DNA of 64,000 nucleotides from an uncultured bacterium. Its GTDB lineage: Bacteria > Patescibacteriota > Minisyncoccia > Moranbacterales > GWC2-37-73. Below are positions 1 through 64,000 of the stretch, piece after piece; positions within the stretch are counted from its first letter, which is position 1, and each line of letters begins with the position of its first letter. The notes beneath the pieces are model-generated. The model was not told the origin of the DNA, ran no database searches, and saw nothing but the letters and a program-made list of their open reading frames with translations. The DNA is taken from positions 819-64,818 of the forward strand of contig CAILTR010000055.1 of NCBI GenBank assembly GCA_903837175.1. Reading direction: 5' to 3'. The position numbers and the translations under genes were made by a program.

Positions 1-2964
1 TCAGACTGGGATTATAGTTTAAGCACAATCGCACCGCACGCTACCATTGATACTACAACTTTTAATGCAGAAAAAACTATACTAACCGTTCATTACACTG
101 GAACACTCGTGGAGCAAATAGACAAGCATTATGTTGTTGATTCTTGGACATCGGTAGGTGGTTGGGATGTAAGGGATTTAGCTGGCAATCCTGACAATTT
201 GCAGACGATTCAGAATGGTACACCAGTTTATCCGATTGCGTTTGCCGTGACTGCTGATACCATAGCACCAACTGAATCATCGGTTATTCTTAACCAAACA
301 GCCAAAACAGTCACCACGATTTTCAGTGAGCCAGTTCAACTGAAGAATGGTTCCACCGTCACTGCCTATGGGGATGTTACAAAAAATGATCTTGGAATTT
401 ATAAACTTACTGGTACAATGACGTGGGAAAACGCTGCAGTCGGTGGTGTCGAGGTCTCAGCTGTCCACTTTTCAGATGCTACCCATCTTACGGTTACCTA
501 CACTGGAACACTTCCAGTCGGAATCTATATCGTGGATACTTTTGGAGCTGACGTGACCGACCTTGCTGGCAATAAGCTGACTGACGCTGGAGCGTTGACG
601 TTTGAAGTGACTGACGCCACGCTTCCGACTGCAACAGTAACTCATGTCGATTCAACAAAGACAATTGTCTATACTTTTAACGAACCAGTACAGCTAATCA
701 ATGAAGGTAGCCTTGTGGTTACCGCGGCTTCAGCTATAACCCCATCAATGTTAGGTATTCATGCAGTAGTTATGCCAGGAATGACGTGGGATAGTACCGT
801 AAAAGTAGATACAATTTTATCAGCCAGTTTTGACGGTACGGGCAAGATTCTAACTATTGTATATACTGGAACACTACCAACAGGAAGCTATGTCGTGGAT
901 ACGTACGGATACAGCGTAACTGATTTAGCGGGCAACGAGATAGTAGATGATCCAAGTTTGATATTTGCAGCTGATAGTACTGCACCAGCCGGTGGACTGC
1001 TAACAGTGCTGACAACAAATCATCCAACACCTGGAATTACAGTTGATACCCCAACAGCTGGCGTCTATGCTATTACTCCAGCGCTCACTGGATCGGATCA
1101 ATTAACTTCACTCACAGTTGTGGTTACAGATGCTGATTTAAACAAGACAGCTGTTCCTGCCTATATTGATGGAGGTGGAACTGCAAACGGAACAATGGTT
1201 TGGAGTAGTGGTAGTGTTTGGACTTGGACTCCAGGTTCAGCCGTAAATTTCACAGAAGGCGAACATTATCTCACAGCTACATTTGCTGATAATGCAGGCA
1301 ATACTACACTGCTGAGAGCTAACTTTACAACTGACAAGACTGCACCAGTAATTACGCGGCTAGGAACTTCACCTCTTAATGTTATATATGGCTCAACCTA
1401 TACTGATTCAGGGGCTACCGCGAACGATACTTTAGATGCAAATATTACTGAAAATATTGTAACGGTTAATCCAGTTAATACGGCTATTCCAGGTGATTAT
1501 ACAATAACTTATAATGTTGTTGATGGGGCTGGTAATCACGCCTTAGAGGTTTCGAGAATAGTACATGTGATTAAGGCGAATGCAGACTGTACCTCAATTA
1601 TTGGATATGATGACGTCTATGACGGAAGCGCTCATGGCGCATCCGGCACTTGTGAAGGCGTCGGCAGTGACGGAACTTTAGCAGGTCTTAATCTTGGCGC
1701 CTCATTTACGGATGTTCCTGGCGGTACGGCTAATTGGACCTTTACCGATACGACTGGAAACTATAATAATGCAAGTGGCAGTGTAGATATCTCGATCGGA
1801 CAAACTGAACCTGATGAGGATGGAAATGCTACGCTTAATAATAGTAATCCTCAAGTTGTTTTAACCGACGGAGAGCAATCTGTAACCATCAAAGTTACGC
1901 CCGGCACCGAAAGCCCAACCATTGACGTGAGCGCATTGCTTACAGGGACACTCCCTGAAATTACCATAAATACTGAGGTTGCTGAGGTTTTCATCCCAGC
2001 GGGGACAGTGGTAACTGGCCCGGCTGGTTGGGATGGCGTTATTAACGCACCGACAGCCGGTACGCCGAGCGGTGGCAACGCGCCAGCAGGTTTTGCAGTC
2101 GGCGAGACGGTTATTACCCTTGGCTCAGCAAGCGGGATGCTGCTCTTTAACCCAGCAGTGGTTATCACGCTTCCAGGCGTGACTGGCGCAGTGGGCTATC
2201 GTCCAGCTGGCTCGAATCAATGGATTGAAATTACGAATGTTTGCACTGGAAACTATGATGATCCAACTGGTGCACCAGCGGGTGGGGAATGCGCCATCAA
2301 TGATGGAGTTGATACGAAGATTCTAACTTATCATTTTACCTCTTTTGGCGATTTATTAGATACGAGAGCCCCAGAGACCGTCGATAATTTCAAAGGAGTT
2401 TATCGCCCGATTACTGGAGACGTTGAATTAACTTGGGATATTAACGATAGCGACACCTCGAAAGTTTTAATTTATCGCGGGACAACTTATCATTATACTT
2501 TAAACAGTCACTCACACCTAAATACCCAAGATAGGCGAGACGAGAATTATATTGATAAAGACGTTACCCCAGGCAAAACTTATTATTATAGAATAATAAC
2601 TAAAGACGAAGCTGGAAATAAAAGTGATGTCAAAGTAATTAAAATTACAATCCCAATTAATGGAAGCGTCGCCATTAGTACGCCAGAACCTACCGAGCCA
2701 GCGCCAACAGGGGCTACTATTCAAGAAGAAACGACAACCACTGGTGGATCCGGCACTTCGGTAACGGGTGGAATGAGTGGTAGTGACCAAGGCAGTTCGA
2801 CGAAAGGCTCCGTCTTAGGTGAAACAACCGACCAAGGCAATGGAAATCAGCAACCAGGCTTCTGGGCCTCGAACTGGAAATGGTTTCTAGCCCTAATCTT
2901 TGCTGGCGGGGGATTCTTCTTCTGGCTAAGGCGTCGACAGGGAGGCGGGAACGTCGTTGGCTAA
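1..2964 (+). CDS. Large surface protein, 5'-truncated by the window edge. It has repeated Ig-like domains (DUF5011/BIG-like), an Fn3 domain, a Ser/Thr/Gly-rich stalk, and a C-terminal TM anchor with a basic tail.
   Basis: The ORF 109..2964 continues in frame to position 1, where the upstream residues (...ILTVHYTGTLVEQ) match the internal repeat 'ILTIVYTGTLPTGSYVVDTYGYSVTDLAGN'. There are about four ~100-aa repeats and a DUF5011-like segment 'APVITRLG...GDYTITYNVVDGAGN'. 'YYYRIITKDEAGNKS' is Fn3-like. The C-terminus is '...VLGETTDQG...WKWFLALIFAGGGFFFWLRRRQ'. Confidence 0.6.
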   Translation, partial: SDWDYSLSTIAPHATIDTTTFNAEKTILTVHYTGTLVEQIDKHYVVDSWTSVGGWDVRDLAGNPDNLQTIQNGTPVYPIAFAVTADTIAPTESSVILNQTAKTVTTIFSEPVQLKNGSTVTAYGDVTKNDLGIYKLTGTMTWENAAVGGVEVSAVHFSDATHLTVTYTGTLPVGIYIVDTFGADVTDLAGNKLTDAGALTFEVTDATLPTATVTHVDSTKTIVYTFNEPVQLINEGSLVVTAASAITPSMLGIHAVVMPGMTWDSTVKVDTILSASFDGTGKILTIVYTGTLPTGSYVVDTYGYSVTDLAGNEIVDDPSLIFAADSTAPAGGLLTVLTTNHPTPGITVDTPTAGVYAITPALTGSDQLTSLTVVVTDADLNKTAVPAYIDGGGTANGTMVWSSGSVWTWTPGSAVNFTEGEHYLTATFADNAGNTTLLRANFTTDKTAPVITRLGTSPLNVIYGSTYTDSGATANDTLDANITENIVTVNPVNTAIPGDYTITYNVVDGAGNHALEVSRIVHVIKANADCTSIIGYDDVYDGSAHGASGTCEGVGSDGTLAGLNLGASFTDVPGGTANWTFTDTTGNYNNASGSVDISIGQTEPDEDGNATLNNSNPQVVLTDGEQSVTIKVTPGTESPTIDVSALLTGTLPEITINTEVAEVFIPAGTVVTGPAGWDGVINAPTAGTPSGGNAPAGFAVGETVITLGSASGMLLFNPAVVITLPGVTGAVGYRPAGSNQWIEITNVCTGNYDDPTGAPAGGECAINDGVDTKILTYHFTSFGDLLDTRAPETVDNFKGVYRPITGDVELTWDINDSDTSKVLIYRGTTYHYTLNSHSHLNTQDRRDENYIDKDVTPGKTYYYRIITKDEAGNKSDVKVIKITIPINGSVAISTPEPTEPAPTGATIQEETTTTGGSGTSVTGGMSGSDQGSSTKGSVLGETTDQGNGNQQPGFWASNWKWFLALIFAGGGFFFWLRRRQGGGNVVG

Positions 2965-2986
2965 AACTTTAATTTAATTTTGCTAA

Positions 2987-3040
2987 AAAACGAAAAACGT
3001 TGCATTTAATTCTTGCAACGTTTTTCGTTTTGGATTTTTG
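2987..3040 (+). terminator. Rho-independent terminator: an 18-bp perfect stem followed by a T-run.
   Basis: 'aaaacgaaaaacgttgca' (2987-3004), a loop, then 'tgcaacgtttttcgtttt' followed by 'ggatttttg'. It lies immediately after the stop at 2964. Confidence 0.65.
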
Positions 3041-3089
3041 CGAAGGTGTGGTATATTTTAAAAAAGAACCTTTCTAACTTTCAACTTAG

Positions 3090-4637
3090 TTGCTAAAAAA
3101 CATCAGGAGAATTAAAATAATTTTTCAGCGTATTTTTTTACCTGGAGTTTTTTTAACGTTTAGGCAACTGGTTTTTACTGGTTTAATCTTCAGCCTAACT
3201 TTTTATCTGGCTGGTCTAAATTTTTCCGCTACGGAATTGATGACGGTCAAGGCTGAAGAAATAGCTATTGATGCACCAACTTTTGCAATACCGGATGAAG
3301 TAGGGGACGTAGTTCTTTATGCCGAGGTTGATCGGGCCGTCCTGACTGATTTAGCTCAAGCGGTAACAATTTATGTGTATGAGGGAGCAGTTAATCCAAA
3401 CGTTGATGTCAACGCTTTTATTAATAGTGAAAGTAAAGCTGGGACTTTACCTGAAATTACCATTAATACTGACGTTGCGAGTGTTTTTATCCCAAGCGGA
3501 ACAGTGGTGACTGGCCCAGTCGATTGGGATGGGATAATAAATTTGCCGACTCTTGGTGAACCGGACGGAGGCAAAAATCCTGCAGGTCTTATAGTTGGGG
3601 AGACAGTTATTACCCTTGGCTCAATAAAAGGGGCGTTAAATTTCAGTAAACCCGTCGTGATAACTTTGCTTGGCGTGACTGGTGCAGTGGGTTATCGGCC
3701 TGCCGGTTTAGGCCAATGGGTGGAAATTTCTAATATTTGTACAGGCACCTACGAAAATCCAACTGGCGCGCCAGCGGGGGGAGCATGTGTAATTAGTAAT
3801 GACACAGACACTAAAATTTTAACTTACCATCTTACTTCTTTTGGAAATTTAATTGATGAACAATTACCAGAAGTTTTTTCCGCGGAAACGCAAGATCTAA
3901 ATGGGAATGGTAAGCTCGATGCGATTAAACTTACTTTTTCGGAAAGGATCGATGACGATAGATTAGCGAAAGGCACGCCAGATAATTGGGACGTGCTTGG
4001 CTATGAAGGTGAATCAATTAGTACTGGCAGTACCGAAAATGATAAAATTCTCTGGCTTAGTTTTAGCGAAGGTTTAGCTACCGACCTGGACGCTTTGCCA
4101 ATAGTTACGTATACGCAGGCGCCACCTCCTACTAATGGGTGTAGTACTCATGACTTAGCTGGTAATGAATTAGCAAATGGTAGTTGGGAGTCAGCGGCTA
4201 AGATTTTAATTCCTGACCCACCGACCGATAGTCGCGAAAATATCGCTGACCCGGTAAATATTAGTAATGAAGTTACTGAAGTTGTTATTGATAAGAATAA
4301 AAGTAAAGCTAAACATAAAGCAGCCCACAAAAAATCCAAGGTAAAATCAGCTCAAACTATTCAGCCAGTTCGGGCTCTTGCGAAAAAAAATATTGTGCCA
4401 GAAAAAAACGCTGATATTGTGCCGGATATTTCAAAACTGGTGGCAGATATTCAACCAGCCCTAAGTAGCGGTGCAGTCCTCGGTGAGGCAACCGAGCAAG
4501 GTGATAAAAAGCAAATAGTTCTTTGGTTTTTAAGCTGGAGATGGTTTTTAATCGCACTGCTTATTCTCCTAATCATTCTCATCGCCTTAGAGAGTCTTCT
4601 CTGGCGAAAGCAACGACAAAGAAATAAGGTTACCTAA
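3090..4637 (+). CDS. Membrane-anchored surface protein, paralogous to the upstream gene. It shares a ~140-aa domain and the same C-terminal motif, TM helix and basic tail.
   Basis: It has an N-terminal signal/TM. The segment 'TLPEITINTDVASVFIPSGTVVTGP...GAVGYRPAG...CTGTYENPTGAPAGG' is ~65% identical to residues ~600-750 of the first protein. The C-terminus is 'AVLGEATEQG...WRWFLIALLILLIILIA...RKQRQRNK'. Confidence 0.55.
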   Translation: MLKNIRRIKIIFQRIFLPGVFLTFRQLVFTGLIFSLTFYLAGLNFSATELMTVKAEEIAIDAPTFAIPDEVGDVVLYAEVDRAVLTDLAQAVTIYVYEGAVNPNVDVNAFINSESKAGTLPEITINTDVASVFIPSGTVVTGPVDWDGIINLPTLGEPDGGKNPAGLIVGETVITLGSIKGALNFSKPVVITLLGVTGAVGYRPAGLGQWVEISNICTGTYENPTGAPAGGACVISNDTDTKILTYHLTSFGNLIDEQLPEVFSAETQDLNGNGKLDAIKLTFSERIDDDRLAKGTPDNWDVLGYEGESISTGSTENDKILWLSFSEGLATDLDALPIVTYTQAPPPTNGCSTHDLAGNELANGSWESAAKILIPDPPTDSRENIADPVNISNEVTEVVIDKNKSKAKHKAAHKKSKVKSAQTIQPVRALAKKNIVPEKNADIVPDISKLVADIQPALSSGAVLGEATEQGDKKQIVLWFLSWRWFLIALLILLIILIALESLLWRKQRQRNKVT

Positions 4638-4710
4638 AAATAGTAATTTCCTGTTTTTTTAAAAAAGCCAAAAGTGTGCTATAATATTAAGTAATATTAA
4701 TTTAACTAGT

Positions 4711-4747
4711 AGTTGCAAGACGTTGGAGGCTTAGCCTCCTTGCAACT
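4711..4747 (+). repeat. Hairpin containing the palindrome GGAGGCTTAGCCTCC. Possible terminator or small structured RNA; it lies downstream of extended -10 'tgtgctataat' (4675-4685).
   Basis: Outer stem 'gttgcaag' / 'cttgcaac' and inner 'ggaggc tta gcctcc'. The same palindrome is duplicated at 57053-57091. Confidence 0.4.
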
Positions 4748-4821
4748 GGCCGTGATTTAATAGCTTCGGTATAATGAGGACATTCCCTTGAATATCAGCT
4801 CTTATTTTTTAAGAAAACTTT

Positions 4822-5025
4822 ATGGAAGAAATCCTAAAAAAACTCACTGAACAAGAAGTTAAAATTGACGCGATGTACGCTTCCGTCGAAAAGCTTCGGA
4901 AATATTTTATGTGGACGCTGATTATAACAGCCGTTACCGTAATCTTGCCACTATTGGTTATGATTATTGCGGTGCCTTATTTGATGAGTACTTTTTCTTC
5001 GCTGTACCAGTTGCCAATAAACTAG
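4822..5025 (+). CDS. Small single-TM hypothetical protein.
   Basis: 67-aa ORF with a C-terminal hydrophobic helix. It is preceded by a -10-like 'cggtataat'. No homology was recognised. Confidence 0.3.
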   Translation: MEEILKKLTEQEVKIDAMYASVEKLRKYFMWTLIITAVTVILPLLVMIIAVPYLMSTFSSLYQLPIN

Positions 5026-5112
5026 TGGAGCCTTAAGTTAGTTTTGAATAAAGTAAATTTTGTGGTATAATAAAAAAGCAGTTCAATAAGAATAATTTTT
5101 TTAAAAACCTAT

Positions 5113-5730
5113 ATGAAAGCGAAAACAAAAGCGAAAACAAAAGCGAAAACAACAACGAAAGCGAAAGTAAAAGCAAATGTAAAAGTTAGTGGCAGTAAAA
5201 GTGGTAATCCGCGACTGGCCAGTGAATTTGCAATCGGCGTAATCTTTTTTGTGGCAGTTATCATTGGTGGAATTTTCTGGTATATGGGCATCGGGGATAA
5301 ACAGGCTCCTACGCTTAGCGAAAATCAGGTAACGAATATTACCAAGCAAAAAACCGTAGCGCAATCAGGCGCTGAAAAAGCTTCTAAAAATTTAGCGGTA
5401 GCTAGTAGTGAATGTAAACCGCATTATTATGAAGGCGAAAAAGAAGTTGAGGGTTGGCTTGTTTCGCAGGGTGAGGATGGCGTCGTCATGCTTGGCGTTA
5501 AGAAAGAAGAGCTCGCAAAGCTTCCGACTGAAAATTCTAACTTAATGGCCGATGGGGAAGATTATACTTTTAAATTAATTGATCCAACCGACGAAGTAAA
5601 AACTAAAATTAAAGATTCTTCAAAAGAAAAGCCAGTTAAATTAACTGTGCGCGGTTACGCAGAAATTTGCCAACAGCCACCGCTATTGAGTCTCCAGCCA
5701 GCAAAGGTCGCTTTCAAGAAGCAATCCTAA
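5113..5730 (+). CDS. Hypothetical membrane-anchored protein with an N-terminal KAKT repeat.
   Basis: 205-aa ORF. The extended -10 'tgtggtataat' sits at 5061-5071. The N-terminal '(KAKT)n' is encoded by a 12-nt tandem repeat. One TM helix is followed by a soluble domain. Confidence 0.45.
   Translation: MKAKTKAKTKAKTTTKAKVKANVKVSGSKSGNPRLASEFAIGVIFFVAVIIGGIFWYMGIGDKQAPTLSENQVTNITKQKTVAQSGAEKASKNLAVASSECKPHYYEGEKEVEGWLVSQGEDGVVMLGVKKEELAKLPTENSNLMADGEDYTFKLIDPTDEVKTKIKDSSKEKPVKLTVRGYAEICQQPPLLSLQPAKVAFKKQS
5116..5151 (+). repeat. In-frame 12-nt tandem repeat (aaagcgaaaaca x3) encoding KAKT repeats.
   Basis: Direct reading of the sequence. Confidence 0.8.
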
Positions 5731-5790
5731 ACTAAAGCTAAAAAAAGCTTAAGGCTACTCAGAAGTTTTTAGCTGTGTTATAATCTAGCA

Positions 5791-6939
5791 ATGTTTAATA
5801 AAATTAGAAAAATTGTAAAGTCCAGCGTGGTTTTCTTTTTGATTTTCCCCGCATATATCGCTGCTCATATGGCAGTTTATTTTTCGTTGGCTTATTTTTT
5901 CCCATTTTCCTTGCCGTTCGAAAAGAATATTGTTAAATTAGTCCTGTTTTTATTGGGTGCTTTTCTCGGCTTTAGCATTATGATCTCGACGTTGCTAGCG
6001 CATCGTTGGGATAATCATTTTAACCGCAAATACTATTTTCTTTCCGGCGTCTGGGTTGGTTTGATGATAAATCTTCTCCTCTTTTTTGCTTTCGGTTGGC
6101 TGGTTATTTTATTCAGTGATTTAGTTGGAATTAATCCGCCCGAAAAAACCATCGGAGCGCTGGCTATTTTTGGGGCCGTAATTTATTCCTTGTATGGGAT
6201 TTTGAATGCCTTTACCCCGATTGTAAAAAAGATTAATGTTTCGATTAATAACTTGCCTAAAAAATGGATTGGTAAAAAAATTGTCCAAATTTCAGACGTG
6301 CATCTCGGGCATATTTATCGGGATCATTATTTAAGCGAAGTTGCTAAGCGGATTAATCGCTTAGAACCGGATGCAATTGTAATTACGGGCGATCTTTTCG
6401 ATGGCACTGACGGTAATATTGAGATTTTTATTAAACCGCTTAATCTGCTCGAGGCTCCGAAAGGTATTTTTTACGCCCTGGGAAATCATGAAACTTATTT
6501 GGGAACTGATAAAACTTTTAAAACTTTAGCCAAGACTAAAATTACTTGTCTGCGAAATGAAATTAAAACCGTAGATGGTTTGCAGTTTATCGGGATCGAA
6601 TTTCCAGGCCATGGCGAAAAAATTAATGTCGTTAAAACGATCAAAGAGATTTCGAATTTTAAGCGAGCTTGTCCGAGCGTTTTACTCTGGCATATGCCGA
6701 CTCAGGTTGCAAGAATTAGAAAACTCGGAATTTCCCTGATGCTTGCTGGCCACACGCACAAGGGTCAACTTTTTCCCTTCGGCTTTGCGACCAGTTTTAT
6801 GTTTCGTGGCTACGATTACGGTTTAAGACAAAAAGATAATTTTTCTATTTATACTTCTTGTGGGCTTGGCGCGTGGGGGACGCCGATGCGAACCGAGGGC
6901 CATTCGGAAATTGTTGAGATAACCTTAGCGAAGGGATAG
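5791..6939 (+). CDS. Membrane-bound metallophosphoesterase (calcineurin-like, YkuE/YaeI-like).
   Basis: N-terminal TM helices are followed by the motifs 'ISDVHLG', 'ITGDLFDG' and 'GNHE' and a C-terminal 'GHTH'. The extended -10 'tgtgttataat' ends 7 nt before the ATG, suggesting a possibly leaderless transcript. Confidence 0.8.
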   Translation: MFNKIRKIVKSSVVFFLIFPAYIAAHMAVYFSLAYFFPFSLPFEKNIVKLVLFLLGAFLGFSIMISTLLAHRWDNHFNRKYYFLSGVWVGLMINLLLFFAFGWLVILFSDLVGINPPEKTIGALAIFGAVIYSLYGILNAFTPIVKKINVSINNLPKKWIGKKIVQISDVHLGHIYRDHYLSEVAKRINRLEPDAIVITGDLFDGTDGNIEIFIKPLNLLEAPKGIFYALGNHETYLGTDKTFKTLAKTKITCLRNEIKTVDGLQFIGIEFPGHGEKINVVKTIKEISNFKRACPSVLLWHMPTQVARIRKLGISLMLAGHTHKGQLFPFGFATSFMFRGYDYGLRQKDNFSIYTSCGLGAWGTPMRTEGHSEIVEITLAKG

Positions 6940-7117
6940 GCGGGCATAAATGCCTAATGCCAAATTTAAAATGTCAAATTTCTAAGGCCTAATGCCTAAT
7001 TTCTAAGGACTATTGTTTGGGCTTTAAGGGAGCCTTAACTTTGATACCTTGAAAGATTGAGGGCTATCTTTTGTATATATAAAGGTTATGCTTTTTTAAT
7101 CCTTTTTAATTAAAAGT

Positions 7118-7900
7118 ATGATTGTTTTTTCAGCTATTGTCCCGCATCCCTTGGAAAGTATCCCAGGTATCGGACAGCCTAGCGATCGAAAAAAAATTAA
7201 ACAAACGCTGGCGGCTTTTAAAGAGCTTCGAATTGCGCTGGAAAAAGCGACGCCCGATACAGTGATTATCATTTCGCCCCACGCTAAATTGGAGCGTTAT
7301 TCTTTCGTGATTAATTCAGCGAAAAAATTAGGGGGCGACTTTAGTCAGTTTGGGCTTGCGGAGAAGTATAGCTATGAAAATGACAAAGCGATTTTTAATA
7401 AGCTAGCTTTTACTTGCAAGGAAGATGAGCTTTCTTTTCGTTTGCGAAATAACCCGCTTGATTATGGCGCCCTGATTCCGCTCCAGCATCTACTAAAAAA
7501 TATCCAACCCAAAGTGGTCCATTTAGCTTTTTCGCTGATGAACTATCAGCAACATTTCCGTTACGGTCAACTTATCGAAAGCGTAATTGGCGGCCATCAA
7601 TCCAAGCGAATTGCCATTATCGCTAGCGCTGAATTGTCTCATCGGCTAACTCCTAACGCTCCCGCGGGCTTTTCGCCTGAGGCGGAAAAGTTCGACCGCG
7701 AAATTATTCATCAACTCGGGGGCAATAACTTGCTCAGCATTATGAGCATGCACAAGGAAGTTATCGACCAAGCCGCTGAATGCGGTCTGCGAGCCATTAT
7801 CATTTTAATGGGCGCTTTGCATGAAGAAAAATACGCCTTTAAATTACTCAGCTACGAAGGCCCCTCCGGCATCGGCTATCTGATGGCAAGACTGATTTAA
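7118..7900 (+). CDS. LigB / Memo1-family protein (class III extradiol dioxygenase fold).
   Basis: 'IVPHPLESIPG', 'IIISPH' and 'ASAELSHRL' with C-terminal 'GPSGIGY' resemble the LigB/AmmeMemoRadiSam protein B family. This rests on motif-level evidence only. Confidence 0.45.
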   Translation: MIVFSAIVPHPLESIPGIGQPSDRKKIKQTLAAFKELRIALEKATPDTVIIISPHAKLERYSFVINSAKKLGGDFSQFGLAEKYSYENDKAIFNKLAFTCKEDELSFRLRNNPLDYGALIPLQHLLKNIQPKVVHLAFSLMNYQQHFRYGQLIESVIGGHQSKRIAIIASAELSHRLTPNAPAGFSPEAEKFDREIIHQLGGNNLLSIMSMHKEVIDQAAECGLRAIIILMGALHEEKYAFKLLSYEGPSGIGYLMARLI

Positions 7901-7922
7901 GATATGATTGAATATTTCCTAT

Positions 7923-7958
7923 AAACAGCTTTTGTTTTTACGAGAGCTGTTTTTTTTG
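7923..7958 (+). terminator. Rho-independent terminator.
   Basis: Stem 'aaacagct' / 'agctgttt' followed by a T8 run after the stop at 7900. Confidence 0.45.
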
Positions 7959-8217
7959 TTATCCAAGAGGATTTGCTTGAAGACGGGTTGAATTGGTGGT
8001 ATGATAAGGGTATTAAGGGAATTATGAAATTTTAGGCTCTATCATGAAATAAGTTGTGCAGTTCGTGCTCAGATTTGCGTCAGATTTGTTCCAAAAAAAT
8101 TGAGAAGCTATCGAGATAACTTTGAAATTTTTTTGAGCAAAGATGGTGTAAAGATGAGCGCTAGATGCATAAGTTATTTCGCGGTAGAGACTTAGTTAAT
8201 TTTGGAAATAAAAGGGT

Positions 8218-8260
8218 AATAAAAATTTTTTGAAAGTTACATAGCACGCTATACAATAAA
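8218..8260 (+). promoter_or_regulatory. Promoter-like element. It is direct-repeat copy 1, with TTGAAA, a 17-nt spacer and TACAAT.
   Basis: 'ttgaaagttacatagcacgctatacaataaa' lies immediately upstream of the ATG at 8267. A ~75% identical copy sits at 9428-9470. Confidence 0.4.
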
Positions 8261-8266
8261 AAAAAT

Positions 8267-9409
8267 ATGTCAAAAATAATCACAGCGAGCAAAGGAAATC
8301 TTTTTCAAGAAATAAAAAAACTGCTTGAAAATGCCAAAAATAAGGTTGTGCAAACAGTAAACACGACTATGGTTTTGACTTATTTTGAAATTGGTCGTTT
8401 GATTGTGGAGGATGAACAAAAAGGCAAAATTAGAGCGGAATATGGTTCAGAAACCTTGGAAATCTTGAGTAAAAAATTAATGAAAGAATTCGGTAAGGGT
8501 TGTTCAGTAACAAACCTGAAGCAAATGAAGACATTTTTCTTATTGTATAAGAAAGGTCAGACAGTGTCTGACGAATTTAAAAACTCCAAAGTGTTGTCTC
8601 GAAAAATTGAAAAAACAGGAAATCAGCAGACATTGCCTGTCAATTTTCAGGAATACCATTTTTCTCTTTCATGGTCGCACTATGTTCGCCTAATTTCCCT
8701 CAAAGATACTCAAGAGCGCAATTTTTATGAAAAAGAATGCTCAGAAAATTGTTGGTCAATAAGAGAACTTGATCGACAAATAAATTCGGCTTTGTTTGAA
8801 AGGATTGTTTTAAGTAAGGACAAGAAAGGTGTTTTGGTGGATAATTTGAAAAAATATCATACTCCAGAAAATCCCCAAGATATTCTAAAGGATCCTTATA
8901 TTTTAGAATTTTTAGATCTTGATGAAAATGTAAAATATTCCGAAAATGAGTTAGAGCAGGCAATTATTGATAATTTGCAAAAATTTTTACTTGAATTTGG
9001 CAAAGGTTTTAGTTTTATTGCTCGTCAAAAAAGATTCAGTTTTGGCTCAGATCATTTTTATATTGACTTGGTTTTTTATAATCGACTTTTGAAAGCCTTT
9101 GTATTGATTGATCTCAAAATTAACAAGCTAACTCATCAGGATTTGGGGCAAATGCAAATGTATGTGAATATGTTTAATCGCTTGGAGAAGAAAGCCTGGG
9201 AAAATCCTACTATCGGTTTAATTTTGTGCAAAGAAAAAAATGAAATTGTGATTGAATATACTTTGCCGGAAAATAGCAATATTTTTGCTCGAGAATATAA
9301 ATTGTATCTTCCGAGTAAAATTGAATTGAAAAAGCAAATCCAGAAAGCAGAGAAGTCGTTCAAGGAAAGAGAGCGAACAGCTGCTCGAATAGGCAAAGCA
9401 AAAAGTTAA
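8267..9409 (+). CDS. DUF1016 / YhcG-family PD-(D/E)xK nuclease.
   Basis: The C-terminal 'FYIDLVFYNRLLKAFVLIDLKINKLTHQDLGQMQMYVNMFN' matches the YhcG PDDEXK core. The N-terminal 'LTYFEIGRLIVE' is typical of the family. The gene is flanked by 43-nt direct repeats. Confidence 0.7.
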   Translation: MSKIITASKGNLFQEIKKLLENAKNKVVQTVNTTMVLTYFEIGRLIVEDEQKGKIRAEYGSETLEILSKKLMKEFGKGCSVTNLKQMKTFFLLYKKGQTVSDEFKNSKVLSRKIEKTGNQQTLPVNFQEYHFSLSWSHYVRLISLKDTQERNFYEKECSENCWSIRELDRQINSALFERIVLSKDKKGVLVDNLKKYHTPENPQDILKDPYILEFLDLDENVKYSENELEQAIIDNLQKFLLEFGKGFSFIARQKRFSFGSDHFYIDLVFYNRLLKAFVLIDLKINKLTHQDLGQMQMYVNMFNRLEKKAWENPTIGLILCKEKNEIVIEYTLPENSNIFAREYKLYLPSKIELKKQIQKAEKSFKERERTAARIGKAKS

Positions 9410-9427
9410 AGCAGAGATTGAGAAATA

Positions 9428-9470
9428 ATAAAGAATCTTTTGAAAGTTATGTAACACACTGCGTAATAAA
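9428..9470 (+). promoter_or_regulatory. Direct-repeat copy 2 of the promoter-like element.
   Basis: 'ttgaaagttatgtaacacactgcgtaataaa' lies just after the YhcG stop. It is probably the original promoter of the downstream unit. Confidence 0.35.
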
Positions 9471-9755
9471 GTTTGAGGAATAGTGCAAGCACCTGCAAAA
9501 TATTTTCACCGAGGGAGAATTGAAAGAAGAAAAGGTATGTTCCATTTTGGAATATACCACAAAACACGGTGCTATTCTTGGTAAATAGTGGAAAAGCCAC
9601 TCAAGAAGCTTTTTATTCAGGCAGTTATTCGAAAATTTCGAATAACTCAATTGCAAGCTGATTTTGATCGCGAAGTGAAGAAATTTTTGCAAAATAATAG
9701 TCAGGAGACTTAAAAGATGTTAAACTTAAAATATTAAGAAATAGTTTTTAAAAAA

Positions 9756-10226
9756 ATGCAAAAAGAAATTGTAATGTATACCGATGGTGGATCGCGGGGA
9801 AATCCGGGACCGGCAGGGATTGGAGTTTATATCTCCGCTAAAAGCGGATCCGCCTCGGGCGGAGAAACTACCCAATGGAAATACGGCGAGTGCATTGGGA
9901 TTAAAACTAACAACGACGCTGAATACGAAGCGCTGATTTTTGGACTGAAAAAAATAAAACAACTCCTAGGTAACGTTTCCGCCAAGCAAGCCCACGTGGA
10001 TTGCTTTTTGGACAGTGAGTTAGTCGTCAAGCAACTCAAGCATGAATATAAGCTAAAAGAACCTCGCATCCAGCAGTATTTTTTGGAAATTTGGAATTTA
10101 ATGCTAGACTTTAAACAGGTGACGTTTACCCATGTCCTGCGCGAGAAAAATAAAATTGCCGACGCGCTGGTTAATGAAGCGCTGGATGGAGAAGGGAAGC
10201 AGGGCAGTTTAATTTCTAATTTCTAA
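9756..10226 (+). CDS. rnhA: Ribonuclease HI.
   Basis: 'MYTDGGSRGNPGPAGIGV', 'NNDAEYEALIFGL' and 'ADALVNEA' form the RNase H DEDD motif context. Confidence 0.85.
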   Translation: MQKEIVMYTDGGSRGNPGPAGIGVYISAKSGSASGGETTQWKYGECIGIKTNNDAEYEALIFGLKKIKQLLGNVSAKQAHVDCFLDSELVVKQLKHEYKLKEPRIQQYFLEIWNLMLDFKQVTFTHVLREKNKIADALVNEALDGEGKQGSLISNF

Positions 10227-10266
10227 TTTCTAAACAATTTCCAGTGATTAAATTATAAAATATATT

Positions 10267-10368
10267 TTTTGTCATCCTGAATTTAGTTCAGGATCTTGCA
10301 CGCAGGAAGTTATCTTATGCAAAGGAAGTAGATGCTGAATCCGCCAGCTGGCGGACAGCATGACAAAG
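10267..10368 (+). ncRNA. Possible structured 5' leader or cis-regulatory RNA upstream of the HlyD-ABC operon.
   Basis: Nested helices are present. The outer stem is 'ttttgtcat' / 'atgacaaag'. There is an 8-bp hairpin 'atcctgaa tttag ttcaggat', a 14-nt perfect palindrome 'ccgccagctggcgg', and a 'ttgca..tgcaa' stem. Confidence 0.25.
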
Positions 10369-10381
10369 GCTTGAAATAAAA

Positions 10382-11686
10382 ATGAAGAAAACAAAAAAAA
10401 TCTTAATCTGGGTCGGGGTGGCGGTTTTAATTGTGATTGTCGTTATTTTTTATTTTAAAAGTAAAAAGCCAGTGACAACTTATACGACAGCTGACGCAGT
10501 TAAGGGCACGCTAGTGCAAACTGTCTCGGTTACGGGCGACCTGGTAGCCAAAGATGAGATTACGCTTAATTTTGAACTGGGCGGGCGAGTGAGTAAGGTT
10601 TTTGTTAAAACTAGCGATGAGGTTGCCGCTGGGGATAAGATTGCAACTTTAACTGACGCTTCGCTGCAAAAGCAACTTGACCAGGCTCAAGCTGGGCTTG
10701 ATCAGGCGATTGCTAACGCTGGCGCTAACAGTGATACGCTCAGAGAAGCGAAAGTTTCTAAAGACAATACCGAAAATACCTTGGATGATACGGAAAACTT
10801 AAATAAGCAAAGTATCGATGCCTCGCAGCAAGCCGTGGATAATGCCCAAAAATATTATGATGATGCAAAAGATTTTTATGATGGTTCTCCAAGCGCGCAA
10901 AATAAACTGACGCTCACAACAGCTGAAAATGCCTTGGATTCTGCTAAAGAAAGTTTAAAGACGGTAAGGGAGCAAGCAGATTTAAGTCAAACGAATGCCG
11001 AGAACGCAGTAGCTAGCGCCAAGGCTAGAGTTAAAACAGTCGAGTCTGACTTTGCCAAGGCCTCTAGAAATGCAACCGTGGCTGGGGCGCGCGCCGCTTA
11101 TGGTCAAGCAATGCTTAATTTAGCCAAGGCGACCCTAGTTTCTCCAGTTAACGGGATTATTACGGAAGTCAATAATAAGCCGGGCGAAATTTTAGGCACG
11201 GGCGTAATTAAGGAAGCTTTTTCAAGGGTGATGTCTATGGATATGATTATCGAGTCTAAAGTACCGGAATCAGACATTGTCAAACTAAAACTCGGGCAAC
11301 ACGCTAAAATTACTTTTGATGCCTTAACTTTAGAGGATATCTATGAGGGGGAAGTGATTGAAATTGATCCAGCCTCGACGACGATTCAGGACGTGGTTTA
11401 TTACCAAATTAAATTAAAACTAAATAGTGTTGATATCCGCATTAAACCTGGGATGAGCACCAACATTGCCATCAGCACGGCGGAAAAAACTGGCATTATT
11501 TCGGTACCTCAACGAGCGATTAAGCTTGAGGGTGAAAAGAAATATGTTGATGTTTTACAAATAGCTGATAATACGACGAAAAAAGTTTATATTGAAACTG
11601 GGCTAGAAGGAGACGAAGGCATGGTCGAAGTTAAATCCGGACTTAAAGGCGGCGAGAAGGTAGTGACGTTCGTGGTGACGAAGTAG
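10382..11686 (+). CDS. HlyD-family membrane fusion protein / periplasmic adaptor (MacA-like).
   Basis: An N-terminal TM is followed by a biotinyl-lipoyl-like 'GDKIATLTD' segment, a long coiled-coil, and a beta-barrel/MPD C-terminus. It lies in an operon with the ABC ATPase and FtsX permeases. Confidence 0.75.
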   Translation: MKKTKKILIWVGVAVLIVIVVIFYFKSKKPVTTYTTADAVKGTLVQTVSVTGDLVAKDEITLNFELGGRVSKVFVKTSDEVAAGDKIATLTDASLQKQLDQAQAGLDQAIANAGANSDTLREAKVSKDNTENTLDDTENLNKQSIDASQQAVDNAQKYYDDAKDFYDGSPSAQNKLTLTTAENALDSAKESLKTVREQADLSQTNAENAVASAKARVKTVESDFAKASRNATVAGARAAYGQAMLNLAKATLVSPVNGIITEVNNKPGEILGTGVIKEAFSRVMSMDMIIESKVPESDIVKLKLGQHAKITFDALTLEDIYEGEVIEIDPASTTIQDVVYYQIKLKLNSVDIRIKPGMSTNIAISTAEKTGIISVPQRAIKLEGEKKYVDVLQIADNTTKKVYIETGLEGDEGMVEVKSGLKGGEKVVTFVVTK

Positions 11687-11841
11687 TTTTTTAGGCTTTA
11701 GCTTATTAGCTTCGTTAGCTTTTAGGGAAATGCAAAAGATGGGTGGGTTGAAAATTTGGAAATAAAAAAATCCCCGTACCTTTTTGCTTGGAATATTAAA
11801 TATTCACAACCAGCAGGGACGAGGAAAGGAGTAATTCACGG

Positions 11842-12093
11842 CTATCTATGGTCTCCGCAGTTTGGACACGTTGGCCCACTGCCTAAAATATGCATAGGTT
11901 TTCTCCAAGAATTACAGATATGCGTGCGACACCGAGTAAGGTGCCCCGCTATTCCGTAAAAGAAAGCTAAGATGGCAAGGGTGATGCCTTCCAGCGGATG
12001 GTAGGTGGCTGTGCCGACTGCATAAAAGACAATTGCAAGACAGATCAATCCCCACATTTTAAAAAGCGAAAACTTTTTGTTAGTTAATTTCAT
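11842..12093 (-). CDS. Small membrane protein with a Cys-rich C-terminus (possible zinc ribbon).
   Basis: 83-aa ORF antisense to the operon direction in an intergenic gap. It has two predicted TM helices and a 'C..C...CPNC' C-terminus. Support is weak. Confidence 0.3.
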   Translation of the reverse strand: MKLTNKKFSLFKMWGLICLAIVFYAVGTATYHPLEGITLAILAFFYGIAGHLTRCRTHICNSWRKPMHILGSGPTCPNCGDHR

Positions 12094-12293
12094 TTTTTTG
12101 CCTTTGGCTTCATTGAGCCACTAAGTTAGTAAATACTAAAAAGAACCACGATATCTAATTATACGCTAAAATAATGGAAGTGTCAACAGTTTGAAAGCCT
12201 GTGCTACACTCGCTCGCATTCGCCTTCTTGCTAAAGAGGGGAATAAAAATAATTTGTAAATTTGTGGGGACTGTAATTTGTAGAAAATATTTT

Positions 12294-13019
12294 ATGTCAT
12301 TGATTGTTGTTCAAAATTTAAGTAAGACTTACGAAACCGAAGGCGTGAAAACGCCGGTTTTGCATGAGGTTACTTTCGAAATTAAAAAAGGCGAGTTTAT
12401 TTCCATTATGGGTCCATCAGGCTCTGGCAAATCAACCCTAATGCAAATTTTAGGGATGCTGGATCGGCCGACGGAGGGAACCTATTTATTGGAAGGAAAA
12501 AATATTACCCAATATTCTGATGATGAAATGGCAAAAATTCGCAATAAGAAAATTGGTTTTGTTTTTCAGTCCTTTAATTTATTGCCGAGAACTTCGGTGT
12601 ATGAAAATACGGAGCTGCCCCTGCTTTATGATGAAGATCATTTGGAGATGAATAACGAGAAAAAAATAACCAAAGCTTTAGCGGCCGTTGATATGAGTCA
12701 TCGCACAAACTATCTTTCTAACCAACTTTCTGGTGGAGAAAAACAACGGGTAGCGATTGCGCGCGCTTTAGTTAATAATCCAGAAGTTATTTTTGCTGAT
12801 GAGCCAACGGGGAACTTGGATTCAAAGTCTGGCTTGGCGGTAATGCGAATTCTCCAACAACTCAATGACGTTGGGCACACGGTAATTTTAGTCACACATG
12901 AAACTTATACCGCTCGTCACGCCAAACGCATCCTAAATATGCTCGATGGCCGCATTGTTTCCGACGAACTCGTCAAAGACCGCTTGATTGCTGATGGAGA
13001 AGGAGAACTCCTAAAATAA
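12294..13019 (+). CDS. ABC transporter ATP-binding protein (MacB/LolD-like).
   Basis: Walker A 'GPSGSGKST', signature '[15 protein letters not shown]' and Walker B '[11 protein letters not shown]'. The start was chosen at '[11 protein letters not shown]'. Confidence 0.9.
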
Positions 13020-13029
13020 ATTAAAAAGC

Positions 13030-13140
13030 AAAAATCAAAATGGAAAATGACATTGTAAAATGTAAAATTTTTCATGCATTTGATAATTTTTAATTTTAAT
13101 TTGTCATTTTGATTTTTGAGATTTACATTTTACATTTCAT
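13030..13140 (+). repeat. Composite inverted-repeat element of modules X (tgtcattttgattttt) and Y (tttacattttacattt). This 'empty' copy lacks an internal gene.
   Basis: The left arm 'aaaaatcaaaatggaaaatgaca ttgtaaaatgtaaaa' and right arm 'tgtcattttgatttttgagatttacattttacattt' are related to the ends flanking the four-helix-bundle pseudogene at 14415-14886 and to 52285-52320. Confidence 0.5.
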
Positions 13141-13166
13141 TCTTTGATTAATAAGTTATAAATTAG

Positions 13167-14408
13167 ATGAAATTAAGTTCCCCCATCAAAATTTCCTATA
13201 ACAACCTGCTGGCGGCTAAATTCCGTTCTTTTTTAACGATTTTGGGAATTATCATTGGGATAGCCTCGGTGATTATCGTGATGGCAATTGGCGCCAGCGC
13301 CCAGCAACTCATTTTGAGTCAAGTTTCGGGAATTGGTTCTAATCTGGTCAGTGTCCTGCCGGGAGGCTCGGATGAAAAAGGTCCGCCAGCTTCGGCGCTG
13401 GGGATTGTGGTGACAACCTTAAAAGAAACTGATCTTGAAGCTATCCTTCAGAAAAGGAATGTGCCAAATGCTGCGAGTGGCTCGGCTTACGTGAGTGGAG
13501 TTGGCCTGATGAAATATCGAAGTAATTCAGCCGAAAGTAGTTTTCAAGGCGTTTCGGCTAGCTTTCCAAATGTGGAAAGTGTTATTCTAAAGTCGGGAAG
13601 ATTTTTTACAAATGAAGAAGAATCCGGACTAGCTCGGGTAGCGGTATTGGGACCTGGTCGTGCGGTTCAGCTTTTTGGCAATGAAGATCCTATGGGAAAA
13701 GTTTTTTCGATTAAAGATACGAACTTTACCGTCATTGGCGTTTTTGAGGAAAGAGGCTCGAGCGGTTTTACAAATACCGATGACCTGGCTTATATTCCGC
13801 TGGAAACCGCGCAGAAAATCTTGCTGGGAATTAGTCATATCAATAGCATGCGCATTAAAATTGACTCGCCCGCTAATATGGAAAGGGCCACTGCTGATGT
13901 TAAATATGTCCTGAGAACTCAGCATAAAATAAAAAATGTAACGGATGAGGATTTTTCGGTGCGTAATACCGCCCAGGCAATTTCGACGATTACGAATATT
14001 ACTAATGTTTTAAAATATTTTCTTACCGGGATTGCTGGAATTTCACTTTTGGTTGGGGGGATTGGCATTATGAATATCATGCTCATTTCGGTTAATCAAC
14101 GAATTCGGGAAATTGGACTTCGCAAAGCCGTTGGCGCTAGAGCGCGGCACATCATTGCCCAATTTTTAATTGAAGCGGTTTTTCTGACTTTGATTGGCGG
14201 TCTGGCGGGTATTGTTTTTGGAATTGCGCTTTCATTTTTAGCCTCCGTGGTTATTAACGCCTTAGGTTATAAATGGGAGTTTATTATTTCGCTTACCTCC
14301 ATCGGGGTAGCAACCTCCGTAGCGATTTTGATCGGCGTTATTTTCGGACTGTATCCAGCCCGCAAGGCTTCGCGAATTTCACCAATGGAAGCACTGAGAT
14401 ATGAATGA
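13167..14408 (+). CDS. ABC transporter permease, FtsX/MacB-type.
   Basis: A MacB_PCD-like periplasmic domain sits between TM1 and TM2. The C-terminal four-TM FtsX domain has the 'REIGLRKAVGA' motif. Confidence 0.85.
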   Translation: MKLSSPIKISYNNLLAAKFRSFLTILGIIIGIASVIIVMAIGASAQQLILSQVSGIGSNLVSVLPGGSDEKGPPASALGIVVTTLKETDLEAILQKRNVPNAASGSAYVSGVGLMKYRSNSAESSFQGVSASFPNVESVILKSGRFFTNEEESGLARVAVLGPGRAVQLFGNEDPMGKVFSIKDTNFTVIGVFEERGSSGFTNTDDLAYIPLETAQKILLGISHINSMRIKIDSPANMERATADVKYVLRTQHKIKNVTDEDFSVRNTAQAISTITNITNVLKYFLTGIAGISLLVGGIGIMNIMLISVNQRIREIGLRKAVGARARHIIAQFLIEAVFLTLIGGLAGIVFGIALSFLASVVINALGYKWEFIISLTSIGVATSVAILIGVIFGLYPARKASRISPMEALRYE

Positions 14409-14414
14409 TTTTAA

Positions 14415-14458
14415 ATTAAAATTAAAAAATCAAAATGGAAAATGACAAAGCAAAATTT
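14415..14458 (+). repeat. Left inverted-repeat end (rc of module X) of the four-helix-bundle cassette.
   Basis: 'aaaaatcaaaatggaaaatgaca'. Its reverse complement occurs at 14851-14868. Confidence 0.5.
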
Positions 14459-14806
14459 AAAAATGAATTCAAAAAAAGATTATATAATTTTGTGTTACGT
14501 CTGATAAGATTTATTGATACTCTCCCAAAAAGTTCCGTAAATGACATTATGGGTAAGCAATTATTAAGAAGTGGGACAAGTATCTTAGCAAATTATGTAG
14601 AAGCTAATTCGGCAAGTTCGAAAAAAGATTTTATAAACTTTTTTACCCATTCCTTGAAATCATCAAATGAATCAAAAGTTTAGTTGACTTTACTGAGAGA
14701 CACGCATAAAGGAGAAAAGCAAGAAATAGTGTGGTTGCTAGCAGAGTTAATCGAAATTTCTAATATTATAGCCAGTAGTATCCTTACGCTAAAAGGTAAG
14801 AAATAA
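14435..14806 (+). pseudogene. Four-helix-bundle protein (23S rRNA intervening-sequence protein family) interrupted by an in-frame TAG at 14681-14683.
   Basis: '...LANYVEANSASSKKDFINFFTHSLKSSNESKV*LTLLRDTHKGEKQEIVWLLAELIEISNIIASSILTLKGKK' aligns end-to-end with the intact paralog at 29709-30059. The stop replaces the conserved Gln of 'ETQL' (CAG to TAG). Confidence 0.55.
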
Positions 14807-14846
14807 TTTCTTATCATCTAGTGAAGAGACCAAAATTTTTTATTTT

Positions 14847-14886
14847 AAATTGTCATTTTCCATTTTGAGATTTACATTTTTCATTT
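14847..14886 (+). repeat. Right inverted-repeat end (modules X-ga-Y) of the four-helix-bundle cassette. It directly abuts the start of the second permease gene.
   Basis: 'tgtcattttccattttgagatttacatttttcattt'. Confidence 0.5.
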
Positions 14887-14889
14887 ATT

Positions 14890-16146
14890 ATGTTTAAACG
14901 CCTTCTCTTATCAATAAAACTTGCCTCCCGCAGTTTGACCATTAACATTGGTCGAACGGTTTTGACATTGGTGGGAATTATTATTGGAATTTTATCCGTA
15001 ATTGTCGTCACTTCCAGTGGTCAAGGTGTTAAGGAATATATTTTAGGCCAAGTCAATAGTTTTGGGACGGATATTATTCAGGTTGAAACGAAAGTTCCAG
15101 CTACGGGCAAAACTTCTTCGGCTAACGCGACAGGTCAAGCGCAAGGGATTCAAATTACAACGCTAAAAGTTTCCGACGGGGAAATGCTGAAAAAAATTCC
15201 AAATATTGATAAAGCCGCCCCAGCTTCGATTGGCCAAGAGTTGGCTACTTATCAAGCTACGAATAAACGGGCGATGATTTTTGGGGTTGGCGCTGATTAT
15301 CCTTTTGTGGATACAGCTACCAAGGTCGCGCAGGGGGCTTTTTATTCGCAGGGCGATGATAATGGCCTAGCGCAAGTAGTTGTGATTGGGAGCGACGTTA
15401 AAGACGCCCTCTTTGGCGATCAAGAAGCCATCGGCAAGGAAATTAAAATTAAAAGTTTAAATTTCCGCGTGGTTGGCGTGGCTGAAAAAAGAGGGGCGGT
15501 AACTTTTTTAAATTATGATGAATTTATTTTTATGCCGGTGCAAACGCTCCAAAAGAAAATCTTGGGGATCGATTATGTCCGCATGATTACGCTAAAAGTT
15601 AAAGATGCGAATTTAATTGACGTGACGGCCGCTGACGTTTCCGACGCGCTTAAGCGTCAGCATAAAACGCCCAGGGAGGAACAAGAGGATTTTTCCGTTT
15701 CAACCATCCAAGAAGCCCAGAAAATAATTGGTGACGTTTTTGGAACGATTAATATTTTGCTTTTGGCGCTTACTTCAATTTCCTTGGTCGTCGGTGGGGT
15801 GGGGATTATGAACGTCATGTATGTGGCGGTCGTCGAACGAACTTTTGAAATTGGTTTGCGCAAAGCGGTCGGCGCCACCGCCTCAGATATTCGCAACCAA
15901 TTTTTATTTGAAGCGATTTTTATAACGCTAATTGGCGGCTTGATTGGGATTTTACTGGGCTACTTAATTTCTTTCGGACTTTCTTATTTAATTAAGAGTC
16001 TTGGTTTTAACTTAAATTTCCCCGTGACGCTAAGCGCAATTTTCCTTGCCACCAGCTTTTCGATGGCTACCGGCATTATCTTTGGCTACTATCCCGCCTA
16101 CAAAGCCTCTAAGCTCTCGCCCATGGAAGCGCTCAGAAAAGAATAA
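14890..16146 (+). CDS. Second ABC transporter permease, FtsX/MacB-type.
   Basis: Same architecture as 13167..14408, with 'FEIGLRKAVGA'. Confidence 0.85.
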   Translation: MFKRLLLSIKLASRSLTINIGRTVLTLVGIIIGILSVIVVTSSGQGVKEYILGQVNSFGTDIIQVETKVPATGKTSSANATGQAQGIQITTLKVSDGEMLKKIPNIDKAAPASIGQELATYQATNKRAMIFGVGADYPFVDTATKVAQGAFYSQGDDNGLAQVVVIGSDVKDALFGDQEAIGKEIKIKSLNFRVVGVAEKRGAVTFLNYDEFIFMPVQTLQKKILGIDYVRMITLKVKDANLIDVTAADVSDALKRQHKTPREEQEDFSVSTIQEAQKIIGDVFGTINILLLALTSISLVVGGVGIMNVMYVAVVERTFEIGLRKAVGATASDIRNQFLFEAIFITLIGGLIGILLGYLISFGLSYLIKSLGFNLNFPVTLSAIFLATSFSMATGIIFGYYPAYKASKLSPMEALRKE

Positions 16147-16274
16147 GACAGCTTAAAAGCTTTTTAGGCGTTAGCTTTTTAGGTAAATGAAGAAATGGAT
16201 AAAAGTGGCTGGAATGGCTTAGTTGTGGTAAGCTTGAGTAGTAAATAATTGAATAATTAAATTAATTGAGCAAT

Positions 16275-17714
16275 ATGAAATTAAAACTCCAGGAATTTTT
16301 TGCGAAAAAAGAAAATTTGTATCTTGTTTTAGCCTTGACCTTTGGTTTAATAATGGCTTTATTTAATCCACCTTTTGCCGGAGTTCCAGATGAACATGCT
16401 CATTATTGGAAAGCGTGGTCAATTGCAGAAGGATATTGGAAGTGTACAGGACAAGATGCTATTCCAGAATCGGCTCAGAAGCTCCCAGACCAAATAAAGC
16501 CAGTTGCTTATGAGGGGATAAAGGATAAGAAAATTGTTTTGGCGAAATTGAAAGAAAAGCTTGGACAGAAAGACACAAACAAAAATGCCGTGATTGGTGG
16601 AGCCGTATGCACGGCCACACCTTTTGGATATTTTGCTCAGTCAATAGGGCTACGTTTTGGAAAACTTTTTAATTTATCAGCTCTTGCTGATTTTTATCTT
16701 GCTAGGATTGCTAATTTAATATTAGTGGTCATCTTGATTTTTTTTGCAATAAAAATTATTCCTTTCGGAAAAACAATTCTCTTGATTATTGCTCTTTTCC
16801 CATTAACTATTCAGCAAGCTTCTTCTTTGAGTTATGATGCTCCTCAGATTGGATTTGCCTTTTTATTTTTTGCTTATATCTTAAGATTGACTGTTGAAAA
16901 AGAGAAGCAAATCAGAAAGAAAGATATTGTTATATTGTTTGCTCTTTCTTTGTTTGGATTAAACATAAAACTTGGCTATTTCGTTCTTTCCCTTTTAGTG
17001 TTGCTCATTCCCAAGGAAAAATTTAAAAGTGTAAAGAATTATTTTATCTTTATCTTAACTTTCCTTATATCGAATGTGGCCCTGTTTTTTCTCGATAGGC
17101 GTCTTTATTTAGAATTAAAAGCTCCAGACTGGACTAACCCCGCAGAACAGCTTAAGTTTGTTATGTCATCCCCATTTCATTTTCTGAATGTCTTGTTTGA
17201 AACTTTGTATCAAAGTAATTTAGTGACTTATGTTACTGGCGTGATATATAGACCAGGTTGGGGAGCCTCTACTTCTCACATCCTCTTAATCTGTATATTT
17301 GTTGGTATTATTTTATTTGTGAAAAATGAGGAAGAATCTGTCCCTCTGACCAAGCGGCAACGTTGGATCATCATGACTGTTTTTATTTTAAATTTTATTT
17401 TGATATACTTAGCTTTATATTTAGGATGGACAACCGTGGGGGCTAGTAAAATTTCAGGAGTGCAAGGGCGCTATTTGATTCCGCTACTCCCTTTGTTCAT
17501 AATCTTTTTTTACAAGGCCTCTTTCAACCTGCAATATAAGTTTATAAAAAAACATCTCAATTTATTGTTACTTATTTCTCTTGTTACGGTTTTTGTATTT
17601 GTTGTGTGGGATGCATATAATAGTTATTATAATAAAGCTGGAGCAAATCCGGTGCCTGCTTCAGTAGGTGTAGCCCCAGTTTCTGAGGCTATTCAATCTT
17701 CAAGCTCTGAGTAA
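16275..17714 (+). CDS. Polytopic membrane protein, probably a GT-C-like glycosyltransferase.
   Basis: At least 10 TM helices. The first extracytoplasmic loop 'VPDEHAHYW' resembles the DE(H) loop motif of the downstream GT-C paralogs ('ADEHFW'). Confidence 0.45.
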   Translation: MKLKLQEFFAKKENLYLVLALTFGLIMALFNPPFAGVPDEHAHYWKAWSIAEGYWKCTGQDAIPESAQKLPDQIKPVAYEGIKDKKIVLAKLKEKLGQKDTNKNAVIGGAVCTATPFGYFAQSIGLRFGKLFNLSALADFYLARIANLILVVILIFFAIKIIPFGKTILLIIALFPLTIQQASSLSYDAPQIGFAFLFFAYILRLTVEKEKQIRKKDIVILFALSLFGLNIKLGYFVLSLLVLLIPKEKFKSVKNYFIFILTFLISNVALFFLDRRLYLELKAPDWTNPAEQLKFVMSSPFHFLNVLFETLYQSNLVTYVTGVIYRPGWGASTSHILLICIFVGIILFVKNEEESVPLTKRQRWIIMTVFILNFILIYLALYLGWTTVGASKISGVQGRYLIPLLPLFIIFFYKASFNLQYKFIKKHLNLLLLISLVTVFVFVVWDAYNSYYNKAGANPVPASVGVAPVSEAIQSSSSE

Positions 17715-17755
17715 GAAAGAGAGAGCCAATTAAGTTATATAAAAAGTGAAATAAT

Positions 17756-20107
17756 ATGCTTCTAAATATACAACTCCTGTTGCTCGCTGTTTGTGTGATT
17801 GTTTTTATATGGATAAATTCAAAAAATAGAGACTGGCTCGAGAGCATTCGTTCATTTGGTTTCTTGCTCTCATTGTTAATAGTCTTCACCTTTAATCTTA
17901 ACTGGCTTTTAAAAACTCCGCTAACTCTTTGGAATTCGTTTTTTTTCCTTAGTTTGGTTGATGGTGTAGCTATTTATTGGCAGAGGGTTATTCTTAGCGA
18001 TAAATTCAGGAATGATCTTGGTAGGTTAAGAAAAATAGACCTTAAAGAAGCACTGGCTTATTTTCTGAAAAGTCTTATTTTTCCTGGAATTCTTGTTGTT
18101 TTTACATTCTTATACTTTCAAGGAGACATTTCTGTTCCTCGGTACGAGTCTCCAGACCCAGGAGAACATTATTTGCAAATGTCACGTACTGCCCAAACAG
18201 GATTTATGCCATTATTTTTACCCGTGAATGAGATGTATGAAGCATCAGGATTTAATGCGATTTTTCTGCATCATCACGATACTTATTTTCCAGGCGCAAC
18301 AGTGCCGTTTTTCTTTATATATAAAACAATAAATGGCGAAAGCAGTGCGGTATCTCTGCAAGTTTTCAATATATTATTCTATATAATGCTGGTCGTGTAT
18401 CTCTATTTACTTGTCGTTAGGGACTACACATTTAAATGGAGGGCATTGAACGTATTTTTATTTTTAATGCTTTCCTTGGGAACCATCTTCGATTTCTTGA
18501 TAACGTCTTTTTCTACACAGTTATTTGGACTTTTTTTGTTGGTTTGTTTTGCAGATTCGTTTTATGAATTTTATAAGGGAAAGACCTCATTTATCCAGCC
18601 AGCGATTGTATTAAGCTCTTTACTGATGGCTTATGTCTATTGGATTCCAGCTGCATTTCTTTTTATTGGTATTATTGTAATGAAAGAGATTATGGAAAAT
18701 AGGCAAAATGATCTTAATACTCTTTTAAAAAAAATCTTCACTAGAGAGATGTTTCCATTTGTTGCAGTCGCGCTCCTCCTGAGTGTTGGATATATTATTA
18801 ATATGATACGCGTCAGTCTTTTGGGATATTCAACTGCGGATGGGGCATTTAATTTTTACAATCTCTTCATTTCTGACACATTATTACTCTTACCATTCGC
18901 AGCGGTTGGTTTTTATTATCTATTCAAAAAGCAAACTGAAAAGTCATTTTTATTTTTGTTTAGCTTATCAATCCTTAGCTATAGCGGAATACTATATATT
19001 GCATACAAATTCACAACACACATTGTTTCAAATTATGCTAGACTAAAAGTTTTATACATAGCAATTCCAGTGATTTGGATTATTTCGCTCATTGCTTTTG
19101 AGAAAGTTTTTTTATTTGTGATGGAAAAAAGGGGGAAAATATTTTCAAAATTAATTTTTAAAAAGCATCAAGTTTTGATTTACGTTTTTATTTTGGGTTT
19201 TATATTGTCTTTAATTAATATTATATTGGGCGCTAAGCCAAAATTTTTCCCTGTTGTTAAAAATAATATCGAGCACATTATAAGTGCAAATAATAGTCCA
19301 AATTTAACTAAGGATCAAATAGAGCTTTTAAATATTGTTAAAGATAAGTATCGTTTTGCATTAGAAGATAATAGGAGAATGTTTATTATCGCTCCAAGCA
19401 AGACGGCATTGTGGGCTTTTGCATATTCTGGAATTTGGCCTCGCACATATTCATTGCTTGCTGATGATGAAAAAAATAATACCATTTGGTCAAGTATGAG
19501 TTTTTATTCTGCCGGAATAGCAAATTATGGAACATGGCTCAGGAACGATAAAAGTCATATTTTATTATATTTTGATAATTCTGAAAGTGCATCATGGATA
19601 AAGGAAATGGGTTTCAATATCGATGATTATAAAGTTCTTGCTTTTCAGGGTGAGAATAAATTATTGCAGTTAAAAAGTAATTTAATTACGGATTATTCTA
19701 ATGTTAATAATCATCCAGGCTTAAAAAACGCTGAAAAAATAACCTTTCCATACGCTGACGAAATTATTCCGAGCGAGGATTATTTGAAAAGCCTTTCATT
19801 CAAGTTTGCAGTCAGCAATAGAAAGCTTAAGGACACTGATAATTATGATTTTACTTTTTCTGCGGGTGATTGCTCAATGAACGGAGTTGTTATTCTTAGA
19901 AAAGAATTTCCAATAAGTTATTTCAAGGATCTTAATGAAAATGATTTTTTTGAAATCAATTTTGAACACCCCTTGTTAGATTCAAAAAATAAAAAATATT
20001 GCATTAAAATTATGTCGAAGGACGGAGAGGGGAAGGGGTTGCGAATTGTGAGAGTAATTAAAGAAAAAGAACTCGTGTTAAGTGAGATTTATGGCTATCA
20101 AAACTAG
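17756..20107 (+). CDS. Large polytopic membrane protein with a ~300-aa C-terminal soluble domain. Function unknown; a glycan-related membrane enzyme is possible.
   Basis: 783-aa ORF with a multi-TM N-terminal half. No diagnostic motif was recognised. Confidence 0.45.
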   Translation: MLLNIQLLLLAVCVIVFIWINSKNRDWLESIRSFGFLLSLLIVFTFNLNWLLKTPLTLWNSFFFLSLVDGVAIYWQRVILSDKFRNDLGRLRKIDLKEALAYFLKSLIFPGILVVFTFLYFQGDISVPRYESPDPGEHYLQMSRTAQTGFMPLFLPVNEMYEASGFNAIFLHHHDTYFPGATVPFFFIYKTINGESSAVSLQVFNILFYIMLVVYLYLLVVRDYTFKWRALNVFLFLMLSLGTIFDFLITSFSTQLFGLFLLVCFADSFYEFYKGKTSFIQPAIVLSSLLMAYVYWIPAAFLFIGIIVMKEIMENRQNDLNTLLKKIFTREMFPFVAVALLLSVGYIINMIRVSLLGYSTADGAFNFYNLFISDTLLLLPFAAVGFYYLFKKQTEKSFLFLFSLSILSYSGILYIAYKFTTHIVSNYARLKVLYIAIPVIWIISLIAFEKVFLFVMEKRGKIFSKLIFKKHQVLIYVFILGFILSLINIILGAKPKFFPVVKNNIEHIISANNSPNLTKDQIELLNIVKDKYRFALEDNRRMFIIAPSKTALWAFAYSGIWPRTYSLLADDEKNNTIWSSMSFYSAGIANYGTWLRNDKSHILLYFDNSESASWIKEMGFNIDDYKVLAFQGENKLLQLKSNLITDYSNVNNHPGLKNAEKITFPYADEIIPSEDYLKSLSFKFAVSNRKLKDTDNYDFTFSAGDCSMNGVVILRKEFPISYFKDLNENDFFEINFEHPLLDSKNKKYCIKIMSKDGEGKGLRIVRVIKEKELVLSEIYGYQN

Positions 20108-20131
20108 CAGAAAATTATATGGAGTTTGTTG

Positions 20132-20509
20132 TCAGCGCGTAACTAGGAAAATACCGAAAAGAATGATAAAAATTCCTAGTCCTTGACTAGCATTTATTTT
20201 TTCCCCAAGGAAATAGTAATTGGCTATAATAACAAAAACCAGGGCTATCGAGGTTATGAACGTTGTTATCGTAGTGGAGCTATTTGCCAGGTGGGGGATT
20301 TTGAGGAGACTATTGTTGATCATAATGAAGAATAACCTTGCCATAAAGGCGAAGCCTGCTCCAAGAATAAAATGCCAATCAAGGAGCATTTTAAAAACTC
20401 CCATGGGCGTTAAATTTGACCCATTAATAAAGGACCGCGATCCGGTCAATAGAATTGAAATTACGGTAACTAATGAGAATAGCGCCGTGTAGAGAATGAC
20501 GTATGACAT
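20132..20509 (-). CDS. Small EamA/DMT-like four-TM protein (ArnE/ArnF-like lipid-linked sugar flippase subunit).
   Basis: The C-terminal 'YYFLGEKINASQGLGIFIILFGIFLV' resembles the EamA signature. It lies downstream of the GT2 and DUF2304 genes. Confidence 0.45.
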   Translation of the reverse strand: MSYVILYTALFSLVTVISILLTGSRSFINGSNLTPMGVFKMLLDWHFILGAGFAFMARLFFIMINNSLLKIPHLANSSTTITTFITSIALVFVIIANYYFLGEKINASQGLGIFIILFGIFLVTR

Positions 20510-20519
20510 ATTTTTTCTC

Positions 20520-21320
20520 TTAATTATTATTATTATTTTTATAGCTAAGCCCATAGAGCTTGCTCATTATAATGGCGATTGTTGATGGCAAGAACCGTTG
20601 GAACATTTCTAAATCTTCTTTTTGTCTTCGATTATCGGCAATCCCTTGGCTTGTTGTGCTTTCGGCATAAATCCTGTGTGAAACGAGGGTTTTTTTGACC
20701 CAAATAAAAGCTCCCTTTTTTTCGGCCAAATCGGCCCAAGCTTTCCAGTCCATATTGATACTAAAATTTTTATCAAACTTAAAATCTCCAAGGTTGTTTT
20801 TTTGAAAGGTGACAGTGGGACATCCAATTGGATCTCCAAGGGCGAGCAAACGTTGTTTGTTTTTTGTGAGGCTATTTTTGTTTCTAAAAAATAGTTTCAG
20901 CATTGTTGCTTTAATAAAAAAATTGAGTGATTTTTTTCGGACGAATGTGCGGTTTTTATTAATAACAACCTCATCATAGTTTGAGAAAATAATTAAGGTG
21001 TCCTTTCTGGTTTCAGCTAATTGCAGCACCTCTTTACTGTAATTAGGAAAATAAATATCATCTTGGTGCGCTAGGGTTACATAGTCGGTCGTCGCACTGC
21101 TGAGCGCAAAGTTCCAATCGCTAGCAATACCTTTTCTTTCTGGGTTGATACATAATTTTAAATTGTTTTTAGTTGCAATGTTGGTTAGAAAAGTGCTTGG
21201 AGTCGAAGTGCAAATAATAATTTCACTTTTGGTAGTTTGATTTTTGAGTGAATCAATACATTCTTGTAAATGAGGAGATTCCTTGTATGCTAAAATTGCA
21301 AACGTATGAATTGCTTTCAT
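20520..21320 (-). CDS. Glycosyltransferase family 2.
   Basis: 'FAILAYKESPHLQECIDSLKNQT' marks a GT-A N-terminus, with a DxD-like 'HQDD'. Confidence 0.7.
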   Translation of the reverse strand: MKAIHTFAILAYKESPHLQECIDSLKNQTTKSEIIICTSTPSTFLTNIATKNNLKLCINPERKGIASDWNFALSSATTDYVTLAHQDDIYFPNYSKEVLQLAETRKDTLIIFSNYDEVVINKNRTFVRKKSLNFFIKATMLKLFFRNKNSLTKNKQRLLALGDPIGCPTVTFQKNNLGDFKFDKNFSINMDWKAWADLAEKKGAFIWVKKTLVSHRIYAESTTSQGIADNRRQKEDLEMFQRFLPSTIAIIMSKLYGLSYKNNNNN

Positions 21321-21325
21321 GCTGA

Positions 21326-21673
21326 TTATTTTTCAGTTAGTTTGCTTAACGCTTCTTTCCTGACAATCTCCGAAACATTTCGCTCAATCCGCTCTAAGAT
21401 GTTGATAACTTTAAAAAGAATTACAAAGACAACCACAAAGCCGATAAAAATAAAAGTATTAAGACTTTCGCCGAAGCCCAATTGTTGGGAGATTTTATGC
21501 GTTGCGTTTGGAAAGAGGGAAAAAGCCGCGATGCTAAGCCAGATTATATTGCTGGTGACGAGTTTAAAAAAAGTTTGGCTCTGCTCTCCTTTTAAAAACT
21601 TTAGCCAAGCGCTAAGCAGGAAACTAAGCGCCCCAAGCGCCATAATAATTCTAAAGATAAAGACTAGGGTCAT
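21326..21673 (-). CDS. DUF2304-like small membrane protein accompanying GT2.
   Basis: 115 aa with three TM helices and a C-terminal amphipathic 'ILERIERNVSEIVRKEALS'. Its position upstream of a GT2 is typical. Confidence 0.5.
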   Translation of the reverse strand: MTLVFIFRIIMALGALSFLLSAWLKFLKGEQSQTFFKLVTSNIIWLSIAAFSLFPNATHKISQQLGFGESLNTFIFIGFVVVFVILFKVINILERIERNVSEIVRKEALSKLTEK

Positions 21674-21677
21674 AGGG

Positions 21678-21760
21678 TTCTTGAAGTTATAACGTTTTTA
21701 ACGTTCATAACGTTATAAAGTTATAAAGTAATAAAGTTGTGAAGTAGTAAAATTCTAACG
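21678..21760 (+). repeat. Array of tandem 8-9-nt units (ACGTTATAA / AGTTATAAA / AGTAATAAA).
   Basis: Direct reading. An inverted counterpart sits at 23500-23567. Confidence 0.6.
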
Positions 21761-22399
21761 TTAAGAACTTTTTAGCACTTTCCAATAACCACCCTTGTCG
21801 GGGCCGATTCTTTTTAAGAGTCCAGCTTTCTTTAGGTTGGTTATATTTTTTTCAATAGCTCGACTGGAGATACCAATTTTATCAGCGATGTCCTCAGCGC
21901 TTAATTTACCATCTTTTTGCAATAAATGCAATATTTTCTCCGAACTTTTCTCCGAACTTTTCTCCGAACTTTTCTCCGAAACGTTTTCTCCAAAAATATT
22001 TACATCAATCCCGCCCGAGACTTCTTTTAGCTCAGGCCTTGGAAGCCCATAAGCCGTAATTTCATCAATAGCTCTTTTTACTCCGCTGCCATATTTTTCA
22101 ATTAGTCCAACCTCTTTGAAAATTTCAGCAATTTTTAAATTTCTAGGGGTAGACTTTTCCGAGCCAGCGTATAAATCCTCGATTGAGATATTAGTTGGTA
22201 ATTTTCCAATGTTCCAGATAACGAGTTTGTTTTGGTAAACCCTAAATTGCGAATGAACTCCACTTCGGTAGTCACGATGGATGATAGCATTTACGATAAA
22301 CTCTCTCACTGCAGAGAGGGGATATTGCCAGCGTTCATCGCGCTCGGGCTTACCAGTGATGATGTATTCCTTGGTTATGTGGGACATGACAAAATCCAT
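21761..22399 (-). CDS. HATPase_c_4 (RecG C-terminal-like) plus winged-HTH putative transcriptional regulator. It is a Schlafen/AlbA_2-type regulator lacking the N-terminal AlbA_2 domain.
   Basis: 'REFIVNAIIHRDY', 'RNLKIAEIFKEVGLIEKYGSGVKR' and C-terminal HTH 'LSAEDIADKIGISSRAIEKNITNLKKAGLLKRIG'. The linker (SEKS)n is encoded by a 12-nt tandem repeat. Confidence 0.6.
   Translation of the reverse strand: MDFVMSHITKEYIITGKPERDERWQYPLSAVREFIVNAIIHRDYRSGVHSQFRVYQNKLVIWNIGKLPTNISIEDLYAGSEKSTPRNLKIAEIFKEVGLIEKYGSGVKRAIDEITAYGLPRPELKEVSGGIDVNIFGENVSEKSSEKSSEKSSEKILHLLQKDGKLSAEDIADKIGISSRAIEKNITNLKKAGLLKRIGPDKGGYWKVLKSS
21935..21981 (-). repeat. In-frame 12-nt tandem repeat (ttttctccgaac x~4) encoding the (SEKS)n linker.
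   Basis: Direct reading. Confidence 0.8.
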
Positions 22400-22494
22400 T
22401 ACCAGGTCAACCTCGCTCAGTAAATATATTGTGACGGAGCTAAGCTCCGAATCGGAGCTTAGCTCCGGGATAGCAAACTACAACTAATTAAGTT

Positions 22495-22600
22495 AAGTTG
22501 GTATTATAACGTTAAGAACATTACAAGCGTTCTAACTTTACAAACATTTTAACGTTACAAGCTTTATAAACGTGCTAACGTTAGGAACTTTTAGAGCCTC
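22495..22600 (+). repeat. Array of degenerate 8-9-nt AACGTT-containing units.
   Basis: 'aacgttaag aacattaca agcgttcta ... aacgttaca ... aacgttagg'. Confidence 0.5.
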
Positions 22601-22604
22601 CAAC

Positions 22605-23288
22605 CTACCCTGAAATTATCATCTTAACTAAAGTTTTGAGGCCATTTTTAAGATTCATTTTGTGAACTTTACTCATGGAATATTTAGTATAGCGAACCTC
22701 AATCGGCGTCTCAACGAATTTGAGTTGGTTGCGATGAATTTCGCGGATAACTTCGCTGTCATATTCGTAGCGATCAGTTTTAGTCTCAATCAGGTTGATA
22801 GCTTTTTTAGAATAAGCGCGAAAGCCAGATTGGCTGTCAGTAACCCAAAGTCCATAAATAACTAAGGTACAAAAATTTCCAAAATAGTTAGCGGCAATTT
22901 TCCAAACTGGCATTCCTTTCGGATTTTGTAGTCTAGAACCAAGCACTACGTCATTTCCTTGCTCGATAAAGGCTAGCATTTTTGCAATGTCGCTGGGGTT
23001 GTGTTGGCCGTCTCCGTCAATGGTAACTACAATATCCGCGCCAAGGAGTTTAGCCGCTTCAATTCCAGTTTTAGCTGCCGCGCCCTTCCCCCGATTTAGG
23101 AAGTGCTTTAACGCAATAACTCCAGCTTCTTTCCCAGCTAGCGCATAGGTTTCATCTGCGCTCCCATCATCTATGACGATAATATCGCGATAGCCCGCCG
23201 TCTGAACTTCCTTAATAACAGAAATAATCACCGTCGCCTCATTATACGCTGGGATCAAAATATAAATTTTCTTTGAAATTGTTTCCAT
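22605..23288 (-). CDS. GT2 polyprenyl-phosphate glycosyltransferase (DPM1-like, soluble).
   Basis: 'ILIPAYNEATVI', 'IVIDDGSADET' and 'DGDGQHNP'. Confidence 0.8.
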   Translation of the reverse strand: METISKKIYILIPAYNEATVIISVIKEVQTAGYRDIIVIDDGSADETYALAGKEAGVIALKHFLNRGKGAAAKTGIEAAKLLGADIVVTIDGDGQHNPSDIAKMLAFIEQGNDVVLGSRLQNPKGMPVWKIAANYFGNFCTLVIYGLWVTDSQSGFRAYSKKAINLIETKTDRYEYDSEVIREIHRNQLKFVETPIEVRYTKYSMSKVHKMNLKNGLKTLVKMIISG

Positions 23289-23499
23289 TAGTTAACAATA
23301 GCTTAAATATTAGGAAAAGCAATACCGTGGACCATGGGGCACAGGGCCTTAAAATTTCGAATTTCCAATTCTGAATTTTGAATCAATTTTGAATTATTTA
23401 ATGTTTCAAACATTGGGTCATTAGAATTTTATTCAAAATTCGAAATTCAAAATTCAAAATTATTTCCGTATTCTAAAATCTACCCTTTACTCTTTATCA

Positions 23500-23567
23500 C
23501 TTTACAAACGTTATGAACGTTAAAAACGTTATAACTTTCAACTTTATTACTTTATTACTTTATTCAC
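23500..23567 (+). repeat. Array 'aaacgttatgaacgttaaaaacgttata' followed by (AACTTTATT)x3. It is the inverted counterpart of 21705-21734.
   Basis: Direct reading. 23533-23560 is the reverse complement of 'ataaagtaataaagtt' at 21715-21730. Confidence 0.55.
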
Positions 23568-23614
23568 CCCGTAAAACTCGATTCTCTCGTCACGGGGCAC
23601 GCTTTCAACTTTCT

Positions 23615-24598
23615 TTATTCCCTAAACCCATCTGGATTTTTTCTGTGCCAATTCCAGGCGGTTTCGACAATCTGCTCAATTTCTGGAAACTGCGGTTGCC
23701 AGCCGAGAATAGCTTGGGCTTTTTGGGAGCTAGCAAAGAGATTAGCTGGGTCGCCATCGCGACGGGGCTCTTCGATAACTTTAAAGTCAACGCCGGTAAT
23801 TTTCTTTGAGATATCAATAACTTGGCGCACCGAAGTTCCTTTTTCATTACCAAGATTAAATTTATTAGAGACATTGTTTTTTTCTAGATAAGTCAGTGCT
23901 AGGACGTGCGCCTCGGCTAAATCATTAACGTGGACGTAGTCGCGAACGCCAGTGCCGTCGGCGGTTGGGAAGTCGGTGCCAAAAACTTTAATGGCGTCAT
24001 GTTTACCTAGCGCCGTTAGCAGAATCAAAGTTATTAGATGAGTTTTATTTTTATGGTCAGCTCCAATTTCGCCTGTTGGGTCAGCGCCAGCAGCGTTAAA
24101 ATAGCGCAGGGCGACGGACTTAAGCCCGTAGGCGTGATCGTAAGCGTCAAGGACTTGCTCAAACATTAGTTTAGTCAGGCCGTAGACGTTGGTTGGATTT
24201 TTTGGCGCAGTTTCTTGGATGGGCATTTCCTCAGGTTCGCCATAGACCGCAGCCGAGGAAGAAAAAATAATTTTTTTTACACCGCGCTCGAGCATGGCTT
24301 CTAAGAGATTAAGCCCACACACAAAATTATTTTCAAAAAATCTTTTTGGGTCAGTCATTGACTCGCCAGCTTCAATACTGCCAGCGAAATGCACTACGCC
24401 GTCAAAAGAGTTTTGGGCAAAAACTTTCTTTAAATCTGCTTTACTGGCTAAATCGCCTTCGAAAAGCTCAAAATCTTTAATTGCATCGCGGTGTCCTGAA
24501 GAAAGATTGTCAAAAATAATAATCTCGTGGCCAGCTTCTTTTAATTTTCGAACCGTGTGGCTTCCGATATAACCTGCGCCACCAGTGACTAATAGTTT
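23615..24598 (-). CDS. galE: UDP-glucose 4-epimerase.
   Basis: 'MKLLVTGGAGYIGSH', 'YGLTK' and 'SSSAAVYG'. The start was chosen at MKLLVTGG. Confidence 0.9.
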   Translation of the reverse strand, partial: KLLVTGGAGYIGSHTVRKLKEAGHEIIIFDNLSSGHRDAIKDFELFEGDLASKADLKKVFAQNSFDGVVHFAGSIEAGESMTDPKRFFENNFVCGLNLLEAMLERGVKKIIFSSSAAVYGEPEEMPIQETAPKNPTNVYGLTKLMFEQVLDAYDHAYGLKSVALRYFNAAGADPTGEIGADHKNKTHLITLILLTALGKHDAIKVFGTDFPTADGTGVRDYVHVNDLAEAHVLALTYLEKNNVSNKFNLGNEKGTSVRQVIDISKKITGVDFKVIEEPRRDGDPANLFASSQKAQAILGWQPQFPEIEQIVETAWNWHRKNPDGFRE

Positions 24599-24602
24599 CA
24601 TA

Positions 24603-24640
24603 AAACATAGAACATAGAACATGGAACATATAGCATAAAC
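24603..24640 (+). repeat. Tandem heptamers (AAAACAT AGAACAT AGAACAT GGAACAT ATAGCAT) abutting the galE start codon.
   Basis: On the galE coding strand this reads ATGCTAT ATGTTCC ATGTTCT ATGTTCT ATGTTTT then ATG (the start). Confidence 0.6.
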
Positions 24641-24730
24641 TAGTAAATGCAAATTTAAACTCAAGTTTAAATTGAAATTCGCAAACCATAGTTTATGAAA
24701 TGTCCAATGCCTCGTTTTTAAAAAAGAAAA

Positions 24731-24765
24731 ACTGCTACCTTGATAGTAGCAGTTTTTCTGGGTTT
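24731..24765 (-). terminator. Hairpin terminator for the lipoprotein gene (bidirectional shape).
   Basis: 'ctgctac cttgata gtagcag' is flanked by an A-run upstream and a T-run downstream. Confidence 0.45.
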
Positions 24766-24788
24766 CTTCAACTAACCGGAGGTGCGGT

Positions 24789-25097
24789 CTAAAGTCCGAG
24801 TTCGCCGTCTGGGGTGTCTGTGCCCAGGGCTTTATCGGTGTCTTGAAGCGCTTGGTCGATACCGCTGACTTCGCTGTCGATAGCTTGCTTATTATCGGCT
24901 GGTAGGGGCGCTAATTCAGTAGGCGCAGGTGCCGTAGCCTCTGGGGTGGCTGGCTGAGTCGCTGGGGTAGCTATTGGCGTAGTAGTAATTGGACTTGTCG
25001 TTGTTGATGGTTTAGTGTTAAAGCCACAACCAGAAAAAAGTAAAACTGCTATCGGAAGCATCGAAAGTGCTAAGATACGTTTGAAAGAGGTTTGCAT
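24789..25097 (-). CDS. Thr/Pro-rich lipoprotein.
   Basis: The lipobox is 'LLFSGC' and the mature region is low-complexity TTTP-rich. Confidence 0.5.
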   Translation of the reverse strand: MQTSFKRILALSMLPIAVLLFSGCGFNTKPSTTTSPITTTPIATPATQPATPEATAPAPTELAPLPADNKQAIDSEVSGIDQALQDTDKALGTDTPDGELGL

Positions 25098-25132
25098 AGT
25101 TTTGTTTCTAATGTTTATAAAGCTGATAAATT

Positions 25133-25822
25133 TTATAAGGTTGGTTCTGTTGCAGGGGTAGTAGTTGTTTTTTGGGTAGCTAGAAATTCTCGGATTGTTT
25201 TTAAGTCAGCTTTAATCGTCTTTTCAAAAAAGCTTTTAATCTCTTGGCGGTCAGCCCTGATCAAATCTGGAACTTTGCGGGCAGTTTCTAATTTAGCTTT
25301 AAATTCTCCTTCGGCTTTTCCACAAGCGAAACTCTGGGTTTCTTCCAAACTTGAGATAAAGGTGGCTTGGTCGGTTTTAAGTTTAGCAATTTTAGCTTGC
25401 AGGGTGGCAAGGTCAGTCTCGAATTGTTTAGTATCAGCACCAGCCGTTTTAAGTTTGGTTAGTAGTCTGGTTAATCTCGTTTGCATATTGCCATAGACGT
25501 TTTCAATCATTTGGCCATTGTTTTCATAACGATTGATTCGGTTAGCAATTTTGGTTTCAAGGTTCTTGCATTTTTCTGCAGTAAGTTTTTCTTTGCTATC
25601 TTTAAATTCTAGACGTTGTTGGGCTAACTCATTTTTTCCGTTTCGAATATCTTCTTTTAAGCCAAGACGTTCATTTCTAAGTTGTTGTCGTTGAGTCTGA
25701 AGCTCACTGCGCGTTTGCGGATTGGGGCTATCAGTGCTTGTTTCGGGAGTGCTCCCGAACGCTGGGATAGTGGGTACTGTTAAGGCAAAAGCCATTGACA
25801 AGAGAACGAGTTTTTTGTTCAT
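25133..25822 (-). CDS. Secreted coiled-coil protein.
   Basis: A signal peptide is followed by Gln/Lys/Glu-rich heptad sequence. Confidence 0.45.
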   Translation of the reverse strand: MNKKLVLLSMAFALTVPTIPAFGSTPETSTDSPNPQTRSELQTQRQQLRNERLGLKEDIRNGKNELAQQRLEFKDSKEKLTAEKCKNLETKIANRINRYENNGQMIENVYGNMQTRLTRLLTKLKTAGADTKQFETDLATLQAKIAKLKTDQATFISSLEETQSFACGKAEGEFKAKLETARKVPDLIRADRQEIKSFFEKTIKADLKTIREFLATQKTTTTPATEPTL

Positions 25823-25930
25823 TTGTTTGTTTATTAAAATTAATTATTCTAAAAATATTTTTTTAAAACTTCTTTAATTATATCGCAGCTCTGCTAAATC
25901 TCCAAGAGCTTAAAAGTTGCTTGGTTCTCA

Positions 25931-26058
25931 AATGCTTGTATGATTACATGCTTACATGTTTATATGTTTATATGTTTATATGATTATATGATTGTATGTT
26001 TATATGCTTACATGCTTACATGTTTATATGATTATATGCTTACATGTTTATATGATTA
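25931..26058 (+). repeat. 16 tandem copies of the octamer ATGNTTRY (atgtttat / atgattat / atgcttac). It sits in the divergent promoter region.
   Basis: Direct reading. Every unit starts with ATG. Confidence 0.85.
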
Positions 26059-26126
26059 TGCCTTTACTGGGCCTGACTTTATGCTATACTTTAAATACGT
26101 TAACTAAAGCTAAATAATTTCAACTT

Positions 26127-27068
26127 ATGCAATCAATTCTTATTGTTGTTCCAGCTTATAACGAGGAAAAAAACATTCCCTTGCTTTATAGTGAGCTTAA
26201 AAAAGTTTTTGTGCCACTGTGCGACAATTACTCCTTTGAAATTTTATTTATTAACGATGGCAGTAAGGACAATACTCTAGGAGAAATTGAAAAATTAGCG
26301 GAAATTGATGAACACGTTAAATATCTGGATTTTTCGAGGAACTTTGGTAAAGAAGTTGCCAGCACGGCAGGTCTGAATAATTGCCAAGCCGATGCTTGTC
26401 TGATGATTGATAGCGACCTCCAACATCCCGTGGAGCTAATTCCGCAGTTTCTTGAAAAATGGCAAGCGGGAGCAGAGGTGGTGGTGGGAATTCGAAAGAA
26501 AAATAAAAGCGATTCAATCGTTAAAAGGTTAGGTTCAGCTTTTTTTTATAAAGTTATTAATTGCATTTCAGAAGTGGAGGTTGTGCCAAATGCAACCGAC
26601 TTTCGACTCTTGGATAAAAAAGTGGTGGAGGAATTTAACCGTTTTTCTGAGACAAATCGGATGACGCGGGCTTTAATAGATTGGCTAGGCTTTAGGCGAG
26701 AGTATATTTATTTTGAGGCGAATGAACGAGTTAATGGTACGGCTAGCTATAGCTTTTGGAAGCTTTTTGGTTTGGCGATGAATAGTTTTGTTTCATTAAG
26801 CTTAATGCCCCTCAAGCTGGCTGGTTATCTTGGCGCTGTGATTACCTTAATTGCTGGGGTTTCTGGCGCTTATATTTTACTGGGAAAATATTTTCTGCAT
26901 TTTACCTTGGCCTCAACTTTTTCAGACTCCGAAAATTTAGCAATCTTAATTTTGTTTTTAGTTGGAATCATGCTGACTTCAATTGGGCTAATTTCTTTTT
27001 ACGTTGCCAATATCCATACAGAAGTTATCAGGAGGCCAATGTATGTAACTAGGAAAAGAGAGTTGTAG
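26127..27068 (+). CDS. GT2 polyprenyl-phosphate sugar transferase (GtrB/ArnC-like) with C-terminal TM helices.
   Basis: 'IVVPAYNEEKNI', 'DSDLQHP' and two C-terminal TM helices. Confidence 0.8.
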   Translation: MQSILIVVPAYNEEKNIPLLYSELKKVFVPLCDNYSFEILFINDGSKDNTLGEIEKLAEIDEHVKYLDFSRNFGKEVASTAGLNNCQADACLMIDSDLQHPVELIPQFLEKWQAGAEVVVGIRKKNKSDSIVKRLGSAFFYKVINCISEVEVVPNATDFRLLDKKVVEEFNRFSETNRMTRALIDWLGFRREYIYFEANERVNGTASYSFWKLFGLAMNSFVSLSLMPLKLAGYLGAVITLIAGVSGAYILLGKYFLHFTLASTFSDSENLAILILFLVGIMLTSIGLISFYVANIHTEVIRRPMYVTRKREL

Positions 27069-27137
27069 ACGGTTGCTTTTTTCAGGAAAATTAGCTAAAA
27101 TTAGGGGTGTAATCTAATTATTTTTTCGTTTAAAAGT

Positions 27138-28076
27138 ATGAATGAAAATCCTTTTATGTCAGTAGTTGTGCCTTTGTATGATGAGGAAGGTAATGTAAAG
27201 GAACTACATCGTCGCATTTTAGAGGCTTGTCAGGAAATTGGAAAGCCTTTCGAAATTATTTTCGTTGATGATGGTTCTAAGGATAAAACCGTTGAAAACT
27301 GCAAAGGTCTTTCGCCGCTTACGCTGATTAAATTTCGCAAGAATTTTGGCCAAACCGCTTCTTTCGACGCCGGGATTAAACAAGCCAAAGGTGAAATTAT
27401 TGTGATGATGGATGGGGATTTACAAAATGATCCTGCCGATATTAAGCTATTACTGGCTAAAATCGAAGAAGGTTTTGACGTGGTGGCTGGTTGGCGTTGG
27501 AAGCGAAAAGATAGCCTAAGTAAAAAAATCTTTTCCCGTACAGCTAATCTTTTGCGCAAGATTTTAATTCAAGACAAAATTCACGATAGTGGTTGTTCGC
27601 TAAAAGCCTATAAGCGAAGTTGTTTTGAAGACATGGATCTTTTTGGCGAAATGCATCGTTTTATCCCAGCACTTTTGGAGTTACAAGGTTATAGCGTTGG
27701 GGAAGTTAAGGTTAGCCACCATCCTCGAACTTCTGGGGTGACAAAATATAATTGGAAGCGCGCGATGAAGGGTTTTGTGGATATGCTTTCAATTTGGTTT
27801 TGGCGAAAATATTCGAACCGACCACTCCACCTTTTCGGGGGAACTGGCATTATTTTCTCAATTATCGGTTTTGGAATTTTGGCTTGGATGGCAATTGAAA
27901 AGATCTTTTTTGGAGCTAAGCTTATGAATACTAACTGGCCACTGATTGGAATTTTCTTCGTTTTAGTCGGCATCCAGCTTTTTATCTTTGGCCTGCTAGC
28001 TGATATCTTGCTTAAGGTTTACTATAGAAATCAAAAGCGGATGAATTATAATATTAAAGAGGTGGTTAAGGTCTAG
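27138..28076 (+). CDS. Second GtrB/ArnC-like GT2 with C-terminal TM helices.
   Basis: 'VVVPLYDEEGNV', 'FVDDGSKDKT', 'DGDLQNDP' and two C-terminal TM helices. Confidence 0.8.
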   Translation: MNENPFMSVVVPLYDEEGNVKELHRRILEACQEIGKPFEIIFVDDGSKDKTVENCKGLSPLTLIKFRKNFGQTASFDAGIKQAKGEIIVMMDGDLQNDPADIKLLLAKIEEGFDVVAGWRWKRKDSLSKKIFSRTANLLRKILIQDKIHDSGCSLKAYKRSCFEDMDLFGEMHRFIPALLELQGYSVGEVKVSHHPRTSGVTKYNWKRAMKGFVDMLSIWFWRKYSNRPLHLFGGTGIIFSIIGFGILAWMAIEKIFFGAKLMNTNWPLIGIFFVLVGIQLFIFGLLADILLKVYYRNQKRMNYNIKEVVKV

Positions 28077-28078
28077 AA

Positions 28079-28113
28079 CATAGAACATATAACATATAAC
28101 ATGTAACAGGGGA
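28079..28113 (+). repeat. Tandem heptamers AGAACAT AGAACAT ATAACAT ATAACAT GTAACAG.
   Basis: Same family as 24603-24640. Confidence 0.6.
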
Positions 28114-28255
28114 TAATATAAAGTAAGTAAATATAAAAAATAATAAATTTATCGGAGGAGCTTGGTAAGATGCCTTGGTTGAAAATCAATCGCATTAACA
28201 ATGAATGTGGAAATTTTTTGTTCCATGTTATGTGTTCTATGCTCCATATAATAAT

Positions 28256-29581
28256 ATGAAAATTGGCGTTATTGGCACTGGCTATGTGGGGTCTGTGACG
28301 GGGGCGTGTTTTGCAGAGATGGGCAATACGGTTATTTGCGTCGATAAAGATAAACATAAAATTGCCCAATTCGAATCCGGCAAAGCGCCACTGCACGAAA
28401 AAGGTTTAGACGAATTGGTCCTGCGAAATCTAAAAAATAAAACGCTGACCTTTACGACTGATTTTGAAGATGCAGTTAAAAAAAGTGATATTCTTTTTAT
28501 CGCAGTTGGAACGCCGCCTAATGAAGATGGAAGCGCTGATCTAAGTCACGTCTTAGGCGTAGCAACTTCAATCGGAAAGTCGTTGGATCATGAAATTATT
28601 GTCGTCGATAAATCAACGGTACCAGTTGGGACGGCGGAAAAAGTTCGTCAGCATATTGCTCAGGAACTTCAAAGTCGGGGAGTTGAAATTCCTTTTCACG
28701 TCGTTAGTAATCCAGAGTTTTTAGCTCAAGGCACAGCGGTAAAAGATTTCCTAGAGCCCAGTCGGATTGTAATCGGAGCCGATGAACCAAAAGTTATTGA
28801 GACGATGCGAGAACTTTATGAACCCTTTATGCGACGCGAGGGCAGGTTTTTTGCGATGGACCCCAAAACGGCTGAAATTGTCAAATATGCTTCAAATTGT
28901 TTTTTAGCTGCTAAAATTTCAGTCAATAATGAGCTAGCCAACATTTGCTCTAAAGCTGGCGCTGATTTTGATCATGTGCGTAAGGCGATGGGCGCTGATC
29001 CGCGGATTGGAGAACCTTTTATGTATGCAGGTCCAGGGTTTGGCGGCTCTTGTTTTCCGAAGGATGTCAAAGCTCTAGTAAGGACCGCTAAGGATTTTGG
29101 CTATGATGCTCAAATGCTCCGCCAAACTTTGGAAACTAATGAGCAGCAGAAATTTGTTTTATCGCAAATGGTGGTTGATAAATTGGGGCAGGATTTGAGT
29201 GGAAAAGTTTTTGGCGTGTGGGGCCTGGCTTTTAAGGCTGGCACGGATGATATGCGCGAATCTTCTGCGATTACAATCTTGAATGAATTGATTGCTAGAG
29301 GTGCAAAAATTCAAGCGCACGATCCAGAGTCAATGAAAATGGCAGCCACGCCGGAATATTTTGGAGCTAATCCAAGTATCACCTATTTTGAAAATAAATA
29401 TGAAGCTTTAAGGGATACTGATGCAATGCTAATTATTACGGAATGGAAAGAATTCCGCACGCCTGATTTTACGGAAATTAAGAAACTCCTAAAAACTCCG
29501 CTAATCTTCGATGGTCGTCTTTTATACGAACCAAAGAAAATGCAAGAATTCGATTTTGATTATAATTCGATCGGAAGATAA
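28256..29581 (+). CDS. ugd: UDP-glucose 6-dehydrogenase.
   Basis: 'MKIGVIGTGYVGSV' and 'GFGGSCFPKDV'. Confidence 0.9.
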   Translation: MKIGVIGTGYVGSVTGACFAEMGNTVICVDKDKHKIAQFESGKAPLHEKGLDELVLRNLKNKTLTFTTDFEDAVKKSDILFIAVGTPPNEDGSADLSHVLGVATSIGKSLDHEIIVVDKSTVPVGTAEKVRQHIAQELQSRGVEIPFHVVSNPEFLAQGTAVKDFLEPSRIVIGADEPKVIETMRELYEPFMRREGRFFAMDPKTAEIVKYASNCFLAAKISVNNELANICSKAGADFDHVRKAMGADPRIGEPFMYAGPGFGGSCFPKDVKALVRTAKDFGYDAQMLRQTLETNEQQKFVLSQMVVDKLGQDLSGKVFGVWGLAFKAGTDDMRESSAITILNELIARGAKIQAHDPESMKMAATPEYFGANPSITYFENKYEALRDTDAMLIITEWKEFRTPDFTEIKKLLKTPLIFDGRLLYEPKKMQEFDFDYNSIGR

Positions 29582-29587
29582 AATAGT

Positions 29588-29660
29588 TCATAAGGTTATA
29601 AAGTTCATAAAGTTCATAAGGCTTTGAACTCATAAGGTTTTTAGATTTATAAAGCTGTGA
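29588..29660 (+). repeat. Array of 8-9-nt units (GTTCATAAG / GTTATAAAG / GTTCATAAA ...).
   Basis: Direct reading. An inverted array sits at 30084-30125. Confidence 0.6.
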
Positions 29661-29708
29661 GGCTATAGAGTCTTCAGAATTGTAAATTTTGAACAGGAAA
29701 ATAAAAAA

Positions 29709-30059
29709 ATGGCAAAATTTGAGAGCTTTGAAGATATGCTTGTTTGGCAAAAATCAAGAATTCTTGTTTTGGACAGCTATAAAGCATTTAATAATAGTAG
29801 AGACTTTTCTTTCAGGGATCAAATTTGTAGGGCTGCGGTTTCAGTCATGAACAATATAGCTGAAGGATATGAGAGAAAGGGAAATAAGGAATTTGTGAAA
29901 TTTTTGTATATAGCAAAGGGTTCTTGCGCCGAAGTTAGATCGATGCTTTATTTGGCGGTCGATTTGAAGTATATAGATAAGACTGAATTCGAAAAGACAT
30001 ATAATCAGACTCTTGAAATTTCAAAAATGTTATCGAGCTTAATAAAAAAGATTTGTTAG
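29709..30059 (+). CDS. Four-helix-bundle protein (23S rRNA IVS protein family), intact.
   Basis: 'FEDMLVWQKSRILVLDSY...AAVSVMNNIAEGYERKGNKEFVKFLYIAKGSCAEVRSMLYLAVDL' matches the canonical family pattern. Confidence 0.8.
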   Translation: MAKFESFEDMLVWQKSRILVLDSYKAFNNSRDFSFRDQICRAAVSVMNNIAEGYERKGNKEFVKFLYIAKGSCAEVRSMLYLAVDLKYIDKTEFEKTYNQTLEISKMLSSLIKKIC

Positions 30060-30083
30060 AGATACTCAGAATTTGTATTCAAT

Positions 30084-30125
30084 AAGACTTTAAAAACTTT
30101 ACAAACTTTAAGAACTTTATAACTA
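30084..30125 (+). repeat. Array (AACTTTAAA AACTTTACA AACTTTAAG AACTTTATA). It is the inverted counterpart of the array at 29588-29660.
   Basis: Direct reading. Confidence 0.6.
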
Positions 30126-30127
30126 CT

Positions 30128-31300
30128 ATGAGAATACTTTTTTTTAATTATGAGTTTCCGCCGTTGGGTGGGGGAGCTGGCAATGCCTCCTCTTATTTAC
30201 TGAGAGAATACGCTAAGATGCCTGGGGTGGAAGTTGATTTTGTGACGGCGTCCTTTGATGAAAAATTCCACTGTGAAAATTTTGGAGGAAGTGTTGTTGT
30301 GCATCGTCTGCCGATTGGCAAGAACCAGGAGAATATTCATTTCCAAACGAAAAAGGAAATGCTGAAGTATAGTTGGGAATCCTATAAATATGGTCGAAAA
30401 TTAGCAAAAGAAAGAAAATACGACTTGACCCACTCTTTTTTCTCAGTGCCTTGTGGGTTTATCTCCTTATTGCTTCGTTGGGAATTTAAGCTTCCGTACA
30501 TTATTTCTTTGCGGGGTAGCGACGTTCCAGGTTATAGTGAGCGCTTTGGTTTGCTGTATAAATTCATTACCCCAATTATTAAATTGATTTGGCGACAAGC
30601 TTATTTTGTAATTGCTAATAGTGATGGACTTAAACAGCTAGCCCTACAGTCAGCGCCTCAAAAAGAAATTGGAGTGATTCTTAACGGAATAGATATTGAA
30701 GAATTTTTTCCTGACCATAGCAAAGTTAATCCAGATCAATTTCAGATCGTCTGCATTTCTCGGGTTACGCCACGTAAAGGCATTCGTTTTTTAGTGCAAG
30801 CGTTTAAAATTCTAGCGAGTCGCTATGCTCAAGTTAGAATGCTTATTGCTGGCGAAGGAAACGAATTAAAATCGCTTCAGCAACTAGTCCAAGGACTGGG
30901 GCTAGAGGATAAAGTTGTTTTCCTGGGCGCTGTTCCGCACGCTAAAGTACGGGAGTATTACCAAAAGGCTAACGTTTTTGTATTGCCTTCTTTAAACGAA
31001 GGGATGAGTAATACAATGCTGGAAGCGCTGGCTTGTGGACTGCCAATTGTCGCAACTGATACGGGCGGGACTAAGGAAATGGTAAGGGATGGTCAAAATG
31101 GCTTAATCGTAAAAATGAAAGATTCGAATGATTTGGTCGAAAAAATTGAAAAAATTATGCTTGATCGCGAGCTGGAAAAAGGGATGGGCGTCGCTAGCCG
31201 GCTAATGGCGGAGGAACTTAGTTGGGGGAAGGTTGCCGGTCAATATTTGGATTTATATGAAAAGACGATCAATTTAAGGAAAATTCGTGAAGGAAAATAG
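30128..31300 (+). CDS. Glycosyltransferase family 4.
   Basis: GT-B with the 'EGMSNTMLEALACGLPIVATDTGG' E-x7-E motif. Confidence 0.85.
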   Translation: MRILFFNYEFPPLGGGAGNASSYLLREYAKMPGVEVDFVTASFDEKFHCENFGGSVVVHRLPIGKNQENIHFQTKKEMLKYSWESYKYGRKLAKERKYDLTHSFFSVPCGFISLLLRWEFKLPYIISLRGSDVPGYSERFGLLYKFITPIIKLIWRQAYFVIANSDGLKQLALQSAPQKEIGVILNGIDIEEFFPDHSKVNPDQFQIVCISRVTPRKGIRFLVQAFKILASRYAQVRMLIAGEGNELKSLQQLVQGLGLEDKVVFLGAVPHAKVREYYQKANVFVLPSLNEGMSNTMLEALACGLPIVATDTGGTKEMVRDGQNGLIVKMKDSNDLVEKIEKIMLDRELEKGMGVASRLMAEELSWGKVAGQYLDLYEKTINLRKIREGK

Positions 31301-31359
31301 GCTAAAAGAATTCCTAATTCCTAATGTCTAATACCAAATTGATTTAACACAAGCTATGT

Positions 31360-31426
31360 CATTCCCGTGAAAACAGCCTGCCTACCTGCCCGAAGTGCTA
31401 CATTGTTGCAGGCGGGCGCGGGAATG
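31360..31426 (+). repeat. GC-rich (~60% GC) imperfect palindromic element in the AT-rich intergenic DNA.
   Basis: 'gtcattcccg' ... 'cgggaatggc' encloses 'cctgc...gcagg'. The direct repeat 'tgcaatgtgcgg' / 'tgcaaaatgcgg' follows. Confidence 0.4.
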
Positions 31427-31476
31427 GCAAGGTGTGCAATGTGCGGAGGGGGATGCAAAATGCGGAATACAAAAAT

Positions 31477-32421
31477 ATGATGATTTTTTCTAAAAATAAA
31501 ATTTTTAAGTTTTTACTGAAATTGACGGTGAGTCTTTTTTTTATTGTTTGGTTGGTGCTGAAAATAAAGTGGGGAGAGGTTTTAAATCATGCTTTGCAAA
31601 TTTCTTGGTGGCAAATAGTTTTATATGTAGCGGTGCTACTTTTAGGGATGGTAATCTCAGCCTATAAATGGGAAATGCTTGCCCGAGCCAAGGGCTTTAA
31701 TTTTCCGCTGAAAAAATATTTTCAACTATATTTAACCGGCACATTTTTAAATAACTTTTTCCCTTCTTTTATCGGGGGCGATACTTATCGGGCTTATCAA
31801 ATTGGCAAACCAGAACGAAAATATATCGCAGCAACCTCGACAGTCGTGATGGACCGCGTAACGGGCTTATTGGGTGCGATGATTTTATCGGTTTTTTTCG
31901 CGGTCTTAAATTGGCGCGTCGTAATAGAACATCGTCCACTGCTCCTTATCGCGGGGATTGCCTTGGCAGTTTTACTAGGCGTGCTAGCCACGAGCTTGGT
32001 GGTTAATCTGCCCTTCTGGAAATTGCTAGCTAAATTTACGCCGAAAAAGATTTTAGAAGTGATTAAAGATTTTGGACAATATCAGGGAAGTGTTGCCTTA
32101 AAAAAAGCTTTATGGCTCTCGGTCGGCTATGGGCTAGTTGGGCTGGCCTTAGTTAACTATGTGCTTTTTTCAGCGCTGGGTATTCAGCTAGGTTTGCTAA
32201 ATTATTTAACGGTTATCTTTTTAGTTAGTATTGTTTCTTCTATTCCAGTTAGCGTCAATAATATCGGAATTAAGGAATGGGCGTACGTAACCTTCTTTGG
32301 CTTTTTCGGAGTCAGCGCTTCGGCCGTCGTGACTATCGCAATTATCAGCCGAGTCCTCCAGATGTTAGTCAGTTTTGTAGCTTTGCCGATGTATTTAAAA
32401 AGCAAGGCAGAAAAAAATTAG
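31477..32421 (+). CDS. Flippase-like / lysylphosphatidylglycerol-synthase-TM-region family membrane protein (UPF0104).
   Basis: Eight TM helices and 'FFPSFIGGDTYRAYQ'. This family commonly partners with GT2 in glycosylation loci. Confidence 0.55.
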   Translation: MMIFSKNKIFKFLLKLTVSLFFIVWLVLKIKWGEVLNHALQISWWQIVLYVAVLLLGMVISAYKWEMLARAKGFNFPLKKYFQLYLTGTFLNNFFPSFIGGDTYRAYQIGKPERKYIAATSTVVMDRVTGLLGAMILSVFFAVLNWRVVIEHRPLLLIAGIALAVLLGVLATSLVVNLPFWKLLAKFTPKKILEVIKDFGQYQGSVALKKALWLSVGYGLVGLALVNYVLFSALGIQLGLLNYLTVIFLVSIVSSIPVSVNNIGIKEWAYVTFFGFFGVSASAVVTIAIISRVLQMLVSFVALPMYLKSKAEKN

Positions 32422-32600
32422 ATTTGATTTATTTAAATTAGAATAAAAAATAAAGGTTGTTAGTTAATAATTTTATCTTGCATGAAAGGAAAAGAGGACA
32501 TTTATTAACGAGATGTTCTTTTTGCTTTTTGTGCTAAGTTATGAGAATAGGTGTTATTCCGTTTTGGCATATTACAAGTTGGAATATATTATGAAAATAT

Positions 32601-32822
32601 ATGAGAAATGAAATTTATTCAAATGGTCATAGGTTTTTAACGCAACAGTTAAAGAAGGCACGAGAAAATTCTGGCTTTAGTCAGAAAGATGTTGCTGAGC
32701 TTTTAACTAAAACTCAATCTTATGTTTCCAAGATTGAGGCGGGGCAACGTCGTATCGATGTAATTCAATTACAAGAATTTGCAAAAATTTATAGAAAGAA
32801 GATTAATTTTTTTATTAAGTAA
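32601..32822 (+). CDS. XRE-family HTH protein. It is a controller (C)-like regulator of the R-M cassette.
   Basis: 'GFSQKDVAELLTKTQSYVSKIEAGQRRIDVIQLQEFAKIY'. It is 73 aa and sits immediately upstream of the small nuclease candidate. Confidence 0.65.
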   Translation: MRNEIYSNGHRFLTQQLKKARENSGFSQKDVAELLTKTQSYVSKIEAGQRRIDVIQLQEFAKIYRKKINFFIK

Positions 32823-32826
32823 ATTT

Positions 32827-33273
32827 ATGTGGGCAAAAAATCTAACTAAGATTAATGATGGAATTTTTAGGACTATTAATGGTAATTCCGATGAAATGAT
32901 AGGCGTCGGAAGGTGCATGAAGGCAGGTTTTCCATGTTCTCGGGCAGATGTAACTAACGGGAGATATGATGCCATTATTGATGTGGGTAATAACAAGTTA
33001 CTAAGAGTTCAAATAAAAGGAACATCTGGTGGAAGCGTTAGTTTTACGGGTGGAGGAAGAAGTGGAAAGCAAATCAGTAGAACAGTTAAACAACGGACAT
33101 ATCGATATTCTCCGGATGATTGTGATTTAATTCTGGTCGTAGATGGAAGAAGTGGGGAATGTTATATTATTCCAATTGAAGATATTCAACAAATGAGTAA
33201 TTCAAAGTCACTCGATAAACTGAGTAAATATAAAGAAAATTGGGATATTCTGAAAACGATGGCAGGAATCTAA
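32827..33273 (+). CDS. Candidate small restriction endonuclease (PD-(D/E)xK-like). Alternatively, a toxin partner of the XRE protein.
   Basis: 148 aa, translationally coupled to the XRE gene. The possible motif is 'YDAIIDV...LLRVQIKG' (D...QxK). It converges on, and overlaps by 4 nt, the methyltransferase gene. Confidence 0.35.
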   Translation: MWAKNLTKINDGIFRTINGNSDEMIGVGRCMKAGFPCSRADVTNGRYDAIIDVGNNKLLRVQIKGTSGGSVSFTGGGRSGKQISRTVKQRTYRYSPDDCDLILVVDGRSGECYIIPIEDIQQMSNSKSLDKLSKYKENWDILKTMAGI

Positions 33274-34835
33274 TTTAGAGCTTTTTTTATTTCTCTTGCA
33301 ACTGCCTCTAGAACAGTTACGGTTACGGAGTTTCCAGCTTGCTTGTAAAGCGCGGAGTCAGCTAAATTTGGAAGCTCAAAATCTCTCGGGAAACCTTGTA
33401 GCCTGAAACATTCAATCGGCGTTAGTTTTCTGATCCCATGCCTATCTTTTATAATTGGAACATTATGTCCTCCCATCCCCATGTTGGCAGTGAGCGTTGG
33501 GCAGACACCTTTTTTATTTTCTCTAACATATTGTCTTCGCCATTGGTAAACCTTACCTTCTTGCGTAACAAAATCTTTAAGTTTTTCGAAAAGAGGCTTA
33601 CCATTATAATAATATTTTTCAGGCACTTTTTGCTCAAGTAGATCAGTAACTTTTATTGATAATTTTTGTGGTTCGGGAAACTTAAATTTGTCTGTGTAAT
33701 TTTTATTTTTAAATCCTATGATATATATCCTTTCGCGATTTTGAGGAATATTTCCATACTCCATACTATTTAAAACCTTAGTTTTTACATGATAACCCAA
33801 GTCTTCCAGGGTTTTGATAATTATTTTAAAAGTTTTTCCTCCGTCATGTCCTTTTAGGTTTTTTACATTTTCCAGTAGAAACCCTGCCGGATTGCGAGCT
33901 TCTAGAATTCTAGCAACATCGAAAAATAAATTACCGCGGTCTTTTTCATCATTAAACCCCTTGCGGTATCCAGCTATAGAGAAAGCTTGGCAGGGAAATC
34001 CTCCCAAGAGAAAGTCGAATTCCGGAAGATCTTCAATGCCAATTTTGCGGATATCCTCTACGACAAGTTTTGATTTTTTGAAATTTAAATCGTAAGTAGT
34101 CTTACAATTTTTTTCAAAGTCATTCGCAAAGACAGTTTCAAAGCCAGCTTTTTCAAAACCAAGTCTAATACCCCCGACGCCAGCAAATAAGTCCAGGGTT
34201 CGGAAAAGTTTTTGATCTGTTTTGCTGCTGTTTTCAAGATTTCTTTTTATCTCAACAACTACGCCTCTAATTTCAACCTCCTTTCTATAAATGGGAAGCA
34301 TTGTTTGGTTAGCTGGTTGCAATCTAAATCGATTTTTTTCTCGATAAATCTTTTTTAGAGTAGCTTCATTATCATCAATTATCGCAACGACAGTTTGTCC
34401 ATTTTCGGCGACGGATTGTTTTTTAATAACGACAATGTCACCATCAAAGATTCCTTCATCAATCATGCTATTTCCCTGAACTTGTAGTGCATAATAATTG
34501 CCAGCTTTATTTACGGCGCTTGTCGCAATCATCACAGTTTCTCCTCTAGTTTCGATAGCTTCAATGGGTTGCCCAGCGGCGATGGTTCCGATTAACGGTA
34601 TCTTAATGAGATTGTAGGGGTTCCTTTTTTTAAGTTCGATACCTCTAGCAGAACTGCCATTTTTTTCTATAAATCCTTTTTTTTCTAAAGTTTCAATATG
34701 TTGATGCACGGTTGAAATAGCAGAAAGTTTGAAATGTTTTCTGATTTCTTCAATAGTTGGAGAAAAAGTTTTTTTATTAATAAACAAGGTTATAAAATCT
34801 AGGATTTGTTTTTGTTTTTTTGTTAGGGTTGGCAT
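33270..34835 (-). CDS. LexA repressor (wHTH plus S24 peptidase) fused in-frame to a C5 cytosine-specific DNA methyltransferase.
   Basis: The N-terminal ~205 aa align along LexA: 'LTKKQKQILDFI', 'SSARGIEL', the 'IAAGQP' Ala-Gly cleavage site, the nucleophile Ser in 'VQGNSM', the general-base Lys in 'VVIKKQ', and 'VVAIIDD'. The C-terminal ~315 aa carry Dcm motifs I 'DLFAGVGG', IV 'GGFPCQAFSIAG' and 'ENVKNL'. There is no stop or start between the two parts. Confidence 0.8.
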   Translation of the reverse strand: MPTLTKKQKQILDFITLFINKKTFSPTIEEIRKHFKLSAISTVHQHIETLEKKGFIEKNGSSARGIELKKRNPYNLIKIPLIGTIAAGQPIEAIETRGETVMIATSAVNKAGNYYALQVQGNSMIDEGIFDGDIVVIKKQSVAENGQTVVAIIDDNEATLKKIYREKNRFRLQPANQTMLPIYRKEVEIRGVVVEIKRNLENSSKTDQKLFRTLDLFAGVGGIRLGFEKAGFETVFANDFEKNCKTTYDLNFKKSKLVVEDIRKIGIEDLPEFDFLLGGFPCQAFSIAGYRKGFNDEKDRGNLFFDVARILEARNPAGFLLENVKNLKGHDGGKTFKIIIKTLEDLGYHVKTKVLNSMEYGNIPQNRERIYIIGFKNKNYTDKFKFPEPQKLSIKVTDLLEQKVPEKYYYNGKPLFEKLKDFVTQEGKVYQWRRQYVRENKKGVCPTLTANMGMGGHNVPIIKDRHGIRKLTPIECFRLQGFPRDFELPNLADSALYKQAGNSVTVTVLEAVAREIKKALN

Positions 34836-34989
34836 AAGCTTTATTTGATATAAGTTTGTTAATATTTATATTATATACCGAAAATTTACCGAAGTGCAAA
34901 CAACTATTTTTAAAACTTAAAATAGCCTATAAGAAAGCCAAAAAATGCTTTAATTGAAAAATTACTTTTTCTGAAATTTTAATTAGCGA

Positions 34990-35009
34990 GCAGAATAATT
35001 GAGTTCTGC
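34990..35009 (+). promoter_or_regulatory. Palindrome GCAGAA-N8-TTCTGC in the divergent promoter region. It is a candidate operator.
   Basis: 'gcagaataattgagttctgc' lies 155 nt upstream of the lexA-methylase start and 77 nt upstream of the GT-C gene. Confidence 0.3.
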
Positions 35010-35085
35010 GTTGCCTTGCCTTTTCTACTTGAATAACCTATAATTAACCTTATAAGAAAGGGAAAAATATAAGAATTTTAGGACT

Positions 35086-37194
35086 ATGCTACAAGAAAAA
35101 TTAGCTTCTTTTTTCGTTAAAATAAGCCAAAATGAAAAAGTATTGGTCAGATTTTTGCTGGGCATTTCAATTGTGGTTTATTTTGTTTTTGGTTTTTATC
35201 ATCTAGCAAATTTTATTTCAGCAGATGAGCATTTTTGGTTGCCTAATTCTGGTAGTGAGCGCATCCAAGATTATTGGAAGGCAATTTCTAAGCAGGACTG
35301 GAAAGATACGAAGATTAATGATAAGCCTGGAATAACTTTGGCATATACCTCGGGTATTGCCATGCTTTTTGAAAAAAATCCCGGGGGTCAATTGATTTCA
35401 AATGGTGGCACTGTCAAATTATTTAATCCTGAAATAACCAAACGGATTAATTTTCTTTATCGGCTTCCAATCCTTTTGATCAGTGGCTTTTTCTCCTTGT
35501 TCTTTTTCTGGATTATCAGAAAAATTACAAACAATCCATGGATGGCGTTGTTTTCGGCCATGGGAATTTTACTTTCTCCAGTTTTGTTGGGGATGTCCCA
35601 AATTGTAAATCCAGATTCTCTTTTTTGGCTTTTCGCTTCAGCTTCGATGTTTTCTTTCTTTGCTTTTTTACAACATGGTCAGAAAAAGCTAGCGATTTGG
35701 AGTTCAATTTTCCTGGGGTTGGGGTTGGCGAGTAAATACGTGAGTGTGATTTTGTTTCCATTTTTCTTTTTTATGATGGTTGTTTATTATTTCTTTGAGT
35801 TTTTTAGGTGGGATAATCGACAAAAAGATTTTGCAAAAATGGTAATTAGAAATAGTTTTTCTTATTTGGGGGTTTTATTTGGTGGAATGCTTATTTTTGC
35901 AATTCTGATGCCAGCTTCTTTTGTGGAGCCAAAAGTTTTCTACGAAGGTACAATTGGCTTTCCTGGGATGCAACCTATCTTTTGGACAGTGATGATTATT
36001 AATGCGATTTTAATTTTGGATGCTCGCTTCTTTGTTAGTGGCGGTTTTGTCTGGCTAATAAAAAGACTAAAGCCACTCGAGGAAATCCTGCCAAAAATAG
36101 TCTATGCTATTTTATTTGGAACGGTTTTCTTTGTGCTCACAAATTGGCTTTCGAGAAATAGTATTATTGATTTATCTGGCATCCCTTTTAACTTAAAGAG
36201 AAGTGATCTTTTCAGCGAGCTTCCTTATTTTAAAAGATTTATTATGGAGTTTGTTCCGTTGACGTTTGCGTTGACGCCAGTAGCCTTGTTTATGCTCATG
36301 TTTGCTTGGTTTAGGGGCTTTTTAAATCAAACAAAGATAAAAACATTCTCTTTCTTGTTGTCGATATTCTTCTTGATATTTATAGTGGCAGTTATCGAGC
36401 AGGGGCTGCTGATTACTGTTCGATATAGTATTATTTTGTTTCCACTCTCAATGATTATTGGCTCTATTTCCTTGGTGGAGTTCTTTTCTGACATTCGAGA
36501 AAAAAAACTTGATGCTAGGGGGCTCAAGGTTTTTGCATTTGGCTTTTCGCTAGTGCTTATCTTGTTTACTAGCTTGATAATTCAACAGTATTTTCTTAAT
36601 AGCATTTATAAGAATGCTTTCGTCGATAGAGTATATCGCAGTTGGTATGGTATATTGTTTATTTTAGTTGCTACAATAGCGCTTGTTTTTACTTTGCGTA
36701 AAGTTGCTATTAGGAAAAAAATTGCTGACGTCTCAATGGTTTGGATTTTTTCTTTGGTGGCTTTGCTTAATATTGTTAGTATTTCCTTGATAGCACCTTT
36801 TTATTTCAGTTATACTAATAATCTTTTGCCAAAAAATTATATTATTAGTGGTGCTTGGGGCTATGGGGGATATGAGGCTGCGCAATATATGAACAGCTTG
36901 CCAGAGGCAAAAAATCTAACTTTATGGGTGGATGCTTATGGGGTTTGTGAATTTTTTGTTGGTAAATGCATCCATAAAGCTAAAGTGGATACTCAAAAAT
37001 ATCCAATTGACTATTATTTCCAATCCTTGCAATCGACAATTGCTATTAATTTTCCCCATGCGATGGAAAAGAATTCCGTTTGGAGATTAGAGATTGATGG
37101 ACGAGAAAAAAGTTTCTTGAAAATCAGGCAATCAAAACCTCTCATTACTGGGCAATCGGTTCAGGGCGATGCTTCTTCGGTAGATGATAACTAA
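35086..37194 (+). CDS. GT-C fold integral-membrane glycosyltransferase (PMT/ArnT-like, GT39/GT83-type).
   Basis: 'FISADEHFW' DE-loop after TM1 and at least 12 TM helices. The conserved C-terminal 'ISGAWGYGGYEAAQYMNSLP...GVCEFFVGKC' is shared with the next gene. Confidence 0.6.
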   Translation: MLQEKLASFFVKISQNEKVLVRFLLGISIVVYFVFGFYHLANFISADEHFWLPNSGSERIQDYWKAISKQDWKDTKINDKPGITLAYTSGIAMLFEKNPGGQLISNGGTVKLFNPEITKRINFLYRLPILLISGFFSLFFFWIIRKITNNPWMALFSAMGILLSPVLLGMSQIVNPDSLFWLFASASMFSFFAFLQHGQKKLAIWSSIFLGLGLASKYVSVILFPFFFFMMVVYYFFEFFRWDNRQKDFAKMVIRNSFSYLGVLFGGMLIFAILMPASFVEPKVFYEGTIGFPGMQPIFWTVMIINAILILDARFFVSGGFVWLIKRLKPLEEILPKIVYAILFGTVFFVLTNWLSRNSIIDLSGIPFNLKRSDLFSELPYFKRFIMEFVPLTFALTPVALFMLMFAWFRGFLNQTKIKTFSFLLSIFFLIFIVAVIEQGLLITVRYSIILFPLSMIIGSISLVEFFSDIREKKLDARGLKVFAFGFSLVLILFTSLIIQQYFLNSIYKNAFVDRVYRSWYGILFILVATIALVFTLRKVAIRKKIADVSMVWIFSLVALLNIVSISLIAPFYFSYTNNLLPKNYIISGAWGYGGYEAAQYMNSLPEAKNLTLWVDAYGVCEFFVGKCIHKAKVDTQKYPIDYYFQSLQSTIAINFPHAMEKNSVWRLEIDGREKSFLKIRQSKPLITGQSVQGDASSVDDN

Positions 37195-37229
37195 GCTCTT
37201 AAAGTATGAGCTAAACAAGAACTAAAAAT

Positions 37230-39044
37230 ATGAATACTATTGCCTCATATCTGAAAAGACCAGCATTCTTACTAAGCATCCCCCTGCTTTTGTATTTCGT
37301 TTTTTCCGTTCATCATTTGACGAAATTTGAAACGGCGGATGAGCATTTTTGGTTTAATGATCCTGCTCATGACAGAATCCATCAATATTGGACTGCCGTT
37401 TCTCAGCATAATTGGATTGCAACTAGAATTAATGATAAACCAGGAATTTCTTTGGTTTTTATTTCAGGTGCGGGTCTTCTTTTTGAGAGAGCTATTTTAA
37501 ACGGAGGCCAAGTCAATGTTCAAAACGTTGAGCGGCTTAATTTTGTTTTTCGCTTTCCTCAGGTTTTTTTTACTGCGTTGGCCGCAATCTATTTTTTTTG
37601 GGCCCTACGGAGAATAACAAAAAAGGATTTCCTTGCGCTTTTAGCTGTTAGTTTTATCTTGCTCAGTCCTATTTTAATTGGGATTTCCCAGATTGTTAAT
37701 CCTGATTCAATGCTTTGGATTTTTTCATTTGCAACTGTGTTGGCGTTCTTTCTTTATCTGCAAGAAGAGAAAAAAATTCATTTGTTTTCAGCTGCAATCT
37801 TTTTTGGAATGGCACTTCTGAGCAAATATGCCGCACTTATGCTAGTGCCATTTTTTCTAGCAATGATCGGTTTCTTTTTGATTTTTGAAGGAACTAACTG
37901 GGATAGGGTTACACTTAAAAAGAAAATTTTTAAATTCTCAATAGCCTATTTTAGTCTTATTTTTGGAGGTTTCTTGTTGTTCTCAATCCTGATGCCTGCC
38001 GTATTAGTAGATCCCATGCTTGCCTATAAGAGCACGATAGGGTTTAAGGGAATGCAATATATTTTTTGGCCATTAATTTTTCTGAATTCTCTACTGCTGC
38101 TTGATTCTGCCTTGAGTGAGAGTCGGTTTGCAGTTTTTTTAATAAAAAAGAGTAATAAGCTCAAAAGAGTATTGCCAAAAATTCTGTATGTATTTTTAAG
38201 TGGCATGTTTTTGCTTGTTTTGCTGAATTGGTCAGTCGGCAAAAATTTTATGAATGTTTTGAGTGTAGCCTTTGATTCAGCGGAAGGATCGAAATATCAG
38301 CATGCTTCCTTGTTCGATCAATTAATGCTCCAATTTAAGCCGATTGTTTTTTCGCTCACCCCACTTGTCCTTGCTAGTTTGCTTTTCCTTTGGCTGAAAG
38401 CGATTTTTAGAAAAATTGAAAATGAGCTGTTAGTGTTCTTATTCTCATTGTTTGTTTTTATTTTTTATGTGGCGGTGATGAGACAGGGGCTGCTTGTTAC
38501 TATTCGCTATGCTATAATTTTATACCCAGTTTTATTTGCGCTGGCAGCATTTGGAATAGCAGAGTTATTTTTATCTGTGAAGAAGTTTACTTTCCCAAAG
38601 ACTATAATTCTTATGGTTATTGTTGGAGTTTCAATAGTTAGCCTTTGGCAAAGCAAGCCGTTTTATTTTAATTATACAAATAGCTTGATGCCAAAAAATA
38701 GCGTCATCACTGGTGCCTGGGGTTATGGTGGTTATGAAGCTGCTCAATATCTCAATAGTCTGCCTGGCGCTGAAAACCTAGTTGTTTGGTCTGATTATTA
38801 TGGCGTTTGTCCATTTTTTGTTGGTAAATGTATGAAAGCTTATGCGCTAAGCGATTATGCCAAGAAAAATTCTTTGGAATCAATTAATTATGCGGTGGCA
38901 ACGCGCAGAGGCAAAAAGCAAAATATAAATATGTGGAAAAAATTTGATCATTATGATATTAAAAAAGCTTGGGCCTTATTTATTGACGGACGGCAGGCAA
39001 ACTTTGTAGAAATTTACAAGAATGGGGGACCCGTTGAAGATTAG
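37230..39044 (+). CDS. GT-C fold glycosyltransferase, tandem paralog of 35086..37194.
   Basis: 'FETADEHFWF' and 'ITGAWGYGGYEAAQYLNSLPGAENL...GVCPFFVGKC'. Confidence 0.6.
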   Translation: MNTIASYLKRPAFLLSIPLLLYFVFSVHHLTKFETADEHFWFNDPAHDRIHQYWTAVSQHNWIATRINDKPGISLVFISGAGLLFERAILNGGQVNVQNVERLNFVFRFPQVFFTALAAIYFFWALRRITKKDFLALLAVSFILLSPILIGISQIVNPDSMLWIFSFATVLAFFLYLQEEKKIHLFSAAIFFGMALLSKYAALMLVPFFLAMIGFFLIFEGTNWDRVTLKKKIFKFSIAYFSLIFGGFLLFSILMPAVLVDPMLAYKSTIGFKGMQYIFWPLIFLNSLLLLDSALSESRFAVFLIKKSNKLKRVLPKILYVFLSGMFLLVLLNWSVGKNFMNVLSVAFDSAEGSKYQHASLFDQLMLQFKPIVFSLTPLVLASLLFLWLKAIFRKIENELLVFLFSLFVFIFYVAVMRQGLLVTIRYAIILYPVLFALAAFGIAELFLSVKKFTFPKTIILMVIVGVSIVSLWQSKPFYFNYTNSLMPKNSVITGAWGYGGYEAAQYLNSLPGAENLVVWSDYYGVCPFFVGKCMKAYALSDYAKKNSLESINYAVATRRGKKQNINMWKKFDHYDIKKAWALFIDGRQANFVEIYKNGGPVED

Positions 39045-39096
39045 GGGGCGTAATGAATTTATAGAATGAATAATTATTTTTTGTGACTAAAAATAT

Positions 39097-40659
39097 ATGC
39101 AAAAAAACCTACAATCATTTAGGAAATACTTTCTGCGAAATAAATTGCGCTTCAATATGATTATTTTGCTTGCGATTATTATCTTGGGTGGAGTGCTACG
39201 GATGTATGATCTTGGAAAAAATTCTTTTATTGCTGATGAGTATTTGGATATGAATTCAGCTTATGCATACCGAATGACACATGTTTGGCAAGCCTGGGAT
39301 TTTAATTTTGGCAAGCCAAATACAGCAGATGTTAATCAGGCAAGGGATGTGAGAGCTTGGATGTATAAATGGCAAGTTGCGCAGGTTTTCAAGCTGCTCC
39401 CCCCAACGGAAGAAATGGCGCGGTTAGTGAGCGTGTTTTGGGGCTTGGTTAGTATTGCTTTAATATATGGAGTTGCATTCTCTTTTACGAAAAAACGTCA
39501 AATTGGGTTGCTAGCCGCTTTTTTGTTTGCGATAAGTGCGATGGGCATTATGTTTGATAGAAAATTGAGGATGTATGCGATGTTTTATCCAATGTATTTG
39601 GCATTGTCCTGGACTTTGTTTATGGCCTATGAGAAAGCGTATGAAGGCAAGAATAAGCTTGCAAGGAAAATCTGGGAATATTGTAGTGTGAATATCCTTT
39701 ATATAATCCCAACCTTAATCCTCGGGTATGTTAGTTTAGAATTGCAGCTTCTGACTGTAAACATCGCGGCAGCCTTTTTTGGCTTTGTGCTTGTTCAGGC
39801 TGTTCTGCAATGGAAAAAGGAACGGAAAATAACGGCTAATAAATATAGTATTTCAACTCTGCTGATAATTTTTGTTTCGGCTTTTGCAATTAAATTTCTC
39901 CCAGGTATTACTGGAATTTTCGTGACATCGATAAAGTTCTTCATTAATAATGGTGGATATTTTGAAAAAATTCTTTCAGATTATAATAATTGGATGCTGG
40001 GAGTTTTATTTTTTATTGTCGGGGGATATTTTTTGTATCAAAAGGAAGGGAAAAAGAAAGAAACTATTTGGCTCTTGACTTCTATTCTTGTTCCTCTTCT
40101 TATGGCGGCTTTCATGTGGAAGAGAACCCAAGGTATCCAGTATGTTTTTTTCTTGCAATCATTTTTGATTATCTTGGTCGCAACGGGAATATATGCAGTC
40201 GCAGTGTTTTTTGAGAAACATCTTTTAAGCATTTCGAAAAAAGCATATTTGGTAACAATCGTACTGGCTTTATTGCTCCTTCCAAATTACGCTTATTTTT
40301 CAGGTGAGAATAATACTTATCACAGAACAGATGTAGGTGATTATCGCAAAGTTTTTTTGTATGTCAAAAAGAATTTCAAGCCTGGCGACGTGATCGTTAC
40401 CAGAAATTTTAGAAATTATTATCTTTCTGGAATGCACGCCAAAGTCTTTGATTTCGGAGGAGAATCGGCCGTGAATGATTTTTCAGTTGATCAGCTCAGG
40501 CAAGTTGTGGAGCAAAATAATAGCGGCTGGGTAGTACTTTTTGATAATGACACTTTGTTTTTAACTAAAGACGCCAAACTATATCTTGAAAGTAATCTTT
40601 CCAAGACCGACAATGCTGCGGTCAGAGGTCAGGCTACGGTTTATTTTTGGCGAAGGTGA
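39097..40659 (+). CDS. GT-C fold glycosyltransferase (ArnT/PMT-like).
   Basis: 'SFIADEYLD' loop motif and multi-TM topology. Confidence 0.55.
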   Translation: MQKNLQSFRKYFLRNKLRFNMIILLAIIILGGVLRMYDLGKNSFIADEYLDMNSAYAYRMTHVWQAWDFNFGKPNTADVNQARDVRAWMYKWQVAQVFKLLPPTEEMARLVSVFWGLVSIALIYGVAFSFTKKRQIGLLAAFLFAISAMGIMFDRKLRMYAMFYPMYLALSWTLFMAYEKAYEGKNKLARKIWEYCSVNILYIIPTLILGYVSLELQLLTVNIAAAFFGFVLVQAVLQWKKERKITANKYSISTLLIIFVSAFAIKFLPGITGIFVTSIKFFINNGGYFEKILSDYNNWMLGVLFFIVGGYFLYQKEGKKKETIWLLTSILVPLLMAAFMWKRTQGIQYVFFLQSFLIILVATGIYAVAVFFEKHLLSISKKAYLVTIVLALLLLPNYAYFSGENNTYHRTDVGDYRKVFLYVKKNFKPGDVIVTRNFRNYYLSGMHAKVFDFGGESAVNDFSVDQLRQVVEQNNSGWVVLFDNDTLFLTKDAKLYLESNLSKTDNAAVRGQATVYFWRR

Positions 40660-40688
40660 GGTTTTTAGAGATTTACTAAAAATGAACA

Positions 40689-42317
40689 ATGAAAAAAATT
40701 TATAATTTTGTATTGAAAAATAGAATTGTTTTAGTCCTAAATGTCATTTTGGCAATGGGAATTTTTGTGCGGGTTTACAACTTTCATGATTGGCTTAGGT
40801 TCCACAAGGACGAGGCGCGTGATGCTTCTATCATAAGGGACGTTATTTCGAATGGTCATGCGTTGCCTCTACTCGGTCCAGTTGTTGGCACGACTGATTT
40901 TAAACTTGGTCCAATCTTCTATTATTTTCAATATGTTTCTGCGAAAATATTTGGCCTTGCTCCGGATGTGTTGGCCTATCCGGATTTGTTTTTTTCAATT
41001 TTAAGTATTCCACTTCTGTATTTTCTGCTAAAAAGATTTTTTTCAAAAAATATTTCATTATTACTAATGGCTTTGTATGCTGTTGATTTTTTTGCTATCA
41101 GATATGCTAGGTTTGCTTGGAATCCTAATTCGCAGCCATTCTTTTTAATGCTTTTTCTATATGCTTTTCTGGAAATTGTTTCAGCAAAGACTGATAAATC
41201 CAAATGGTTTTGGGCGACAGTCGTTGGCATTTCTCTAGGTGTGGGCGTTCAATTGCATATTTTGTTTTTGTTGTCGATACCGGTTATGACACTTATCTTT
41301 TTCTTCTATTTAAGAAGGGAAGGTAAGTTGAATTGGAAGATGTTATTTTGGATAGTATCAATTGCCTTTTTTCTCAATTTGCCAGTGGTTTTTTCGGAAA
41401 TAGGAAGTGGTGGCAAGAATACTCTGGAATTTATCAAGGTTGTTTTTTATGAGCCGCCACAGCTTGGAACCCCAATAACTACCATGCAATGCTTGTCTCA
41501 TGTTAATACCTATATTCTGACTTCAATTGGGGAGGATAATTACTGCAAGACTATTACGAAGAATGACGGTAAAATTCTGGTTGATTTTTTCACGAACGGT
41601 TTTAAAAATATCCTTACAGCTTCCATTGTGTTTTTTAGCTTACTCCTTACTTTAGGCGGGTATGTTTTATTAGGGTATTTCATCAAGCGAGAAGCTAATT
41701 TTGAAAAGAAAATTTTTTTGCATTTTATTTCAATTTTTTTTATAGTCAGTTTTATTGTTTGCTTGTTAGTTCTTAATCCGATGACTATGCGGTACTTTGT
41801 CATCGTTGAAATAGTTCCGTTTATATTCTTAGGATTGTGGCTCAAATACATTTTAGGATTCAAGAGGTTTTGGAAATATTTGATTGCCTTTGTTCTTTTT
41901 TTGTTTTTGTTCGGAATGAATTTCCAATCCATTGCTGCAGAAGTTGAATATCTCAATGGCAGAGCCCCGGAAATGCCTTATGGGGTTATAAATCTTACCT
42001 TAGGAGAGGCTGAACTTTTTTCTAATTTTATTTTCGAGCATGCTAATCATTCCAAACCAGTTTATCTTAATGGGCGAAATGTCAGCCTGGAGAATGTGCT
42101 GGCTGCTTTGGATTATCTCCCAGCTTCTTCACAGCTAAAGATTTCTTCAATTAAGAAGCAACAGACAACGGATGCTACTTTCTTTGCTTTTGGTCCAATC
42201 TCGAACCCTGATTTGGAAAAAAATCTCACTGAAGATGAAAAAAACATTTATCAGCTCAAAAACTATGCTTCCAATGGAAGATATTTTATCATGCAACTTG
42301 AGCGTAAGCAAAAATAA
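40689..42317 (+). CDS. GT-C fold glycosyltransferase (ArnT-like).
   Basis: 'FHKDEARDASI' after TM1 and a multi-TM N-terminal half. Confidence 0.55.
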   Translation: MKKIYNFVLKNRIVLVLNVILAMGIFVRVYNFHDWLRFHKDEARDASIIRDVISNGHALPLLGPVVGTTDFKLGPIFYYFQYVSAKIFGLAPDVLAYPDLFFSILSIPLLYFLLKRFFSKNISLLLMALYAVDFFAIRYARFAWNPNSQPFFLMLFLYAFLEIVSAKTDKSKWFWATVVGISLGVGVQLHILFLLSIPVMTLIFFFYLRREGKLNWKMLFWIVSIAFFLNLPVVFSEIGSGGKNTLEFIKVVFYEPPQLGTPITTMQCLSHVNTYILTSIGEDNYCKTITKNDGKILVDFFTNGFKNILTASIVFFSLLLTLGGYVLLGYFIKREANFEKKIFLHFISIFFIVSFIVCLLVLNPMTMRYFVIVEIVPFIFLGLWLKYILGFKRFWKYLIAFVLFLFLFGMNFQSIAAEVEYLNGRAPEMPYGVINLTLGEAELFSNFIFEHANHSKPVYLNGRNVSLENVLAALDYLPASSQLKISSIKKQQTTDATFFAFGPISNPDLEKNLTEDEKNIYQLKNYASNGRYFIMQLERKQK

Positions 42318-42415
42318 TAATTTTAATAATAATTAATTTCAAAAAATTGAATAAAATAAATCTCAATAATTTTTCAAAAAAGCTACTAAAATTTAAATAC
42401 CTCAAAAGGTCGATA

Positions 42416-43753
42416 ATGTTTCTCCTGTTACTTGTAGTTATTTTTTTCGCGTTGAGCTTTAGGAGTTATCCATTTAAGCTTATTTATGAAAATAAACAAA
42501 GGTATCTTTTAATAATGTCTCAAATAAAAAAACCTCAAATCCCAGAAAGGCAGTGTAATATTTTGGATTATGGCGCGATTGGAGATGGTAAAACAAAAAA
42601 TACCGAAGCTATTAAACAGGCAATAGGTGATTGCTCGCAAAAAGGTGGTGGGAAGGTTATTTTTCCTGCGGGAAAGTGGCTCACTGGTCAGATTCATTTT
42701 TTAGATAACATTGAACTTTCACTAGTAAAAGACGCCGAAATTAATTTTAGCGATGACCGAAATGATTATTTGCCGTTGGTTTTTTCACGCTATCAAGGCA
42801 TGGAATACTTTAATTATTCTCCGCTCATTTATGCTAATAATTGTCGCAACATTGCAATAACGGGGGAAGGAAAACTTATCGGAAACGGAGTAATGTGGAG
42901 AGTTTGGAGCGATAAGCCACAAGATCCCAATGCGGGAGCAGAGCTTTTGGCTATGGTCAAAGCAGGCGTGCCAGCAGAGCAAAGAATTTTCGGTGAGCAG
43001 TATGGTCTTAGGCCATCCTTCATCCAGTTTATTAATTGCAAAAATATTTTAGTGCAGGGAATTTCAATTGAGGACGGTCCAATGTGGACTATTCATCCTA
43101 TATATTCTGAAAATATTATCATTGATAATGTTAAAATAGATACCTACGGAATAAACACTGATGGTGTGGACGTTGATTCTTCGAAAAATGTGCTTATTAA
43201 AAATTCTGATATTTCTGCGGGTGATGATGCAATTTCAATAAAAGCAGGTCTGGGGGAAGATGGTCTGAGAATAAATAAACCAGCTGAAAATGTCATAATT
43301 AAAAATTGTAAAATGAGAGATGGGCATAGTGGAATTTCAATCGGAAGTGAACTCACTGGTGGGGTAAAGAATATCATTATGCAAAATAACACTTTTGATT
43401 CAACAGAGGATGGTTTCAAGATAAAGTCTTCGCCTGGTCGAGGTGGAATTGTTGAAAATATTTGGCTAGATGGTTCTAATATGTTAGTTAATAGCCATGC
43501 TATTTCTTTGGATATGTTTTATGGATCTAATATTTTGACAAACGGAGAGCAGGAATCAATCTTTAGAAATATTCTTATTTCTAAAACTAATATAACGAAA
43601 GCACAGAATGCTTTTAGCGTAAATTCTTTAGACAAGGATCATATTTATAATATAACCGTGACAAATTTCAAAGCAGTCTCTGGGAGAGGCATCCAGATTG
43701 AAAAAGCGGGGAGAATTGACTTTAATATGCTTAATATAAAGTCAAAACGCTAG
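42416..43753 (+). CDS. Glycoside hydrolase family 28 (polygalacturonase-like right-handed beta-helix), secreted.
   Basis: 'ILDYGAIGDGKTKNTEAIKQAI', 'SAGDDAISIKAG', 'DGHSGISIGSE' and 'GFKIKS' are GH28 catalytic motifs. A signal-anchor precedes them. Confidence 0.75.
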   Translation: MFLLLLVVIFFALSFRSYPFKLIYENKQRYLLIMSQIKKPQIPERQCNILDYGAIGDGKTKNTEAIKQAIGDCSQKGGGKVIFPAGKWLTGQIHFLDNIELSLVKDAEINFSDDRNDYLPLVFSRYQGMEYFNYSPLIYANNCRNIAITGEGKLIGNGVMWRVWSDKPQDPNAGAELLAMVKAGVPAEQRIFGEQYGLRPSFIQFINCKNILVQGISIEDGPMWTIHPIYSENIIIDNVKIDTYGINTDGVDVDSSKNVLIKNSDISAGDDAISIKAGLGEDGLRINKPAENVIIKNCKMRDGHSGISIGSELTGGVKNIIMQNNTFDSTEDGFKIKSSPGRGGIVENIWLDGSNMLVNSHAISLDMFYGSNILTNGEQESIFRNILISKTNITKAQNAFSVNSLDKDHIYNITVTNFKAVSGRGIQIEKAGRIDFNMLNIKSKR

Positions 43754-43765
43754 GAGTGCCGTTGA

Positions 43766-45583
43766 TTATGGGAGTTCCTCTTCTGAAACACTTGATTTAA
43801 TTGTTTCATCTGGAGTTGATTGTGGCGAAAATGGCTTGCTGAGCTTATCCCAGGTCATTAGTTGAGATATTTGTTCTTTTTGAATAGTTATTTGCTTTGT
43901 ATCCTCAGCTTGTCTGGTAGCTGTTATCCTTTCCCTTCTTGGGTTTAAATAAAAAACAGTCAGTGAACCCAGCTCTTTTTTTTCAACAATCAAAAAATCA
44001 TCGGAAATTTTTTTGAGCTGATTTTTATTGATTTGGTTTGTGCGATATATGGAAAAATAGTTAGCTTGCTCATAGACTGAATTTTTTTCAACAGGAATTA
44101 AGAATGGGGTATAATATTTAATTCCTTTTTGATTTAAAAAATACCAAAAAGAGGGTTCGTATTCATGATCACAAGCTAAATATACAGGATATGTGTTATC
44201 GATGTATTTTGAGGCTATGTAATTTGTGACTAGCTGTTCTTGCTGAAGGGTCACTCTTGAATTAGTCGGAAAAACATCTTTCATTTTAGCTGAACTTTCC
44301 GTGGTAGTAGCATTCCTTAAGCCATTAAGGTAATTAAAATCTTTAATTATGTTTGATACAGAAAAGGATGCAATTATTATAATAAAAAAAGATAACCTTT
44401 GTTTATTTTTTTCTGGCTTGATGTTTTCAAGGATTAGCCCAAGTAAAATGAAGGCAAGTGGACTGACTACTAGAAAAAATCTTGGAAAAAGAATATTTGA
44501 AGAAAATATAGCATAGAAATAGAGGAATGAAAAAACAAGCCAAAGTGATGAAAGAATAAGAAAATCTTTACGCTGACCAGCTGGTTCTTTTTTCGTTTTT
44601 CGTATCAAAAGAAAAACTCCAACTAAAAAATAAAGCAGGGCAGTAATTCGAACTGGGAGACGAGAAAAACAGGTTGTTTTGCAAGTCATACCTAGCGTAT
44701 ATCCATCTGGAGTTGATACCCCATTGATTTGATCGTTCCCACTTAGAATGAGAAAATATTCATAGGTGTGGTATTGAGTAATAAGAAAGGCTTTTTCTGC
44801 AAAGTTCTTTCGGTGGGATTCACCTTTGCCTATTTTTTCAACAAAAAATTTAGAATTTTCACCGCTAGTTTTGATTTCATTGGCAATCATTGGGGAATAT
44901 AGCAGAATTACTATGGCAATTGCCAGGCCCCAAGTTTTGAAGTTAAACCTCGGTCGCTTGATAAACAGGAACGAGATTACAATTGCTGGAATAGTGAAAA
45001 AAGCATTGAAATGAATTTGGGTGCTAATGCTAGCCATTAAAACCATTATTAAAAACCAGATTCGCGGGTGCTTTTCATTTTTTGAAACACACCTGAGTAG
45101 GGCATAGAAAGTAAGCAGAATTAAAAATGGTAGCACATTGGGGCTCCAGGAAAAACGAGCATAGAGAATAAGATAAAGCGAAACAGCAAAGACCGATAGT
45201 AATCCAGAAGAAATTAGTACGGAAAAATATCTTCTAATGAATACATAAAAAAGAGGAAGAGTTAAAATGGAAAAAATGAGTACAGTCATGGAATGACCTG
45301 CGGGCGTGTTACCAAAGAGCAGGGCGCTGACGTATTCCATGTAGTAAAAAGCAGGCCCAAGGCGGAGTGCGCGACCTCCTCCAGCCGTTGGCCCAAGCAG
45401 GGGAAGGTTGCTAATTCCGCCAGTCACCGCATTAGAAACAATGTGATAGTCCCAGGTTTGATCAACTTCAAAATGAAGCCATTTGTCATGATTATAGGCA
45501 CGAAATGCTATTCCGATGGCACAAATCGTAATAAGAAAAAGCAATTCCCATTTATGTGGAGCTATTTTTTTAAAAAAAGTCAT
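43766..45583 (-). CDS. GT-C fold glycosyltransferase (ArnT-like), paralog of 40689..42317.
   Basis: 'LPLLGPTAGGGRALRLGPAFYYMEYVSALLFG' resembles 'LPLLGPVVGTTDFKLGPIFYYFQYVSAKIFG' in the 40689 protein. Confidence 0.55.
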   Translation of the reverse strand: MTFFKKIAPHKWELLFLITICAIGIAFRAYNHDKWLHFEVDQTWDYHIVSNAVTGGISNLPLLGPTAGGGRALRLGPAFYYMEYVSALLFGNTPAGHSMTVLIFSILTLPLFYVFIRRYFSVLISSGLLSVFAVSLYLILYARFSWSPNVLPFLILLTFYALLRCVSKNEKHPRIWFLIMVLMASISTQIHFNAFFTIPAIVISFLFIKRPRFNFKTWGLAIAIVILLYSPMIANEIKTSGENSKFFVEKIGKGESHRKNFAEKAFLITQYHTYEYFLILSGNDQINGVSTPDGYTLGMTCKTTCFSRLPVRITALLYFLVGVFLLIRKTKKEPAGQRKDFLILSSLWLVFSFLYFYAIFSSNILFPRFFLVVSPLAFILLGLILENIKPEKNKQRLSFFIIIIASFSVSNIIKDFNYLNGLRNATTTESSAKMKDVFPTNSRVTLQQEQLVTNYIASKYIDNTYPVYLACDHEYEPSFWYFLNQKGIKYYTPFLIPVEKNSVYEQANYFSIYRTNQINKNQLKKISDDFLIVEKKELGSLTVFYLNPRRERITATRQAEDTKQITIQKEQISQLMTWDKLSKPFSPQSTPDETIKSSVSEEELP

Positions 45584-45639
45584 TTACTTATAAATAAAAA
45601 ATTAATTAATTTGATTACTTATTATCTAGCGTAGTGAGA

Positions 45640-45663
45640 GAAATGAAAGTACTCTTTCATTTC
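45640..45663. other. Perfect 10-bp-stem hairpin (gaaatgaaag tact ctttcatttc) in the intergenic region.
   Basis: Direct reading. A second palindrome 'gggtattaataccc' at 45716-45729 abuts the stop of the Wzx gene. Confidence 0.4.
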
Positions 45664-45729
45664 GCAGCGAGCGACGATAACAAAAGGTTTATTTGCCTAC
45701 GAGGCTTGCCCTGGGGTATTAATACCCTT

Positions 45730-47199
45730 TTATTTTTTCTTAAAACCTGGAATCATATTTTTAAATATCGCAAAATCTTCCTGAGTCAGTTCTTTTAGTA
45801 AATAAAGAATACTGAAATATACCAGGAACAAAAATGCACCGGAAAAAATGAATAGAATTTTCGTGCTAGGTAGGAGAAAGGAAAGAAAATAAATCATGAC
45901 TGCTGAAAATATTATTTTCAAAGCACTTGAAATTTTTAACTGGACGGAAAAGGTTTTTTTGAGAAAATAGAAAAGTGCCATGGTGACAAAGCTTGCTGTG
46001 ATGCTAGTTGCAATGCCTGCACCTATGAGACCGTAAGCCTTAACTAGGATGACGTTAAGTGTTGTATTCAATAGCATTCCAAAAAAGGCGATTTTTAGGG
46101 GTAATTTAACAAGACCGGCGCCTTGAAAAGCAAAACTCATGACGTAAAAAAGCGTCAGTAGACCCACACCAAAAGCCATGAATTGGAGAGCGTTAGCGCC
46201 ACCGGCATATTGCGCACCAAAAAAGAAAATCATAAGTGGTTGAGCATAGCTAATAATTAGGGCAATGGTTGGAATAAGCAAGATAGTCATCATGCGAAGG
46301 GCTATGCTGATTGCAGCAGTTGTTTTTTCTTTGTGTTCGTTGGCAGTTGAATGTGAAATAACAGGTAAAAGTACAATAGTGAGAGCATAGAAAAGATAAT
46401 TTGGAATTTGGGAAATAGTAAAAGCTCCGTTAAAAAGGCCAGTGGCATAATCATCACGCAGAATTGATTTTACCACAAAAAGATCAAGTGAAATCATGGT
46501 TTGGTATAAAACCAAAAAACCCGTTATCGGCAGAGCATAGGAAAGCAATTTCTTAATAGGGAAAGCTTCATTTCTGGTAGCTTTAACTGTCGGAAAGCGT
46601 TTGACATATATAAGCCGATCAATAACAAGTGCGATAAGAAATATAGCCAGCGATACATAGATGTAACCCGTGATGAAACCTTCTAGCGACAAAAAGTATC
46701 CTAGGCCCACAATTATAGCGACTCGCAGTACCGACCTTAATGATTTCAAAATAGACTGCATGTTAAATTGATGGATTCCGGTATAGTAGTAGAAATAAAA
46801 AGAATCGGCAGCGTAGCAGGGAATTATGAAAGCAGAAATTCTGAGTAACTTTTCTAGGGATGGATCATGTAGCATAATTGCGATGATGGGTGCTCCGAAA
46901 AAAAATACTGCAGTTACCGCGCCCATTAAAATTAATTGGGCAAGCGCTGCCTTTTTTTTAATGACAGAAATAAGTCCTGGTTTTTTAGTCAGGTCTGCAC
47001 TCAGGAATTTACTCATCGCAATTGGAATGCCATTGCCGATTAGGGAAGCAATTAAGATCGTCAGAGTGATAATAATGCCATAGACGCCGTAATCAGCCGG
47101 CCCAAGGATGCGTCCAGCGGCGCTGTGGACAATGAAGCCAGAAATATAAAAAAGAATTTCGGCTAGTCCTAACCAAAAAATGTATGCGGTTACGGCCAT
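45730..47199 (-). CDS. wzx: Wzx-like oligosaccharide flippase (MOP superfamily).
   Basis: ~14 TM helices and an N-terminal 'GRILGPADYGVYGIIITL' polysaccharide-biosynthesis-protein signature. Confidence 0.75.
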   Translation of the reverse strand: MAVTAYIFWLGLAEILFYISGFIVHSAAGRILGPADYGVYGIIITLTILIASLIGNGIPIAMSKFLSADLTKKPGLISVIKKKAALAQLILMGAVTAVFFFGAPIIAIMLHDPSLEKLLRISAFIIPCYAADSFYFYYYTGIHQFNMQSILKSLRSVLRVAIIVGLGYFLSLEGFITGYIYVSLAIFLIALVIDRLIYVKRFPTVKATRNEAFPIKKLLSYALPITGFLVLYQTMISLDLFVVKSILRDDYATGLFNGAFTISQIPNYLFYALTIVLLPVISHSTANEHKEKTTAAISIALRMMTILLIPTIALIISYAQPLMIFFFGAQYAGGANALQFMAFGVGLLTLFYVMSFAFQGAGLVKLPLKIAFFGMLLNTTLNVILVKAYGLIGAGIATSITASFVTMALFYFLKKTFSVQLKISSALKIIFSAVMIYFLSFLLPSTKILFIFSGAFLFLVYFSILYLLKELTQEDFAIFKNMIPGFKKK

Positions 47200-47287
47200 A
47201 GGGTTAAGTTAAGATGGGTCTTGCGCGGATTATATTTAGAGGTAACCTCTAGCTAGAACTATTTATTGTGCATGACCCAAATATTTT

Positions 47288-47662
47288 TTATAAATTTTTA
47301 TAAATTTCTTTAGAACTTTTCGGGGTTGAAATTTTTAGATTAATCTTTTTTCCAGCGATATCCTGGAGAGCCTTAACTGTGATTTTCTTTTTCTCTCCTA
47401 AGCCAGCCGTGGTATCTCCTTGGGAAAGGGGATTTTTATCGACTGAAATTTCCCAATGAAAATTCTTTTCGCTACTATGATTTTCAATGATAAAGGAAAG
47501 GTCATTTGTTCGCGGGTCAGCAAAATAAATACTCCACCAGGACTTACCGTAGTTATAATCTTGCTGTTGCTGCTGCGTATAAGCTAAATAGAAAAGACAG
47601 CCTAAAAAGAAAAGGGCAAGCGCGAGGATAACTTTTTTAGCGTAGGTCATGGATGTTTGCAT
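47288..47662 (-). CDS. Hypothetical signal-anchored protein.
   Basis: 124 aa with an N-terminal TM. It is translationally adjacent to the upstream membrane-protein gene. Confidence 0.4.
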   Translation of the reverse strand: MQTSMTYAKKVILALALFFLGCLFYLAYTQQQQQDYNYGKSWWSIYFADPRTNDLSFIIENHSSEKNFHWEISVDKNPLSQGDTTAGLGEKKKITVKALQDIAGKKINLKISTPKSSKEIYKNL

Positions 47663-49633
47663 TTATTTGCGGAGATAAATATTTATTTCATCGTTAGCGT
47701 AAATTTGCCAAAAGGCGGAATTTTTTTGAAATTGAACGGCGTCATTTTTACTGTTAACCATTACAAAATTAACGTTAAGGTCGGTAAAACATTTCTGACT
47801 ATCGGGAGCGCTAGGGTTAGAAAGCATATTGAGCGTGCATTTTTCGTTGCGGTCGATCCCGTTCTCATAACGCTCAAGGTTGGCTCGGTAAAGTGGAAAA
47901 TTATAATCCTGCATTAGAAAAACCTTAGTCCAGGCATCAGCTTTAATGTAAATATGGTCACTTTCAACTTGGTCGCCAGGGGCAAGCTTACTGGCTAGAA
48001 ACTGTGAAGCGTTAAAAGTTTGATTAATAACTTTAGGGGCAGTGGTTTGGGTAAGATTTGCAACATTATCAAAAAAACCAGCGGTAAGTAAATACGCTAC
48101 GGTTAGACTAAGCGTATAAAAGAAAAGGGGAGCCTTAATGAATAGCTGGTGTTTTTCGTGTTTATTTGTTTGAAAAAATAAAGCAACTAAGCAGAAAGAA
48201 GCTGTGATTGAAAAAGGATAAGTCCCATAATTGGCTACGCGCGCCGAAGGGATCCCAATCTTAATCAATTGCGGAAAGAGTGAAATGATTGTGATAATAC
48301 CAATCCAACCGGCTAGGATAAAAAGCTGGAAGGGTAATTGCTCGTAAGTAAAGTTATTTTTTCGACTTCGAGTTTTTTTAATTAATAAGTAGCCGAGGAT
48401 TAAAATTCCAACGACAGCTAGGGCTAACCTAGGTTCGCCAAGAGCGTCTTTGAACTGAGTTAAGGTTAGGCCAGTGTGTTCTATTTTCTTCGGAGCTCCC
48501 ACGACGGTTTTAATTGCTTGGTTTGTAATATAGGTAGGAGTGTAGACGGTAAACGCAAAGATCAACATGAGTAGCAGGGAACCCATGACGGGCAAAGAGA
48601 AAAGCATTTTTGACCAAATTTTAAGGAGCACTAGTGCATTTTTAAAATTAAAAATTAAAACCAATAAAATGCTAAGTAAAAGTGAAAGGGTAAATAAAAA
48701 AGCGGTTAAGTGATGCGTATAAAAAAGATTCATTGTCGAAACTAACGCTAGTACCAGTAGGACCTTATTTTTTTCGCGCACCGCTCGTAAGAAAAAATAA
48801 AGCGCTAGCGGTAAAAGTAAATTTCCAATAATGTTGCCGACCACCCCACCACTGATGAATTTAGCTTGCGGTGGCGTAATCGCAAAAAGTGGCCCAAGTA
48901 AAAAGAGGGTAAAAATAGCGATCGTTACTCTCTCTTTATTTTTTTCAAAAAGACGCAGGGTCAAAATAAAAATTGCTAGCAGGGAAAAAATGTTAATGAT
49001 GAAAAGCACCAGCGCTGGAAAATAGGAAATGACGCTCAGCCCTGAAATTAGCGCAACAGCTGCAAAAATTAAATGTTCGCCAATAATAAAGTCGCTAATG
49101 TTTTGAGGTTCGCTGATGGTATAAGTTGCGCCGCTGGTGAGGATATTTTTTTGTTGATAATTAGGAATTTCGCCTTTTTGGACAATTAGATTTGTCCAAT
49201 ACATATGATGCCCTAAGTCTGTGGCGGAAGGTAAGATGGAGTCTTTCAGGTAAAGCGTCCGAAAGAAGATAGCGAGGCCCAAGATAAGGCAAGTCAGGAG
49301 AATTTGTTTTTTTGAAAAAATTAGACTATCCGTGCCTGGGTAGTTAGGTTTTTTTTGAAAGAAGATTTTTTCCAATAAAAAACAAAGTAAAGAAAAAAAG
49401 CCTATTGTCAGTAAAAGGCTCCAACGCGTGAGGCTAATTTGCAAAGCTCCTAGAATTAGCATTAAGGAATTTGAAACAAAGATACTGAAACCAACCGAAA
49501 GCACCGTTTCTTCTAATTTTGTAAAAAAGCCAAATTTAGCGTTAAGCATTCTAGTTAAAAAATAACCTGGCCAAAAAAGCACTACGAGGAGTGAAAAGTA
49601 AAAAGCAAATTGGGAAAAAATAAAACTAAACAT
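47663..49633 (-). CDS. Large polytopic membrane protein, a possible additional GT-C-like enzyme.
   Basis: 656 aa with a multi-TM N-terminus. The loop 'DLGHHMYW' is reminiscent of 'DEHAHYW' / 'ADEHFW' in neighbours. Confidence 0.45.
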   Translation of the reverse strand: MFSFIFSQFAFYFSLLVVLFWPGYFLTRMLNAKFGFFTKLEETVLSVGFSIFVSNSLMLILGALQISLTRWSLLLTIGFFSLLCFLLEKIFFQKKPNYPGTDSLIFSKKQILLTCLILGLAIFFRTLYLKDSILPSATDLGHHMYWTNLIVQKGEIPNYQQKNILTSGATYTISEPQNISDFIIGEHLIFAAVALISGLSVISYFPALVLFIINIFSLLAIFILTLRLFEKNKERVTIAIFTLFLLGPLFAITPPQAKFISGGVVGNIIGNLLLPLALYFFLRAVREKNKVLLVLALVSTMNLFYTHHLTAFLFTLSLLLSILLVLIFNFKNALVLLKIWSKMLFSLPVMGSLLLMLIFAFTVYTPTYITNQAIKTVVGAPKKIEHTGLTLTQFKDALGEPRLALAVVGILILGYLLIKKTRSRKNNFTYEQLPFQLFILAGWIGIITIISLFPQLIKIGIPSARVANYGTYPFSITASFCLVALFFQTNKHEKHQLFIKAPLFFYTLSLTVAYLLTAGFFDNVANLTQTTAPKVINQTFNASQFLASKLAPGDQVESDHIYIKADAWTKVFLMQDYNFPLYRANLERYENGIDRNEKCTLNMLSNPSAPDSQKCFTDLNVNFVMVNSKNDAVQFQKNSAFWQIYANDEINIYLRK

Positions 49634-49645
49634 GCTGGTAGTGAG

Positions 49646-50764
49646 TTACTGATTACTGATTACTTTCTCTATTTCAGTTAGATATTGTTTGGCGATATTC
49701 TGCCACTGATAATTTTCAAGTATGTAATCTCTGACCGCTTGGCCATAAATTTCTCGTGGACTTTCATTGGTAAAAAGCTCAGTGATTTTTAGTAGATATG
49801 CCCCAGCATTTTCTGGCTCAACCAAAAAGCCATTTTTTCCATCTTTGATGGCATCTTTGAGACCTTCAAGATTTGAAGCCAAAACTGGCAAGCGACAAGC
49901 CCCAGCCTCAATCACGGAAATCCCAAAACCCTCCATGTCGCCAGCAATTTTAATGTTAGGTTGAATAAAAAGATCGCAAGTTGCCCAAAGCTGGTTGCGG
50001 ACGTCGTCGCTTACATATCCGAGCGCTAAAACTCTGGTGCTTAAGTTTTTTTCTGCAATTGCGCTGGTTACATTTTCTTTATCTTTACCATCGCCTGCAA
50101 TGACGTAGATATATTCCGCAGGTAGCAATGGCATCACGTTGTGAATAAACCAAGCTGCACCCTTGTGCTTGGCAAGTCGGCCAGAAGTTAATAAGATTTT
50201 TTTGCCTTCGACTGAAATTCCTAGAGTTTTTTCTAAATCAAGTTTGGAGGCTTTAAGTAAATTTTTCTCAGTGTCGACACCATTGGGAATGAAAACAATT
50301 TTTTCGATCGGAATGCCTTTTTCGATCGCAACTTTTATGGTTTCATTGCCAACGGCGATAAACTTGTCAAATTTTGGTAGAAAAACTTTAGTCCAAAGTG
50401 TTTGATAAATGAGAATTAAGCCTTTTTCATACCAAACCCCCAATGAGGCTGAATTCCAATTAATATCCAACCCATGGATAACGCAAAGGACTGGTTTCTT
50501 GCTAAATAGTTTTACCACCCATCCATTGATAGCTATTACGCCACTCCCTAAAAGCACCACATCATTTTTAGGCAGCAGCCAGAGTGTTTTTATGAGAGCG
50601 TAGGGCGCGAAAAATGGTAGAAACCAACGTCCACGCGTATTGGCAATAGTGGTAACTTCGGCTAATTGGCCGAGCCATTTTGAAAGTTCAAAATTATGGC
50701 TCTCGACTCCGCCAACAGTTGGGGGATAAGCATGCGAAATGAAGATGATTTTAAGCTTTTGCAT
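49646..50764 (-). CDS. Glycosyltransferase family 4.
   Basis: 'GFGISVIEAGACRLPVLASNLEGLKDAI'. Confidence 0.8.
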   Translation of the reverse strand: MQKLKIIFISHAYPPTVGGVESHNFELSKWLGQLAEVTTIANTRGRWFLPFFAPYALIKTLWLLPKNDVVLLGSGVIAINGWVVKLFSKKPVLCVIHGLDINWNSASLGVWYEKGLILIYQTLWTKVFLPKFDKFIAVGNETIKVAIEKGIPIEKIVFIPNGVDTEKNLLKASKLDLEKTLGISVEGKKILLTSGRLAKHKGAAWFIHNVMPLLPAEYIYVIAGDGKDKENVTSAIAEKNLSTRVLALGYVSDDVRNQLWATCDLFIQPNIKIAGDMEGFGISVIEAGACRLPVLASNLEGLKDAIKDGKNGFLVEPENAGAYLLKITELFTNESPREIYGQAVRDYILENYQWQNIAKQYLTEIEKVISNQ

Positions 50765-50805
50765 ATAAATAAATTATAGCTTAAAGGGGGATTAATTTCA
50801 AGCAA

Positions 50806-50840
50806 AAAAGATGCTTTATGACTAGCATCTTTTTAAGCTT
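50806..50840. terminator. Bidirectional hairpin terminator.
   Basis: 'aaaaaagatgct ttatgact agcatcttttt'. Confidence 0.45.
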
Positions 50841-50913
50841 ATATTGTGGTAATCTTTTTAGGGTTGTATGTGATATACGGGTCTAGCTAAAAGTCACCTT
50901 TGAATTTTTACGA

Positions 50914-51005
50914 GCTTGTTTACTTTTTAGGCCATGCGAACGAGAGAGAGCTAAGCGTTTGACCATTGTTTTTGGTCAAACGCGGGCTCTAAAAAGTAAA
51001 CAAGC
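50914..51005. repeat. Nested inverted-repeat element. A 17-bp perfect inverted repeat encloses a 9-bp hairpin.
   Basis: 'gcttgtttactttttag' (50914-50930) pairs with 'ctaaaaagtaaacaagc' (50989-51005). The inner hairpin is 'tttgaccattgtttttggtcaaa'. Confidence 0.6.
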
Positions 51006-51064
51006 GAAGTAAAAATTTCTGACTTAGTTTCTGAAAACCATAATTTACTTATAGCCCACTCTTT

Positions 51065-52045
51065 TTATTTTTTGTATTTTTCCGTTTTCAATAGGTACAT
51101 TTGTTCTTCGGTTAAATTGCGGTTTGATTTAATCATATCAGCAATTAAGGCGAAAACTAAAAATTGAATTCCAACAAGCAGTAGGGTGATGCCGACCAAG
51201 AGATAATTTCGATGAGCCGTAATTTTAAAATCTTGGAAATATAAAGAAGCAAAATAAGCAAAAAAACCAAGCGAAACAAGAATTAAAAATAAGGCTGGAC
51301 CGCCAAAGAACTTCATTGGTCGTACGTCACGAACGGCTTTGATGATAATTTTAAAACCATTATTAACAAATTTGAAAATAGATTTAGTAATTTTCGCTTT
51401 GCGGTCAGCAAAATAGGTGACTTGAATTGGGACCCACTTAAGTTTTAAATTTTTTCCAATCGCGTCAATAATAGTTTCTTGGGTATAAGTAAAATTAACG
51501 TTAGTTAAATTAAAGCGCAGTAACGTCTCTCGATTATGAGCGCGAAAACCGCAAGTCAGGTCTTCAGTCTTATAATTTAAAAAGAAGCCAACCACGGAGG
51601 CTGCAAAACGGTTTAAAAAGCTTTTAATCCAAGGAATATTCTTAGCTTCTAAATGACTAAAGCGATTAGCGATAACCATGTCATAATTGCCTTCTAAAAT
51701 TGGGGTTAGTAGTTTTGGAATATCGTTAGGATTAAATTGGCCATCAGCATCAATGTTTACCATGATATCAGCTCCGTTTTCTAAGGAACTTTCGACCGCA
51801 CGCTTGAAAGAATAGGCGAGTTTGCGGTTTGGTTTGTAGGAGACGATGATATCAGCGCCAGCTTCTTTGGCTATTTCAGCAGTTTTATCAGTTGAGCCAT
51901 CGTCAACAACTTGAATAAGCTTTTCCTTTATTACGCTGCCTGCTTTTAAATAAAAGTCTAACTGAAAACTTTCCTTAATTTTTTTAATTGTGGCTCCGAT
52001 GTCCTTTTCTTCGTTATAGGCTGGAATATTGACGATTAGTTTCAT
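51065..52045 (-). CDS. GT2 polyprenyl-phosphate sugar transferase (GtrB/ArnC-like) with C-terminal TM helices.
   Basis: 'IVNIPAYNEEKDI', 'VDDGSTDKT', 'DADGQFNP' and C-terminal TM helices. Confidence 0.8.
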   Translation of the reverse strand: MKLIVNIPAYNEEKDIGATIKKIKESFQLDFYLKAGSVIKEKLIQVVDDGSTDKTAEIAKEAGADIIVSYKPNRKLAYSFKRAVESSLENGADIMVNIDADGQFNPNDIPKLLTPILEGNYDMVIANRFSHLEAKNIPWIKSFLNRFAASVVGFFLNYKTEDLTCGFRAHNRETLLRFNLTNVNFTYTQETIIDAIGKNLKLKWVPIQVTYFADRKAKITKSIFKFVNNGFKIIIKAVRDVRPMKFFGGPALFLILVSLGFFAYFASLYFQDFKITAHRNYLLVGITLLLVGIQFLVFALIADMIKSNRNLTEEQMYLLKTEKYKK

Positions 52046-52047
52046 AG

Positions 52048-52278
52048 CTATTTCTTTTTAAGAATTAACTCAGGGTTGACACACTGTAAATCACACTTTG
52101 CGTTCTTAGCGCCGTTTTCAAGCATCTTTTTTGAGCAATCGCTAAGGGTTTGTTGACAACGGCTGGTGCTTTTATCAAAATAATTTAAATTTACCTCATA
52201 GCCAAAAAGGGGAAGAGCTAGATAAATAATTACCGTGATACCGGCAACCCAGACGATAAATTTTAAGAAATGAAACAT
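52048..52278 (-). CDS. Small single-TM protein with a four-Cys C-terminus.
   Basis: It is translationally adjacent to the GT2 gene. The start was set at the second Met, with the repeat element immediately upstream. Confidence 0.35.
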   Translation of the reverse strand: MFHFLKFIVWVAGITVIIYLALPLFGYEVNLNYFDKSTSRCQQTLSDCSKKMLENGAKNAKCDLQCVNPELILKKK

Positions 52279-52284
52279 AAAAAA

Positions 52285-52320
52285 TGAAAAATGCAAATCT
52301 CAAAATGGAAAATTTCGGAA
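52285..52320 (-). repeat. Third copy of the X-gaga-Y element, in reverse-complement orientation.
   Basis: Its reverse complement 'gaaattttccattttgagatttgcatttttcattttt' matches 14851-14886. Confidence 0.5.
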
Positions 52321-52415
52321 TCGCTATATAATATTTTAAAAATATGAGCGAAGCGAATATTAAAATTTTGATTTTTGATTTTTAAATTTTGATTTATTAT
52401 TATCTCCCTATTCCC

Positions 52416-53681
52416 TTATAAATTATGCCATTTTTTTTCAAGCTCTATTTTGTCTAAACAGTTTTTACCGTCAATGATAATTTGGATGTTATGTTCTTTG
52501 AAGAGGCTTGGCGCAAGCGCTTTAAATTCGTTGTGATCAGTTGCAATAATAAGGGCGGTGGATTTTTCCAAAATAGCTTCCAAAGATTCTTCCGTTGAAT
52601 AGCTCGGGGTATGCGGATCAAAAGTGAGAACCTCGGCCCCGTGTTTTTCGAGATGCTTAATAATCTGCATTGAAGGCGATTCGCGCAAATCAGCCACATT
52701 GGCTTTGTAGGAAATTCCCAGAAGCCCTACAGCAGTTCCATTTAAAGGTAACTTTATAGTATTTAGGGCGTCTTGCAACAATTCAACGGTATATTCTGGC
52801 ATCGAATTATTAATTTTGCGAGCAATCTTTAAAAATTCATGATCAAAACCGGAAGCCTTTGCGCGTTCGATTAAGTAATAAGGGTCAACTGGAATGCAAT
52901 GTCCACCAACTCCGCAACTTGGCCAATGAGGCATAAAAGCGTAAGGCTTGGTTGATGCTCCCTTGATTACGTTAACAATATTAATACCTAGTCGGTCGAA
53001 AGATTTAGCCAGCTCATTAACAAAGGCAATGTTAACATCTCGAAAAGAGTTTTCCATAATTTTAACCGCCTCAGCTTCCCGAATCGTTTCCATTGGCATG
53101 ATGCTAGCCTCAATGATATCTTCATAAAATTCCAACGCTAGCGCTAGGCCCGCCTTCGTAAAAGAGCCAACGACGCGGGGGATATTAGTGACGTTCCATT
53201 TTGGATCGCCGGGATTGATGCGTTCTGGCGAATGGGCAAGCTCATAATCCTTGCCAACAACGAATCCAGCTTTAGCAAAAATCGGCTCAACAATTTCTTC
53301 GCAAACTCCAGGATTAATAGTAGATTCAACGACGACTAATTGGCCAGGTTTTAGATTGGCGACAATGGTGGCGATCGCTGTTTTTACGGGTTCAAGATCT
53401 GGAAAGAAATTTTCATCAACCGGCGTTGGAACGCAGACAAGGACGATATCCGCCTTTGAAATGATGGCGGGGTCGTTGGTGGCGACTATTTTTACTTTAG
53501 GTAAATTTGTTTCTAAGAATTCTTCTTTAATGGGACTCTTGCCAGCGTTGATAAGTTCATTTTTCTTAGTATCATTTTCAAGGCCATAAACAGTGTAACC
53601 TTTTAGGGCGCTTTGTACTGCTAAGGGTAAGCCCACATAACCTAATCCAATAATGCAAATAGATTTTTTTGATTTTTCCAT
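52416..53681 (-). CDS. UDP-N-acetyl-D-mannosamine / UDP-GlcNAc 6-dehydrogenase family (WecC/WbpA-like).
   Basis: 'ICIIGLGYVGLPLA' and 'CGVGGHCIPVDPYYL'. Confidence 0.85.
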   Translation of the reverse strand: MEKSKKSICIIGLGYVGLPLAVQSALKGYTVYGLENDTKKNELINAGKSPIKEEFLETNLPKVKIVATNDPAIISKADIVLVCVPTPVDENFFPDLEPVKTAIATIVANLKPGQLVVVESTINPGVCEEIVEPIFAKAGFVVGKDYELAHSPERINPGDPKWNVTNIPRVVGSFTKAGLALALEFYEDIIEASIMPMETIREAEAVKIMENSFRDVNIAFVNELAKSFDRLGINIVNVIKGASTKPYAFMPHWPSCGVGGHCIPVDPYYLIERAKASGFDHEFLKIARKINNSMPEYTVELLQDALNTIKLPLNGTAVGLLGISYKANVADLRESPSMQIIKHLEKHGAEVLTFDPHTPSYSTEESLEAILEKSTALIIATDHNEFKALAPSLFKEHNIQIIIDGKNCLDKIELEKKWHNL

Positions 53682-53854
53682 GATAGTTTAGTTAAGATTA
53701 ACTCCTATTTATCTTAGAACAATTGCTCAAATTGTACAAGCACGCCAGGCTCAATTTTTTAGCTAGGCTTTTTAATTTGGACAATTTCTTGTATACTATC
53801 TATAGAGAGGGAGGCAATAAAATATTTAATTTAATTCAAAATTACTTCTAAATT

Positions 53855-55069
53855 ATGCGTATTGGCATTAACGCTTCGTTTCTGCGGAAACAGGGCACTG
53901 GGCTAGGGCAAGTCACGGCTAATTTTTTAAAGGAATTAGTGGAACTTGAAAGCATGCAGGTTGATTTAGCCGTAGCTAAAATAAAAAATCAGGAAATTAA
54001 GGAAATCGAAGTCATCCTATATCTCGAAGAAGATGTAAAATTAAAATTGCCAAAGAAGACTGCTTTGTCGGCAGTTAAATTCAGTAAGCAAGTTTTCCTG
54101 CCAGCTTATAAGCGGGATGATTTAATTCGTAAAATTTGGTGGGAAAAATTTTTATTGCCGCAGAAGGTTAAGCAAGATAAATGCGACATTTTTTTAAGTC
54201 TTTATCAATCAACCACAATTTTAACTGGAGAGACAAAACATTTAATGGTGGTACATGATCTGATTCCGAAGTTTTTTCCAAATTATCTTAATAATTGGCG
54301 TAAGAAAATTTATCAAAACTTAGTTGAAAAAGCAATTAAAAAAGTTGATAAGCTGATTGCTATTTCGCATCGAACCGAAAAGGACCTTATTACTCAGCTC
54401 CAAATCGATCCTAAAAAAATTACCGTTTCATATATTGATGTGGATCCGATTTATAAGCAGCAGTTTAGCTCGGCGCAACTCCAAAAAGTGCTAAAAAAAT
54501 ATAAGCTTGAGCCAGGCTATCTTTATAGTGGGGGAGGCTTGGAAGTACGAAAAAATGTGGAGAGTGTTTTGCGCGCGTATAAGTTATTATTAGCCAATGT
54601 AGCCGGCGCTGAAAAAATTCCAAAGTTAGTTATTTTCGGTAAACTACTTCCGCAGCTTGCACCCCTAGTGACAGATGTGGAAAAACTTATTGGCGAACTT
54701 GGCTTAGCAAGGCAGGTTGTTTTGCTTAATCAGGTTCCGCAGGCTGACTTGCCAGCGCTTTACGCTAGCGCGCTGGTTTTCATCTACCCTTCTTTTTATG
54801 AGGGTTTTGGCCTTCCGATTTTGGAGGCAATGAATCAAGGTACGCCGGTAATTACTTCAAAAACTTCTTCGCTCCCAGAGGTTGGCAGAGACAGCGTGCT
54901 TTATTGTGATCCGAAGGACGTGGAGGATTTAGCAATGGTGTTGAAAAATGTTTTAGCTAATAATCATCTTAAAATCGCACTTTCGCTAAAGGGCCGAGAA
55001 CGAGCAGCTTATTTTTCGTGGGAGAAGTTTGTCAGAAAGTTTTTAAATATTGTCGGAGAAATGAAATAA
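53855..55069 (+). CDS. Glycosyltransferase family 4.
   Basis: 'EGFGLPILEAMNQGTPVITSKTSSLPEV'. Confidence 0.8.
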   Translation: MRIGINASFLRKQGTGLGQVTANFLKELVELESMQVDLAVAKIKNQEIKEIEVILYLEEDVKLKLPKKTALSAVKFSKQVFLPAYKRDDLIRKIWWEKFLLPQKVKQDKCDIFLSLYQSTTILTGETKHLMVVHDLIPKFFPNYLNNWRKKIYQNLVEKAIKKVDKLIAISHRTEKDLITQLQIDPKKITVSYIDVDPIYKQQFSSAQLQKVLKKYKLEPGYLYSGGGLEVRKNVESVLRAYKLLLANVAGAEKIPKLVIFGKLLPQLAPLVTDVEKLIGELGLARQVVLLNQVPQADLPALYASALVFIYPSFYEGFGLPILEAMNQGTPVITSKTSSLPEVGRDSVLYCDPKDVEDLAMVLKNVLANNHLKIALSLKGRERAAYFSWEKFVRKFLNIVGEMK

Positions 55070-55093
55070 GAAAATTGTTATTGCGATCCGCCC

Positions 55094-55131
55094 AGGGCGG
55101 AGTGGAAAATAGTGAGCAGGGCAACGCCCTG
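55094..55131 (+). repeat. GC-rich hairpin (ccagggcg ... cgccctgg).
   Basis: 8-bp perfect stem. Local GC is well above the genome background. Confidence 0.45.
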
Positions 55132-55175
55132 GATTGCTTCGGGTGATTACACCCTCGCAAAGACAGATTAAAAAA

Positions 55176-56858
55176 ATGCAAAACTATTTTCAACAACTCG
55201 CTAAGCAGTTTTCTAAAAATCCAACTAAGGCTTATTTGCTTTTAGCTAATTTTATTTTGACGATTTTTGCAATTTGGTTTGCTAATCTTGGATTGTTGCC
55301 TTTCCAGAAGCTAGGAGATTTTATTTTCTTTATTGTTTTAGTTTTAGTTTTTGCGCTCTATCGTCCAGGCTGGGCCTTTGTGCTCTTTATTGGGGCTCTT
55401 GCCTTAGAAAATGTTAATTTAGCGCCAACTTCAATTGGTCTTACCTTGAAGCCCTATCAATTGCTGGGCGCTTTAACTTTGCTTAGTCTTTTTGTGCGTC
55501 AATTAATCGGTCGACAGGTTATAACTCTCCCGAAATTTAGTTGGGCAGACGTGCTCCCACTTCTTTTCGGGTTAGGCGGTTTTTTGAGCGCTTTGGGCGG
55601 AATGGAAAGAGGCTTAAATTTAAAACAGGCCATAATTGCAACTTCTTTCGTCGCGCTTTATTTTTTAGTGCGGATTTATGTGCAATCACTTGCTGAGCTT
55701 AAAAGAATAATACCTTTTTTCCTAAGTAGTGGTTTAATTGTCGCTTGCTACGCGATTTGGCAAAATTTGCATCCGACACTCGAAGTGATGCCAGGTAGGC
55801 CAAATAGCACTTTTACTGAGCCTGATTGGTTGGGAGTTTACCTCACTTTTCTTTTAGCTTCACTGCTTATTTGGCTTTTTTATATTTCTAAGAATTATAA
55901 AGAAAAAGAAAATCACTTAATTTTCAATTTTCAATTTTCAATTCTCAATCAATTTTTCAATGTCCACATTTTCAAAAAATTAGTTGTTTACATTTTTTTA
56001 TTGATTGTAGCTATTACATTAATATTGACTGTTTCTCGCAGTGCCTGGTTGGGCGCGCTGGTAGTTGTTTTGGCTTTTCTGAAACTTACTTTAATCTATG
56101 GTGAGGCTTCTTTGATTAATAATGAAACAAGTGGTTTTTGGTCAAACATTAGCTTAGCTATTAAAAAACCATGGCATTGGAAAAAGTTTTTTGCTGCGCT
56201 GGGTAGCTTAGTTTTAACTATTATTTTAAGTCTTGGAATTATTTATGTTTTTCAGCTAACTACTTTTCAGCTTGGTAGTCGCGCCCAGTCAACAGGCGGA
56301 CTTCAGAAAATAACTATTGCTTGCCAAGGCGGACTGGATGTTGCCGTGCCTGAAAAAATTAGTAATATTGAAGAGTTGGAACGTTATCATTGTCGACATA
56401 TTAATTTAGAAGAGATTGAGACCGAGAAAACAATTGGCAAGCTTATTTTTGAAGTTTATCGTCCAGATCCTAATGTTAATATTCGCGCCAAAATTTATGC
56501 TACAGTTTTTGAGCAAATTAAAAACCATCCAATTTTTGGCATTGGCTGGGGGAGTATTGGAAAAGTTTTGGGTCAGGATGCGCGCGGAACAGGATTTAAT
56601 GCTAGTAATATCTTCCTAGAAGTTTGGTTAGGTGCTGGGCTACTAGGCTTTTTAGCTTTTGTAGTTTTGCTGGTTTACTTGCTGGGGCTTAGCTATCTTA
56701 AGCTAGTTAAATCAGCTGCCAATGACGTTGCGAGCTTATTTGTTTTTCTTGGCCTGGTTGCTATCATCATCCCAAATCTATTTAACTCTGGAATTTTCCT
56801 TGGTTTCCTCTGGGTTTATCTCGCAATCGCCGTCAGCTTGTTGACGCTAAAGAAGTAA
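55176..56858 (+). CDS. O-antigen ligase / polymerase-family membrane protein (Wzy_C domain).
   Basis: 'TVSRSAWLGALVVVLAFL' is the Wzy_C core, with ~12 TM helices. It contains the heptamer repeat at 55921-55948. Confidence 0.6.
   Translation: MQNYFQQLAKQFSKNPTKAYLLLANFILTIFAIWFANLGLLPFQKLGDFIFFIVLVLVFALYRPGWAFVLFIGALALENVNLAPTSIGLTLKPYQLLGALTLLSLFVRQLIGRQVITLPKFSWADVLPLLFGLGGFLSALGGMERGLNLKQAIIATSFVALYFLVRIYVQSLAELKRIIPFFLSSGLIVACYAIWQNLHPTLEVMPGRPNSTFTEPDWLGVYLTFLLASLLIWLFYISKNYKEKENHLIFNFQFSILNQFFNVHIFKKLVVYIFLLIVAITLILTVSRSAWLGALVVVLAFLKLTLIYGEASLINNETSGFWSNISLAIKKPWHWKKFFAALGSLVLTIILSLGIIYVFQLTTFQLGSRAQSTGGLQKITIACQGGLDVAVPEKISNIEELERYHCRHINLEEIETEKTIGKLIFEVYRPDPNVNIRAKIYATVFEQIKNHPIFGIGWGSIGKVLGQDARGTGFNASNIFLEVWLGAGLLGFLAFVVLLVYLLGLSYLKLVKSAANDVASLFVFLGLVAIIIPNLFNSGIFLGFLWVYLAIAVSLLTLKK
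55921..55948 (+). repeat. Heptanucleotide tandem repeat (TTTTCAA x3 plus TTCTCAA) inside the coding sequence.
   Basis: Direct reading. The unit is not a multiple of 3. Confidence 0.8.
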
Positions 56859-56859
56859 A

Positions 56860-57042
56860 ATGAAAAAAGTTATCGAGTCTGGAATTTATTTGTTGATTTT
56901 TTTACTGCCCTGGCAAACGAGGTGGATTATTGAGGCTGGGAAAATAAAGGGGGGAGCGAGCGAATATTTAACATATAGTCTTTACGGGGTTGATCTTTTA
57001 TTAATAGGGTTATTTTTTTTTAGCCTTGTTGTATTTTCATAA
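56860..57042 (+). CDS. Small two-TM ORF. It is probably the detached N-terminal segment of the downstream O-antigen-ligase-like gene.
   Basis: 'IYLLIFLLPWQTRWII' resembles the N-terminus of ligase-family proteins. It is separated from 57113 by a duplicated palindrome. Confidence 0.3.
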   Translation: MKKVIESGIYLLIFLLPWQTRWIIEAGKIKGGASEYLTYSLYGVDLLLIGLFFFSLVVFS

Positions 57043-57052
57043 AAGTTTTTTC

Positions 57053-57091
57053 TTGGAGGCTAAGCCTCCAACTGGAGGCTTAGCCTCCAAG
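57053..57091 (+). repeat. Tandem pair of palindromes (ttggaggct a agcctccaa / ctggaggct t agcctccaag).
   Basis: Direct reading. The same GGAGGCTTAGCCTCC core occurs at 4724-4739. Confidence 0.7.
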
Positions 57092-57112
57092 AAAACTTCC
57101 ATATATCCATTT

Positions 57113-58204
57113 ATGGAAGTGAAACTCCTTGGAGTTTTTTTGTTGGTAACGTTGGTTTCAGTCTGCTTGGCGGAAAATAAAAATTTAGCGCTGCTTGCCG
57201 AGACTAGAATTTTTTTAGCTTTGATTTTAGCTTGGCTGATTTTAAATTTTACGCAACTTAAAAAACTTGCTATTTGGTTCCTCGCAAGTCTCTGGTTACC
57301 AACCCTCTTGGCTTTGGGCCAATTTTTTTCGCAGGCAACTTTTGCTAATAAATGGTTGGGACTTGCCCGACACGAGGCTGGTTTAGGCGGGTCAGCTGTG
57401 ATTGAAACTTTTTTAAATGGCGCTGTTTCTGGTAGGTGGCTACGAGCTTATGGTAGTTTTGATCACCCCAACATTTTGGGCGCGACCTTGGCGATTGGAC
57501 TTTTGGTTGTGCTAGCTCTTTCGCTAAGCTTAAAAAAAGTAGCAAGGCCTGATTATTTGAAATTATTTTTGCTCGCTAGCCTAGTACTTTTTTCGGCGGG
57601 ACTTTTTGTTAGCTTTAGTCGCAGCGCTTGGCTGGGACTGGCGCTTGGCCTTATTTTCATGAGCGCAACTTTATTTTTTCAAAAGAAGTTTGCTGATTTA
57701 AAAAAGTTGTCTTTGGGCGCTGTCATTATCGGCGTGGTATTTTTAATGCTAACCGTTAGCTACGGTAAACTTATTAGCGTTAGAGTTGAGGGCGGTACTC
57801 GATTAGAAAATCTTTCAACGGATCAGCGCGCAATTTATTGGAAGCAAGCTGAAACATTGATTTCGCAAAAGCCTATCATTGGAGTAGGTATTGGAAATTA
57901 TATTCCAACTCTTATAAAAATAGAACCAAATGAACCAGCTTGGGAATACCAGCCAGTACATAATGTTTTATTGCTGATTTGGGCTGAACTGGGAATTTTT
58001 GGGTTGCTGACTTTTCTTAGCTTGCTGTTAGTTTGGTTTTGGAAATATGGCCGAAAGTATGAATTGGTCGGTGCGCTTCTAATCGCGCTTTTGCCGATGT
58101 TGCTACTGGATCACTGGCTCTGGAGTTTCCACTACGGGGTTTTGTTTTTTGCCCTCGTGATCGTTTTGGCGACTGGCTTTTCTGGGGAAAAGAAGGTAAA
58201 GTAG
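57113..58204 (+). CDS. O-antigen ligase-like membrane protein (Wzy_C).
   Basis: 'FVSFSRSAWLGLALGLIF' and multi-TM topology. The start was chosen at MEVKLLG. Confidence 0.6.
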   Translation: MEVKLLGVFLLVTLVSVCLAENKNLALLAETRIFLALILAWLILNFTQLKKLAIWFLASLWLPTLLALGQFFSQATFANKWLGLARHEAGLGGSAVIETFLNGAVSGRWLRAYGSFDHPNILGATLAIGLLVVLALSLSLKKVARPDYLKLFLLASLVLFSAGLFVSFSRSAWLGLALGLIFMSATLFFQKKFADLKKLSLGAVIIGVVFLMLTVSYGKLISVRVEGGTRLENLSTDQRAIYWKQAETLISQKPIIGVGIGNYIPTLIKIEPNEPAWEYQPVHNVLLLIWAELGIFGLLTFLSLLLVWFWKYGRKYELVGALLIALLPMLLLDHWLWSFHYGVLFFALVIVLATGFSGEKKVK

Positions 58205-58341
58205 AGATAGAGATAGGTTTGTGTTGTTTCCAGAGATTATTGCAAGAGGCCCACAAATCTACAAATTAGCTGCCTGCCTCGTCGGCAGACGGGCAAATTT
58301 ACAAAGAGAAAGAAAGTTGGTGTAATTTTTTCTGTGTATAT

Positions 58342-58378
58342 ATTCGTAGATTCGTATTTAATTCGTAGTTTCGTATCG
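58342..58378 (+). repeat. Tandem ATTCGTAG / ATTCGTAT array immediately upstream of the GT4 gene.
   Basis: 'attcgtagattcgtatttaattcgtagtttcgtatcg'. Confidence 0.6.
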
Positions 58379-58383
58379 TTTAT

Positions 58384-59523
58384 ATGAAAATTGGTATCGA
58401 CATCAGATTAATAGGTAAAAAGCGAACCGGTGATGAAGTGGTGTTTTTCAATTTGGTGAAAAATTTGGCCCGGATTAACCCTGAGCATAATTTTGAATTG
58501 TTTACGGATATTGTTGATAAAGAAATATTGCAAGAAATCAGCCAGGATCTGGGAATTGAAGGAAAAAATAATTTTAAAATTATTTCTTTGCCAACCAAAA
58601 ATAAATTCAGCTGGAATTTTTGGACTTTGCCAAAGTATCTTAAAACTAATCCTGTCGATACTTATTTAACGCAGTATATTACGCCGTTCTTTGTCCCGCG
58701 TTCGGTTAAAATTGTTACAATTATCCATGATATCTCATTTAACTTTTTTCCGCAGTTTATTAAGTTTTCTGATTTAATCTTCTTAAAAACCCTGATTCCG
58801 CTGAGCTTAAGGCGCGCGGATAAAGTTATTGGCGTCTCTAAATTTACTAGAGCTGAAATAATTAAATTTTATAAGGTTGGCCCCGAAAAAGTCGATTACA
58901 TCTATGATGCCATCAGCGATGACTTCTTGAAAGGTGAAGTTTCTCTTGAGGAAAAGGAGAGGGTGAAAAAAAAGTATAAACTTCCAGAAAAATTCATCTT
59001 ATATCTTGGAACCTTGCAACCTCGCAAAAATATCCCGCACCTAATTGAAGCGTTCGCTCGTATTAAGGACAGACTTGAGAATGTGAAGCTGGTCGTTTGT
59101 GGAGATTTGAAAGCGCACAATTGCGACTCAGCGATTGAAAGAAACGTGGTTGTTGATAATTTGGAAAATGATGTTTTGTTTCCTGGCTTTATTGATGAAA
59201 AAGACAAAGTGGTTGTTTTCGCTCAAGCCAGGGTCTTCGTTTTTCCTTCACTATATGAAGGTTTTGGCATTCCTCCCCTGGAGGCGATGAGCCAGGGCGT
59301 GCCAGTCTTAGCTGCTGATATTCCAAGCTTGAGAGAAATAGTGGGCGACGGGGCGCTGTACGTAGATCCTAATAAGGTTGAAGATTTTGCTGAAATGCTT
59401 TATAATCTTGATAAAGACGAAGAGTTGAGACGTAGGCTAATTCAATCAGGAAAGGCGAGAATTAGCTTTTTTTCTTGGGAAAAGTCAGCTAGGCAGCTAC
59501 TTGCCATTTTCGAAAAAATGTAG
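58384..59523 (+). CDS. Glycosyltransferase family 4.
   Basis: 'EGFGIPPLEAMSQGVPVLAADIPSLREIV'. Confidence 0.8.
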   Translation: MKIGIDIRLIGKKRTGDEVVFFNLVKNLARINPEHNFELFTDIVDKEILQEISQDLGIEGKNNFKIISLPTKNKFSWNFWTLPKYLKTNPVDTYLTQYITPFFVPRSVKIVTIIHDISFNFFPQFIKFSDLIFLKTLIPLSLRRADKVIGVSKFTRAEIIKFYKVGPEKVDYIYDAISDDFLKGEVSLEEKERVKKKYKLPEKFILYLGTLQPRKNIPHLIEAFARIKDRLENVKLVVCGDLKAHNCDSAIERNVVVDNLENDVLFPGFIDEKDKVVVFAQARVFVFPSLYEGFGIPPLEAMSQGVPVLAADIPSLREIVGDGALYVDPNKVEDFAEMLYNLDKDEELRRRLIQSGKARISFFSWEKSARQLLAIFEKM

Positions 59524-59567
59524 TACAATAGACGAATTAGTTTTAATTTATATAAAAATGTTATTTT

Positions 59568-60794
59568 ATGGAAAAAGAGCGAAATTTAAGAGGCAATGCT
59601 AAAGGTGGCTTTAAGCAGCTCATCCAAAAAAGATGGGTTAAAATAGCTTTGATTGTCTTGGCGGTTTTTTTAGTTATTGGCGGGCTGCTCAGCTGGCGAG
59701 CCGGAAGCTTACTAAATAAAATATCTTCGAATGGTAATATCTTGGGATCTTTAGGTCACATGGTTCCAGGTCTGTCAGAACAACTAAAGGGCGAGAAAGA
59801 GGGCCGCGTGAACGTGCTACTTTTGGGTATGCGTGGGGCGGATGATCCAGCGGGTGGAAATTTGGCTGATAGTATTATGGTGGTAAGCGTTTTCCCAAAG
59901 GAAAATAAAGTGTCGATGATTTCAGTCCCGCGTGATCTGTATGTCCAAGATATCCAGCAAGATAGTAAAAGTAAGATAAACGCAATTTACGCTCAAGGTG
60001 AATCAACGGGTAAGGGTCAAGGCCTTAAAGATATGGAGAAAAAGATTAGCGAAATTTCTGGGGTAGAAATAAATTATGGAATTGTCATTAATCATCAAGG
60101 TTTTAAGGATTTAGTTAATGCGCTTGGTGGAGTTGAAATTACTTTGGAACAACCATTTTCTGAATCGGTCCAGTTTAATCAAGAAGGGGTTTGTGATGGT
60201 GTTGTTTTTACGGTACCAACTGGAAGATGGGAAAATAAAATCTTTAAGCATCATGCAACTAATGCAGCTGGAGTAAGTGTGGAAGTTAAAGTAAAGAAGC
60301 CGGTTTATCCCTTATGTTTAAATAAAAATCCAGAGTGTGGCGGAAATTTTAAATTACCAGCTGGAACACAAACAATTAATGGCGACCAGGCACTTTGTTT
60401 TGCTCGCTCACGTGACCAGAGTAGTGACTTTGAACGAGCTAAACGTCAACAAATCATTATCCAACAAATTAAAGCCAAGGCACTTTCAATTGGAACTTTG
60501 ACCGATTTTAATAAAATCAACGGCATGATTAATGCTTTAGGTAATAATGTCTCGACTGATTTGCAAGGCTGGGAAATTCAGCGCCTCTATGATATGGAAC
60601 GAAGTTTAAAGGAACCTCAGGTCTTTCAGCGAGTTTTAGAAAACTCTGAAGAGGGTTTATTGTATGCACCAGAGCCTACCAAGGAGTCAGGCTATATTCT
60701 ACTCCCAATCGGTGAAAACTACGATAAAATTCAAAATTTGTTTAAAAATATTTTTACCCTTCCAGCGCAGTCTGATATTAAGCCAAAAAATTAG
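59568..60794 (+). CDS. LytR-CpsA-Psr (LCP) family glycopolymer phosphotransferase.
   Basis: An N-terminal TM is followed by 'RVNVLLLGMRGADDP...ADSIMVVSV...MISVPRDLYV' and 'INHQGFKDLVNALGGVEI'. Confidence 0.85.
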   Translation: MEKERNLRGNAKGGFKQLIQKRWVKIALIVLAVFLVIGGLLSWRAGSLLNKISSNGNILGSLGHMVPGLSEQLKGEKEGRVNVLLLGMRGADDPAGGNLADSIMVVSVFPKENKVSMISVPRDLYVQDIQQDSKSKINAIYAQGESTGKGQGLKDMEKKISEISGVEINYGIVINHQGFKDLVNALGGVEITLEQPFSESVQFNQEGVCDGVVFTVPTGRWENKIFKHHATNAAGVSVEVKVKKPVYPLCLNKNPECGGNFKLPAGTQTINGDQALCFARSRDQSSDFERAKRQQIIIQQIKAKALSIGTLTDFNKINGMINALGNNVSTDLQGWEIQRLYDMERSLKEPQVFQRVLENSEEGLLYAPEPTKESGYILLPIGENYDKIQNLFKNIFTLPAQSDIKPKN

Positions 60795-60814
60795 TTTTTT
60801 CAAAAAAATTCTGC

Positions 60815-61621
60815 ATGGAATTATCAATCATTGTCACAAATTATCGTAATCCAAGTTTATTAAAAATTTGCTTGGATTCTGTTTTAAAGTATGCTAATGA
60901 AATAGCGTATGAGTTAATTGTGGTTGATGGCGAAACTCAAGAAGATACAGAGATGATGATGCGTGAGGATTACCCGGCGGTGAAGTTTTTTCCATTTCAG
61001 GAAAATGTTGGTTTCCAAGCTTTGATTAAAAAAGGAATTGAGGAAAGCATGGGTAAATACCTCTTGATTTTAAACGGGGATATTATTGTAACTCCAGATT
61101 CAATCGGGAAAATGTTAGCGCGAATTAAAGAGGATGAGAAAGTTGGGATGCTGGGACCAAAATTACTGAGTTTTGATGGAACTCTCCAGTATTCCTGTTT
61201 TCGTTTTTATCACTTAATCACGATAATTTATCGCCGAACTTTTTTGGGTCGTTTTGCTTTTGCTAAAAAGCATCTGGATTGGTTTTTAATGAAAGATTAC
61301 GACCATAACACTGAAAAAAATGTAGATTGGCTGATGGGTAGCGCACTGATTTTAACGCGTCAGGCCGTTGAAAAAGTTGGCCTGATGGATCCTGGCTATT
61401 TTATGTATATGGAAGACGTGGATTGGTGTCGTCGTTTCTGGGAAAATGGTTATCGCGTCGTCTATTACCCGCTAGCGGTTATGCATCATTATCATGGGAA
61501 GGCGAGTGCTAAAGGTGGTGTCATTAGGTCCCTTTTACTTAATAAGTTAACTTGGGTGCATATTTTTAGCGCAGTCAGATATTTCAAAAAGTATTGGAAT
61601 AAGCCAGTTCCCAAATATTAA
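60815..61621 (+). CDS. Glycosyltransferase family 2.
   Basis: 'LSIIVTNYRNPSLLKICLDS' and 'LNGDII' (DxD-like). Confidence 0.75.
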   Translation: MELSIIVTNYRNPSLLKICLDSVLKYANEIAYELIVVDGETQEDTEMMMREDYPAVKFFPFQENVGFQALIKKGIEESMGKYLLILNGDIIVTPDSIGKMLARIKEDEKVGMLGPKLLSFDGTLQYSCFRFYHLITIIYRRTFLGRFAFAKKHLDWFLMKDYDHNTEKNVDWLMGSALILTRQAVEKVGLMDPGYFMYMEDVDWCRRFWENGYRVVYYPLAVMHHYHGKASAKGGVIRSLLLNKLTWVHIFSAVRYFKKYWNKPVPKY

Positions 61622-61643
61622 TAAGCTGAAAAATAATAACGCT

Positions 61644-62942
61644 ATGGAAGAAAACCAAATTGAGGAGAAAAAAGTAGAAAGAAAAAATAGAATAAGCAAA
61701 CTCTTAAGTAAAATAACTAAGCGCCAGGTAAATGTTGTCGTGATTATTTTAATGCTTCTTTGCTTTTTTTGGCTAGGTTATCAGCGAGGCAAGCAGGTTA
61801 ATCAGGTAGCTAATGTGCCTATTAAAATGGGCGATGTGGTATTTAAAAATGAAATTAGTAACGCAGATAATACAGTAGACTTCGCTCTTTTTTGGAACGT
61901 TTGGGGGCTTTTGAAGGATAAATATGTAGATTCAGCTAAATTGGATGCTCGGAAACTTCTATATGGTGCTATTCGCGGGATGATGCAAGCTACTGGCGAT
62001 CCTTACACAACTTTTTTTGACCCAGAAGAAAACAAGAAATTTAATGAAGAAATTTCTGGGAACTTCGAGGGGATTGGGGCAGAGTTGGGGGTAAAGAATG
62101 GAATCTTGACAGTTATCGCGCCACTACAAGGAACGCCAGCTGATCAAGCTGGGCTGCGAGCGGGGGATAAAATTATTAAAATTGATGGAAAAACTTCTGG
62201 CGATATGAGTATTGAGGATGCGGTTAGCCATATTCGAGGGCCTAAAGATACGGCAGTAGTCTTGACTATATTTAGAGATGGTAGCAAAGATACGCAGGAA
62301 ATATCTATCACGAGAAATATAATTAATGTGAAAAGCGTGAAGCTTACCTTTAAGGAAAATAACATTGCCGATATTGAAATTACAAAGTTTGGAGACGATA
62401 CAGATAGTGGTTTTTCTCAGGCAATTGCTAAAGTTGGGGCTAGCCAAACGAAAGGATTGATTATCGATTTGCGTAATAATCCCGGTGGTTATTTAGACGC
62501 AGCTGTAACTATTGCAAGTAAGTTGTTGCCAAAGGGCAAGATTGTGGTTATTGAAGAAGATGCCAATAAGAAACAGGATAAAATGTACACACGTGGGGGA
62601 GATGTTGCTAGTGAACTTGAGACAGTGGTGCTGATAAATGAAGGAAGCGCCAGCGCTTCAGAAATTCTGGCTGGCGCGCTGAAAGAAAATCGAACCAATG
62701 TAACCCTAATTGGAAAGAAATCTTTTGGGAAAGGTTCAGTGCAAGAATTTATTAAAACTGCCCAAGGAACGGCTGCAAAAATAACTGTAGCGCACTGGCT
62801 GACGCCAAATGGTAACCAAATAAATGAACTTGGAATTAAGCCTGATCTTGAAATTGAGCTAACTAACGACGACTATCTTAAAAATCGCGATCCTCAAATG
62901 GACGCTGCGATTAAAAAGATTCAAGAGAAAATTGGTAAGTAA
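61644..62942 (+). CDS. ctpA: Carboxyl-terminal processing (tail-specific) protease, S41 family, with a PDZ domain.
   Basis: PDZ 'GLRAGDKIIKIDGK', S41 'LRNNPGGYLDAAV' and 'GKKSFGKGSVQ'. Confidence 0.85.
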   Translation: MEENQIEEKKVERKNRISKLLSKITKRQVNVVVIILMLLCFFWLGYQRGKQVNQVANVPIKMGDVVFKNEISNADNTVDFALFWNVWGLLKDKYVDSAKLDARKLLYGAIRGMMQATGDPYTTFFDPEENKKFNEEISGNFEGIGAELGVKNGILTVIAPLQGTPADQAGLRAGDKIIKIDGKTSGDMSIEDAVSHIRGPKDTAVVLTIFRDGSKDTQEISITRNIINVKSVKLTFKENNIADIEITKFGDDTDSGFSQAIAKVGASQTKGLIIDLRNNPGGYLDAAVTIASKLLPKGKIVVIEEDANKKQDKMYTRGGDVASELETVVLINEGSASASEILAGALKENRTNVTLIGKKSFGKGSVQEFIKTAQGTAAKITVAHWLTPNGNQINELGIKPDLEIELTNDDYLKNRDPQMDAAIKKIQEKIGK

Positions 62943-62951
62943 GGTAACTCT

Positions 62952-62985
62952 TAAAAAACACCGTCAATGTCGACGGTGTTTTTCT
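62952..62985. terminator. Bidirectional rho-independent terminator between convergent genes.
   Basis: 'aaaaaacaccgtc aatgtc gacggtgttttt'. The 8-bp GC-rich stem is flanked by an A-run and a T-run. Confidence 0.7.
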
Positions 62986-63039
62986 TAATGCAGTTTAAAT
63001 TGGAATTTTATGCTATGCTGGATTAAATTAATTATTGTG

Positions 63040-63867
63040 TTATTTAACTAATTCAAATCCTTTTTTCTGCCAAGTATCAATTCCACCTTTGAGGACAAAA
63101 GGTTGAATAAGAATCATATCATAAAGTTGCACGGAGGCTTGAAATTCTTGAAGTTCATTAATCCCAACAACGACAACTTTCGGGAAAGGTTGAATTTCAC
63201 TGCGTCTTTTTTCTAAATCATCAAACGGTACATTCAACGCCCCCTTAAGGTGGCCGCTAGCATATTCGGCTGGCGTGCGAACATCTAAAATAAAAGTAGC
63301 AACCTCTTGCTTTAAGGCTTCATTTAATTTATCCGCTTCAACGTAGGAAACCTTGGCTTGATCGGTAAAAGATTTTGGATCACCAAAATTAATAGTAGCT
63401 CCGATATTTTTTTTCCAAGCTTCCATTCCGCCAGCCAGGACGCGAACGCTTGTGAGATGCTCATCGCTGAGGGACTTTATGGCTGTTTCAACGCTGGCCT
63501 TATCTTCTTCCGCTAGGTCCGTGGTAATAATCACCACTGGGTTCAGGGCGTTTATTTTTGAGCCAACAGGAAAGTCAGCAAGGGGAACATTAACTGAATC
63601 AAGGATATGCTCAACCGCGTAATTTTCAAACGGCCGGATATCTAAAAGGGTCAGCTTGTTTCCAGTACTGAGTTCTTTTTGAAGTTGAATAGAGCTTATG
63701 GTTTGGTATTTTTCTCCAGGGATAAGACTAATTTGATTTTCACTGGAGTTAATTTTGTTTTCTTTTTTAGCTGAAAAAAGACTACCCCGCAAAATTGTAA
63801 TTAATATTACTAGGATAATAAGTCCAAAACCAACGAAGAGTACTTTAAGGTCTTTTTGTTTTTTCAT
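63040..63867 (-). CDS. Tandem rhodanese-like domain protein, signal-anchored. It lacks the catalytic Cys.
   Basis: 'LTLLDIRPFENYAVEHILDSVNVP' and 'FILDVRTPAEYASGHLKGALNVP' are two rhodanese folds. There is no cysteine in the protein. Confidence 0.55.
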   Translation of the reverse strand: MKKQKDLKVLFVGFGLIILVILITILRGSLFSAKKENKINSSENQISLIPGEKYQTISSIQLQKELSTGNKLTLLDIRPFENYAVEHILDSVNVPLADFPVGSKINALNPVVIITTDLAEEDKASVETAIKSLSDEHLTSVRVLAGGMEAWKKNIGATINFGDPKSFTDQAKVSYVEADKLNEALKQEVATFILDVRTPAEYASGHLKGALNVPFDDLEKRRSEIQPFPKVVVVGINELQEFQASVQLYDMILIQPFVLKGGIDTWQKKGFELVK

Positions 63868-64000
63868 TTTTTTAAAATTAATTAACAAATCAAAGCTATT
63901 TTTAAAATAAGATGCTACCAATAAATTTAGGATGACCATTAATAAAGGAGCGGATGTCCGTAGCTTTCTTGCCTTCTTTTTGTAATTCTTTAAGTAAAAT

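What the first reader, a model, noticed from the sequence alone, without database searches (positions are those of the whole stretch)
21678..23567. A 1.9-kb two-gene unit (truncated Schlafen-like HTH regulator plus GT2) bounded by inverted ATAAAGTT arrays and AACGTT-rich arrays
The array at 21705-21734, 'ataaagttataaagtaataaagtt', is mirrored at 23533-23560 by 'aactttattactttattactttatt'. Additional arrays rich in the palindrome AACGTT sit at 21678-21700, 22495-22600 and 23500-23530.

The enclosed regulator carries HATPase_c_4 and a wHTH. It lacks the usual N-terminal AlbA_2 domain. Its linker is a 12-nt tandem repeat, (SEKS)n, that could vary by slippage.

The AACGTT arrays are plausible binding-site clusters for this HTH protein.
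Basis: seen in the sequence. Interest (0 to 1): 0.5.

Follow-up and report, generated by a model that had tools for sequence, protein, structure and literature searches.

The report
Decayed Schlafen-ATPase gene splitting a glycosyltransferase pair
In this Moranbacteria (candidate phyla radiation) genome, a defence-type Schlafen-ATPase-HTH gene that once inserted between two partner cell-wall sugar genes has lost its front half, and the repeat arrays around it are real but are one case of a repeat habit seen at many gene junctions here, not the ends of a mobile unit.

Summary
The sequence features are real. There is a perfect 31-nt inverted repeat (21684-21714 / 23507-23537). ATAAAGTT arrays are mirrored, and 10 AACGTT sites fall in 618 nt of spacer against 0.25 expected. 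A 12-nt coding repeat is present, as is an HATPase_c_4+wHTH ORF without AlbA_2.

The "two-gene unit" is not a unit. In about 38 other Patescibacteria species the GT2 (GacI/PpgS-like) is followed directly by DUF2304 (GacJ-like). Only this lineage, and independently one other (L093), carries the Schlafen-ATPase-wHTH gene between them. Close relatives (84-88% nt identity) have the full 453-aa gene there. The window has lost about 710 nt, the start plus codons 1-229. That stretch is replaced by extra array units and a remnant of a palindromic MITE-like element.

The GT2 is vertically inherited and never inverted. The inverted repeat is ancestral (about 55 nt, imperfect). Its perfect 31-nt core is a window-specific extra copy that the relatives lack.

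Similar 7-9-nt arrays, with other words, sit at many other gene junctions, and they flank 23S-IVP genes as inverted pairs. Binding of the arrays by the wHTH is untested and not favoured. The linker repeat does vary: 4 units here, 5 in the relatives. Interest is modest.

The parts
23615..24601 (-). galE-like UDP-glucose 4-epimerase (328 aa). It is the upstream neighbour and gives context.
   Evidence: Pfam Epimerase 1.9e-63. It is 95% identical in amino acids to L007. The true start is the Met of MKLLVTGGAGYIG.
23567..23597 (-). GC-rich stem-loop (CCCCGUGA...UUACGGGG) just after the galE stop. It has no U-tract.
   Evidence: Seen in the MFE and centroid folds. Conserved in L007 and L197.
23541..23564 (.). 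Array Y, (ACTTTATT)x3. It is the mirror of array Q at 21715-21738.
   Evidence: TRF period 8, 3.0 copies, 100% matches. Inverted repeats I8 and I12.
23507..23537 (.). Block X, three AACGTT sites at 9-nt spacing. It is the right arm of the perfect 31-nt inverted repeat and is ancestral at this site.
   Evidence: I5. L007 has the orthologous block with one AACGTT changed to AATGTT.
23353..23461 (-). AT-rich long hairpin built from AATTTTGAAT-type words. It looks like an 'empty' version of the inverted-array stems that flank the 23S_rRNA_IVP genes elsewhere in the window.
   Evidence: Arms of 54 nt at 76% complementarity (I2). The spacer fold has z=-3.96. All four stem substitutions relative to L007 are wobble-compatible on the coding-strand RNA. 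Analogous stems are at 13022-13132, 14418-14880 and 52281-52390.
23295..23322 (-). Inferred GT2 promoter: TTGCTT, 16 nt, TATTGT, then 6 nt to the ATG. This implies a leaderless or near-leaderless mRNA.
   Evidence: This is an inference from sequence. The motif is conserved upstream of the orthologous GT2 in L012 and L013 and in L007. It falls below the threshold of the consensus scan.
22605..23288 (-). GT2 glycosyltransferase (227 aa), of the GacI/PpgS type, a polyprenyl-phosphate sugar synthase.
   Evidence: Pfam Glycos_transf_2 8.6e-22. The best NCBIfam hit is PpgS at 1.8e-39 and 135 bits, below the 370-bit equivalog cutoff. It is followed directly by DUF2304 in about 38 species.
22547..22604 (-). 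The conserved part of the GT2-to-SLFN spacer. It has the GGTTGGAGGCT stem half followed by an AACGTT-rich array, and it includes the 21-nt direct repeat at 22572-22592.
   Evidence: 93% identical to L007. In L007 the array is enclosed by GGTTGGAGG...CTTCCAACC. The direct repeat AAAAGTTCnTAACGTTAGnAn recurs at 21752-21772.
22496..22546 (.). Window-specific extra array units (AACATT, AAGCGTT, AACTTT, AACGTT words) that L007, L008 and L009 lack.
22423..22495 (.). Filler at the deletion junction. It is the left arm plus double palindrome (22435-22467) of a MITE-like hairpin element family.
   Evidence: The perfect 16-nt arms form a 15-bp stem (I21). Family members are at window 4690-4775 and 57040-57095, L007 2215-2320 and 4205-4290, and L091 1640-1760. 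They show presence/absence differences between the window and L007.
21761..22399 (-). 3' remnant (212 codons; homology extends up to about 22423-22434) of a Schlafen-ATPase ('Schlatpase')-wHTH gene. It keeps the GHKL ATPase region, the linker and the wHTH, and it lacks the SLFN/AlbA_2 nuclease domain.
   Evidence: Pfam. tblastn with the L009 453-aa orthologue matches residues 230-453 at 93%, and residues 1-229 match nothing anywhere in the window. In-frame homology continues upstream of the ATG. dN/dS against L007 is 0.06.
21934..21991 (-). 12-nt coding tandem repeat, (SEKS)n, forming the linker between the ATPase and the wHTH.
   Evidence: TRF 4.7 copies. It is one unit shorter than in L007 and L197. 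Other unit sequences occur in homologues.
21739..21772 (.). The old, diverged arm (rcX'') of the ancestral inverted repeat. It overlaps the 21-nt direct repeat (21752-21772) and the remnant's stop codon.
   Evidence: Alignment A2.
21715..21738 (.). Array Q, (ATAAAGTT)x3. On the coding strand it reads AACTTTAT and forms part of the DUF2304 leader.
   Evidence: AACTTTATAAC-type words precede the DUF2304 start codon in L011 and L013 as well.
21684..21714 (.). The new, perfect inverted copy of block X, inserted in the DUF2304 leader. It is the left arm of the 31-nt inverted repeat.
   Evidence: Absent from L007, L008, L009, L010, L195, L196 and L197 at this position. It is bounded by ATAACTT microhomology.
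21326..21673 (-). DUF2304 small membrane protein (115 aa), GacJ/Rv3632-like, the partner of the GT2.
   Evidence: Pfam DUF2304 3.8e-12. Literature on the GacI-GacJ complex and on PpgS/Rv3632.

Best explanation
The region is a stretch of a cell-envelope glycosylation operon of a Candidatus Moraniibacteriota bacterium. The gene order is galE, a GacI/PpgS-like GT2, DUF2304 (GacJ-like), a second GT2, and EamA.

What is shown:
- A selfish or defence-type gene encoding a Schlafen (AlbA_2) nuclease domain, a GHKL ATPase (PF13749) and a C-terminal wHTH (a 'Schlatpase-HTH' protein) was inserted between the normally adjacent GT2 and DUF2304 partner genes. This happened in the common ancestor of this organism and its close relatives.
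- The insert is flanked by a 21-nt direct repeat.
- In the window's lineage a hairpin (MITE-like) element is present upstream of the gene, and about 710 nt have been lost: the start codon plus codons 1-229, which is the whole Schlafen domain.
- What remains is an intact 212-codon ORF with the GHKL region, a slippage-prone tetrapeptide linker and the wHTH.

What is inferred about the remnant: it is an effector-less relic. Either the deletion is recent or the relic is still under selection as a short ATP- and DNA-binding protein.

What is shown about the arrays:
- They are local members of a junction-wide class of AT-rich arrays with 7-9-nt periods, found at gene junctions across the window.
- They change in copy number, and even in word, between lineages about 13% apart.
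- They often occur as inverted pairs that form stems.
- The S1/S3 inverted repeat is ancestral to the clade and imperfect. The eye-catching perfect 31-nt arm is a recent, window-specific inverted copy of the galE-GT2 spacer block, placed in the DUF2304 leader.

What is inferred about the arrays:
- The 31-nt copy arose by template switching at ATAACTT microhomology.
- The arrays grow and shrink by slippage.
- They act, if at all, at the level of spacer RNA or DNA structure, and not as operators of this wHTH or as the ends of a mobile or invertible unit.
For: Synteny:
- L007, L008, L009 and L197 (84-88% nt identity to the window) carry galE-GT2-[453-aa AlbA_2+HATPase_c_4+HTH]-DUF2304 in the same order and on the same strand.
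- About 38 other Patescibacteria loci have the GT2 followed by DUF2304 within 10-100 nt and no SLFN gene.
- GacI/GacJ and PpgS/Rv3632 are known physical and functional partners that are usually adjacent or fused.

Truncation:
- tblastn matches only residues 230-453 of the orthologue.
- L007 6865-7574 is replaced by window 22423-22546.
- The filler matches a dispersed double-palindrome element family.

Family identity:
- Pfam.
- PADLOC pAgo and SIR2-associated models hit the SLFN-GHKL part.
- The Schlatpase literature.

The GT2 is vertical: it is 81-82% identical to SLFN-less L011 and L012, the same as its neighbours.

The arrays are a general habit:
- 22 of 37 short-period arrays lie in the 11% of the window that is intergenic (P=1.6e-12).
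- Orthologous junctions carry different words in the window and in L007.
- L007 has a 110-nt (ATAAAGTT)n array after the galE stop that the window lacks. The window has a 28-31-nt block that the relatives lack.
- Both IVP genes are flanked by inverted arrays, one pair from the same ATAAAGTT/AACTTTA family.

The inverted repeat is ancestral: L007 has arms of 27 nt at 96% complementarity (I2).

No recombinase or transposase is called between window positions 12.6 and 33.3 kb.
Against: - Outside the indels, spacer S1 is 93% identical between the window and L007. Four-fold degenerate sites are 70% identical, and local third-codon positions about 80%. The spacer elements therefore look constrained (or recently exchanged) and are not neutral junk.
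- One difference between the lineages is shared by both arms of the repeat: C/G in L007 and T/A in the window. Each lineage also keeps a near-perfect core. This could mean selection for complementarity.
- AACGTT clusters occur only in the SLFN-bearing lineage among all loci examined. A link with the insert cannot be excluded.
- The remnant shows no sign of decay. dN/dS is 0.06, dN is 0 in the wHTH, and there is no excess of changes on the window branch.
- Arrays show no indels between strains 1.5% apart, so 'hypervariable' applies only at the 13% scale.
- Only two independent lineages of the clade were available.
Confidence: 0.65

Rival explanations
1. RNA-level bracket. The inverted arrays in S1 and S3 pair in a read-through transcript. 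They form a long-range stalk, like the processing stalks that flank rRNAs or the stems of 23S intervening sequences. The stalk encloses the hairpin-GT2-SLFN segment and is cleaved, for example by RNase III, or it stabilises the flanking cistrons. The same logic would apply to the inverted arrays around the IVP genes.
For: - Both IVP genes in the window lie between inverted arrays (34 nt at 82% and 45 nt at 80%), and 'empty' stems of the same kind exist.
- In the S1 hairpin, all four stem substitutions are wobble-compatible on the coding-strand RNA.
- S1 is conserved well above synonymous sites.
- One change is concerted across both arms, and a near-perfect core is kept in each lineage.
- The GC stem after galE lacks a U-tract, so read-through is plausible.
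Against: - The arms are 1.8-2.4 kb apart.
- The GT2 appears to have its own promoter downstream of the S1 arm, so the S1 arm would be transcribed only by read-through.
- There is a single covarying site and only two lineages, so gene conversion explains the same pattern.
- No transcript data are available.
- Rfam finds nothing.
Confidence: 0.15
2. One reading: the AACGTT arrays are clustered operator or iteron sites bound by the wHTH of the Schlafen-ATPase protein, for autoregulation or for control of the glycosylation genes.
For: - AACGTT is palindromic, and 10 sites are concentrated in the three spacers that flank the gene and the GT2.
- Clusters of at least 3 sites occur only in the window and in L007, L008 and L009, among about 190 loci.
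- The spacers are conserved.
- The wHTH is perfectly conserved at the protein level between the lineages (dN=0).
Against: - The arrays grade into AACTTT, AACATT and AAAGTT words, which also occur at junctions unrelated to the gene. Examples are window 29585-29660 and 30087-30125, and L007 1088-1200, which includes AACGTT.
- The largest AACGTT block next to DUF2304 exists only in the genome where the protein is truncated.
- The 9-nt spacing is off the helical repeat.
- L091, L092 and L093 (75-82% identical proteins) have 0-1 AACGTT nearby, although their wHTH domains differ.
- Characterised relatives of the family are ATP-switched nucleases, not transcription factors.
Confidence: 0.12
3. DNA inversion switch. 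The 31-nt perfect inverted repeat mediates RecA- or recombinase-dependent inversion of the promoter-GT2-remnant segment. This would uncouple the GT2 from DUF2304 and the downstream genes, giving phase-variable glycan modification.
For: - The perfect 31-nt arms are near the minimum length for homologous recombination.
- The GT2 promoter would lie inside the segment (inference).
- The concerted change in both arms is compatible with gene conversion between the arms.
Against: - All assemblies show a single orientation: the window contig seen in 3 samples, and L007, L008, L009 and L197 from several samples.
- No recombinase gene is called within about 10 kb.
- Relatives have only imperfect arms.
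- The unitig breaks are those expected from a 31-mer repeat alone.
Confidence: 0.04
4. Mobile two-gene element. GT2 plus the regulator form a transposon- or MITE-bounded cassette with the inverted arrays as terminal repeats.
For: - Inverted repeats lie at both ends.
- Close SLFN homologues sit next to GacI-like GT2 genes in L092 and L093 as well.
Against: - The GT2 occupies the same place and orientation in about 40 species. It is as similar to SLFN-less relatives as its neighbours are.
- There is no target-site duplication outside the arms.
- The 31-mer occurs only twice in the window.
- There is no transposase.
- The left perfect arm is missing in the relatives.
Confidence: 0.02

Closest known systems
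Schlatpase-HTH proteins: prokaryotic Schlafen AlbA_2 (PF04326) plus GHKL ATPase (PF13749) with a C-terminal HTH. The characterised relative is SLFN-pAgo (bioRxiv 10.64898/2026.05.29.728809).
   Same: The orthologues in L007, L009 and L197 have exactly this architecture. The window ORF matches PF13749 and a wHTH. PADLOC pAgo and SIR2 models hit the SLFN-GHKL region. The location among accessory and defence-like genes, and the patchy distribution, fit this family.
   Different: The window copy lacks the Schlafen nuclease domain entirely. No Argonaute or other sensor is fused. The function of the small HTH-type members has not been tested. Here the gene sits inside a glycan operon and not in a classical defence island.
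GacI/GacJ (Streptococcus pyogenes) and PpgS/Rv3632 (M. tuberculosis): a GT2 polyprenyl-phosphate sugar synthase with its DUF2304 activator (bioRxiv 10.1101/180810).
   Same: A GT2 of about 227 aa whose best NCBIfam hit is PpgS. A DUF2304 protein of 115 aa. The two are directly adjacent in about 38 related species.
   Different: In this lineage the pair is split by a 0.9-1.5-kb insert. The PpgS score is far below the equivalog cutoff, so the sugar specificity is unknown.
23S rRNA intervening sequences carrying PF05635 ORFs (stem-loop elements excised by RNase III)
   Same: The IVP ORFs in the window sit in the loop of long AT-rich inverted-array stems. 'Empty' stems of the same kind occur, including 23353-23461 inside the finding.
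   Different: Here they lie between protein-coding genes, not inside rRNA. Excision has not been shown. The S1/S3 arms are 1.8 kb apart and enclose a core gene.
Intergenic tandem repeats of Borg elements (PMC9879509) and bacterial REP/MITE-type intergenic repeats
   Same: Short tandem arrays are concentrated at gene boundaries, evolve by unit gain and loss, and appear to arise locally.
   Different: The arrays here are imperfect, AT-rich, have periods of only 7-9 nt and often come in inverted pairs. Point substitutions within them are rarer than at synonymous sites. They are not a single dispersed consensus like REP.
Invertons and shufflons (phase-variable invertible segments)
   Same: Inverted repeats flank a segment that contains a promoter and a surface-glycan gene.
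   Different: There is no recombinase, only one orientation is observed, and the arms are imperfect in the relatives.

Membership tests
Schlatpase-HTH (SLFN AlbA_2 + GHKL ATPase + HTH) | Schlafen/AlbA_2 domain (PF04326) at the N-terminus | tested here: not met
   No Pfam hit in the 212-aa ORF. tblastn with residues 1-229 of the orthologue finds nothing in the window. The feature is met in the orthologues L009 and L197.
Schlatpase-HTH (SLFN AlbA_2 + GHKL ATPase + HTH) | GHKL-type ATPase region (PF13749 HATPase_c_4) | tested here: met
   E=5.4e-18, residues 48-133. Aligns to PDB 3lmm residues 295-399.
Schlatpase-HTH (SLFN AlbA_2 + GHKL ATPase + HTH) | C-terminal (winged) HTH | tested here: met
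   HTH_11 at 2.2e-9 and HTH_24 at 2.7e-9, residues 153-198.
Schlatpase-HTH (SLFN AlbA_2 + GHKL ATPase + HTH) | ATP-dependent oligomerisation and tRNA/RNA nuclease activity | not testable with these tools
   Known only for SLFN-pAgo. It needs biochemistry.
GacI/GacJ - PpgS/Rv3632 pair | GT2 polyprenyl-phosphate glycosyl synthase | tested here: inconclusive
   PF00535 at 8.6e-22. The NCBIfam PpgS score is 135 bits against a cutoff of 370.
GacI/GacJ - PpgS/Rv3632 pair | DUF2304 small membrane protein encoded immediately downstream | tested here: met
   DUF2304 at 3.8e-12. The two are adjacent in about 38 species. In the window the remnant gene lies between them.
Invertible segment (inverton) | Inverted repeats flanking the segment | tested here: met
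   31 nt at 100% complementarity.
Invertible segment (inverton) | Site-specific recombinase encoded nearby | tested here: not met
   The gene calls and Pfam assignments for window 12.6-33.3 kb contain none.
Invertible segment (inverton) | Both orientations present in populations or assemblies | tested here: not met
   The window contig (3 samples) and L007, L008, L009 and L197 all show the same orientation. Raw reads were not available.
Transposon / MITE-bounded mobile unit | Terminal inverted repeats plus target-site duplication, multiple genomic copies, and presence/absence as a unit | tested here: not met
   There is no duplication outside the arms. Only two copies of the 31-mer exist. The GT2 is present in all relatives, and only the SLFN gene is polymorphic.
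Operator/iteron array of a wHTH regulator | Repeated sites specifically associated with the regulator gene or its targets and conserved with it | tested here: inconclusive
   The sites are clustered around the gene in this clade only. However, the largest block is absent where the gene is intact. Related arrays occur elsewhere, and none lie near the homologues L091-L093.
Operator/iteron array of a wHTH regulator | Direct protein-DNA binding | not testable with these tools
   Needs EMSA or DAP-seq.

The most novel reading that the evidence does not exclude
The inverted AT-rich arrays, the 21-nt direct repeat around the insert and the duplicated host 5' gene ends seen around homologous inserts in L003, L005 and L091 could be signatures of an undescribed way in which Patescibacteria acquire and insulate small selfish or defence genes (Schlatpase-HTH, PemK, 23S-IVP four-helix-bundle genes). 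These genes would be placed at gene boundaries of cell-envelope glycan clusters. Cassettes would enter at array or hairpin sites with target duplication, and the paired arrays would then act as conserved RNA stems that process the insert out of the operon transcript.
Probability: 0.12. Interest if true: 0.6.

Novelty: new member of a known kind. Interest (0 to 1): 0.3.

Why it matters
The result turns an apparently exotic 'repeat-bounded regulator unit' into a datable sequence of ordinary events. A Schlafen-ATPase-HTH gene inserted into a GacI/GacJ-type pair, a hairpin element arrived, and a deletion removed the nuclease domain.

It gives a natural example of an effector-less GHKL-wHTH relic of a newly described defence-type family. 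It also shows that the junction between GacI-like and GacJ-like genes is a recurrent landing site: SLFN appears there in two lineages and an IVP gene in a third.

The most useful open lead is the class of 7-9-nt intergenic arrays and inverted-array stems in this candidate-phyla-radiation genome. They are more conserved than synonymous sites, yet they change by whole units and have no known function.

Tried and rejected
- Rfam (gathering threshold) on the whole window gave no match.
- The sigma-70 and terminator consensus scan found nothing in the arrays. The only strong terminator lies upstream of galE.
- An exact look-up of the 212-aa ORF found it not on record. The record gene-called a 208-aa version.
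- Scanning IMG/VR for TAACGTT at 9-nt period gave 24 hits. These are mostly coding NVT-type repeats or unrelated phage arrays and tell nothing about this locus.
- PADLOC gave only domain-level hits (pAgo- and SIR2-associated Schlafen modules, CARF/HTH) and identified no system.
- P0131 (a DUF2304 variant) had no retrievable DNA.
- I considered whether the short 'MDF...'-starting homologues (P0001, P0002, P0012, P0046 and others) show that a stand-alone GHKL-wHTH family exists. This stays unresolved. Many come from short contigs, and the conserved internal Met would be called as the start in any 5'-truncated copy.
- I considered a recent recombination tract to explain the 98% identity of the wHTH segment. 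Identity is mosaic along the whole locus (76-98% per 100 nt), so this is not special.
- I tried reading the arrays as -35/-10 phasing. The unit lengths do not give 16-18-nt spacers.


Full report
**Source and organism.** The window is identical to part of an 84.7-kb metagenome contig, ENA ERZ27313295 k141_216488. GC content is 38%. The best matches of its GT2 among species genomes are MAGs of Candidatus Moraniibacteriota, in the Patescibacteria or candidate phyla radiation. No Shine-Dalgarno-like sequence precedes the start codons I inspected.

**Observation check.**
- All genes between 20.1 and 25.8 kb are on the minus strand: EamA, GT2b (266 aa), DUF2304 (115 aa, 21326-21673), the HATPase_c_4+wHTH ORF (212 aa, 21761-22399), GT2a (227 aa, 22605-23288) and galE (23615-24601).
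- The three spacers are S3 (21674-21760), S2 (22400-22604) and S1 (23289-23614).
- There is a perfect 31-nt inverted repeat at 21684-21714 / 23507-23537 (I5).
- (ATAAAGTT)x3 at 21715-21738 mirrors (ACTTTATT)x3 at 23541-23564.
- AACGTT is not over-represented in the window as a whole: 26 sites against 19.5 expected. It is extremely clustered, with 10 sites in the 618 nt of the three spacers against 0.25 expected (P=2e-13).
- The 12-nt coding repeat is real (4.7 copies).
- Independent Logan unitigs reproduce the sequence.

**The gene pair and the insert.**
- The best NCBIfam hit of GT2a is PpgS, below the cutoff. The 115-aa protein is a DUF2304.
- GacI/GacJ and PpgS/Rv3632 are GT2-DUF2304 pairs that form a complex. 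They are normally adjacent and are sometimes fused (10.1101/180810).
- In about 38 other Patescibacteria species loci, the GT2a orthologue (59-82% identity) is followed by DUF2304 within 10-100 nt.
- Only the window and its close relatives L007, L008, L009 and L197 have a gene between them. These relatives come from JGI metagenomes and are 84-88% identical to the window in nucleotides. In them the gene is a 453-aa AlbA_2+HATPase_c_4+HTH protein.
- GT2a is as similar to the SLFN-less relatives L011 and L012 (82% and 81%) as galE and EamA are. GT2a was therefore inherited vertically, and only the Schlafen-type gene is the insert.
- A 21-nt direct repeat (AAAAGTTCnTAACGTTAGnAn) brackets the insert in the window and in L007. 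In the window it lies at 22572-22592 and 21752-21772.
- The junction is a recurrent landing site. L093 is a distant lineage (GT2 67%, DUF2304 30%, SLFN 75% identical). It also has GT2-SLFN-DUF2304, compactly and without arrays. L015 has a 23S-IVP-like ORF there, between inverted AT-rich arrays.

**The truncation.**
- tblastn with the L009 protein matches window 22423-21764 over residues 230-453 at 93% identity. Nothing matches residues 1-229.
- In-frame homology continues upstream of the annotated ATG, as far as the palindrome at 22435-22467.
- L007 6865-7574 (22 nt of leader plus codons 1-229) is replaced in the window by 22423-22546.
- That replacement consists of extra array units (22496-22546) plus a filler. 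The filler's double palindrome and left arm resemble a dispersed hairpin element. Copies of the element are present or absent at other sites between the window and L007, and one lies beside the SLFN gene of L091.
- The simplest history is insertion of the element in the GT2-SLFN spacer, followed by a deletion running from the element into the gene. This is an inference.

**What kind of gene it is.**
- AlbA_2 plus PF13749 is the 'Schlatpase' supradomain. More than 90% of the small members end in an HTH.
- PADLOC pAgo and SIR2-associated models hit this region.
- The window copy keeps the GHKL region, the linker and the wHTH, and it lacks the presumed effector domain.
- It shows no decay. dN/dS against L007 is 0.06, the same as its neighbours at 0.04-0.11. 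dN is 0 in the wHTH. There is no excess of amino-acid changes on the window branch.
- The deletion is therefore either recent, or the relic is still useful. I cannot decide between these.

**The linker repeat.**
- The window has one 12-nt unit fewer than L007 and L197.
- Homologues carry other tetrapeptide repeats at the same place: EKTV x4, PENV x5, DTAK x4.
- The slippage idea is supported, and the repeat is a family trait.

**The arrays are a general habit of the window.**
- 22 of 37 arrays with periods of 6-12 nt lie in the 11% of the window that is intergenic (P=1.6e-12). Twelve of them lie in the glycan cluster at 21.6-31.4 kb. Most abut a stop codon or a start codon.
- The words differ from junction to junction. 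Examples are AATGCCT, TTAGCTT, CATAGAA, TATGTTTA x15 and ATTCGTA.
- The AACGTT, AACTTT and AAAGTT family recurs at 29585-29660 and 30087-30125, around an IVP gene. It also recurs in L007 at 1088-1200, an unrelated junction, where it includes AACGTT.
- Orthologous junctions can carry different words. Upstream of galE the words are AACTTTA-type in L007 and CTATGTT-type in the window.
- Copy numbers also differ. The divergent spacer has 15 units in the window against about 8 in L007. L007 has a 110-nt (ATAAAGTT)n array after the galE stop that the window lacks.
- At 1.5% divergence (L197 against L007) the arrays show no indels.

**The inverted repeat.**
- Aligning the four arms shows an ancestral repeat. 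It reads [X][Y] on the + strand in S1 and [X''][Y''] on the coding strand in S3.
- In L007 its best core is 27 nt at 96% complementarity (I2).
- The window's perfect 31-nt arm at 21684-21714 is an additional, outer copy of X. It is absent from L007, L008, L009, L010, L195, L196 and L197, and it is bounded by ATAACTT microhomology. That is why the composite is not a simple mirror.
- One lineage difference is shared by both arms (GTCG/CGAC in L007, GTTG/CAAC in the window). This fits either gene conversion or selection for pairing.

**Signs of constraint.**
- Outside the indels, S1 is 93% identical between the lineages. Four-fold degenerate sites are 70% identical, and nearby third-codon positions about 80%.
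- The four substitutions in the main stem of the 23353-23461 hairpin are all wobble-compatible on the coding-strand RNA.
- The spacer folds are well below those of shuffled sequences, with z of -4 to -5.
- These points keep an RNA-structure role alive (rival 1). They are the main evidence against treating the arrays as neutral slippage products.

**The operator idea.**
- In favour: the clustering, the palindromic word, and the restriction of clusters to the SLFN-bearing clade.
- Against: related arrays occur elsewhere. The biggest block exists only where the protein is truncated. The spacing is 9 nt. The homologues L091, L092 and L093 have no arrays nearby, although their wHTH domains differ. 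The family is not known to regulate transcription.
- I rate this idea at about 0.12.

**Inversion or mobility.**
- No recombinase or transposase is called between 12.6 and 33.3 kb.
- All assemblies show one orientation.
- GT2a is a core gene.
- Both readings are unlikely.

**Verdict.** The locus is a decayed member of a known gene family, sitting inside a known gene pair, surrounded by locus-specific examples of an intergenic repeat habit whose function is unknown. Novelty is rated as a new member of a known kind, with interest about 0.3.

Noticed in passing
L003 1896-3114; L005 222-2771; L091 1-116 and 1858-1984: Homologous Schlafen-ATPase-HTH genes, and PemK toxin genes, are inserted in other Patescibacteria glycan or ABC clusters. 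Each inserted gene is preceded by a duplicated copy of the host gene's 5' end: 61 nt x3 in L003 and 50-120 nt x3 in L005. In L091 the duplicated sequence is a 39-59-nt array-containing segment. P0092 in L003 is a chimera of a GT2 N-terminus, a piece of AlbA_2, and GHKL-HTH. The pattern looks like serial cassette insertion with long target duplications.
   Followed up: partly
window 14418-14880, 29584-30125; empty stems at 13022-13132, 23353-23461, 52281-52390; L015 1205-1713: 23S_rRNA_IVP (PF05635) ORFs lie between protein-coding genes, in the loop of long AT-rich inverted-array stems. Gene-less stems of the same word families also occur. They resemble rRNA intervening sequences relocated to mRNA spacers.
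   Followed up: partly
window 4690-4775, 22423-22495, 57040-57095; L007 2215-2320, 4205-4290; L091 1640-1760: A small hairpin (MITE-like) element family with a GGAGGCTWAGCCTCC palindrome, single or double, and AT-rich outer arms. Copies are present or absent at orthologous sites between the window and L007.
   Followed up: partly
window 33270-34835 (-), 32779-33273 (+): A single 521-aa ORF fuses a LexA DNA-binding domain, a Peptidase_S24 domain and a C-5 cytosine DNA methylase. It sits next to a PD-(D/E)XK endonuclease ORF and a small HTH gene. This is an unusual LexA-methyltransferase fusion, possibly an SOS-linked restriction-modification module.
   Followed up: no
window 24602-24640 and 28077-28108; 25932-26059: The same AACATAGAACATA-type array occurs on the + strand upstream of galE and downstream of the GT2 at 27138-28076, bracketing a 3.5-kb four-gene block. 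A 15-unit TATGTTTA array fills the divergent promoter region, where L007 has about 8 units.
   Followed up: partly
L197/L195/L196 versus L007/L008, downstream of DUF2304: Strains that are 98.5% identical through galE-GT2-SLFN-DUF2304 switch abruptly after DUF2304. One set carries a methyltransferase plus a 355-aa GT2, and the other carries the 265-aa GT2b. This is a glycan-cluster recombination breakpoint.
   Followed up: no
window 10260-10375, 31355-31431, 58255-58300; L013 6690-6730; L015 395-450: GC-rich palindromic inserts of the type TGTCATTCCCGCGnnnGCGGGAATCC or GTCATCCTGA...TCAGGAT lie in otherwise AT-rich spacers. They may be another small repeat family.
   Followed up: no
window, upstream of most start codons: There is no Shine-Dalgarno-like motif upstream of the starts. 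The conserved TTGCTT-16 nt-TAT(T/A)GT motif ends 6-7 nt before the GT2 ATG in the window, L007 and L012, which suggests leaderless or near-leaderless transcripts.
   Followed up: no

What the first reader, a model, noticed from the sequence alone, without database searches (positions are those of the whole stretch)
25931..26058. Sixteen tandem copies of an ATG-initiated octamer (ATGNTTRY) in a divergent promoter region
A 128-nt perfect-register array, 'atgcttgt atgattac atgcttac atgtttat atgtttat atgtttat atgattat ...', lies between the divergent coiled-coil gene (start 25822) and the GtrB-like GT2 gene (start 26127). Every unit begins with ATG.

The 8-nt period is not a multiple of 3. It is also not helical-repeat length.

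Arrays of this kind are candidates for:
- a protein-binding iteron array,
- a slippage-prone phase-variation promoter spacer controlling a glycosylation gene, or
- a lineage-specific promoter architecture.
Basis: seen in the sequence. Interest (0 to 1): 0.55.

Follow-up and report, generated by a model that had tools for sequence, protein, structure and literature searches.

The report
Variable octamer array beside a promoter
Sixteen head-to-tail copies of an 8-base unit sit directly against the promoter of a cell-surface glycosylation operon in an uncultivated Patescibacteria (Moranbacteria-like) genome, and the copy number differs between close relatives (0, about 4, 7, 11, 16), so this is a fast-evolving repeat that may tune expression, though no effect on expression has been shown.

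Summary
The array is real.

**Position.** It lies between two divergent promoters. It ends 3 nt before the -35 of a promoter (CTTTACTG-N13-TGnTATACT) that is conserved down to 71% protein identity. It keeps exact 8-nt register with that -35.

**Relatives.** Orthologous arrays occur at the same site in three lineages about 12% diverged in DNA.
- Copy numbers are 16 (window), 11 (L285), and 16 or 7 (L167/L168).
- L167 and L168 differ by 0.3% in flanking DNA and by one 72-nt indel in the array.
- A fourth lineage keeps about 4 decayed units.
- Syntenic relatives at 80-84% have no array but the same promoter.

**Sequence pattern.** Six of eight unit positions are at least 93% conserved across 43 units. 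Positions 4 and 8 vary freely.

**Context.** The genome is full of 7-9-nt intergenic arrays (10% of intergenic bases), mostly as hairpins.

**Verdict.** This is a slippage-driven minisatellite (VNTR) attached to a promoter, possibly a quantitative expression tuner. ON/OFF phase variation, protein binding and iteron function are unproven. Permuted octamers form arrays just as often in viral contigs, so the ATG start is an arbitrary phase.

The parts
25932..26059 (.). Octamer array: 16 gap-free units fitting ATGNTTRY, 78% A+T. Units 11-13 and 14-16 are an exact 24-nt duplication.
26060..26067 (+). 'Unit 17' (GCCTTTAC). This is the diverged terminal unit, in exact 8-nt register with the array, and it carries the -35 core TTTAC.
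   Evidence: The register is also kept in L003, L167, L168, L169, L170 and L285.
26063..26090 (+). Conserved sigma-70-type promoter of the GT2 operon: -35 TTTACT (26063-26068), 16-nt spacer, TG (26082-26083), -10 TATACT (26085-26090).
   Evidence: Consensus scan. CTTTACT and T.TG.TATACT are invariant in 11 sequences down to 71% GT2 identity. Alignment with L087.
26127..27068 (+). GT2a, a polyprenyl-phosphate glycosyltransferase (PgfS/ArnC/GtrB-like, 313 aa). It is the first gene downstream of the array.
27138..28076 (+). GT2b, a second polyprenyl-phosphate glycosyltransferase paralogue on the same strand.
25877..25904 (-). Predicted divergent promoter of the coiled-coil gene: -35 TGGAGA (25904-25899) and -10 TATAAT (25882-25877). 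The sequence is conserved in the array-bearing lineages only.
25902..25924 (.). Imperfect palindrome CCAAGAGCTTAAAAGTTGCTTGG between the divergent -35 and the array. It is kept in L167 and L285.
   Evidence: Read. It appears as a small stem. Not tested further.
25133..25822 (-). Divergent gene for a secreted coiled-coil protein (229 aa, N-terminal signal peptide). It is followed by a Thr/Pro-rich lipoprotein gene at 24789-25097 (-).

Best explanation
The array is a minisatellite (VNTR) of an 8-bp unit. It grew out of, and stays in 8-nt register with, the DNA just upstream of the -35 element of an older, conserved sigma-70-type promoter. That promoter drives a polyprenyl-phosphate glycosyltransferase operon in a Patescibacteria (Moranbacteria-like) genome.

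**Shown:**
- The array is resized by whole-unit and multi-unit duplications and deletions, through replication slippage or unequal recombination between units.
- It has persisted at the same site in at least three lineages that are about 12% diverged in DNA, with different copy numbers (7, 11, 16, 16).
- It is absent from slightly more distant syntenic relatives that keep the same promoter.

**Inferred:**
- Because it lies entirely upstream of both divergent -35 hexamers, it cannot switch a promoter by changing -35/-10 spacing.
- What it can do is act as a variable-length, A+T-rich upstream tract. Each unit moves the divergent promoter and the small palindrome 8 bp further away and about 86 degrees around the helix.
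- The most likely functional consequence, if there is one, is heritable quantitative tuning between strains of the glycosylation operon and/or the divergent surface-protein operon. An ON/OFF switch is less likely.
- It is the largest member of a genome-wide population of short (7-9 nt) intergenic arrays, so a general propensity of this genome to make such arrays probably created it.
For: **Array and significance:**

**Position against a conserved promoter:**. Exact register with the -35 in six independent alleles: (L285).

**Copy-number differences:**
- The window and L003 have 16 units and differ by 1 substitution.
- L285 has 11 units.
- L167, L169 and L170 have 16 units, and L168 has 7.
- L167 and L168 differ by 18 substitutions in 5.9 kb, one 1-nt indel, and a single 72-nt indel with breakpoints inside units.
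- The junction of the short allele creates k-mers that are absent from the long allele, so it is not an assembly-graph collapse.

**Recent block duplications:** 24 nt exact in the window, and 43 nt exact at a 56-nt offset in L167.

**Not needed for the promoter:** L087, L176 and L178 are syntenic at 80-84% identity and have the same promoter but no array. L172 and L174 keep about 4 decayed units.

**Genome-wide propensity:** arrays of period 6-12 with at least 3 copies cover 10.2% of intergenic bases and 0.5% of coding bases.

**The motif is not special:** three permuted octamers give 21-32 viral-contig stretches, against 22 for the real motif.
Against: - Six of eight unit positions are at least 93% conserved in 43 units from three lineages whose third codon positions differ by 27-32%. 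Positions 4 and 8 are highly polymorphic in all three. Core positions differ by 5% between the window and L167, against about 10% for the flanking intergenic DNA. This looks like sequence constraint. A purely neutral repeat does not obviously predict it, though my rough estimates put the chance probability only near 0.05-0.1.
- Two lineages independently show 16 units.
- No expression data exist, so any tuning effect is inferred.
- All alleles come from short-read metagenome assemblies.
Confidence: 0.55

Rival explanations
1. The array is an operator or landing pad for a DNA-binding protein that binds cooperatively, one dimer per 8-bp unit. This is how ribbon-helix-helix repressors bind contiguous 7-8-bp repeats next to promoters. 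The bound protein would cover or contact the -35 and couple the two divergent promoters.
For: - Conservation is position-specific: ATG.TTA. is kept and positions 4 and 8 are free, across three lineages.
- The array abuts the -35 and is in register with it.
- It has been retained over about 30% third-codon-position divergence.
- From my own knowledge, not tested here: the 8-bp spacing equals that of MetJ met boxes and is close to the 7-bp heptads of the omega repressor.
Against: - No ribbon-helix-helix or other candidate regulator gene was found next to the locus or in the larger intergenic gaps.
- Copy number varies from 7 to 16, and the array is missing from syntenic relatives with the same promoter.
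- The same genome carries many arrays with unrelated units, which cannot each have their own protein.
- The motif is no more array-prone than permuted controls in viral contigs.
Confidence: 0.2
2. The array is a classical contingency locus. Rapid, reversible gain and loss of units within a population would switch the glycosylation operon or the surface-protein operon ON and OFF.
For: - Copy number is polymorphic among near-identical strains.
- The neighbouring genes encode surface glycosylation enzymes and surface proteins.
- Several assemblies break in or beside the array.
- Repeat tracts upstream of promoters are known to control expression. The H. influenzae hmw 7-bp repeats are an example (PMC2424069).
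Against: - The units are imperfect (84% matches, longest exact run 3 units).
- The array is outside the -35/-10 spacer and outside any ORF.
- Identical 16-unit alleles were recovered from three samples whose strains are 99.87-99.89% identical. The window lineage shows the same 16 units in two samples.
- The observed rate is about one array event per 0.3% sequence divergence. That is far slower than typical contingency loci.
Confidence: 0.1
3. The array is a stranded, amplified arm of one of the genome's tandem-repeat hairpin cassettes. It would then belong to the class of repeats found just upstream of start codons and act at the RNA level.
For: - Related units (ATGTTAT, ATGTTCT, ATGTTAC) form the gene-proximal arms of hairpins or solo arrays directly upstream of the GalE and UDP-glucose dehydrogenase genes, in the window and in L176.
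- Hairpin arrays are common in the window and fold significantly, with z from -2.3 to -3.75.
Against: - The window holds no inverted partner for this array.
- The array lies upstream of the conserved promoter, so it is probably not transcribed with the GT2 operon.
- As single-stranded DNA it has no significant structure (z -0.87).
- Its period is 8, not 7.
Confidence: 0.08
4. The array is a plasmid- or phage-type set of iterons, a replication origin, or a partition site.
For: It is a direct-repeat array in an A+T-rich intergenic region. An unrelated group of viral contigs carries ATGATTAT arrays around a conserved hairpin.
Against: - The unit is 8 nt rather than the 17-22 nt of iterons.
- No rep, dnaA or par genes were found among the 24 ORFs I scanned (16266-39044).
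- Cumulative GC skew rises monotonically across the window.
- The context is a chromosomal cell-envelope gene cluster.
- The array is dispensable in syntenic relatives.
Confidence: 0.02
5. The array encodes a repetitive peptide or upstream ORF (ORF 25940-26107, 55 aa).
For: One frame stays open across most of the array.
Against: - An 8-nt period rotates through all three frames.
- The two other frames in the window, and two of the three frames in L167 and L168, contain stops.
- The 56-nt duplication in L167 is not a multiple of 3.
- The ORF would start upstream of the conserved promoter.
Confidence: 0.01

Closest known systems
7-bp tandem repeats in the hmw1A/hmw2A promoter regions of nontypeable Haemophilus influenzae
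   Same: Both are head-to-tail arrays of a 7-8-bp unit upstream of cell-surface genes. In the four isolates typed, copy number ranged from 9 to 28, and more repeats generally meant less mRNA (PMC2424069). This is the best working model for what the array could do.
   Different: - To my knowledge the hmw units are perfect, and the tract's effect on transcript level has been measured.
- Here the units are imperfect, with two free positions.
- Here the tract lies upstream of the -35 and in register with it.
- No expression data exist here.
- The observed turnover here is slower.
Intergenic heptamer direct repeats of Beggiatoaceae, Cyanobacteria and Bacteroidetes (TAACTGA; the Nostoc TTTTGAA/TTCAAAA repeats; cyanobacterial STRR)
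   Same: These are genome-wide populations of short direct repeats in intergenic DNA, mostly close to start codons or promoters, with up to 43 copies and unknown function (PMC4679880; bioRxiv 10.1101/2022.06.06.494920). The window shows the same landscape: 10% of intergenic bases are in such arrays, and several arrays abut start codons. It even contains TTCAAAA-type heptamers.
   Different: - The phylum is different (Patescibacteria/CPR). I found no report of such repeats there.
- The unit here is an octamer.
- This array lies upstream of a promoter rather than at the ribosome-binding position.
- Most arrays in this genome are inverted pairs that form hairpins.
Repeat tracts upstream of the -35 that modulate promoters: Neisseria meningitidis nadA (TAAA)n and Mycoplasma gallisepticum vlhA (GAA)n (from my own knowledge, not checked here)
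   Same: The repeat tract lies upstream of the core promoter, so copy number changes the distance and phase of upstream DNA rather than the -35/-10 spacing. The target genes encode surface molecules.
   Different: Those tracts have 3-4-nt perfect units with documented high-frequency switching. Here the units are 8 nt and imperfect, and switching has not been demonstrated.
Ribbon-helix-helix operator arrays: MetJ 8-bp met boxes, and the 7-bp heptads of the omega repressor of pSM19035 (from my own knowledge, not checked here)
   Same: These are contiguous direct repeats of 7-8 bp placed at or just upstream of a -35, with one protein dimer per unit.
   Different: - The sequences are unrelated.
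- To my knowledge MetJ uses 2-5 boxes and omega uses 7-10 heptads, in fixed numbers.
- No cognate protein has been identified here.
- Copy number is variable here.
Plasmid iterons
   Same: Both are direct repeats in A+T-rich intergenic DNA.
   Different: Iterons are about 17-22 bp, are spaced about two helical turns apart, and lie next to a rep gene and origin. None of these conditions holds here.

Membership tests
VNTR / minisatellite (variable-number tandem repeat) | A head-to-tail array of a short unit, far beyond chance | tested here: met
   16 units with no indels, TRF scores 137 and 165, and 0.00 expected in shuffles.
VNTR / minisatellite (variable-number tandem repeat) | Copy number differs between closely related genomes at the orthologous site, in whole units | tested here: met
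   16 (window, L003), 11 (L285), 16 (L167, L169, L170), 7 (L168), about 4 (L172, L174) and 0 (L087, L176, L178). The L167/L168 difference is one 72-nt indel, equal to 9 units.
Simple-sequence contingency locus (phase variation) | The tract is placed where a unit change alters expression: inside an ORF, between -35 and -10, or at a defined regulatory distance | tested here: inconclusive
   The tract is not in an ORF and not in the -35/-10 spacer. It lies directly upstream of the -35, between divergent promoters. An effect of upstream distance or phase is possible but untested.
Simple-sequence contingency locus (phase variation) | A perfect or near-perfect tract that supports high-frequency slippage | tested here: not met
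   There are six unit variants and 84% matches. The longest exact run is 3 units, and the longest exact self-match is 24 nt.
Simple-sequence contingency locus (phase variation) | Copy-number heterogeneity within one population | not testable with these tools
   Only assembled consensus contigs are available. Identical alleles occur in 3 samples. Assembly breaks in or beside the array are only a hint.
Plasmid/phage iterons or origin | Units of about 17-22 bp, an adjacent rep/dnaA gene, and origin signatures | tested here: not met
   The unit is 8 bp. The neighbours are glycosyltransferase and surface-protein genes. GC skew is monotonic.
Ribbon-helix-helix-type operator array | Contiguous 7-8-bp repeats at a promoter | tested here: met
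   The period is 8 bp, and the array ends 3 nt before the -35 and is in register with it.
Ribbon-helix-helix-type operator array | A cognate DNA-binding protein that recognises the unit | not testable with these tools
   No candidate gene was found near the locus or in the large intergenic gaps. Only 64 kb of the genome is available.
Intergenic heptamer-repeat class (Beggiatoaceae/Cyanobacteria/Bacteroidetes) | Many short direct-repeat arrays confined to intergenic DNA across the genome | tested here: met
   10.2% of intergenic bases against 0.5% of coding bases are in arrays of period 6-12 with at least 3 copies.
Intergenic heptamer-repeat class (Beggiatoaceae/Cyanobacteria/Bacteroidetes) | The array lies within a few nucleotides upstream of a start codon, in forward orientation | tested here: not met
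   This array ends 67 nt before the start codon and lies upstream of the conserved promoter. Other arrays in the window do abut start codons.

The most novel reading that the evidence does not exclude
The octamer array is under selection as a copy-number-tunable cis-regulatory module. A protein that reads ATG.TTA. every 8 bp, or the length and phase of the tract itself, would set the output of two divergent promoters controlling surface glycosylation and surface proteins. That would be the first contingency-like locus described in a CPR/Patescibacteria bacterium. It would also be the visible tip of a genome-wide, fast-turnover system of 7-9-nt arrays, both direct arrays and hairpin cassettes carrying four-helix-bundle or GxxExxY ORFs. 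That system would be related to the unexplained heptamer repeats of cyanobacteria and Beggiatoaceae.
Probability: 0.2. Interest if true: 0.65.

Novelty: new variant of a known kind. Interest (0 to 1): 0.45.

Why it matters
CPR/Patescibacteria are thought to be mostly episymbionts with tiny genomes. How they regulate genes and how they vary their cell surface are almost unknown.

This locus places a repeat tract directly against a well-conserved promoter of a surface-glycosylation operon. The tract changes length between near-identical strains yet keeps a position-specific sequence pattern across species-level lineages. That makes it a concrete, testable candidate for heritable expression tuning in this group.

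The locus also supplies a phylogenetically footprinted sigma-70-type promoter for Moranbacteria-like genomes. In addition, the intergenic short-repeat landscape known from cyanobacteria and Beggiatoaceae turns out to extend to CPR genomes.

If the array is neutral, it is still a useful strain marker and a warning about assembly breaks at such sites.

Tried and rejected
- **Known RNA or tRNA.** Rfam (gathering thresholds) and ARAGORN found nothing in the window.
- **Structure.** The array as single-stranded DNA (z -0.87) and the whole intergenic region as RNA (z -1.63) are not significantly structured. The array alone as RNA gives z -2.37, which I attribute to G-U pairing between AUG and UAU.
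- **Inverted partner.** Sensitive blastn of the array against the window found no partner and no second copy. The individual unit 8-mers occur elsewhere only singly.
- **Coding.** Frames contain stops and the indels are not codon-sized.
- **Promoters inside the array.** The consensus scan found none.
- **Origin or iteron.** GC skew is monotonic, and no rep or par genes were found.
- **Local regulator.** ORFs in the larger intergenic gaps yielded only an XRE-type HTH belonging to a restriction-modification cluster.
- **Cyanobacterial origin.** I first guessed this from the heptamer repeats. It was rejected, because the relatives are Moranbacteria/Patescibacteria MAGs.
- **Is ATGNTTAY a special motif?** Runs of four units occur in 22 viral-contig stretches, against 31, 32 and 21 for three permuted octamers. 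It is not special.
- **Is the short L168 allele an assembly collapse?** No. It contains 17 21-mers that are absent from the long allele.
- **Earlier error corrected.** I first read the L167-to-L168 difference as needing several events. A global alignment shows that one 72-nt indel suffices.
- **Literature.** Searches for such repeats in Patescibacteria found nothing relevant.

Full report
**1. The observation**

The sequence between the two divergent genes contains 16 consecutive 8-nt units at 25932-26059. This is one base to the right of the coordinates I was given.
- Every unit fits ATGNTTRY and there are no indels.
- Positions 1, 2, 3, 5 and 6 never vary. Position 4 is T, C or A. Position 7 is A (G twice). 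Position 8 is T or C.
- TRF reports period 8 x 15.1 copies (score 137) and period 24 x 5.3 copies (score 165). These are the strongest tandem repeats in the 64-kb window.
- A three-unit pattern matches 14 times, all inside the array, against 0.00 expected from dinucleotide-preserving shuffles.
- The units are imperfect (six variants). The longest exact stretch is three ATGTTTAT units, plus an exact 24-nt duplication in which units 11-13 equal units 14-16.
- The 'ATG' start is only a choice of phase.

**2. Organism and neighbourhood**

The closest relatives of the downstream protein among species-representative genomes are Candidatus Moranbacteria/Patescibacteria MAGs, at 72% identity or less. 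Names in the protein database agree.

The window is a cell-envelope glycosylation region:
- two ArnC/GtrB/PgfS-like GT2 polyprenyl-phosphate glycosyltransferases (26127-27068 and 27138-28076);
- a UDP-glucose dehydrogenase, GalE, further GT2 and GT4 enzymes, PMT-family glycosyltransferases and a flippase-like protein.

The divergent operon encodes a secreted coiled-coil protein (25133-25822) and a small lipoprotein with a Thr/Pro-rich stretch (24789-25097). The window contains no Rfam family and no tRNA. Cumulative GC skew rises monotonically.

**3. Position relative to promoters**

A consensus scan predicts a promoter on the + strand: TTTACT (26063-26068), 16 nt, then TATACT (26085-26090) preceded by TG. 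It predicts a divergent promoter on the - strand: TGGAGA at 25904-25899 and TATAAT at 25882-25877.

The + promoter is phylogenetically footprinted. CTTTACT and T.TG.TATACT are invariant in 11 upstream regions from relatives down to 71% protein identity, while everything further upstream cannot be aligned.

The array ends 3 nt before this -35. Continuing the 8-nt register past the array, 'unit 17' is GCCTTTAC, so the -35 core TTTAC occupies unit positions 4-8. The promoter's -35 therefore behaves as the diverged terminal unit of the array. This suggests, by inference, that the array was seeded by slippage of the -35-proximal DNA.

The array lies upstream of both -35 elements. Copy number cannot change -35/-10 spacing, and the array is probably not transcribed.

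**4. Same-lineage contigs**

The identical GT2 protein occurs on contigs from other samples.
- One contig (L003) has 16 units with a single substitution in unit 6.
- In another sample, two contigs end and begin inside the array at the (ATGTTTAT)3 run.

**5. Relatives**

Protein searches and exact look-ups recovered syntenic loci at graded distances.

| Loci | Relation to the window | Array |
|---|---|---|
| L167, L169, L170 | GT2 94% identical, 86.6% nt identity | 16 units: GTGTTTAC ATGCTTAA ATGCTTAC ... ATGCCCAT |
| L168 | Same GT2 protein as L167, sister sample | 7 units |
| L285 | GT2 93% identical | 11 units |
| L172, L173, L174, L175 | GT2 93% identical; the divergent operon is deleted, and L172 carries an ISL3 transposase there | About 4 degenerate units, one base out of register |
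| L087, L176, L178 | GT2 84%, 80% and 81% identical | None, with the same gene order and the same promoter |

- The arrays in L167, L169, L170, L168 and L285 all sit at the same site, in register with the -35.
- L167 and L168 differ by 18 substitutions in 5.9 kb (0.3%), one 1-nt indel, and one 72-nt (9-unit) indel whose breakpoints fall between unit positions 4 and 5.
- The short allele contains junction k-mers that are absent from the long allele, so it is not a graph collapse.
- L167, L169 and L170 are 99.87-99.89% identical and carry identical arrays.
- L167 also shows a 43-nt exact self-match at a 56-nt offset, which marks a recent 7-unit duplication.

Taken together, the array arose within the clade of at least about 93% GT2 identity and has persisted there. 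It is resized by unit and block gains and losses, and the promoter does not need it.

The observed turnover is about one event per 0.3% divergence, with no change among strains that are 99.9% identical. That is fast relative to point substitution but much slower than classical contingency loci. This rate comparison is an inference from few alleles.

**6. A hint of constraint**

Between the window and L167, GT2 third codon positions differ by 32.5% and the intergenic flanks by about 10%.

Aligned unit by unit, the arrays differ at 5 of 96 core positions (5.2%) and at 16 of 32 positions 4 and 8 (50%).

Over 43 units from three lineages, positions 1, 2, 3, 5, 6 and 7 are 93-100% conserved. Position 4 is C17/T19/A7 and position 8 is T27/C12/A4.

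Concerted evolution explains similarity within an array. It does not by itself explain why the consensus is unchanged in three lineages, or why all frequent variants fall at the same two positions. My rough estimates put this at p of about 0.05-0.1 under neutrality, which is suggestive and not decisive. This is the main evidence for a sequence-specific function such as protein binding.

Two observations count against the motif being special:
- Four-unit runs of ATGNTTAY occur in 22 stretches of viral contigs.
- Three permuted octamers of the same composition give 31, 32 and 21 stretches.

**7. Genome context**

The array is the largest member of a population. Arrays of period 6-12 with at least 3 copies cover 10.2% of intergenic bases and 0.5% of coding bases.
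- Most of these arrays are inverted pairs that fold into long hairpins, with z from -2.3 to -3.75.
- Some hairpins are empty. Others enclose a small ORF: a four-helix-bundle/23S-IVS protein at 29709-30059, a pseudogene of the same family at 14435-14806, and, in L087, a GxxExxY protein at the position where the window has an empty hairpin.
- At one and the same spacer (GT2b to UDP-glucose dehydrogenase), four lineages each have a hairpin built from different units.
- Several arrays run right up to start codons.

The target array has no inverted partner and no significant structure as DNA.

This landscape resembles the intergenic heptamer repeats described in Beggiatoaceae, Cyanobacteria and Bacteroidetes (PMC4679880) and in Nostoc. 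Their function is still unknown. I found no report of them in Patescibacteria.

**8. Interpretation**

*Shown:* this is a VNTR of an 8-bp unit, attached in register to a conserved promoter. It is confined to a young clade, variable in copy number, and dispensable for the promoter.

*Inferred:* it forms and changes by slippage or unequal recombination. If it has an effect, that effect is quantitative, acting through the length and phase of the upstream DNA between the two divergent promoters. The best precedent is the 7-bp hmw promoter repeats of H. influenzae, where 9-28 copies correlate inversely with mRNA (PMC2424069).

*Rivals and my confidence in each:*

| Explanation | Confidence |
|---|---|
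| VNTR / upstream-spacer reading | 0.55 |
| Cooperative operator array with an 8-bp register, as for ribbon-helix-helix proteins | 0.2 |
| True ON/OFF contingency locus | 0.1 |
| Stranded arm of a hairpin cassette acting in RNA | 0.08 |
| Iteron, origin or partition site | 0.02 |
| Coding | 0.01 |

**9. Novelty and verdict**

This is not a member of the iteron family. It fails one defining feature of classical simple-sequence contingency loci, namely perfect tracts. Its position is untested in one respect: whether a change of upstream length affects expression. It does meet the definition of a VNTR.

I rate it a new variant of a known kind, a promoter-associated repeat tract. The new points are the phylum, the imperfect octamer with two free positions, the exact register with the -35, and persistence across species-level lineages. 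Interest is moderate (0.45).

**10. Caveats**

- All alleles are consensus sequences from short-read metagenome assemblies.
- Within-population heterogeneity could not be examined.
- Only 64 kb of the genome is available.
- The promoter assignments rest on consensus matching and conservation, not on mapped transcription start sites.

Noticed in passing
window 13018-13137, 14413-14474/14832-14895, 21684-21772/23506-23563, 23353-23461, 28065-28110/28230-28255, 29585-29628/30087-30123, 52268-52313/52365-52404; L012, L014, L087 5009-5470, L167 4877-4980, L176 4420-4508: Intergenic spacers are filled with inverted pairs of 7-9-nt tandem arrays that fold into long hairpins (z from -2.3 to -3.75). 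Some are empty. Others enclose a small ORF: the four-helix-bundle/23S-IVS protein TIGR02436 in the window, and a GxxExxY protein (TIGR04256) in L087. At the same spacer, different lineages carry hairpins built from different units. This looks like a fast-turnover cassette system. Several arrays abut start codons.
   Followed up: partly
window 33270-34835 (-), with 32779-33273 (+) and 32601-32822 (+): A single 521-aa ORF joins a full LexA (DNA-binding domain plus S24 peptidase) to a C-5 cytosine DNA methyltransferase. It lies next to a PD-(D/E)XK endonuclease and what looks by eye like a small XRE-type HTH ORF (not scanned). This is an unusual LexA-Dcm fusion inside what looks like a restriction-modification cluster.
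   Followed up: no
window 14435-14806: A four-helix-bundle (IVS-protein-like) gene is interrupted by an in-frame stop. It lies between two FtsX/MacB-like permease paralogues and is flanked by inverted arrays of the AAAATGGAAAATGACA type. Near-identical arm sequence recurs 37 kb away: 14855-14895 against 52273-52313, 95% complementary.
   Followed up: partly
L185, L187, L190, L192, L198, L199 (IMG/VR viral contigs): A group of related viral contigs shares a non-coding module. In it, (ATGATTAT)n ATGATTGT arrays of variable copy number flank a conserved hairpin (CTGGCGCTATGATTGCGCCAG in L185; variants in the others). This could be a phage operator or origin that uses an octamer similar to some units of the window array.
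   Followed up: no
L002 1-30 / L085 1-30; L003 / L086; L171 start; L286 end: At least five independent metagenome assemblies break inside this intergenic region. Two of the breaks are inside the array. One falls exactly at the (ATGTTTAT)3 run, with a 29-nt overlap between the two contigs. This could reflect allele heterogeneity or only low coverage of A+T-rich repeats.
   Followed up: partly
window 22438-22470 and 57054-57090; L087 about 1985-2030; L167 about 3800-3840: A small dispersed palindromic element of the form GGAG(C/G)YTARSCTCC ... GGAGSYTARSCTCC occurs in several spacers. It accounts for a roughly 100-nt insertion between GT2a and GT2b in L167 and L172 relative to the window.
   Followed up: no
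window 24789-25097 (-) with 35086-42317 (+): The small lipoprotein in the divergent operon has a lipobox (LLFSGC) and a Thr/Pro-rich stretch. At least two PMT-family glycosyltransferases (35086-37194 and 37230-39044; the two ORFs after them were not scanned) and polyprenyl-phosphate sugar synthases lie nearby. It is a plausible O-glycosylation substrate encoded next to the machinery.
   Followed up: no
window 21934-21991: A 12-nt tandem repeat (TTTTCTCCGAAC x 4.7 copies, 95% matches) lies inside the ORF 21761-22399. That ORF encodes only the C-terminal HATPase_c_4 plus HTH part of a regulator.
   Followed up: no
L172 2551-3783: In one 93% lineage an ISL3-family transposase sits between GalE and the GT2 promoter, where the coiled-coil/lipoprotein operon lies in the window. 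The same deletion is present without the transposase in L173 and, judging from the 204 nt of upstream DNA on those short contigs, also in L174 and L175. Its right-hand end falls at the remnant of the octamer array.
   Followed up: partly

What the first reader, a model, noticed from the sequence alone, without database searches (positions are those of the whole stretch)
33270..34835. Complete LexA repressor fused in-frame to a C5 cytosine DNA methyltransferase
The 521-aa ORF aligns over its first ~205 residues with full-length LexA.
- The DNA-binding start is 'LTKKQKQILDFI' versus E. coli 'LTARQQEVFDLI'.
- 'SSARGIEL' is present.
- 'IGTIAAGQP' carries the Ala-Gly self-cleavage site.
- The nucleophile Ser sits in 'VQGNSM'.
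- The general-base Lys sits in 'VVIKKQ'.
- 'NGQTVVAIIDDNEATLKKI' follows.

After a ~9-aa linker it continues straight into a canonical Dcm-type methylase, with motif I 'LDLFAGVGG', ENV 'ENVKNL' and PC 'GGFPCQAFSIAG'.

Type II methylases with a simple N-terminal HTH autoregulatory domain (M.SsoII-like) are known. A fusion to an entire autocleavable S24 LexA module is not, to my knowledge, a described architecture.

This fusion would couple methylase autorepression to RecA*-stimulated self-cleavage. DNA damage could then de-repress, or functionally uncouple, the methylase from the R-M partner.
Basis: partly seen in the sequence, partly recalled or inferred. Interest (0 to 1): 0.85.

Follow-up and report, generated by a model that had tools for sequence, protein, structure and literature searches.

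The report
SOS repressor LexA fused to restriction-modification methylase
This gene really does encode one protein that joins a complete self-cleaving LexA DNA-damage repressor to the protective methylase of a restriction-modification system, and the same kind of fusion (with four or five different methylase families) turns out to be the usual form of LexA in many candidate-phyla-radiation bacteria, which suggests that these cells wire genome methylation directly into their DNA-damage response.

Summary
ORF 33270-34835 (minus strand, 521 aa) matches LexA_DNA_bind, Peptidase_S24 and C5 DNA_methylase full-length and in that order, and scores above NCBI's LexA equivalog cutoff. One detail was wrong: the general-base Lys is K161 ('EATLKKI'), not 'VVIKKQ'.

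It is not an assembly artefact. The identical protein occurs in independent assemblies, and at least 120 clusters share the architecture.

The finding generalises:
- Of 80 species-representative genomes with this LexA clade (Patescibacteria/CPR), 76 carry LexA fused to a DNA methyltransferase: 36 C5, 28 beta N6/N4, 10 D12, 2 gamma.
- In an operator-selected metagenome sample about two thirds are fused.
- The partner is always a DNA MTase, almost always abutting a restriction endonuclease gene, often under a C protein.
- Ala-Gly, Ser and Lys are 100% conserved in 78 non-free LexA modules (76 confirmed fusions).

The promoter carries a direct-repeat operator (TTCGG-N6-TTCGG, 34878-34893) between the -35 and -10 elements. 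It is exclusive to these promoters in 756 kb, and its variants track the recognition helix. The same box precedes a dinB gene.

Best reading: an autorepressed, SOS-cleavable R-M methylase. RecA*-induced cleavage is untested. No description was found in the searchable literature.

The parts
33270..34835 (-). LexA-S24-C5 DNA methyltransferase fusion gene (521 aa)
   Evidence: ORF list; Pfam and NCBIfam hits; identical protein on independent assemblies; at least 120 clusters with the same architecture
34641..34835 (-). LexA winged-HTH DNA-binding domain (residues 1-65). Recognition helix S41-T42-V43-H44-Q45-H46.
   Evidence: PF01726, 58 bits; alignment to E. coli LexA; helix residues co-vary with the operator variant
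34572..34577 (-). Codons for Ala87-Gly88, the predicted self-cleavage bond
   Evidence: Aligns to E. coli A84-G85; A and G 100% conserved in 78 non-free LexA modules (76 confirmed fusions)
34254..34598 (-). Peptidase S24 autoprotease / dimerisation domain (residues 80-194). Ser123 is at codon 34467-34469 and Lys161 at codon 34353-34355.
   Evidence: PF00717, 105 bits; S123 = Ec S119 and K161 = Ec K156; both invariant
34212..34238 (-). Flexible linker (residues 200-208) joining the end of LexA to the native N-terminus of the methylase
   Evidence: AlphaFold pLDDT below 50 at 200-208; a standalone homologue starts 'MSKKKQKLKTIDLFAGVGG' at this point
33282..34205 (-). C5 cytosine DNA methyltransferase domain (residues 211-518). 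Motif I DLFAGVGG, motif IV GFPC282Q, ENV, QNRER, GNSV. Predicted target GCNGC.
   Evidence: PF00145, 316 bits; M.HhaI end-to-end, 200 bits; catalytic motifs invariant in 43 homologues; GCNGC depletion 0.58; sister fusions pair with Bsp6I and NgoFVII-type REases
34878..34893 (-). Predicted LexA operator: direct repeat TTCGGtaaattTTCGG, 11-bp period
   Evidence: Only exact match in the 64-kb window; 38 of 38 exact copies in 756 kb of related loci lie within 200 nt upstream of the fusion gene on its strand; co-varies with the recognition helix; the same box precedes a dinB gene
34870..34899 (-). Core promoter of the fusion gene: -35-like TTGCAC (34894-34899), operator as spacer, -10 TATAAT (34870-34875)
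   Evidence: Read from the sequence. The TATAAT abutting the second repeat is conserved across loci. The consensus scanner did not call it because the -35 matches only 3 of 6.
32827..33273 (+). Putative restriction endonuclease (148 aa; PD-(D/E)XK, PF11645). Convergent with the methylase gene, overlapping its stop by 4 bp.
32601..32822 (+). Controller (C) protein, 73-aa HTH_3, 4 nt upstream of the REase gene
   Evidence: PF01381, 50 bits; homologues lie downstream of the cassettes in 17 related loci of both C5 and N6/N4 classes
32554..32592 (+). C-box-like operator (TTATTCCgtttTGGCATATtacaagtTGGAATAT) overlapping the promoter TTGGCA-17-TATTAT, which ends 8 nt before the C-gene ATG (leaderless-type)
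   Evidence: Conserved with co-varying arms upstream of C genes in more than 15 loci; promoter of 12

Best explanation
The gene encodes a bifunctional protein: a complete LexA repressor whose C-terminus continues, through a ~9-residue flexible linker, into the C5 methyltransferase of a Type II restriction-modification system (predicted target GCNGC).

The cassette layout is: [LexA box in promoter -> LexA-M] -> <- [R <- C <- C-box].

Proposed mechanism, step by step:
1. As a dimer (through the S24 domain), the protein binds the direct repeat TTCGG-N6-TTCGG that forms the spacer of its own promoter. This holds methylase synthesis at a low, self-limited level, as M.SsoII, M.Ecl18kI and M.EcoRII do with a simple HTH. 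In a naive cell the promoter is open, so methylase appears first. The C protein delays the endonuclease.
2. When DNA is damaged, including by the cell's own endonuclease at unmethylated sites left by repair or replication, RecA-ssDNA filaments stimulate Ser123/Lys161 cleavage of the Ala87-Gly88 bond. The DNA-binding domain is lost and the promoter opens. A burst of methylase, as new fusion protein and as the freed S24-MTase fragment, re-protects the genome. In effect this is an SOS-driven 'restriction alleviation' for a Type II system.
3. The same LexA module, with the same box, also represses classical SOS genes such as dinB. In these small genomes the SOS master repressor and the R-M methylase would then be one polypeptide.

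Shown here: the architecture, conservation of all catalytic residues of both halves, the operator and its specificity, the R-M context, and recurrence with four or five MTase families.

Inferred: DNA binding, RecA*-induced cleavage, the direction of the effect on methylase activity, and the global SOS role.
For: Architecture:
- Three full-length domains in order.
- Alignment to solved LexA places the cleavage site and catalytic dyad.
- AlphaFold shows three folded units with flexible linkers at 71-74 and 200-208.

Real and widespread:
- The identical protein occurs in independent assemblies.
- At least 120 clusters at 90% identity carry the same architecture.
- 76 of 80 species-representative loci are fused to a DNA MTase.
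- 27 fused against 13 free in an operator-selected metagenome sample.

Selection on self-cleavage and on methylation:
- A87, G88, S123 and K161 are 100% conserved in 78 non-free LexA modules (76 confirmed fusions).
- The MTase motifs are invariant.
- Vsr genes lie next to six C5 fusions.
- GCNGC is the most depleted interrupted palindrome in the window, 105 observed against 182 expected.

Operator:
- It is the only exact copy in the window and lies between the -35 and -10 elements.
- In 756 kb of related loci, 38/38 TTCGG, 24/30 TTCTA, 8/12 TTCGA and 3/3 TTCGC repeats lie in the fusion promoters.
- The two half-sites change together and track the recognition helix: GG with ST[VI]H[QE]H, TA with STAH[YHF][YH], GC with ATVHKH. 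This holds across different MTase classes.
- Direct-repeat LexA boxes with the same 11-bp period are known in Alphaproteobacteria (PMC8565304).
- The same box plus -10 precedes a full-length DinB and free LexA genes.

R-M context:
- Convergent REases of the MvaI/BcnI, Bsp6I and NgoFVII families and the window's PD-(D/E)XK type.
- C protein with a conserved C-box.
- The same R-M pair also exists unfused, and its MTase starts where the linker is.

Precedent: regulatory MTase-repressor fusions (PMC12707154).
Against: - No experiment exists. DNA binding, cleavage and methylation are all inferred.
- In RecA*-LexA cryo-EM structures the LexA CTD dimer lies inside the filament groove, with its C-terminal tail near the cleavage loop (PMC11787620). 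A 35-kDa domain on a ~9-residue linker could hinder RecA*-stimulated cleavage.
- The operator and the DNA-binding domain are physically adjacent and so are co-inherited. Part of the helix/operator correlation could therefore reflect linkage rather than recognition.
- Apart from one dinB (and a GC-rich dnaE2-like hit that is probably not CPR), no other SOS gene with the box was seen. There are none in the window or in 756 kb of flanks.
- I could not check whether the same genomes hold a second, free lexA, or recA.
- The fate of the S24-MTase fragment after cleavage (stable or degraded) is unknown. The sign of the response therefore rests only on the derepression logic.
Confidence: 0.6

Rival explanations
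1. Local regulator only. The LexA module has been co-opted purely as the autorepressor of the R-M methylase gene (a larger M.SsoII-type N-terminal domain). It is not the cell's SOS master regulator; another LexA, or no SOS system, governs repair genes.
For: - In the 64-kb window and in 756 kb of related flanks, the exact TTCGG-type operator occurs only in the fusion promoters.
- The cassettes lie in unrelated genomic contexts, consistent with mobile R-M units.
- The same R-M pair exists unfused next to a recombinase.
Against: - The LexA part scores as an NCBIfam LexA equivalog.
- Free LexA orthologues at 55-65% identity share the same promoter and operator architecture.
- The same box precedes a dinB gene.
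- None of the 80 species-representative hits came from the same assembly as another, so no close second copy was seen.
- The catalytic dyad and cleavage site are 100% conserved, which a mere DNA-binding tag would not need.
Confidence: 0.2
2. Damage-triggered suicide switch. Cleavage at Ala-Gly exposes degrons, as in E. coli LexA, so the S24-MTase fragment is degraded. Methylation then lapses, the stable endonuclease attacks the chromosome, and the damaged or infected cell is killed (abortive-infection-like).
For: - In E. coli both LexA cleavage fragments are degraded by ClpXP and Lon (established knowledge).
- R-M systems can cause post-segregational killing (established knowledge).
- The fusion is almost always abutted by a REase gene.
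Against: - Cleavage also removes the repressor from the promoter, so synthesis of new full-length methylase should rise at the same time.
- The same LexA box controls a repair polymerase, which fits survival rather than suicide.
- Vsr repair genes accompany several cassettes.
- There is no evidence on fragment stability either way.
Confidence: 0.1
3. RecA*-blind dimeric DNA-binding tag. The C-terminal methylase sterically prevents entry into the RecA* groove. The LexA module then only supplies dimerisation and operator binding. Derepression occurs by titration of the protein onto unmethylated target sites, as EcoRII methylase represses only when its sites are methylated, or by slow intrinsic autocleavage.
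For: - The LexA CTD is deeply buried in the RecA* groove and its C-terminal tail lies near the cleavage loop (PMC11787620).
- The linker is only ~9 residues.
- The EcoRII methylase precedent for substrate-dependent repression (PMC12707154).
Against: - The cleavage site and Ser/Lys dyad are conserved at 100%, and the S24 domain is more conserved (0.77) than the DNA-binding domain (0.61), across 78 non-free LexA modules joined to different MTase families. This argues that proteolysis is still selected.
- In the cryo-EM complex only one subunit of the dimer is buried, which leaves room for appendages.
Confidence: 0.1
4. Assembly or annotation artefact: two adjacent genes joined by a lost stop codon, a frameshift error or a chimeric contig.
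For: The source is a metagenome assembly, and the architecture is unusual.
Against: - The identical 521-aa product occurs on independently assembled contigs from different pipelines.
- At least 120 clusters at 90% identity from NCBI, JGI, ENA and Logan have 98-100% coverage and the same three domains.
- 76 species-level genomes carry fusions at the same junction.
- The linker corresponds to the native N-terminus of a standalone homologue.
Confidence: 0.01

Closest known systems
Regulatory ('dual-function') Type II methyltransferases: M.SsoII, M.Ecl18kI, M.EcoRII, M.MspI
   Same: A C5 methylase carries an N-terminal sequence-specific DNA-binding region that binds an operator at its own promoter and autorepresses the methylase gene. 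This ties R-M expression to methylase level (PMC12707154; PMC3978073 and PMC2760811 listed).
   Different: - In those enzymes the N-terminal region is a ~70-residue HTH with no protease. Here it is a complete ~200-residue LexA with an S24 autoprotease, an Ala-Gly site and a Ser/Lys dyad, so repression is predicted to be removable by DNA damage.
- In SsoII and Ecl18kI the operator lies between divergent R and M promoters and also switches R on. Here R is convergent and has its own C-protein and C-box control.
- The LexA fusion occurs with C5, beta, alpha and gamma MTases, not only C5.
Canonical LexA (E. coli, Thermotoga; TIGR00498, MEROPS S24)
   Same: Same two domains, same cleavage site and catalytic dyad, above the equivalog cutoff. 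A LexA box lies in its own promoter. A direct-repeat box with 11-bp period resembles the alphaproteobacterial GTTC-N7-GTTC.
   Different: It carries a 310-residue DNA methyltransferase at its C-terminus and is part of an R-M cassette. Its regulon beyond itself is documented here only by one dinB site.
C-protein-controlled Type II R-M systems (PvuII, BamHI, Esp1396I and others)
   Same: A small HTH C protein sits upstream of, and is co-transcribed with, the endonuclease. A C-box operator overlaps a promoter that gives a leaderless-type transcript (PMC2175313 listed).
   Different: The methylase arm is not constitutive or C-controlled. It carries its own LexA-type repressor domain.
DNA-damage-responsive control of anti-phage defence (WYL-domain regulators such as BrxR and CapW; SOS-dependent restriction alleviation of Type I systems)
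   Same: A conceptual link between DNA-damage sensing and the activity of a defence system (own knowledge; related papers listed).
   Different: Those use separate transcription factors, or ClpXP proteolysis of HsdR. Here the damage-sensing repressor is covalently part of the modification enzyme of a Type II system.

Membership tests
LexA repressor (TIGR00498 / PF01726+PF00717, MEROPS S24) | N-terminal winged-HTH LexA DNA-binding domain | tested here: met
   PF01726 covers residues 1-65 against profile positions 1-65/65, 58 bits; aligned end to end with E. coli and T. maritima LexA
LexA repressor (TIGR00498 / PF01726+PF00717, MEROPS S24) | S24 domain with Ser-Lys catalytic dyad and Ala-Gly cleavage site | tested here: met
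   PF00717, 105 bits; A87-G88, S123 and K161 align to Ec A84-G85, S119 and K156; 100% conserved in 78 non-free LexA modules (76 confirmed fusions)
LexA repressor (TIGR00498 / PF01726+PF00717, MEROPS S24) | Whole-protein score above the curated equivalog cutoff | tested here: met
   183.6 bits against 110.95, residues 1-200 on profile positions 1-202/203
LexA repressor (TIGR00498 / PF01726+PF00717, MEROPS S24) | Autoregulation through a LexA box in its own promoter | tested here: met
   Computational only. The TTCGG-N6-TTCGG repeat lies between -35 and -10; it is exclusive to these promoters; it co-varies with the recognition helix. Binding itself was not tested.
LexA repressor (TIGR00498 / PF01726+PF00717, MEROPS S24) | Controls an SOS regulon (recA, uvr, dinB and others) | tested here: inconclusive
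   The same box plus -10 lies 6 nt before a full-length DinB in a groundwater contig. No other site occurs in the window or in 756 kb of flanks.
LexA repressor (TIGR00498 / PF01726+PF00717, MEROPS S24) | RecA*-stimulated self-cleavage | not testable with these tools
   Needs biochemistry. Steric caveat from RecA*-LexA cryo-EM.
C5 cytosine DNA methyltransferase (PF00145 / TIGR00675) | Conserved motifs I (FxGxG), IV (PCQ), VI (ENV), VIII (QxRxR), X (GNSV) in order, with a target-recognition domain between VIII and IX | tested here: met
   PF00145 covers profile positions 1-324/324, 316 bits; TIGR00675 340.8 bits; M.HhaI residues 12-323 aligned, 200 bits; motifs invariant in 43 homologues
C5 cytosine DNA methyltransferase (PF00145 / TIGR00675) | Methylates a defined target in vivo | tested here: inconclusive
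   Indirect evidence only: GCNGC depleted to 0.58 of expectation; sister fusions pair with Bsp6I (GCNGC) and NgoFVII-type (GCSGC) REases and with Vsr; Bsp6I-REase-MTase fusions occur in the same subfamily. No methylome data.
Type II restriction-modification system with C protein | Endonuclease gene adjacent to the methylase gene | tested here: met
Type II restriction-modification system with C protein | Small HTH controller gene upstream of R, with a C-box operator | tested here: met
   HTH_3, 50 bits; 4-nt gap to R; conserved, co-varying inverted repeats upstream of 15 or more homologues; overlapping promoter call
Regulatory MTases of the SsoII/Ecl18kI/EcoRII type | N-terminal DNA-binding region fused to the MTase, with an operator at the MTase promoter | tested here: met
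   Architecture and predicted operator
Regulatory MTases of the SsoII/Ecl18kI/EcoRII type | N-terminal region is a short (~70 aa) HTH without other activity. The operator lies between divergent R and M promoters, so M binding activates R. | tested here: not met
   The N-terminal region is a 200-aa LexA with an S24 protease. R is convergent and C-controlled. The protein therefore works like this class but is not a member by descent.

The most novel reading that the evidence does not exclude
Across much of the Candidate Phyla Radiation, the SOS master repressor has been merged repeatedly and independently with the modification enzyme of resident Type II R-M systems. The partners span four or five unrelated MTase families (C5, beta m4C/m6A, alpha D12, gamma Eco57I/TaqI-like), and the modules have been re-assorted many times.

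RecA*-induced LexA self-cleavage would then simultaneously launch the SOS response and boost genome methylation. This would be a built-in feedback that protects repaired or replicated DNA from the cell's own endonucleases, equivalent to a Type II 'restriction alleviation'.

A consensus DnaA box just upstream of most of these promoters hints at additional coupling to replication initiation.
Probability: 0.45. Interest if true: 0.88.

Novelty: new variant of a known kind. Interest (0 to 1): 0.8.

Why it matters
- **A new regulatory principle for R-M systems.** Methylase-repressor fusions are known, but none is known whose repressor is a self-cleaving DNA-damage sensor. If the model holds, Type II systems in these bacteria have solved the self-restriction problem (unmethylated DNA after repair or replication) by putting modification under SOS control.
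- **It changes how the SOS system of CPR bacteria should be read.** These are a very large, mostly uncultured part of bacterial diversity with tiny genomes. Their 'lexA' genes are mostly about 480-630-aa bifunctional genes, auto-annotated either as LexA or as a methylase but not as both.
- **Recurrence argues for strong selection.** The same fusion with four or five methylase families, with repeated re-assortment, gives a natural experiment on operator/recognition-helix co-evolution (GG, TA, GA and GC half-sites).
- **It is directly testable** with one purified protein and a 30-bp operator.

Tried and rejected
- **Palindromic operator.** A dyad-symmetry search upstream gave only AT-rich -10-like words such as TATAAT-N3-ATTATA. 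I rejected these in favour of the direct repeat.
- **Second lexA, vsr, recA or uvr in the window.** None found.
- **DnaA box in the window.** No exact copy, and one-mismatch copies are at chance level. The DnaA-box association holds for sister loci, not for this window.
- **Phage origin.** Eleven close LexA hits on IMG/VR contigs are all free LexA of 197-211 aa. There is no evidence that the fusion is phage-borne.
- **Other N-terminal extensions on the closest C5 MTases.** None is LexA or S24; two are Bsp6I REase fusions.
- **Non-MTase fusion partners.** None. Every divergent tail tested is a DNA MTase.
- **Prior description.** Nine literature searches and three targeted paper reads found none. 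The one paper most likely to bear on it is not held and could not be checked: Sanchez-Osuna, Barbe & Erill 2017, Environ Microbiol 19:3465, on the Patescibacteria SOS network. It may already report the operator motif.
- **Metagenome operator scan.** About 60% of matches were not upstream of LexA, and most of those look like chance hits in GC-rich DNA. Only dinB (L152), a dnaE2-like ORF (L130) and a pair of 82-aa ORFs look meaningful.
- **Promoter scanner.** It did not call the fusion promoter, because the -35 is weak.


Full report
**1. The observation**

The window holds an uninterrupted 521-codon ORF at 33270..34835 on the minus strand.

- NCBIfam places residues 1-200 above the curated cutoff of the LexA equivalog model (183.6 bits against 110.95). 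It places residues 214-516 in the dcm superfamily.
- Alignment to solved LexA structures fixes the functional residues: Ala87-Gly88 is the cleavage bond, Ser123 the nucleophile and Lys161 (in 'EATLKKI') the general base.
- The methylase half aligns end to end with M.HhaI.
- AlphaFold predicts three folded units joined by low-confidence segments at 71-74 (the LexA hinge) and 200-208 (the junction). pTM is 0.59, so there is no confident inter-domain packing.
- There is no start codon at the junction, so the methylase can only be made as part of the fusion.

**2. Not an artefact, and not a singleton**

- The identical protein is encoded on independently assembled contigs.
- The 5.8-billion-protein index returns at least 120 clusters at 90% identity with 70-100% identity, 98-100% coverage and the same three domains. 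Where named, they are called either 'transcriptional repressor LexA' (Moranbacteria, Paceibacterota, Patescibacteria) or 'DNA (cytosine-5)-methyltransferase 1'.
- The exhaustive search of 1.84 billion cluster representatives gave the key surprise. Proteins matching only the LexA part (60-64% identity) are also far too long.
- Their tails are other DNA methyltransferases: Eco57I-type gamma, beta-class N6_N4, D12/Dam-class alpha, and a C5+Eco57I double.

**3. How general it is**

I scanned one genome per species (GTDB representatives) with a LexA-only profile. It found at least 580 loci, and the best 80, all from different assemblies, were analysed.

Extending each LexA match to its stop codon and classifying the tails gave:

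| Partner | Loci |
|---|---|
| C5 MTase | 36 |
| Beta N6/N4 MTase (25 long, 3 short) | 28 |
| D12-class MTase | 10 |
| Gamma-class MTase | 2 |
| Contig-truncated, unclassifiable | 1 |
| Free LexA | 3 |

- One of the three free LexA genes is followed 22 nt later by a co-directional methylase-like gene.
- That sample is ranked by similarity to a fusion, so I took a second, architecture-blind sample: metagenome sites matching operator plus -10 box.
- Among 48 such sites followed by a LexA ORF, 27 ORFs are longer than 240 aa and 13 are free LexA of 197-205 aa. About two thirds are therefore fused.
- Every tail tested is a DNA methyltransferase.
- Record titles are overwhelmingly CPR/Patescibacteria lineages: Moran-, Kuenen-, Staskawicz-, Giovannoni-, Jackson-, Levy-, Shapiro-, Berkel-, Taylor- and Zambryskii-bacteria, and Paceibacterota. 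A few odd labels in automatically named MAG series are probably unreliable.

**4. The genomic unit is an R-M cassette**

- In nearly every locus the fusion gene is abutted, within 0-14 bp or overlapping, by a partner gene.
- The long N6/N4 fusions pair with MvaI/BcnI-family endonucleases.
- The C5 fusions pair with at least eight unrelated endonuclease families, including Bsp6I and NgoFVII-type.
- The D12 and short beta fusions are followed by a second methylase.
- A 73-aa HTH_3 controller protein lies beyond the endonuclease in 17 loci of both C5 and N6/N4 classes. It carries a conserved, co-varying C-box upstream.

In the window itself:
- The partner is a 148-aa PD-(D/E)XK protein (32827-33273), just above the Pfam cutoff for PF11645.
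- It has 393 close homologues, and several have the same longest-contig length as a listed fusion protein.
- The same endonuclease family is also found convergent with a standalone 318-aa C5 methylase. That methylase is 69% identical to the window's methylase half and starts exactly where the fusion's linker lies. It has no repeat upstream and sits next to a serine recombinase and a Rep protein.
- In another genome the family follows C and Mrr-like genes opposite a LexA-C5 fusion.
- The window's C gene (32601-32822) has its C-box at 32554-32587, overlapping a promoter call that ends 8 nt before the ATG.

Evidence that the methylase is active:
- Vsr genes, the T:G mismatch endonuclease that accompanies active m5C methylases, lie divergently upstream of six C5 fusions.
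- GCNGC is the most depleted of the 16 interrupted 5-mer palindromes in the window: 105 observed against 182 expected, with all four variants at 0.55-0.60. This fits the Bsp6I/NgoFVII partners and the Bsp6I-REase-MTase fusions in the same subfamily.

**5. The operator**

- Upstream of the fusion genes there is a direct repeat with an 11-bp period, placed between a -35-like TTGnnn and the TATAAT box.
- In the window it reads TTGCAC-[TTCGG]TAAATT[TTCGG]-TATATAAT, at 34899-34870 on the minus strand. It is the only exact TTCGG-N6-TTCGG in 64 kb.
- In 756 kb of related loci, counting both strands, all 38 exact TTCGG repeats lie within 200 nt upstream of the fusion gene on its strand. The same is true of 24 of 30 TTCTA, 8 of 12 TTCGA and 3 of 3 TTCGC repeats.
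- The two copies change together, and the variant tracks the residues at the positions of E. coli LexA N41-L47:
  - GG with ST[VI]H[QE]H
  - TA with STAH[YHF][YH]
  - GA with ST[AVI]H[HYF]H
  - GC with ATVHKH
- Each type spans several methylase classes and free LexA.
- Direct-repeat LexA boxes with the same period are already known (GTTC-N7-GTTC in Alphaproteobacteria; PMC8565304).
- The same box plus -10 lies 6 nt before a full-length DinB polymerase gene in a groundwater contig.

I therefore read the repeat as the LexA box of this clade and the fusion gene as autoregulated. One caveat applies: the operator and the DNA-binding domain are adjacent and co-inherited, so the covariation is suggestive rather than proof of recognition.

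**6. Evolution**

- On a rough neighbour-joining tree of the LexA parts, the methylase class changes at least 18 times.
- A robust example: C5 methylases 75-79% identical to the window's are attached both to GG-type LexA and to a TA-type LexA clade that groups with LexA from N6/N4 and D12 fusions.
- The modules have therefore been re-assorted repeatedly, always at the same junction, after '...IIRN(L/F)'.
- The cleavage site and catalytic dyad are 100% conserved in 78 non-free LexA modules (76 confirmed fusions), and the S24 domain is more conserved (0.77) than the DNA-binding domain (0.61). This argues that proteolysis, and not only DNA binding, is under selection.

**7. Mechanism**

The best-supported model is an autorepressed, SOS-cleavable R-M methylase, detailed step by step under Best explanation.

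- It works like the known 'dual-function MTase repressors' SsoII, Ecl18kI and EcoRII (PMC12707154). It is not a member of that group by descent, its repressor is a damage-sensing autoprotease, and the endonuclease arm has separate C-protein control.
- The predicted physiological role is to raise modification when DNA damage and repair create unmethylated sites, or when the resident endonuclease itself causes breaks.
- The main uncertainty is steric. In RecA*-LexA cryo-EM structures the S24 dimer sits in the filament groove, with its C-terminal tail near the cleavage loop (PMC11787620).
- The rivals are a local-only regulator, a suicide switch and a RecA*-blind tag. They are listed with the tests that would separate them.

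**8. Novelty**

- The sequences are public by the hundreds, but I found no description of the architecture.
- A 2025 review of R-M biology of about 270,000 characters has no occurrence of 'LexA'.
- A survey of SOS domain architectures has no occurrence of methylase or restriction.
- The 2017 comparative-genomics paper on the Patescibacteria SOS network could not be read. It may already report the binding motif, and I cannot exclude that it mentions the fusions.
- I class the finding as a new variant of a known kind (regulatory methylase fusions) that is unexpectedly widespread.

**9. Context of the window**

- The window has 37.9% G+C.
- The cassette is embedded in a large cell-envelope glycosylation island with many glycosyltransferases, several PMT_2-family paralogues, Wzy_C proteins and UDP-glucose dehydrogenases.
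- There are no SOS genes, no second lexA and no vsr in the window.
- The closest relatives are Moranbacteria MAGs.

Noticed in passing
Loci L003-L082, 200 nt upstream of the LexA(-MTase) genes; not present in window 34836-35085: A consensus DnaA box (TGTGGATAA, the reverse complement of TTATCCACA, usually followed by CT) lies just upstream of the -35 element in most of these promoters. It is exact in 39 of 81 regions and within one mismatch in 60 of 81. 40 of the 54 exact boxes in 756 kb fall in these 200-nt windows, where I estimate about 0.2 by chance from base composition. The box typically ends 12-16 nt before the first LexA-box repeat. It is also present at free lexA genes. This suggests DnaA input into lexA/methylase expression in CPR bacteria. 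The window's own promoter lacks it.
   Followed up: partly
Loci L045, L047, L048, L049, L052, L053, L057, L068 and others (long N6/N4 fusions); window 32564-32603 for the C gene: In the long N6/N4 fusion class the TATAAT box lies only 6 nt before the ATG, implying leaderless mRNAs. The window's C gene likewise has its -10 box ending 8 nt before the ATG.
   Followed up: no
window 33270-33273: The stop codons of the convergent methylase and endonuclease genes overlap by 4 bp, with no terminator between them. The same tail-to-tail abutment (0-14 bp) recurs in most related cassettes, so convergent transcription may itself be regulatory.
   Followed up: no
window 34990-35009: A perfect 6-bp-arm palindrome, GCAGAAtaattgagTTCTGC, sits in the divergent intergenic region, nearer the PMT-family gene that starts at 35086. 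Its function is unknown and it is not the LexA operator.
   Followed up: no
whole window: Besides GCNGC (0.58), the palindromes CCGG (0.67), GGCC (0.68) and GATC (0.71) are also under-represented relative to a maximal-order Markov expectation. This hints at further R-M pressure in this lineage.
   Followed up: no
window 8267-9409 (+): A 380-aa YhcG-type PD-(D/E)XK nuclease (DUF1016_N + YhcG_C, 187 and 144 bits), a family often linked to defence or mobile elements.
   Followed up: no
window ~20500-31300 and 35086-62000: A very large cell-envelope glycosylation island surrounds the cassette. It holds many GT2 and GT4 glycosyltransferases, several consecutive PMT/PMT_2-family membrane proteins of 520-702 aa, two Wzy_C proteins, two UDP-glucose dehydrogenases, a LytR_cpsA_psr protein and a 23S_rRNA_IVP four-helix-bundle gene at about 29709-30059.
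   Followed up: no
L162 and L121 (metagenome contigs): Two homologous 82-aa ORFs of unknown function each sit 59-83 nt behind a T-rich-spacer TTCGG-N6-TTCGG plus TATAAT site. They are candidate small members of the CPR LexA regulon.
   Followed up: no
L080, L138, L139, L203-L206, L209, L210: Free LexA genes of this clade, including those on short IMG/VR 'viral' contigs, are repeatedly followed 43-75 nt downstream by a conserved ORF of about 271 aa that matched none of my MTase seed sequences. In L156 the downstream gene looks like a uracil-DNA glycosylase (GQDPYH motif).
   Followed up: no
P0262 versus P0253 (proteins): The 222-aa 'free' LexA P0262 ends with a tail (NGVQDSTLAYKKKILKNG...) that resembles the linker of the D12-type fusion P0253 (NKVQNNTLAYKKKTFLEE...RYAGGKS). 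Some free LexA genes may therefore be decayed or truncated fusions.
   Followed up: no
P0261 and P0204 (proteins): Close relatives of the window's methylase domain occur as single-chain Bsp6I-endonuclease-C5-methylase fusions of 539 and 567 aa.
   Followed up: no
L258 positions 3869-6992 (GCA_054039515.1): A variant cassette in which the C-protein operon carries an Mrr-like (Mrr_N + Mrr_cat) nuclease as well as the PD-(D/E)XK endonuclease, opposite a LexA-C5 fusion. Its promoter has repeats on both sides of the -10 box, TTCGA-N6-TTCTA upstream and the inverted copy downstream.
   Followed up: no
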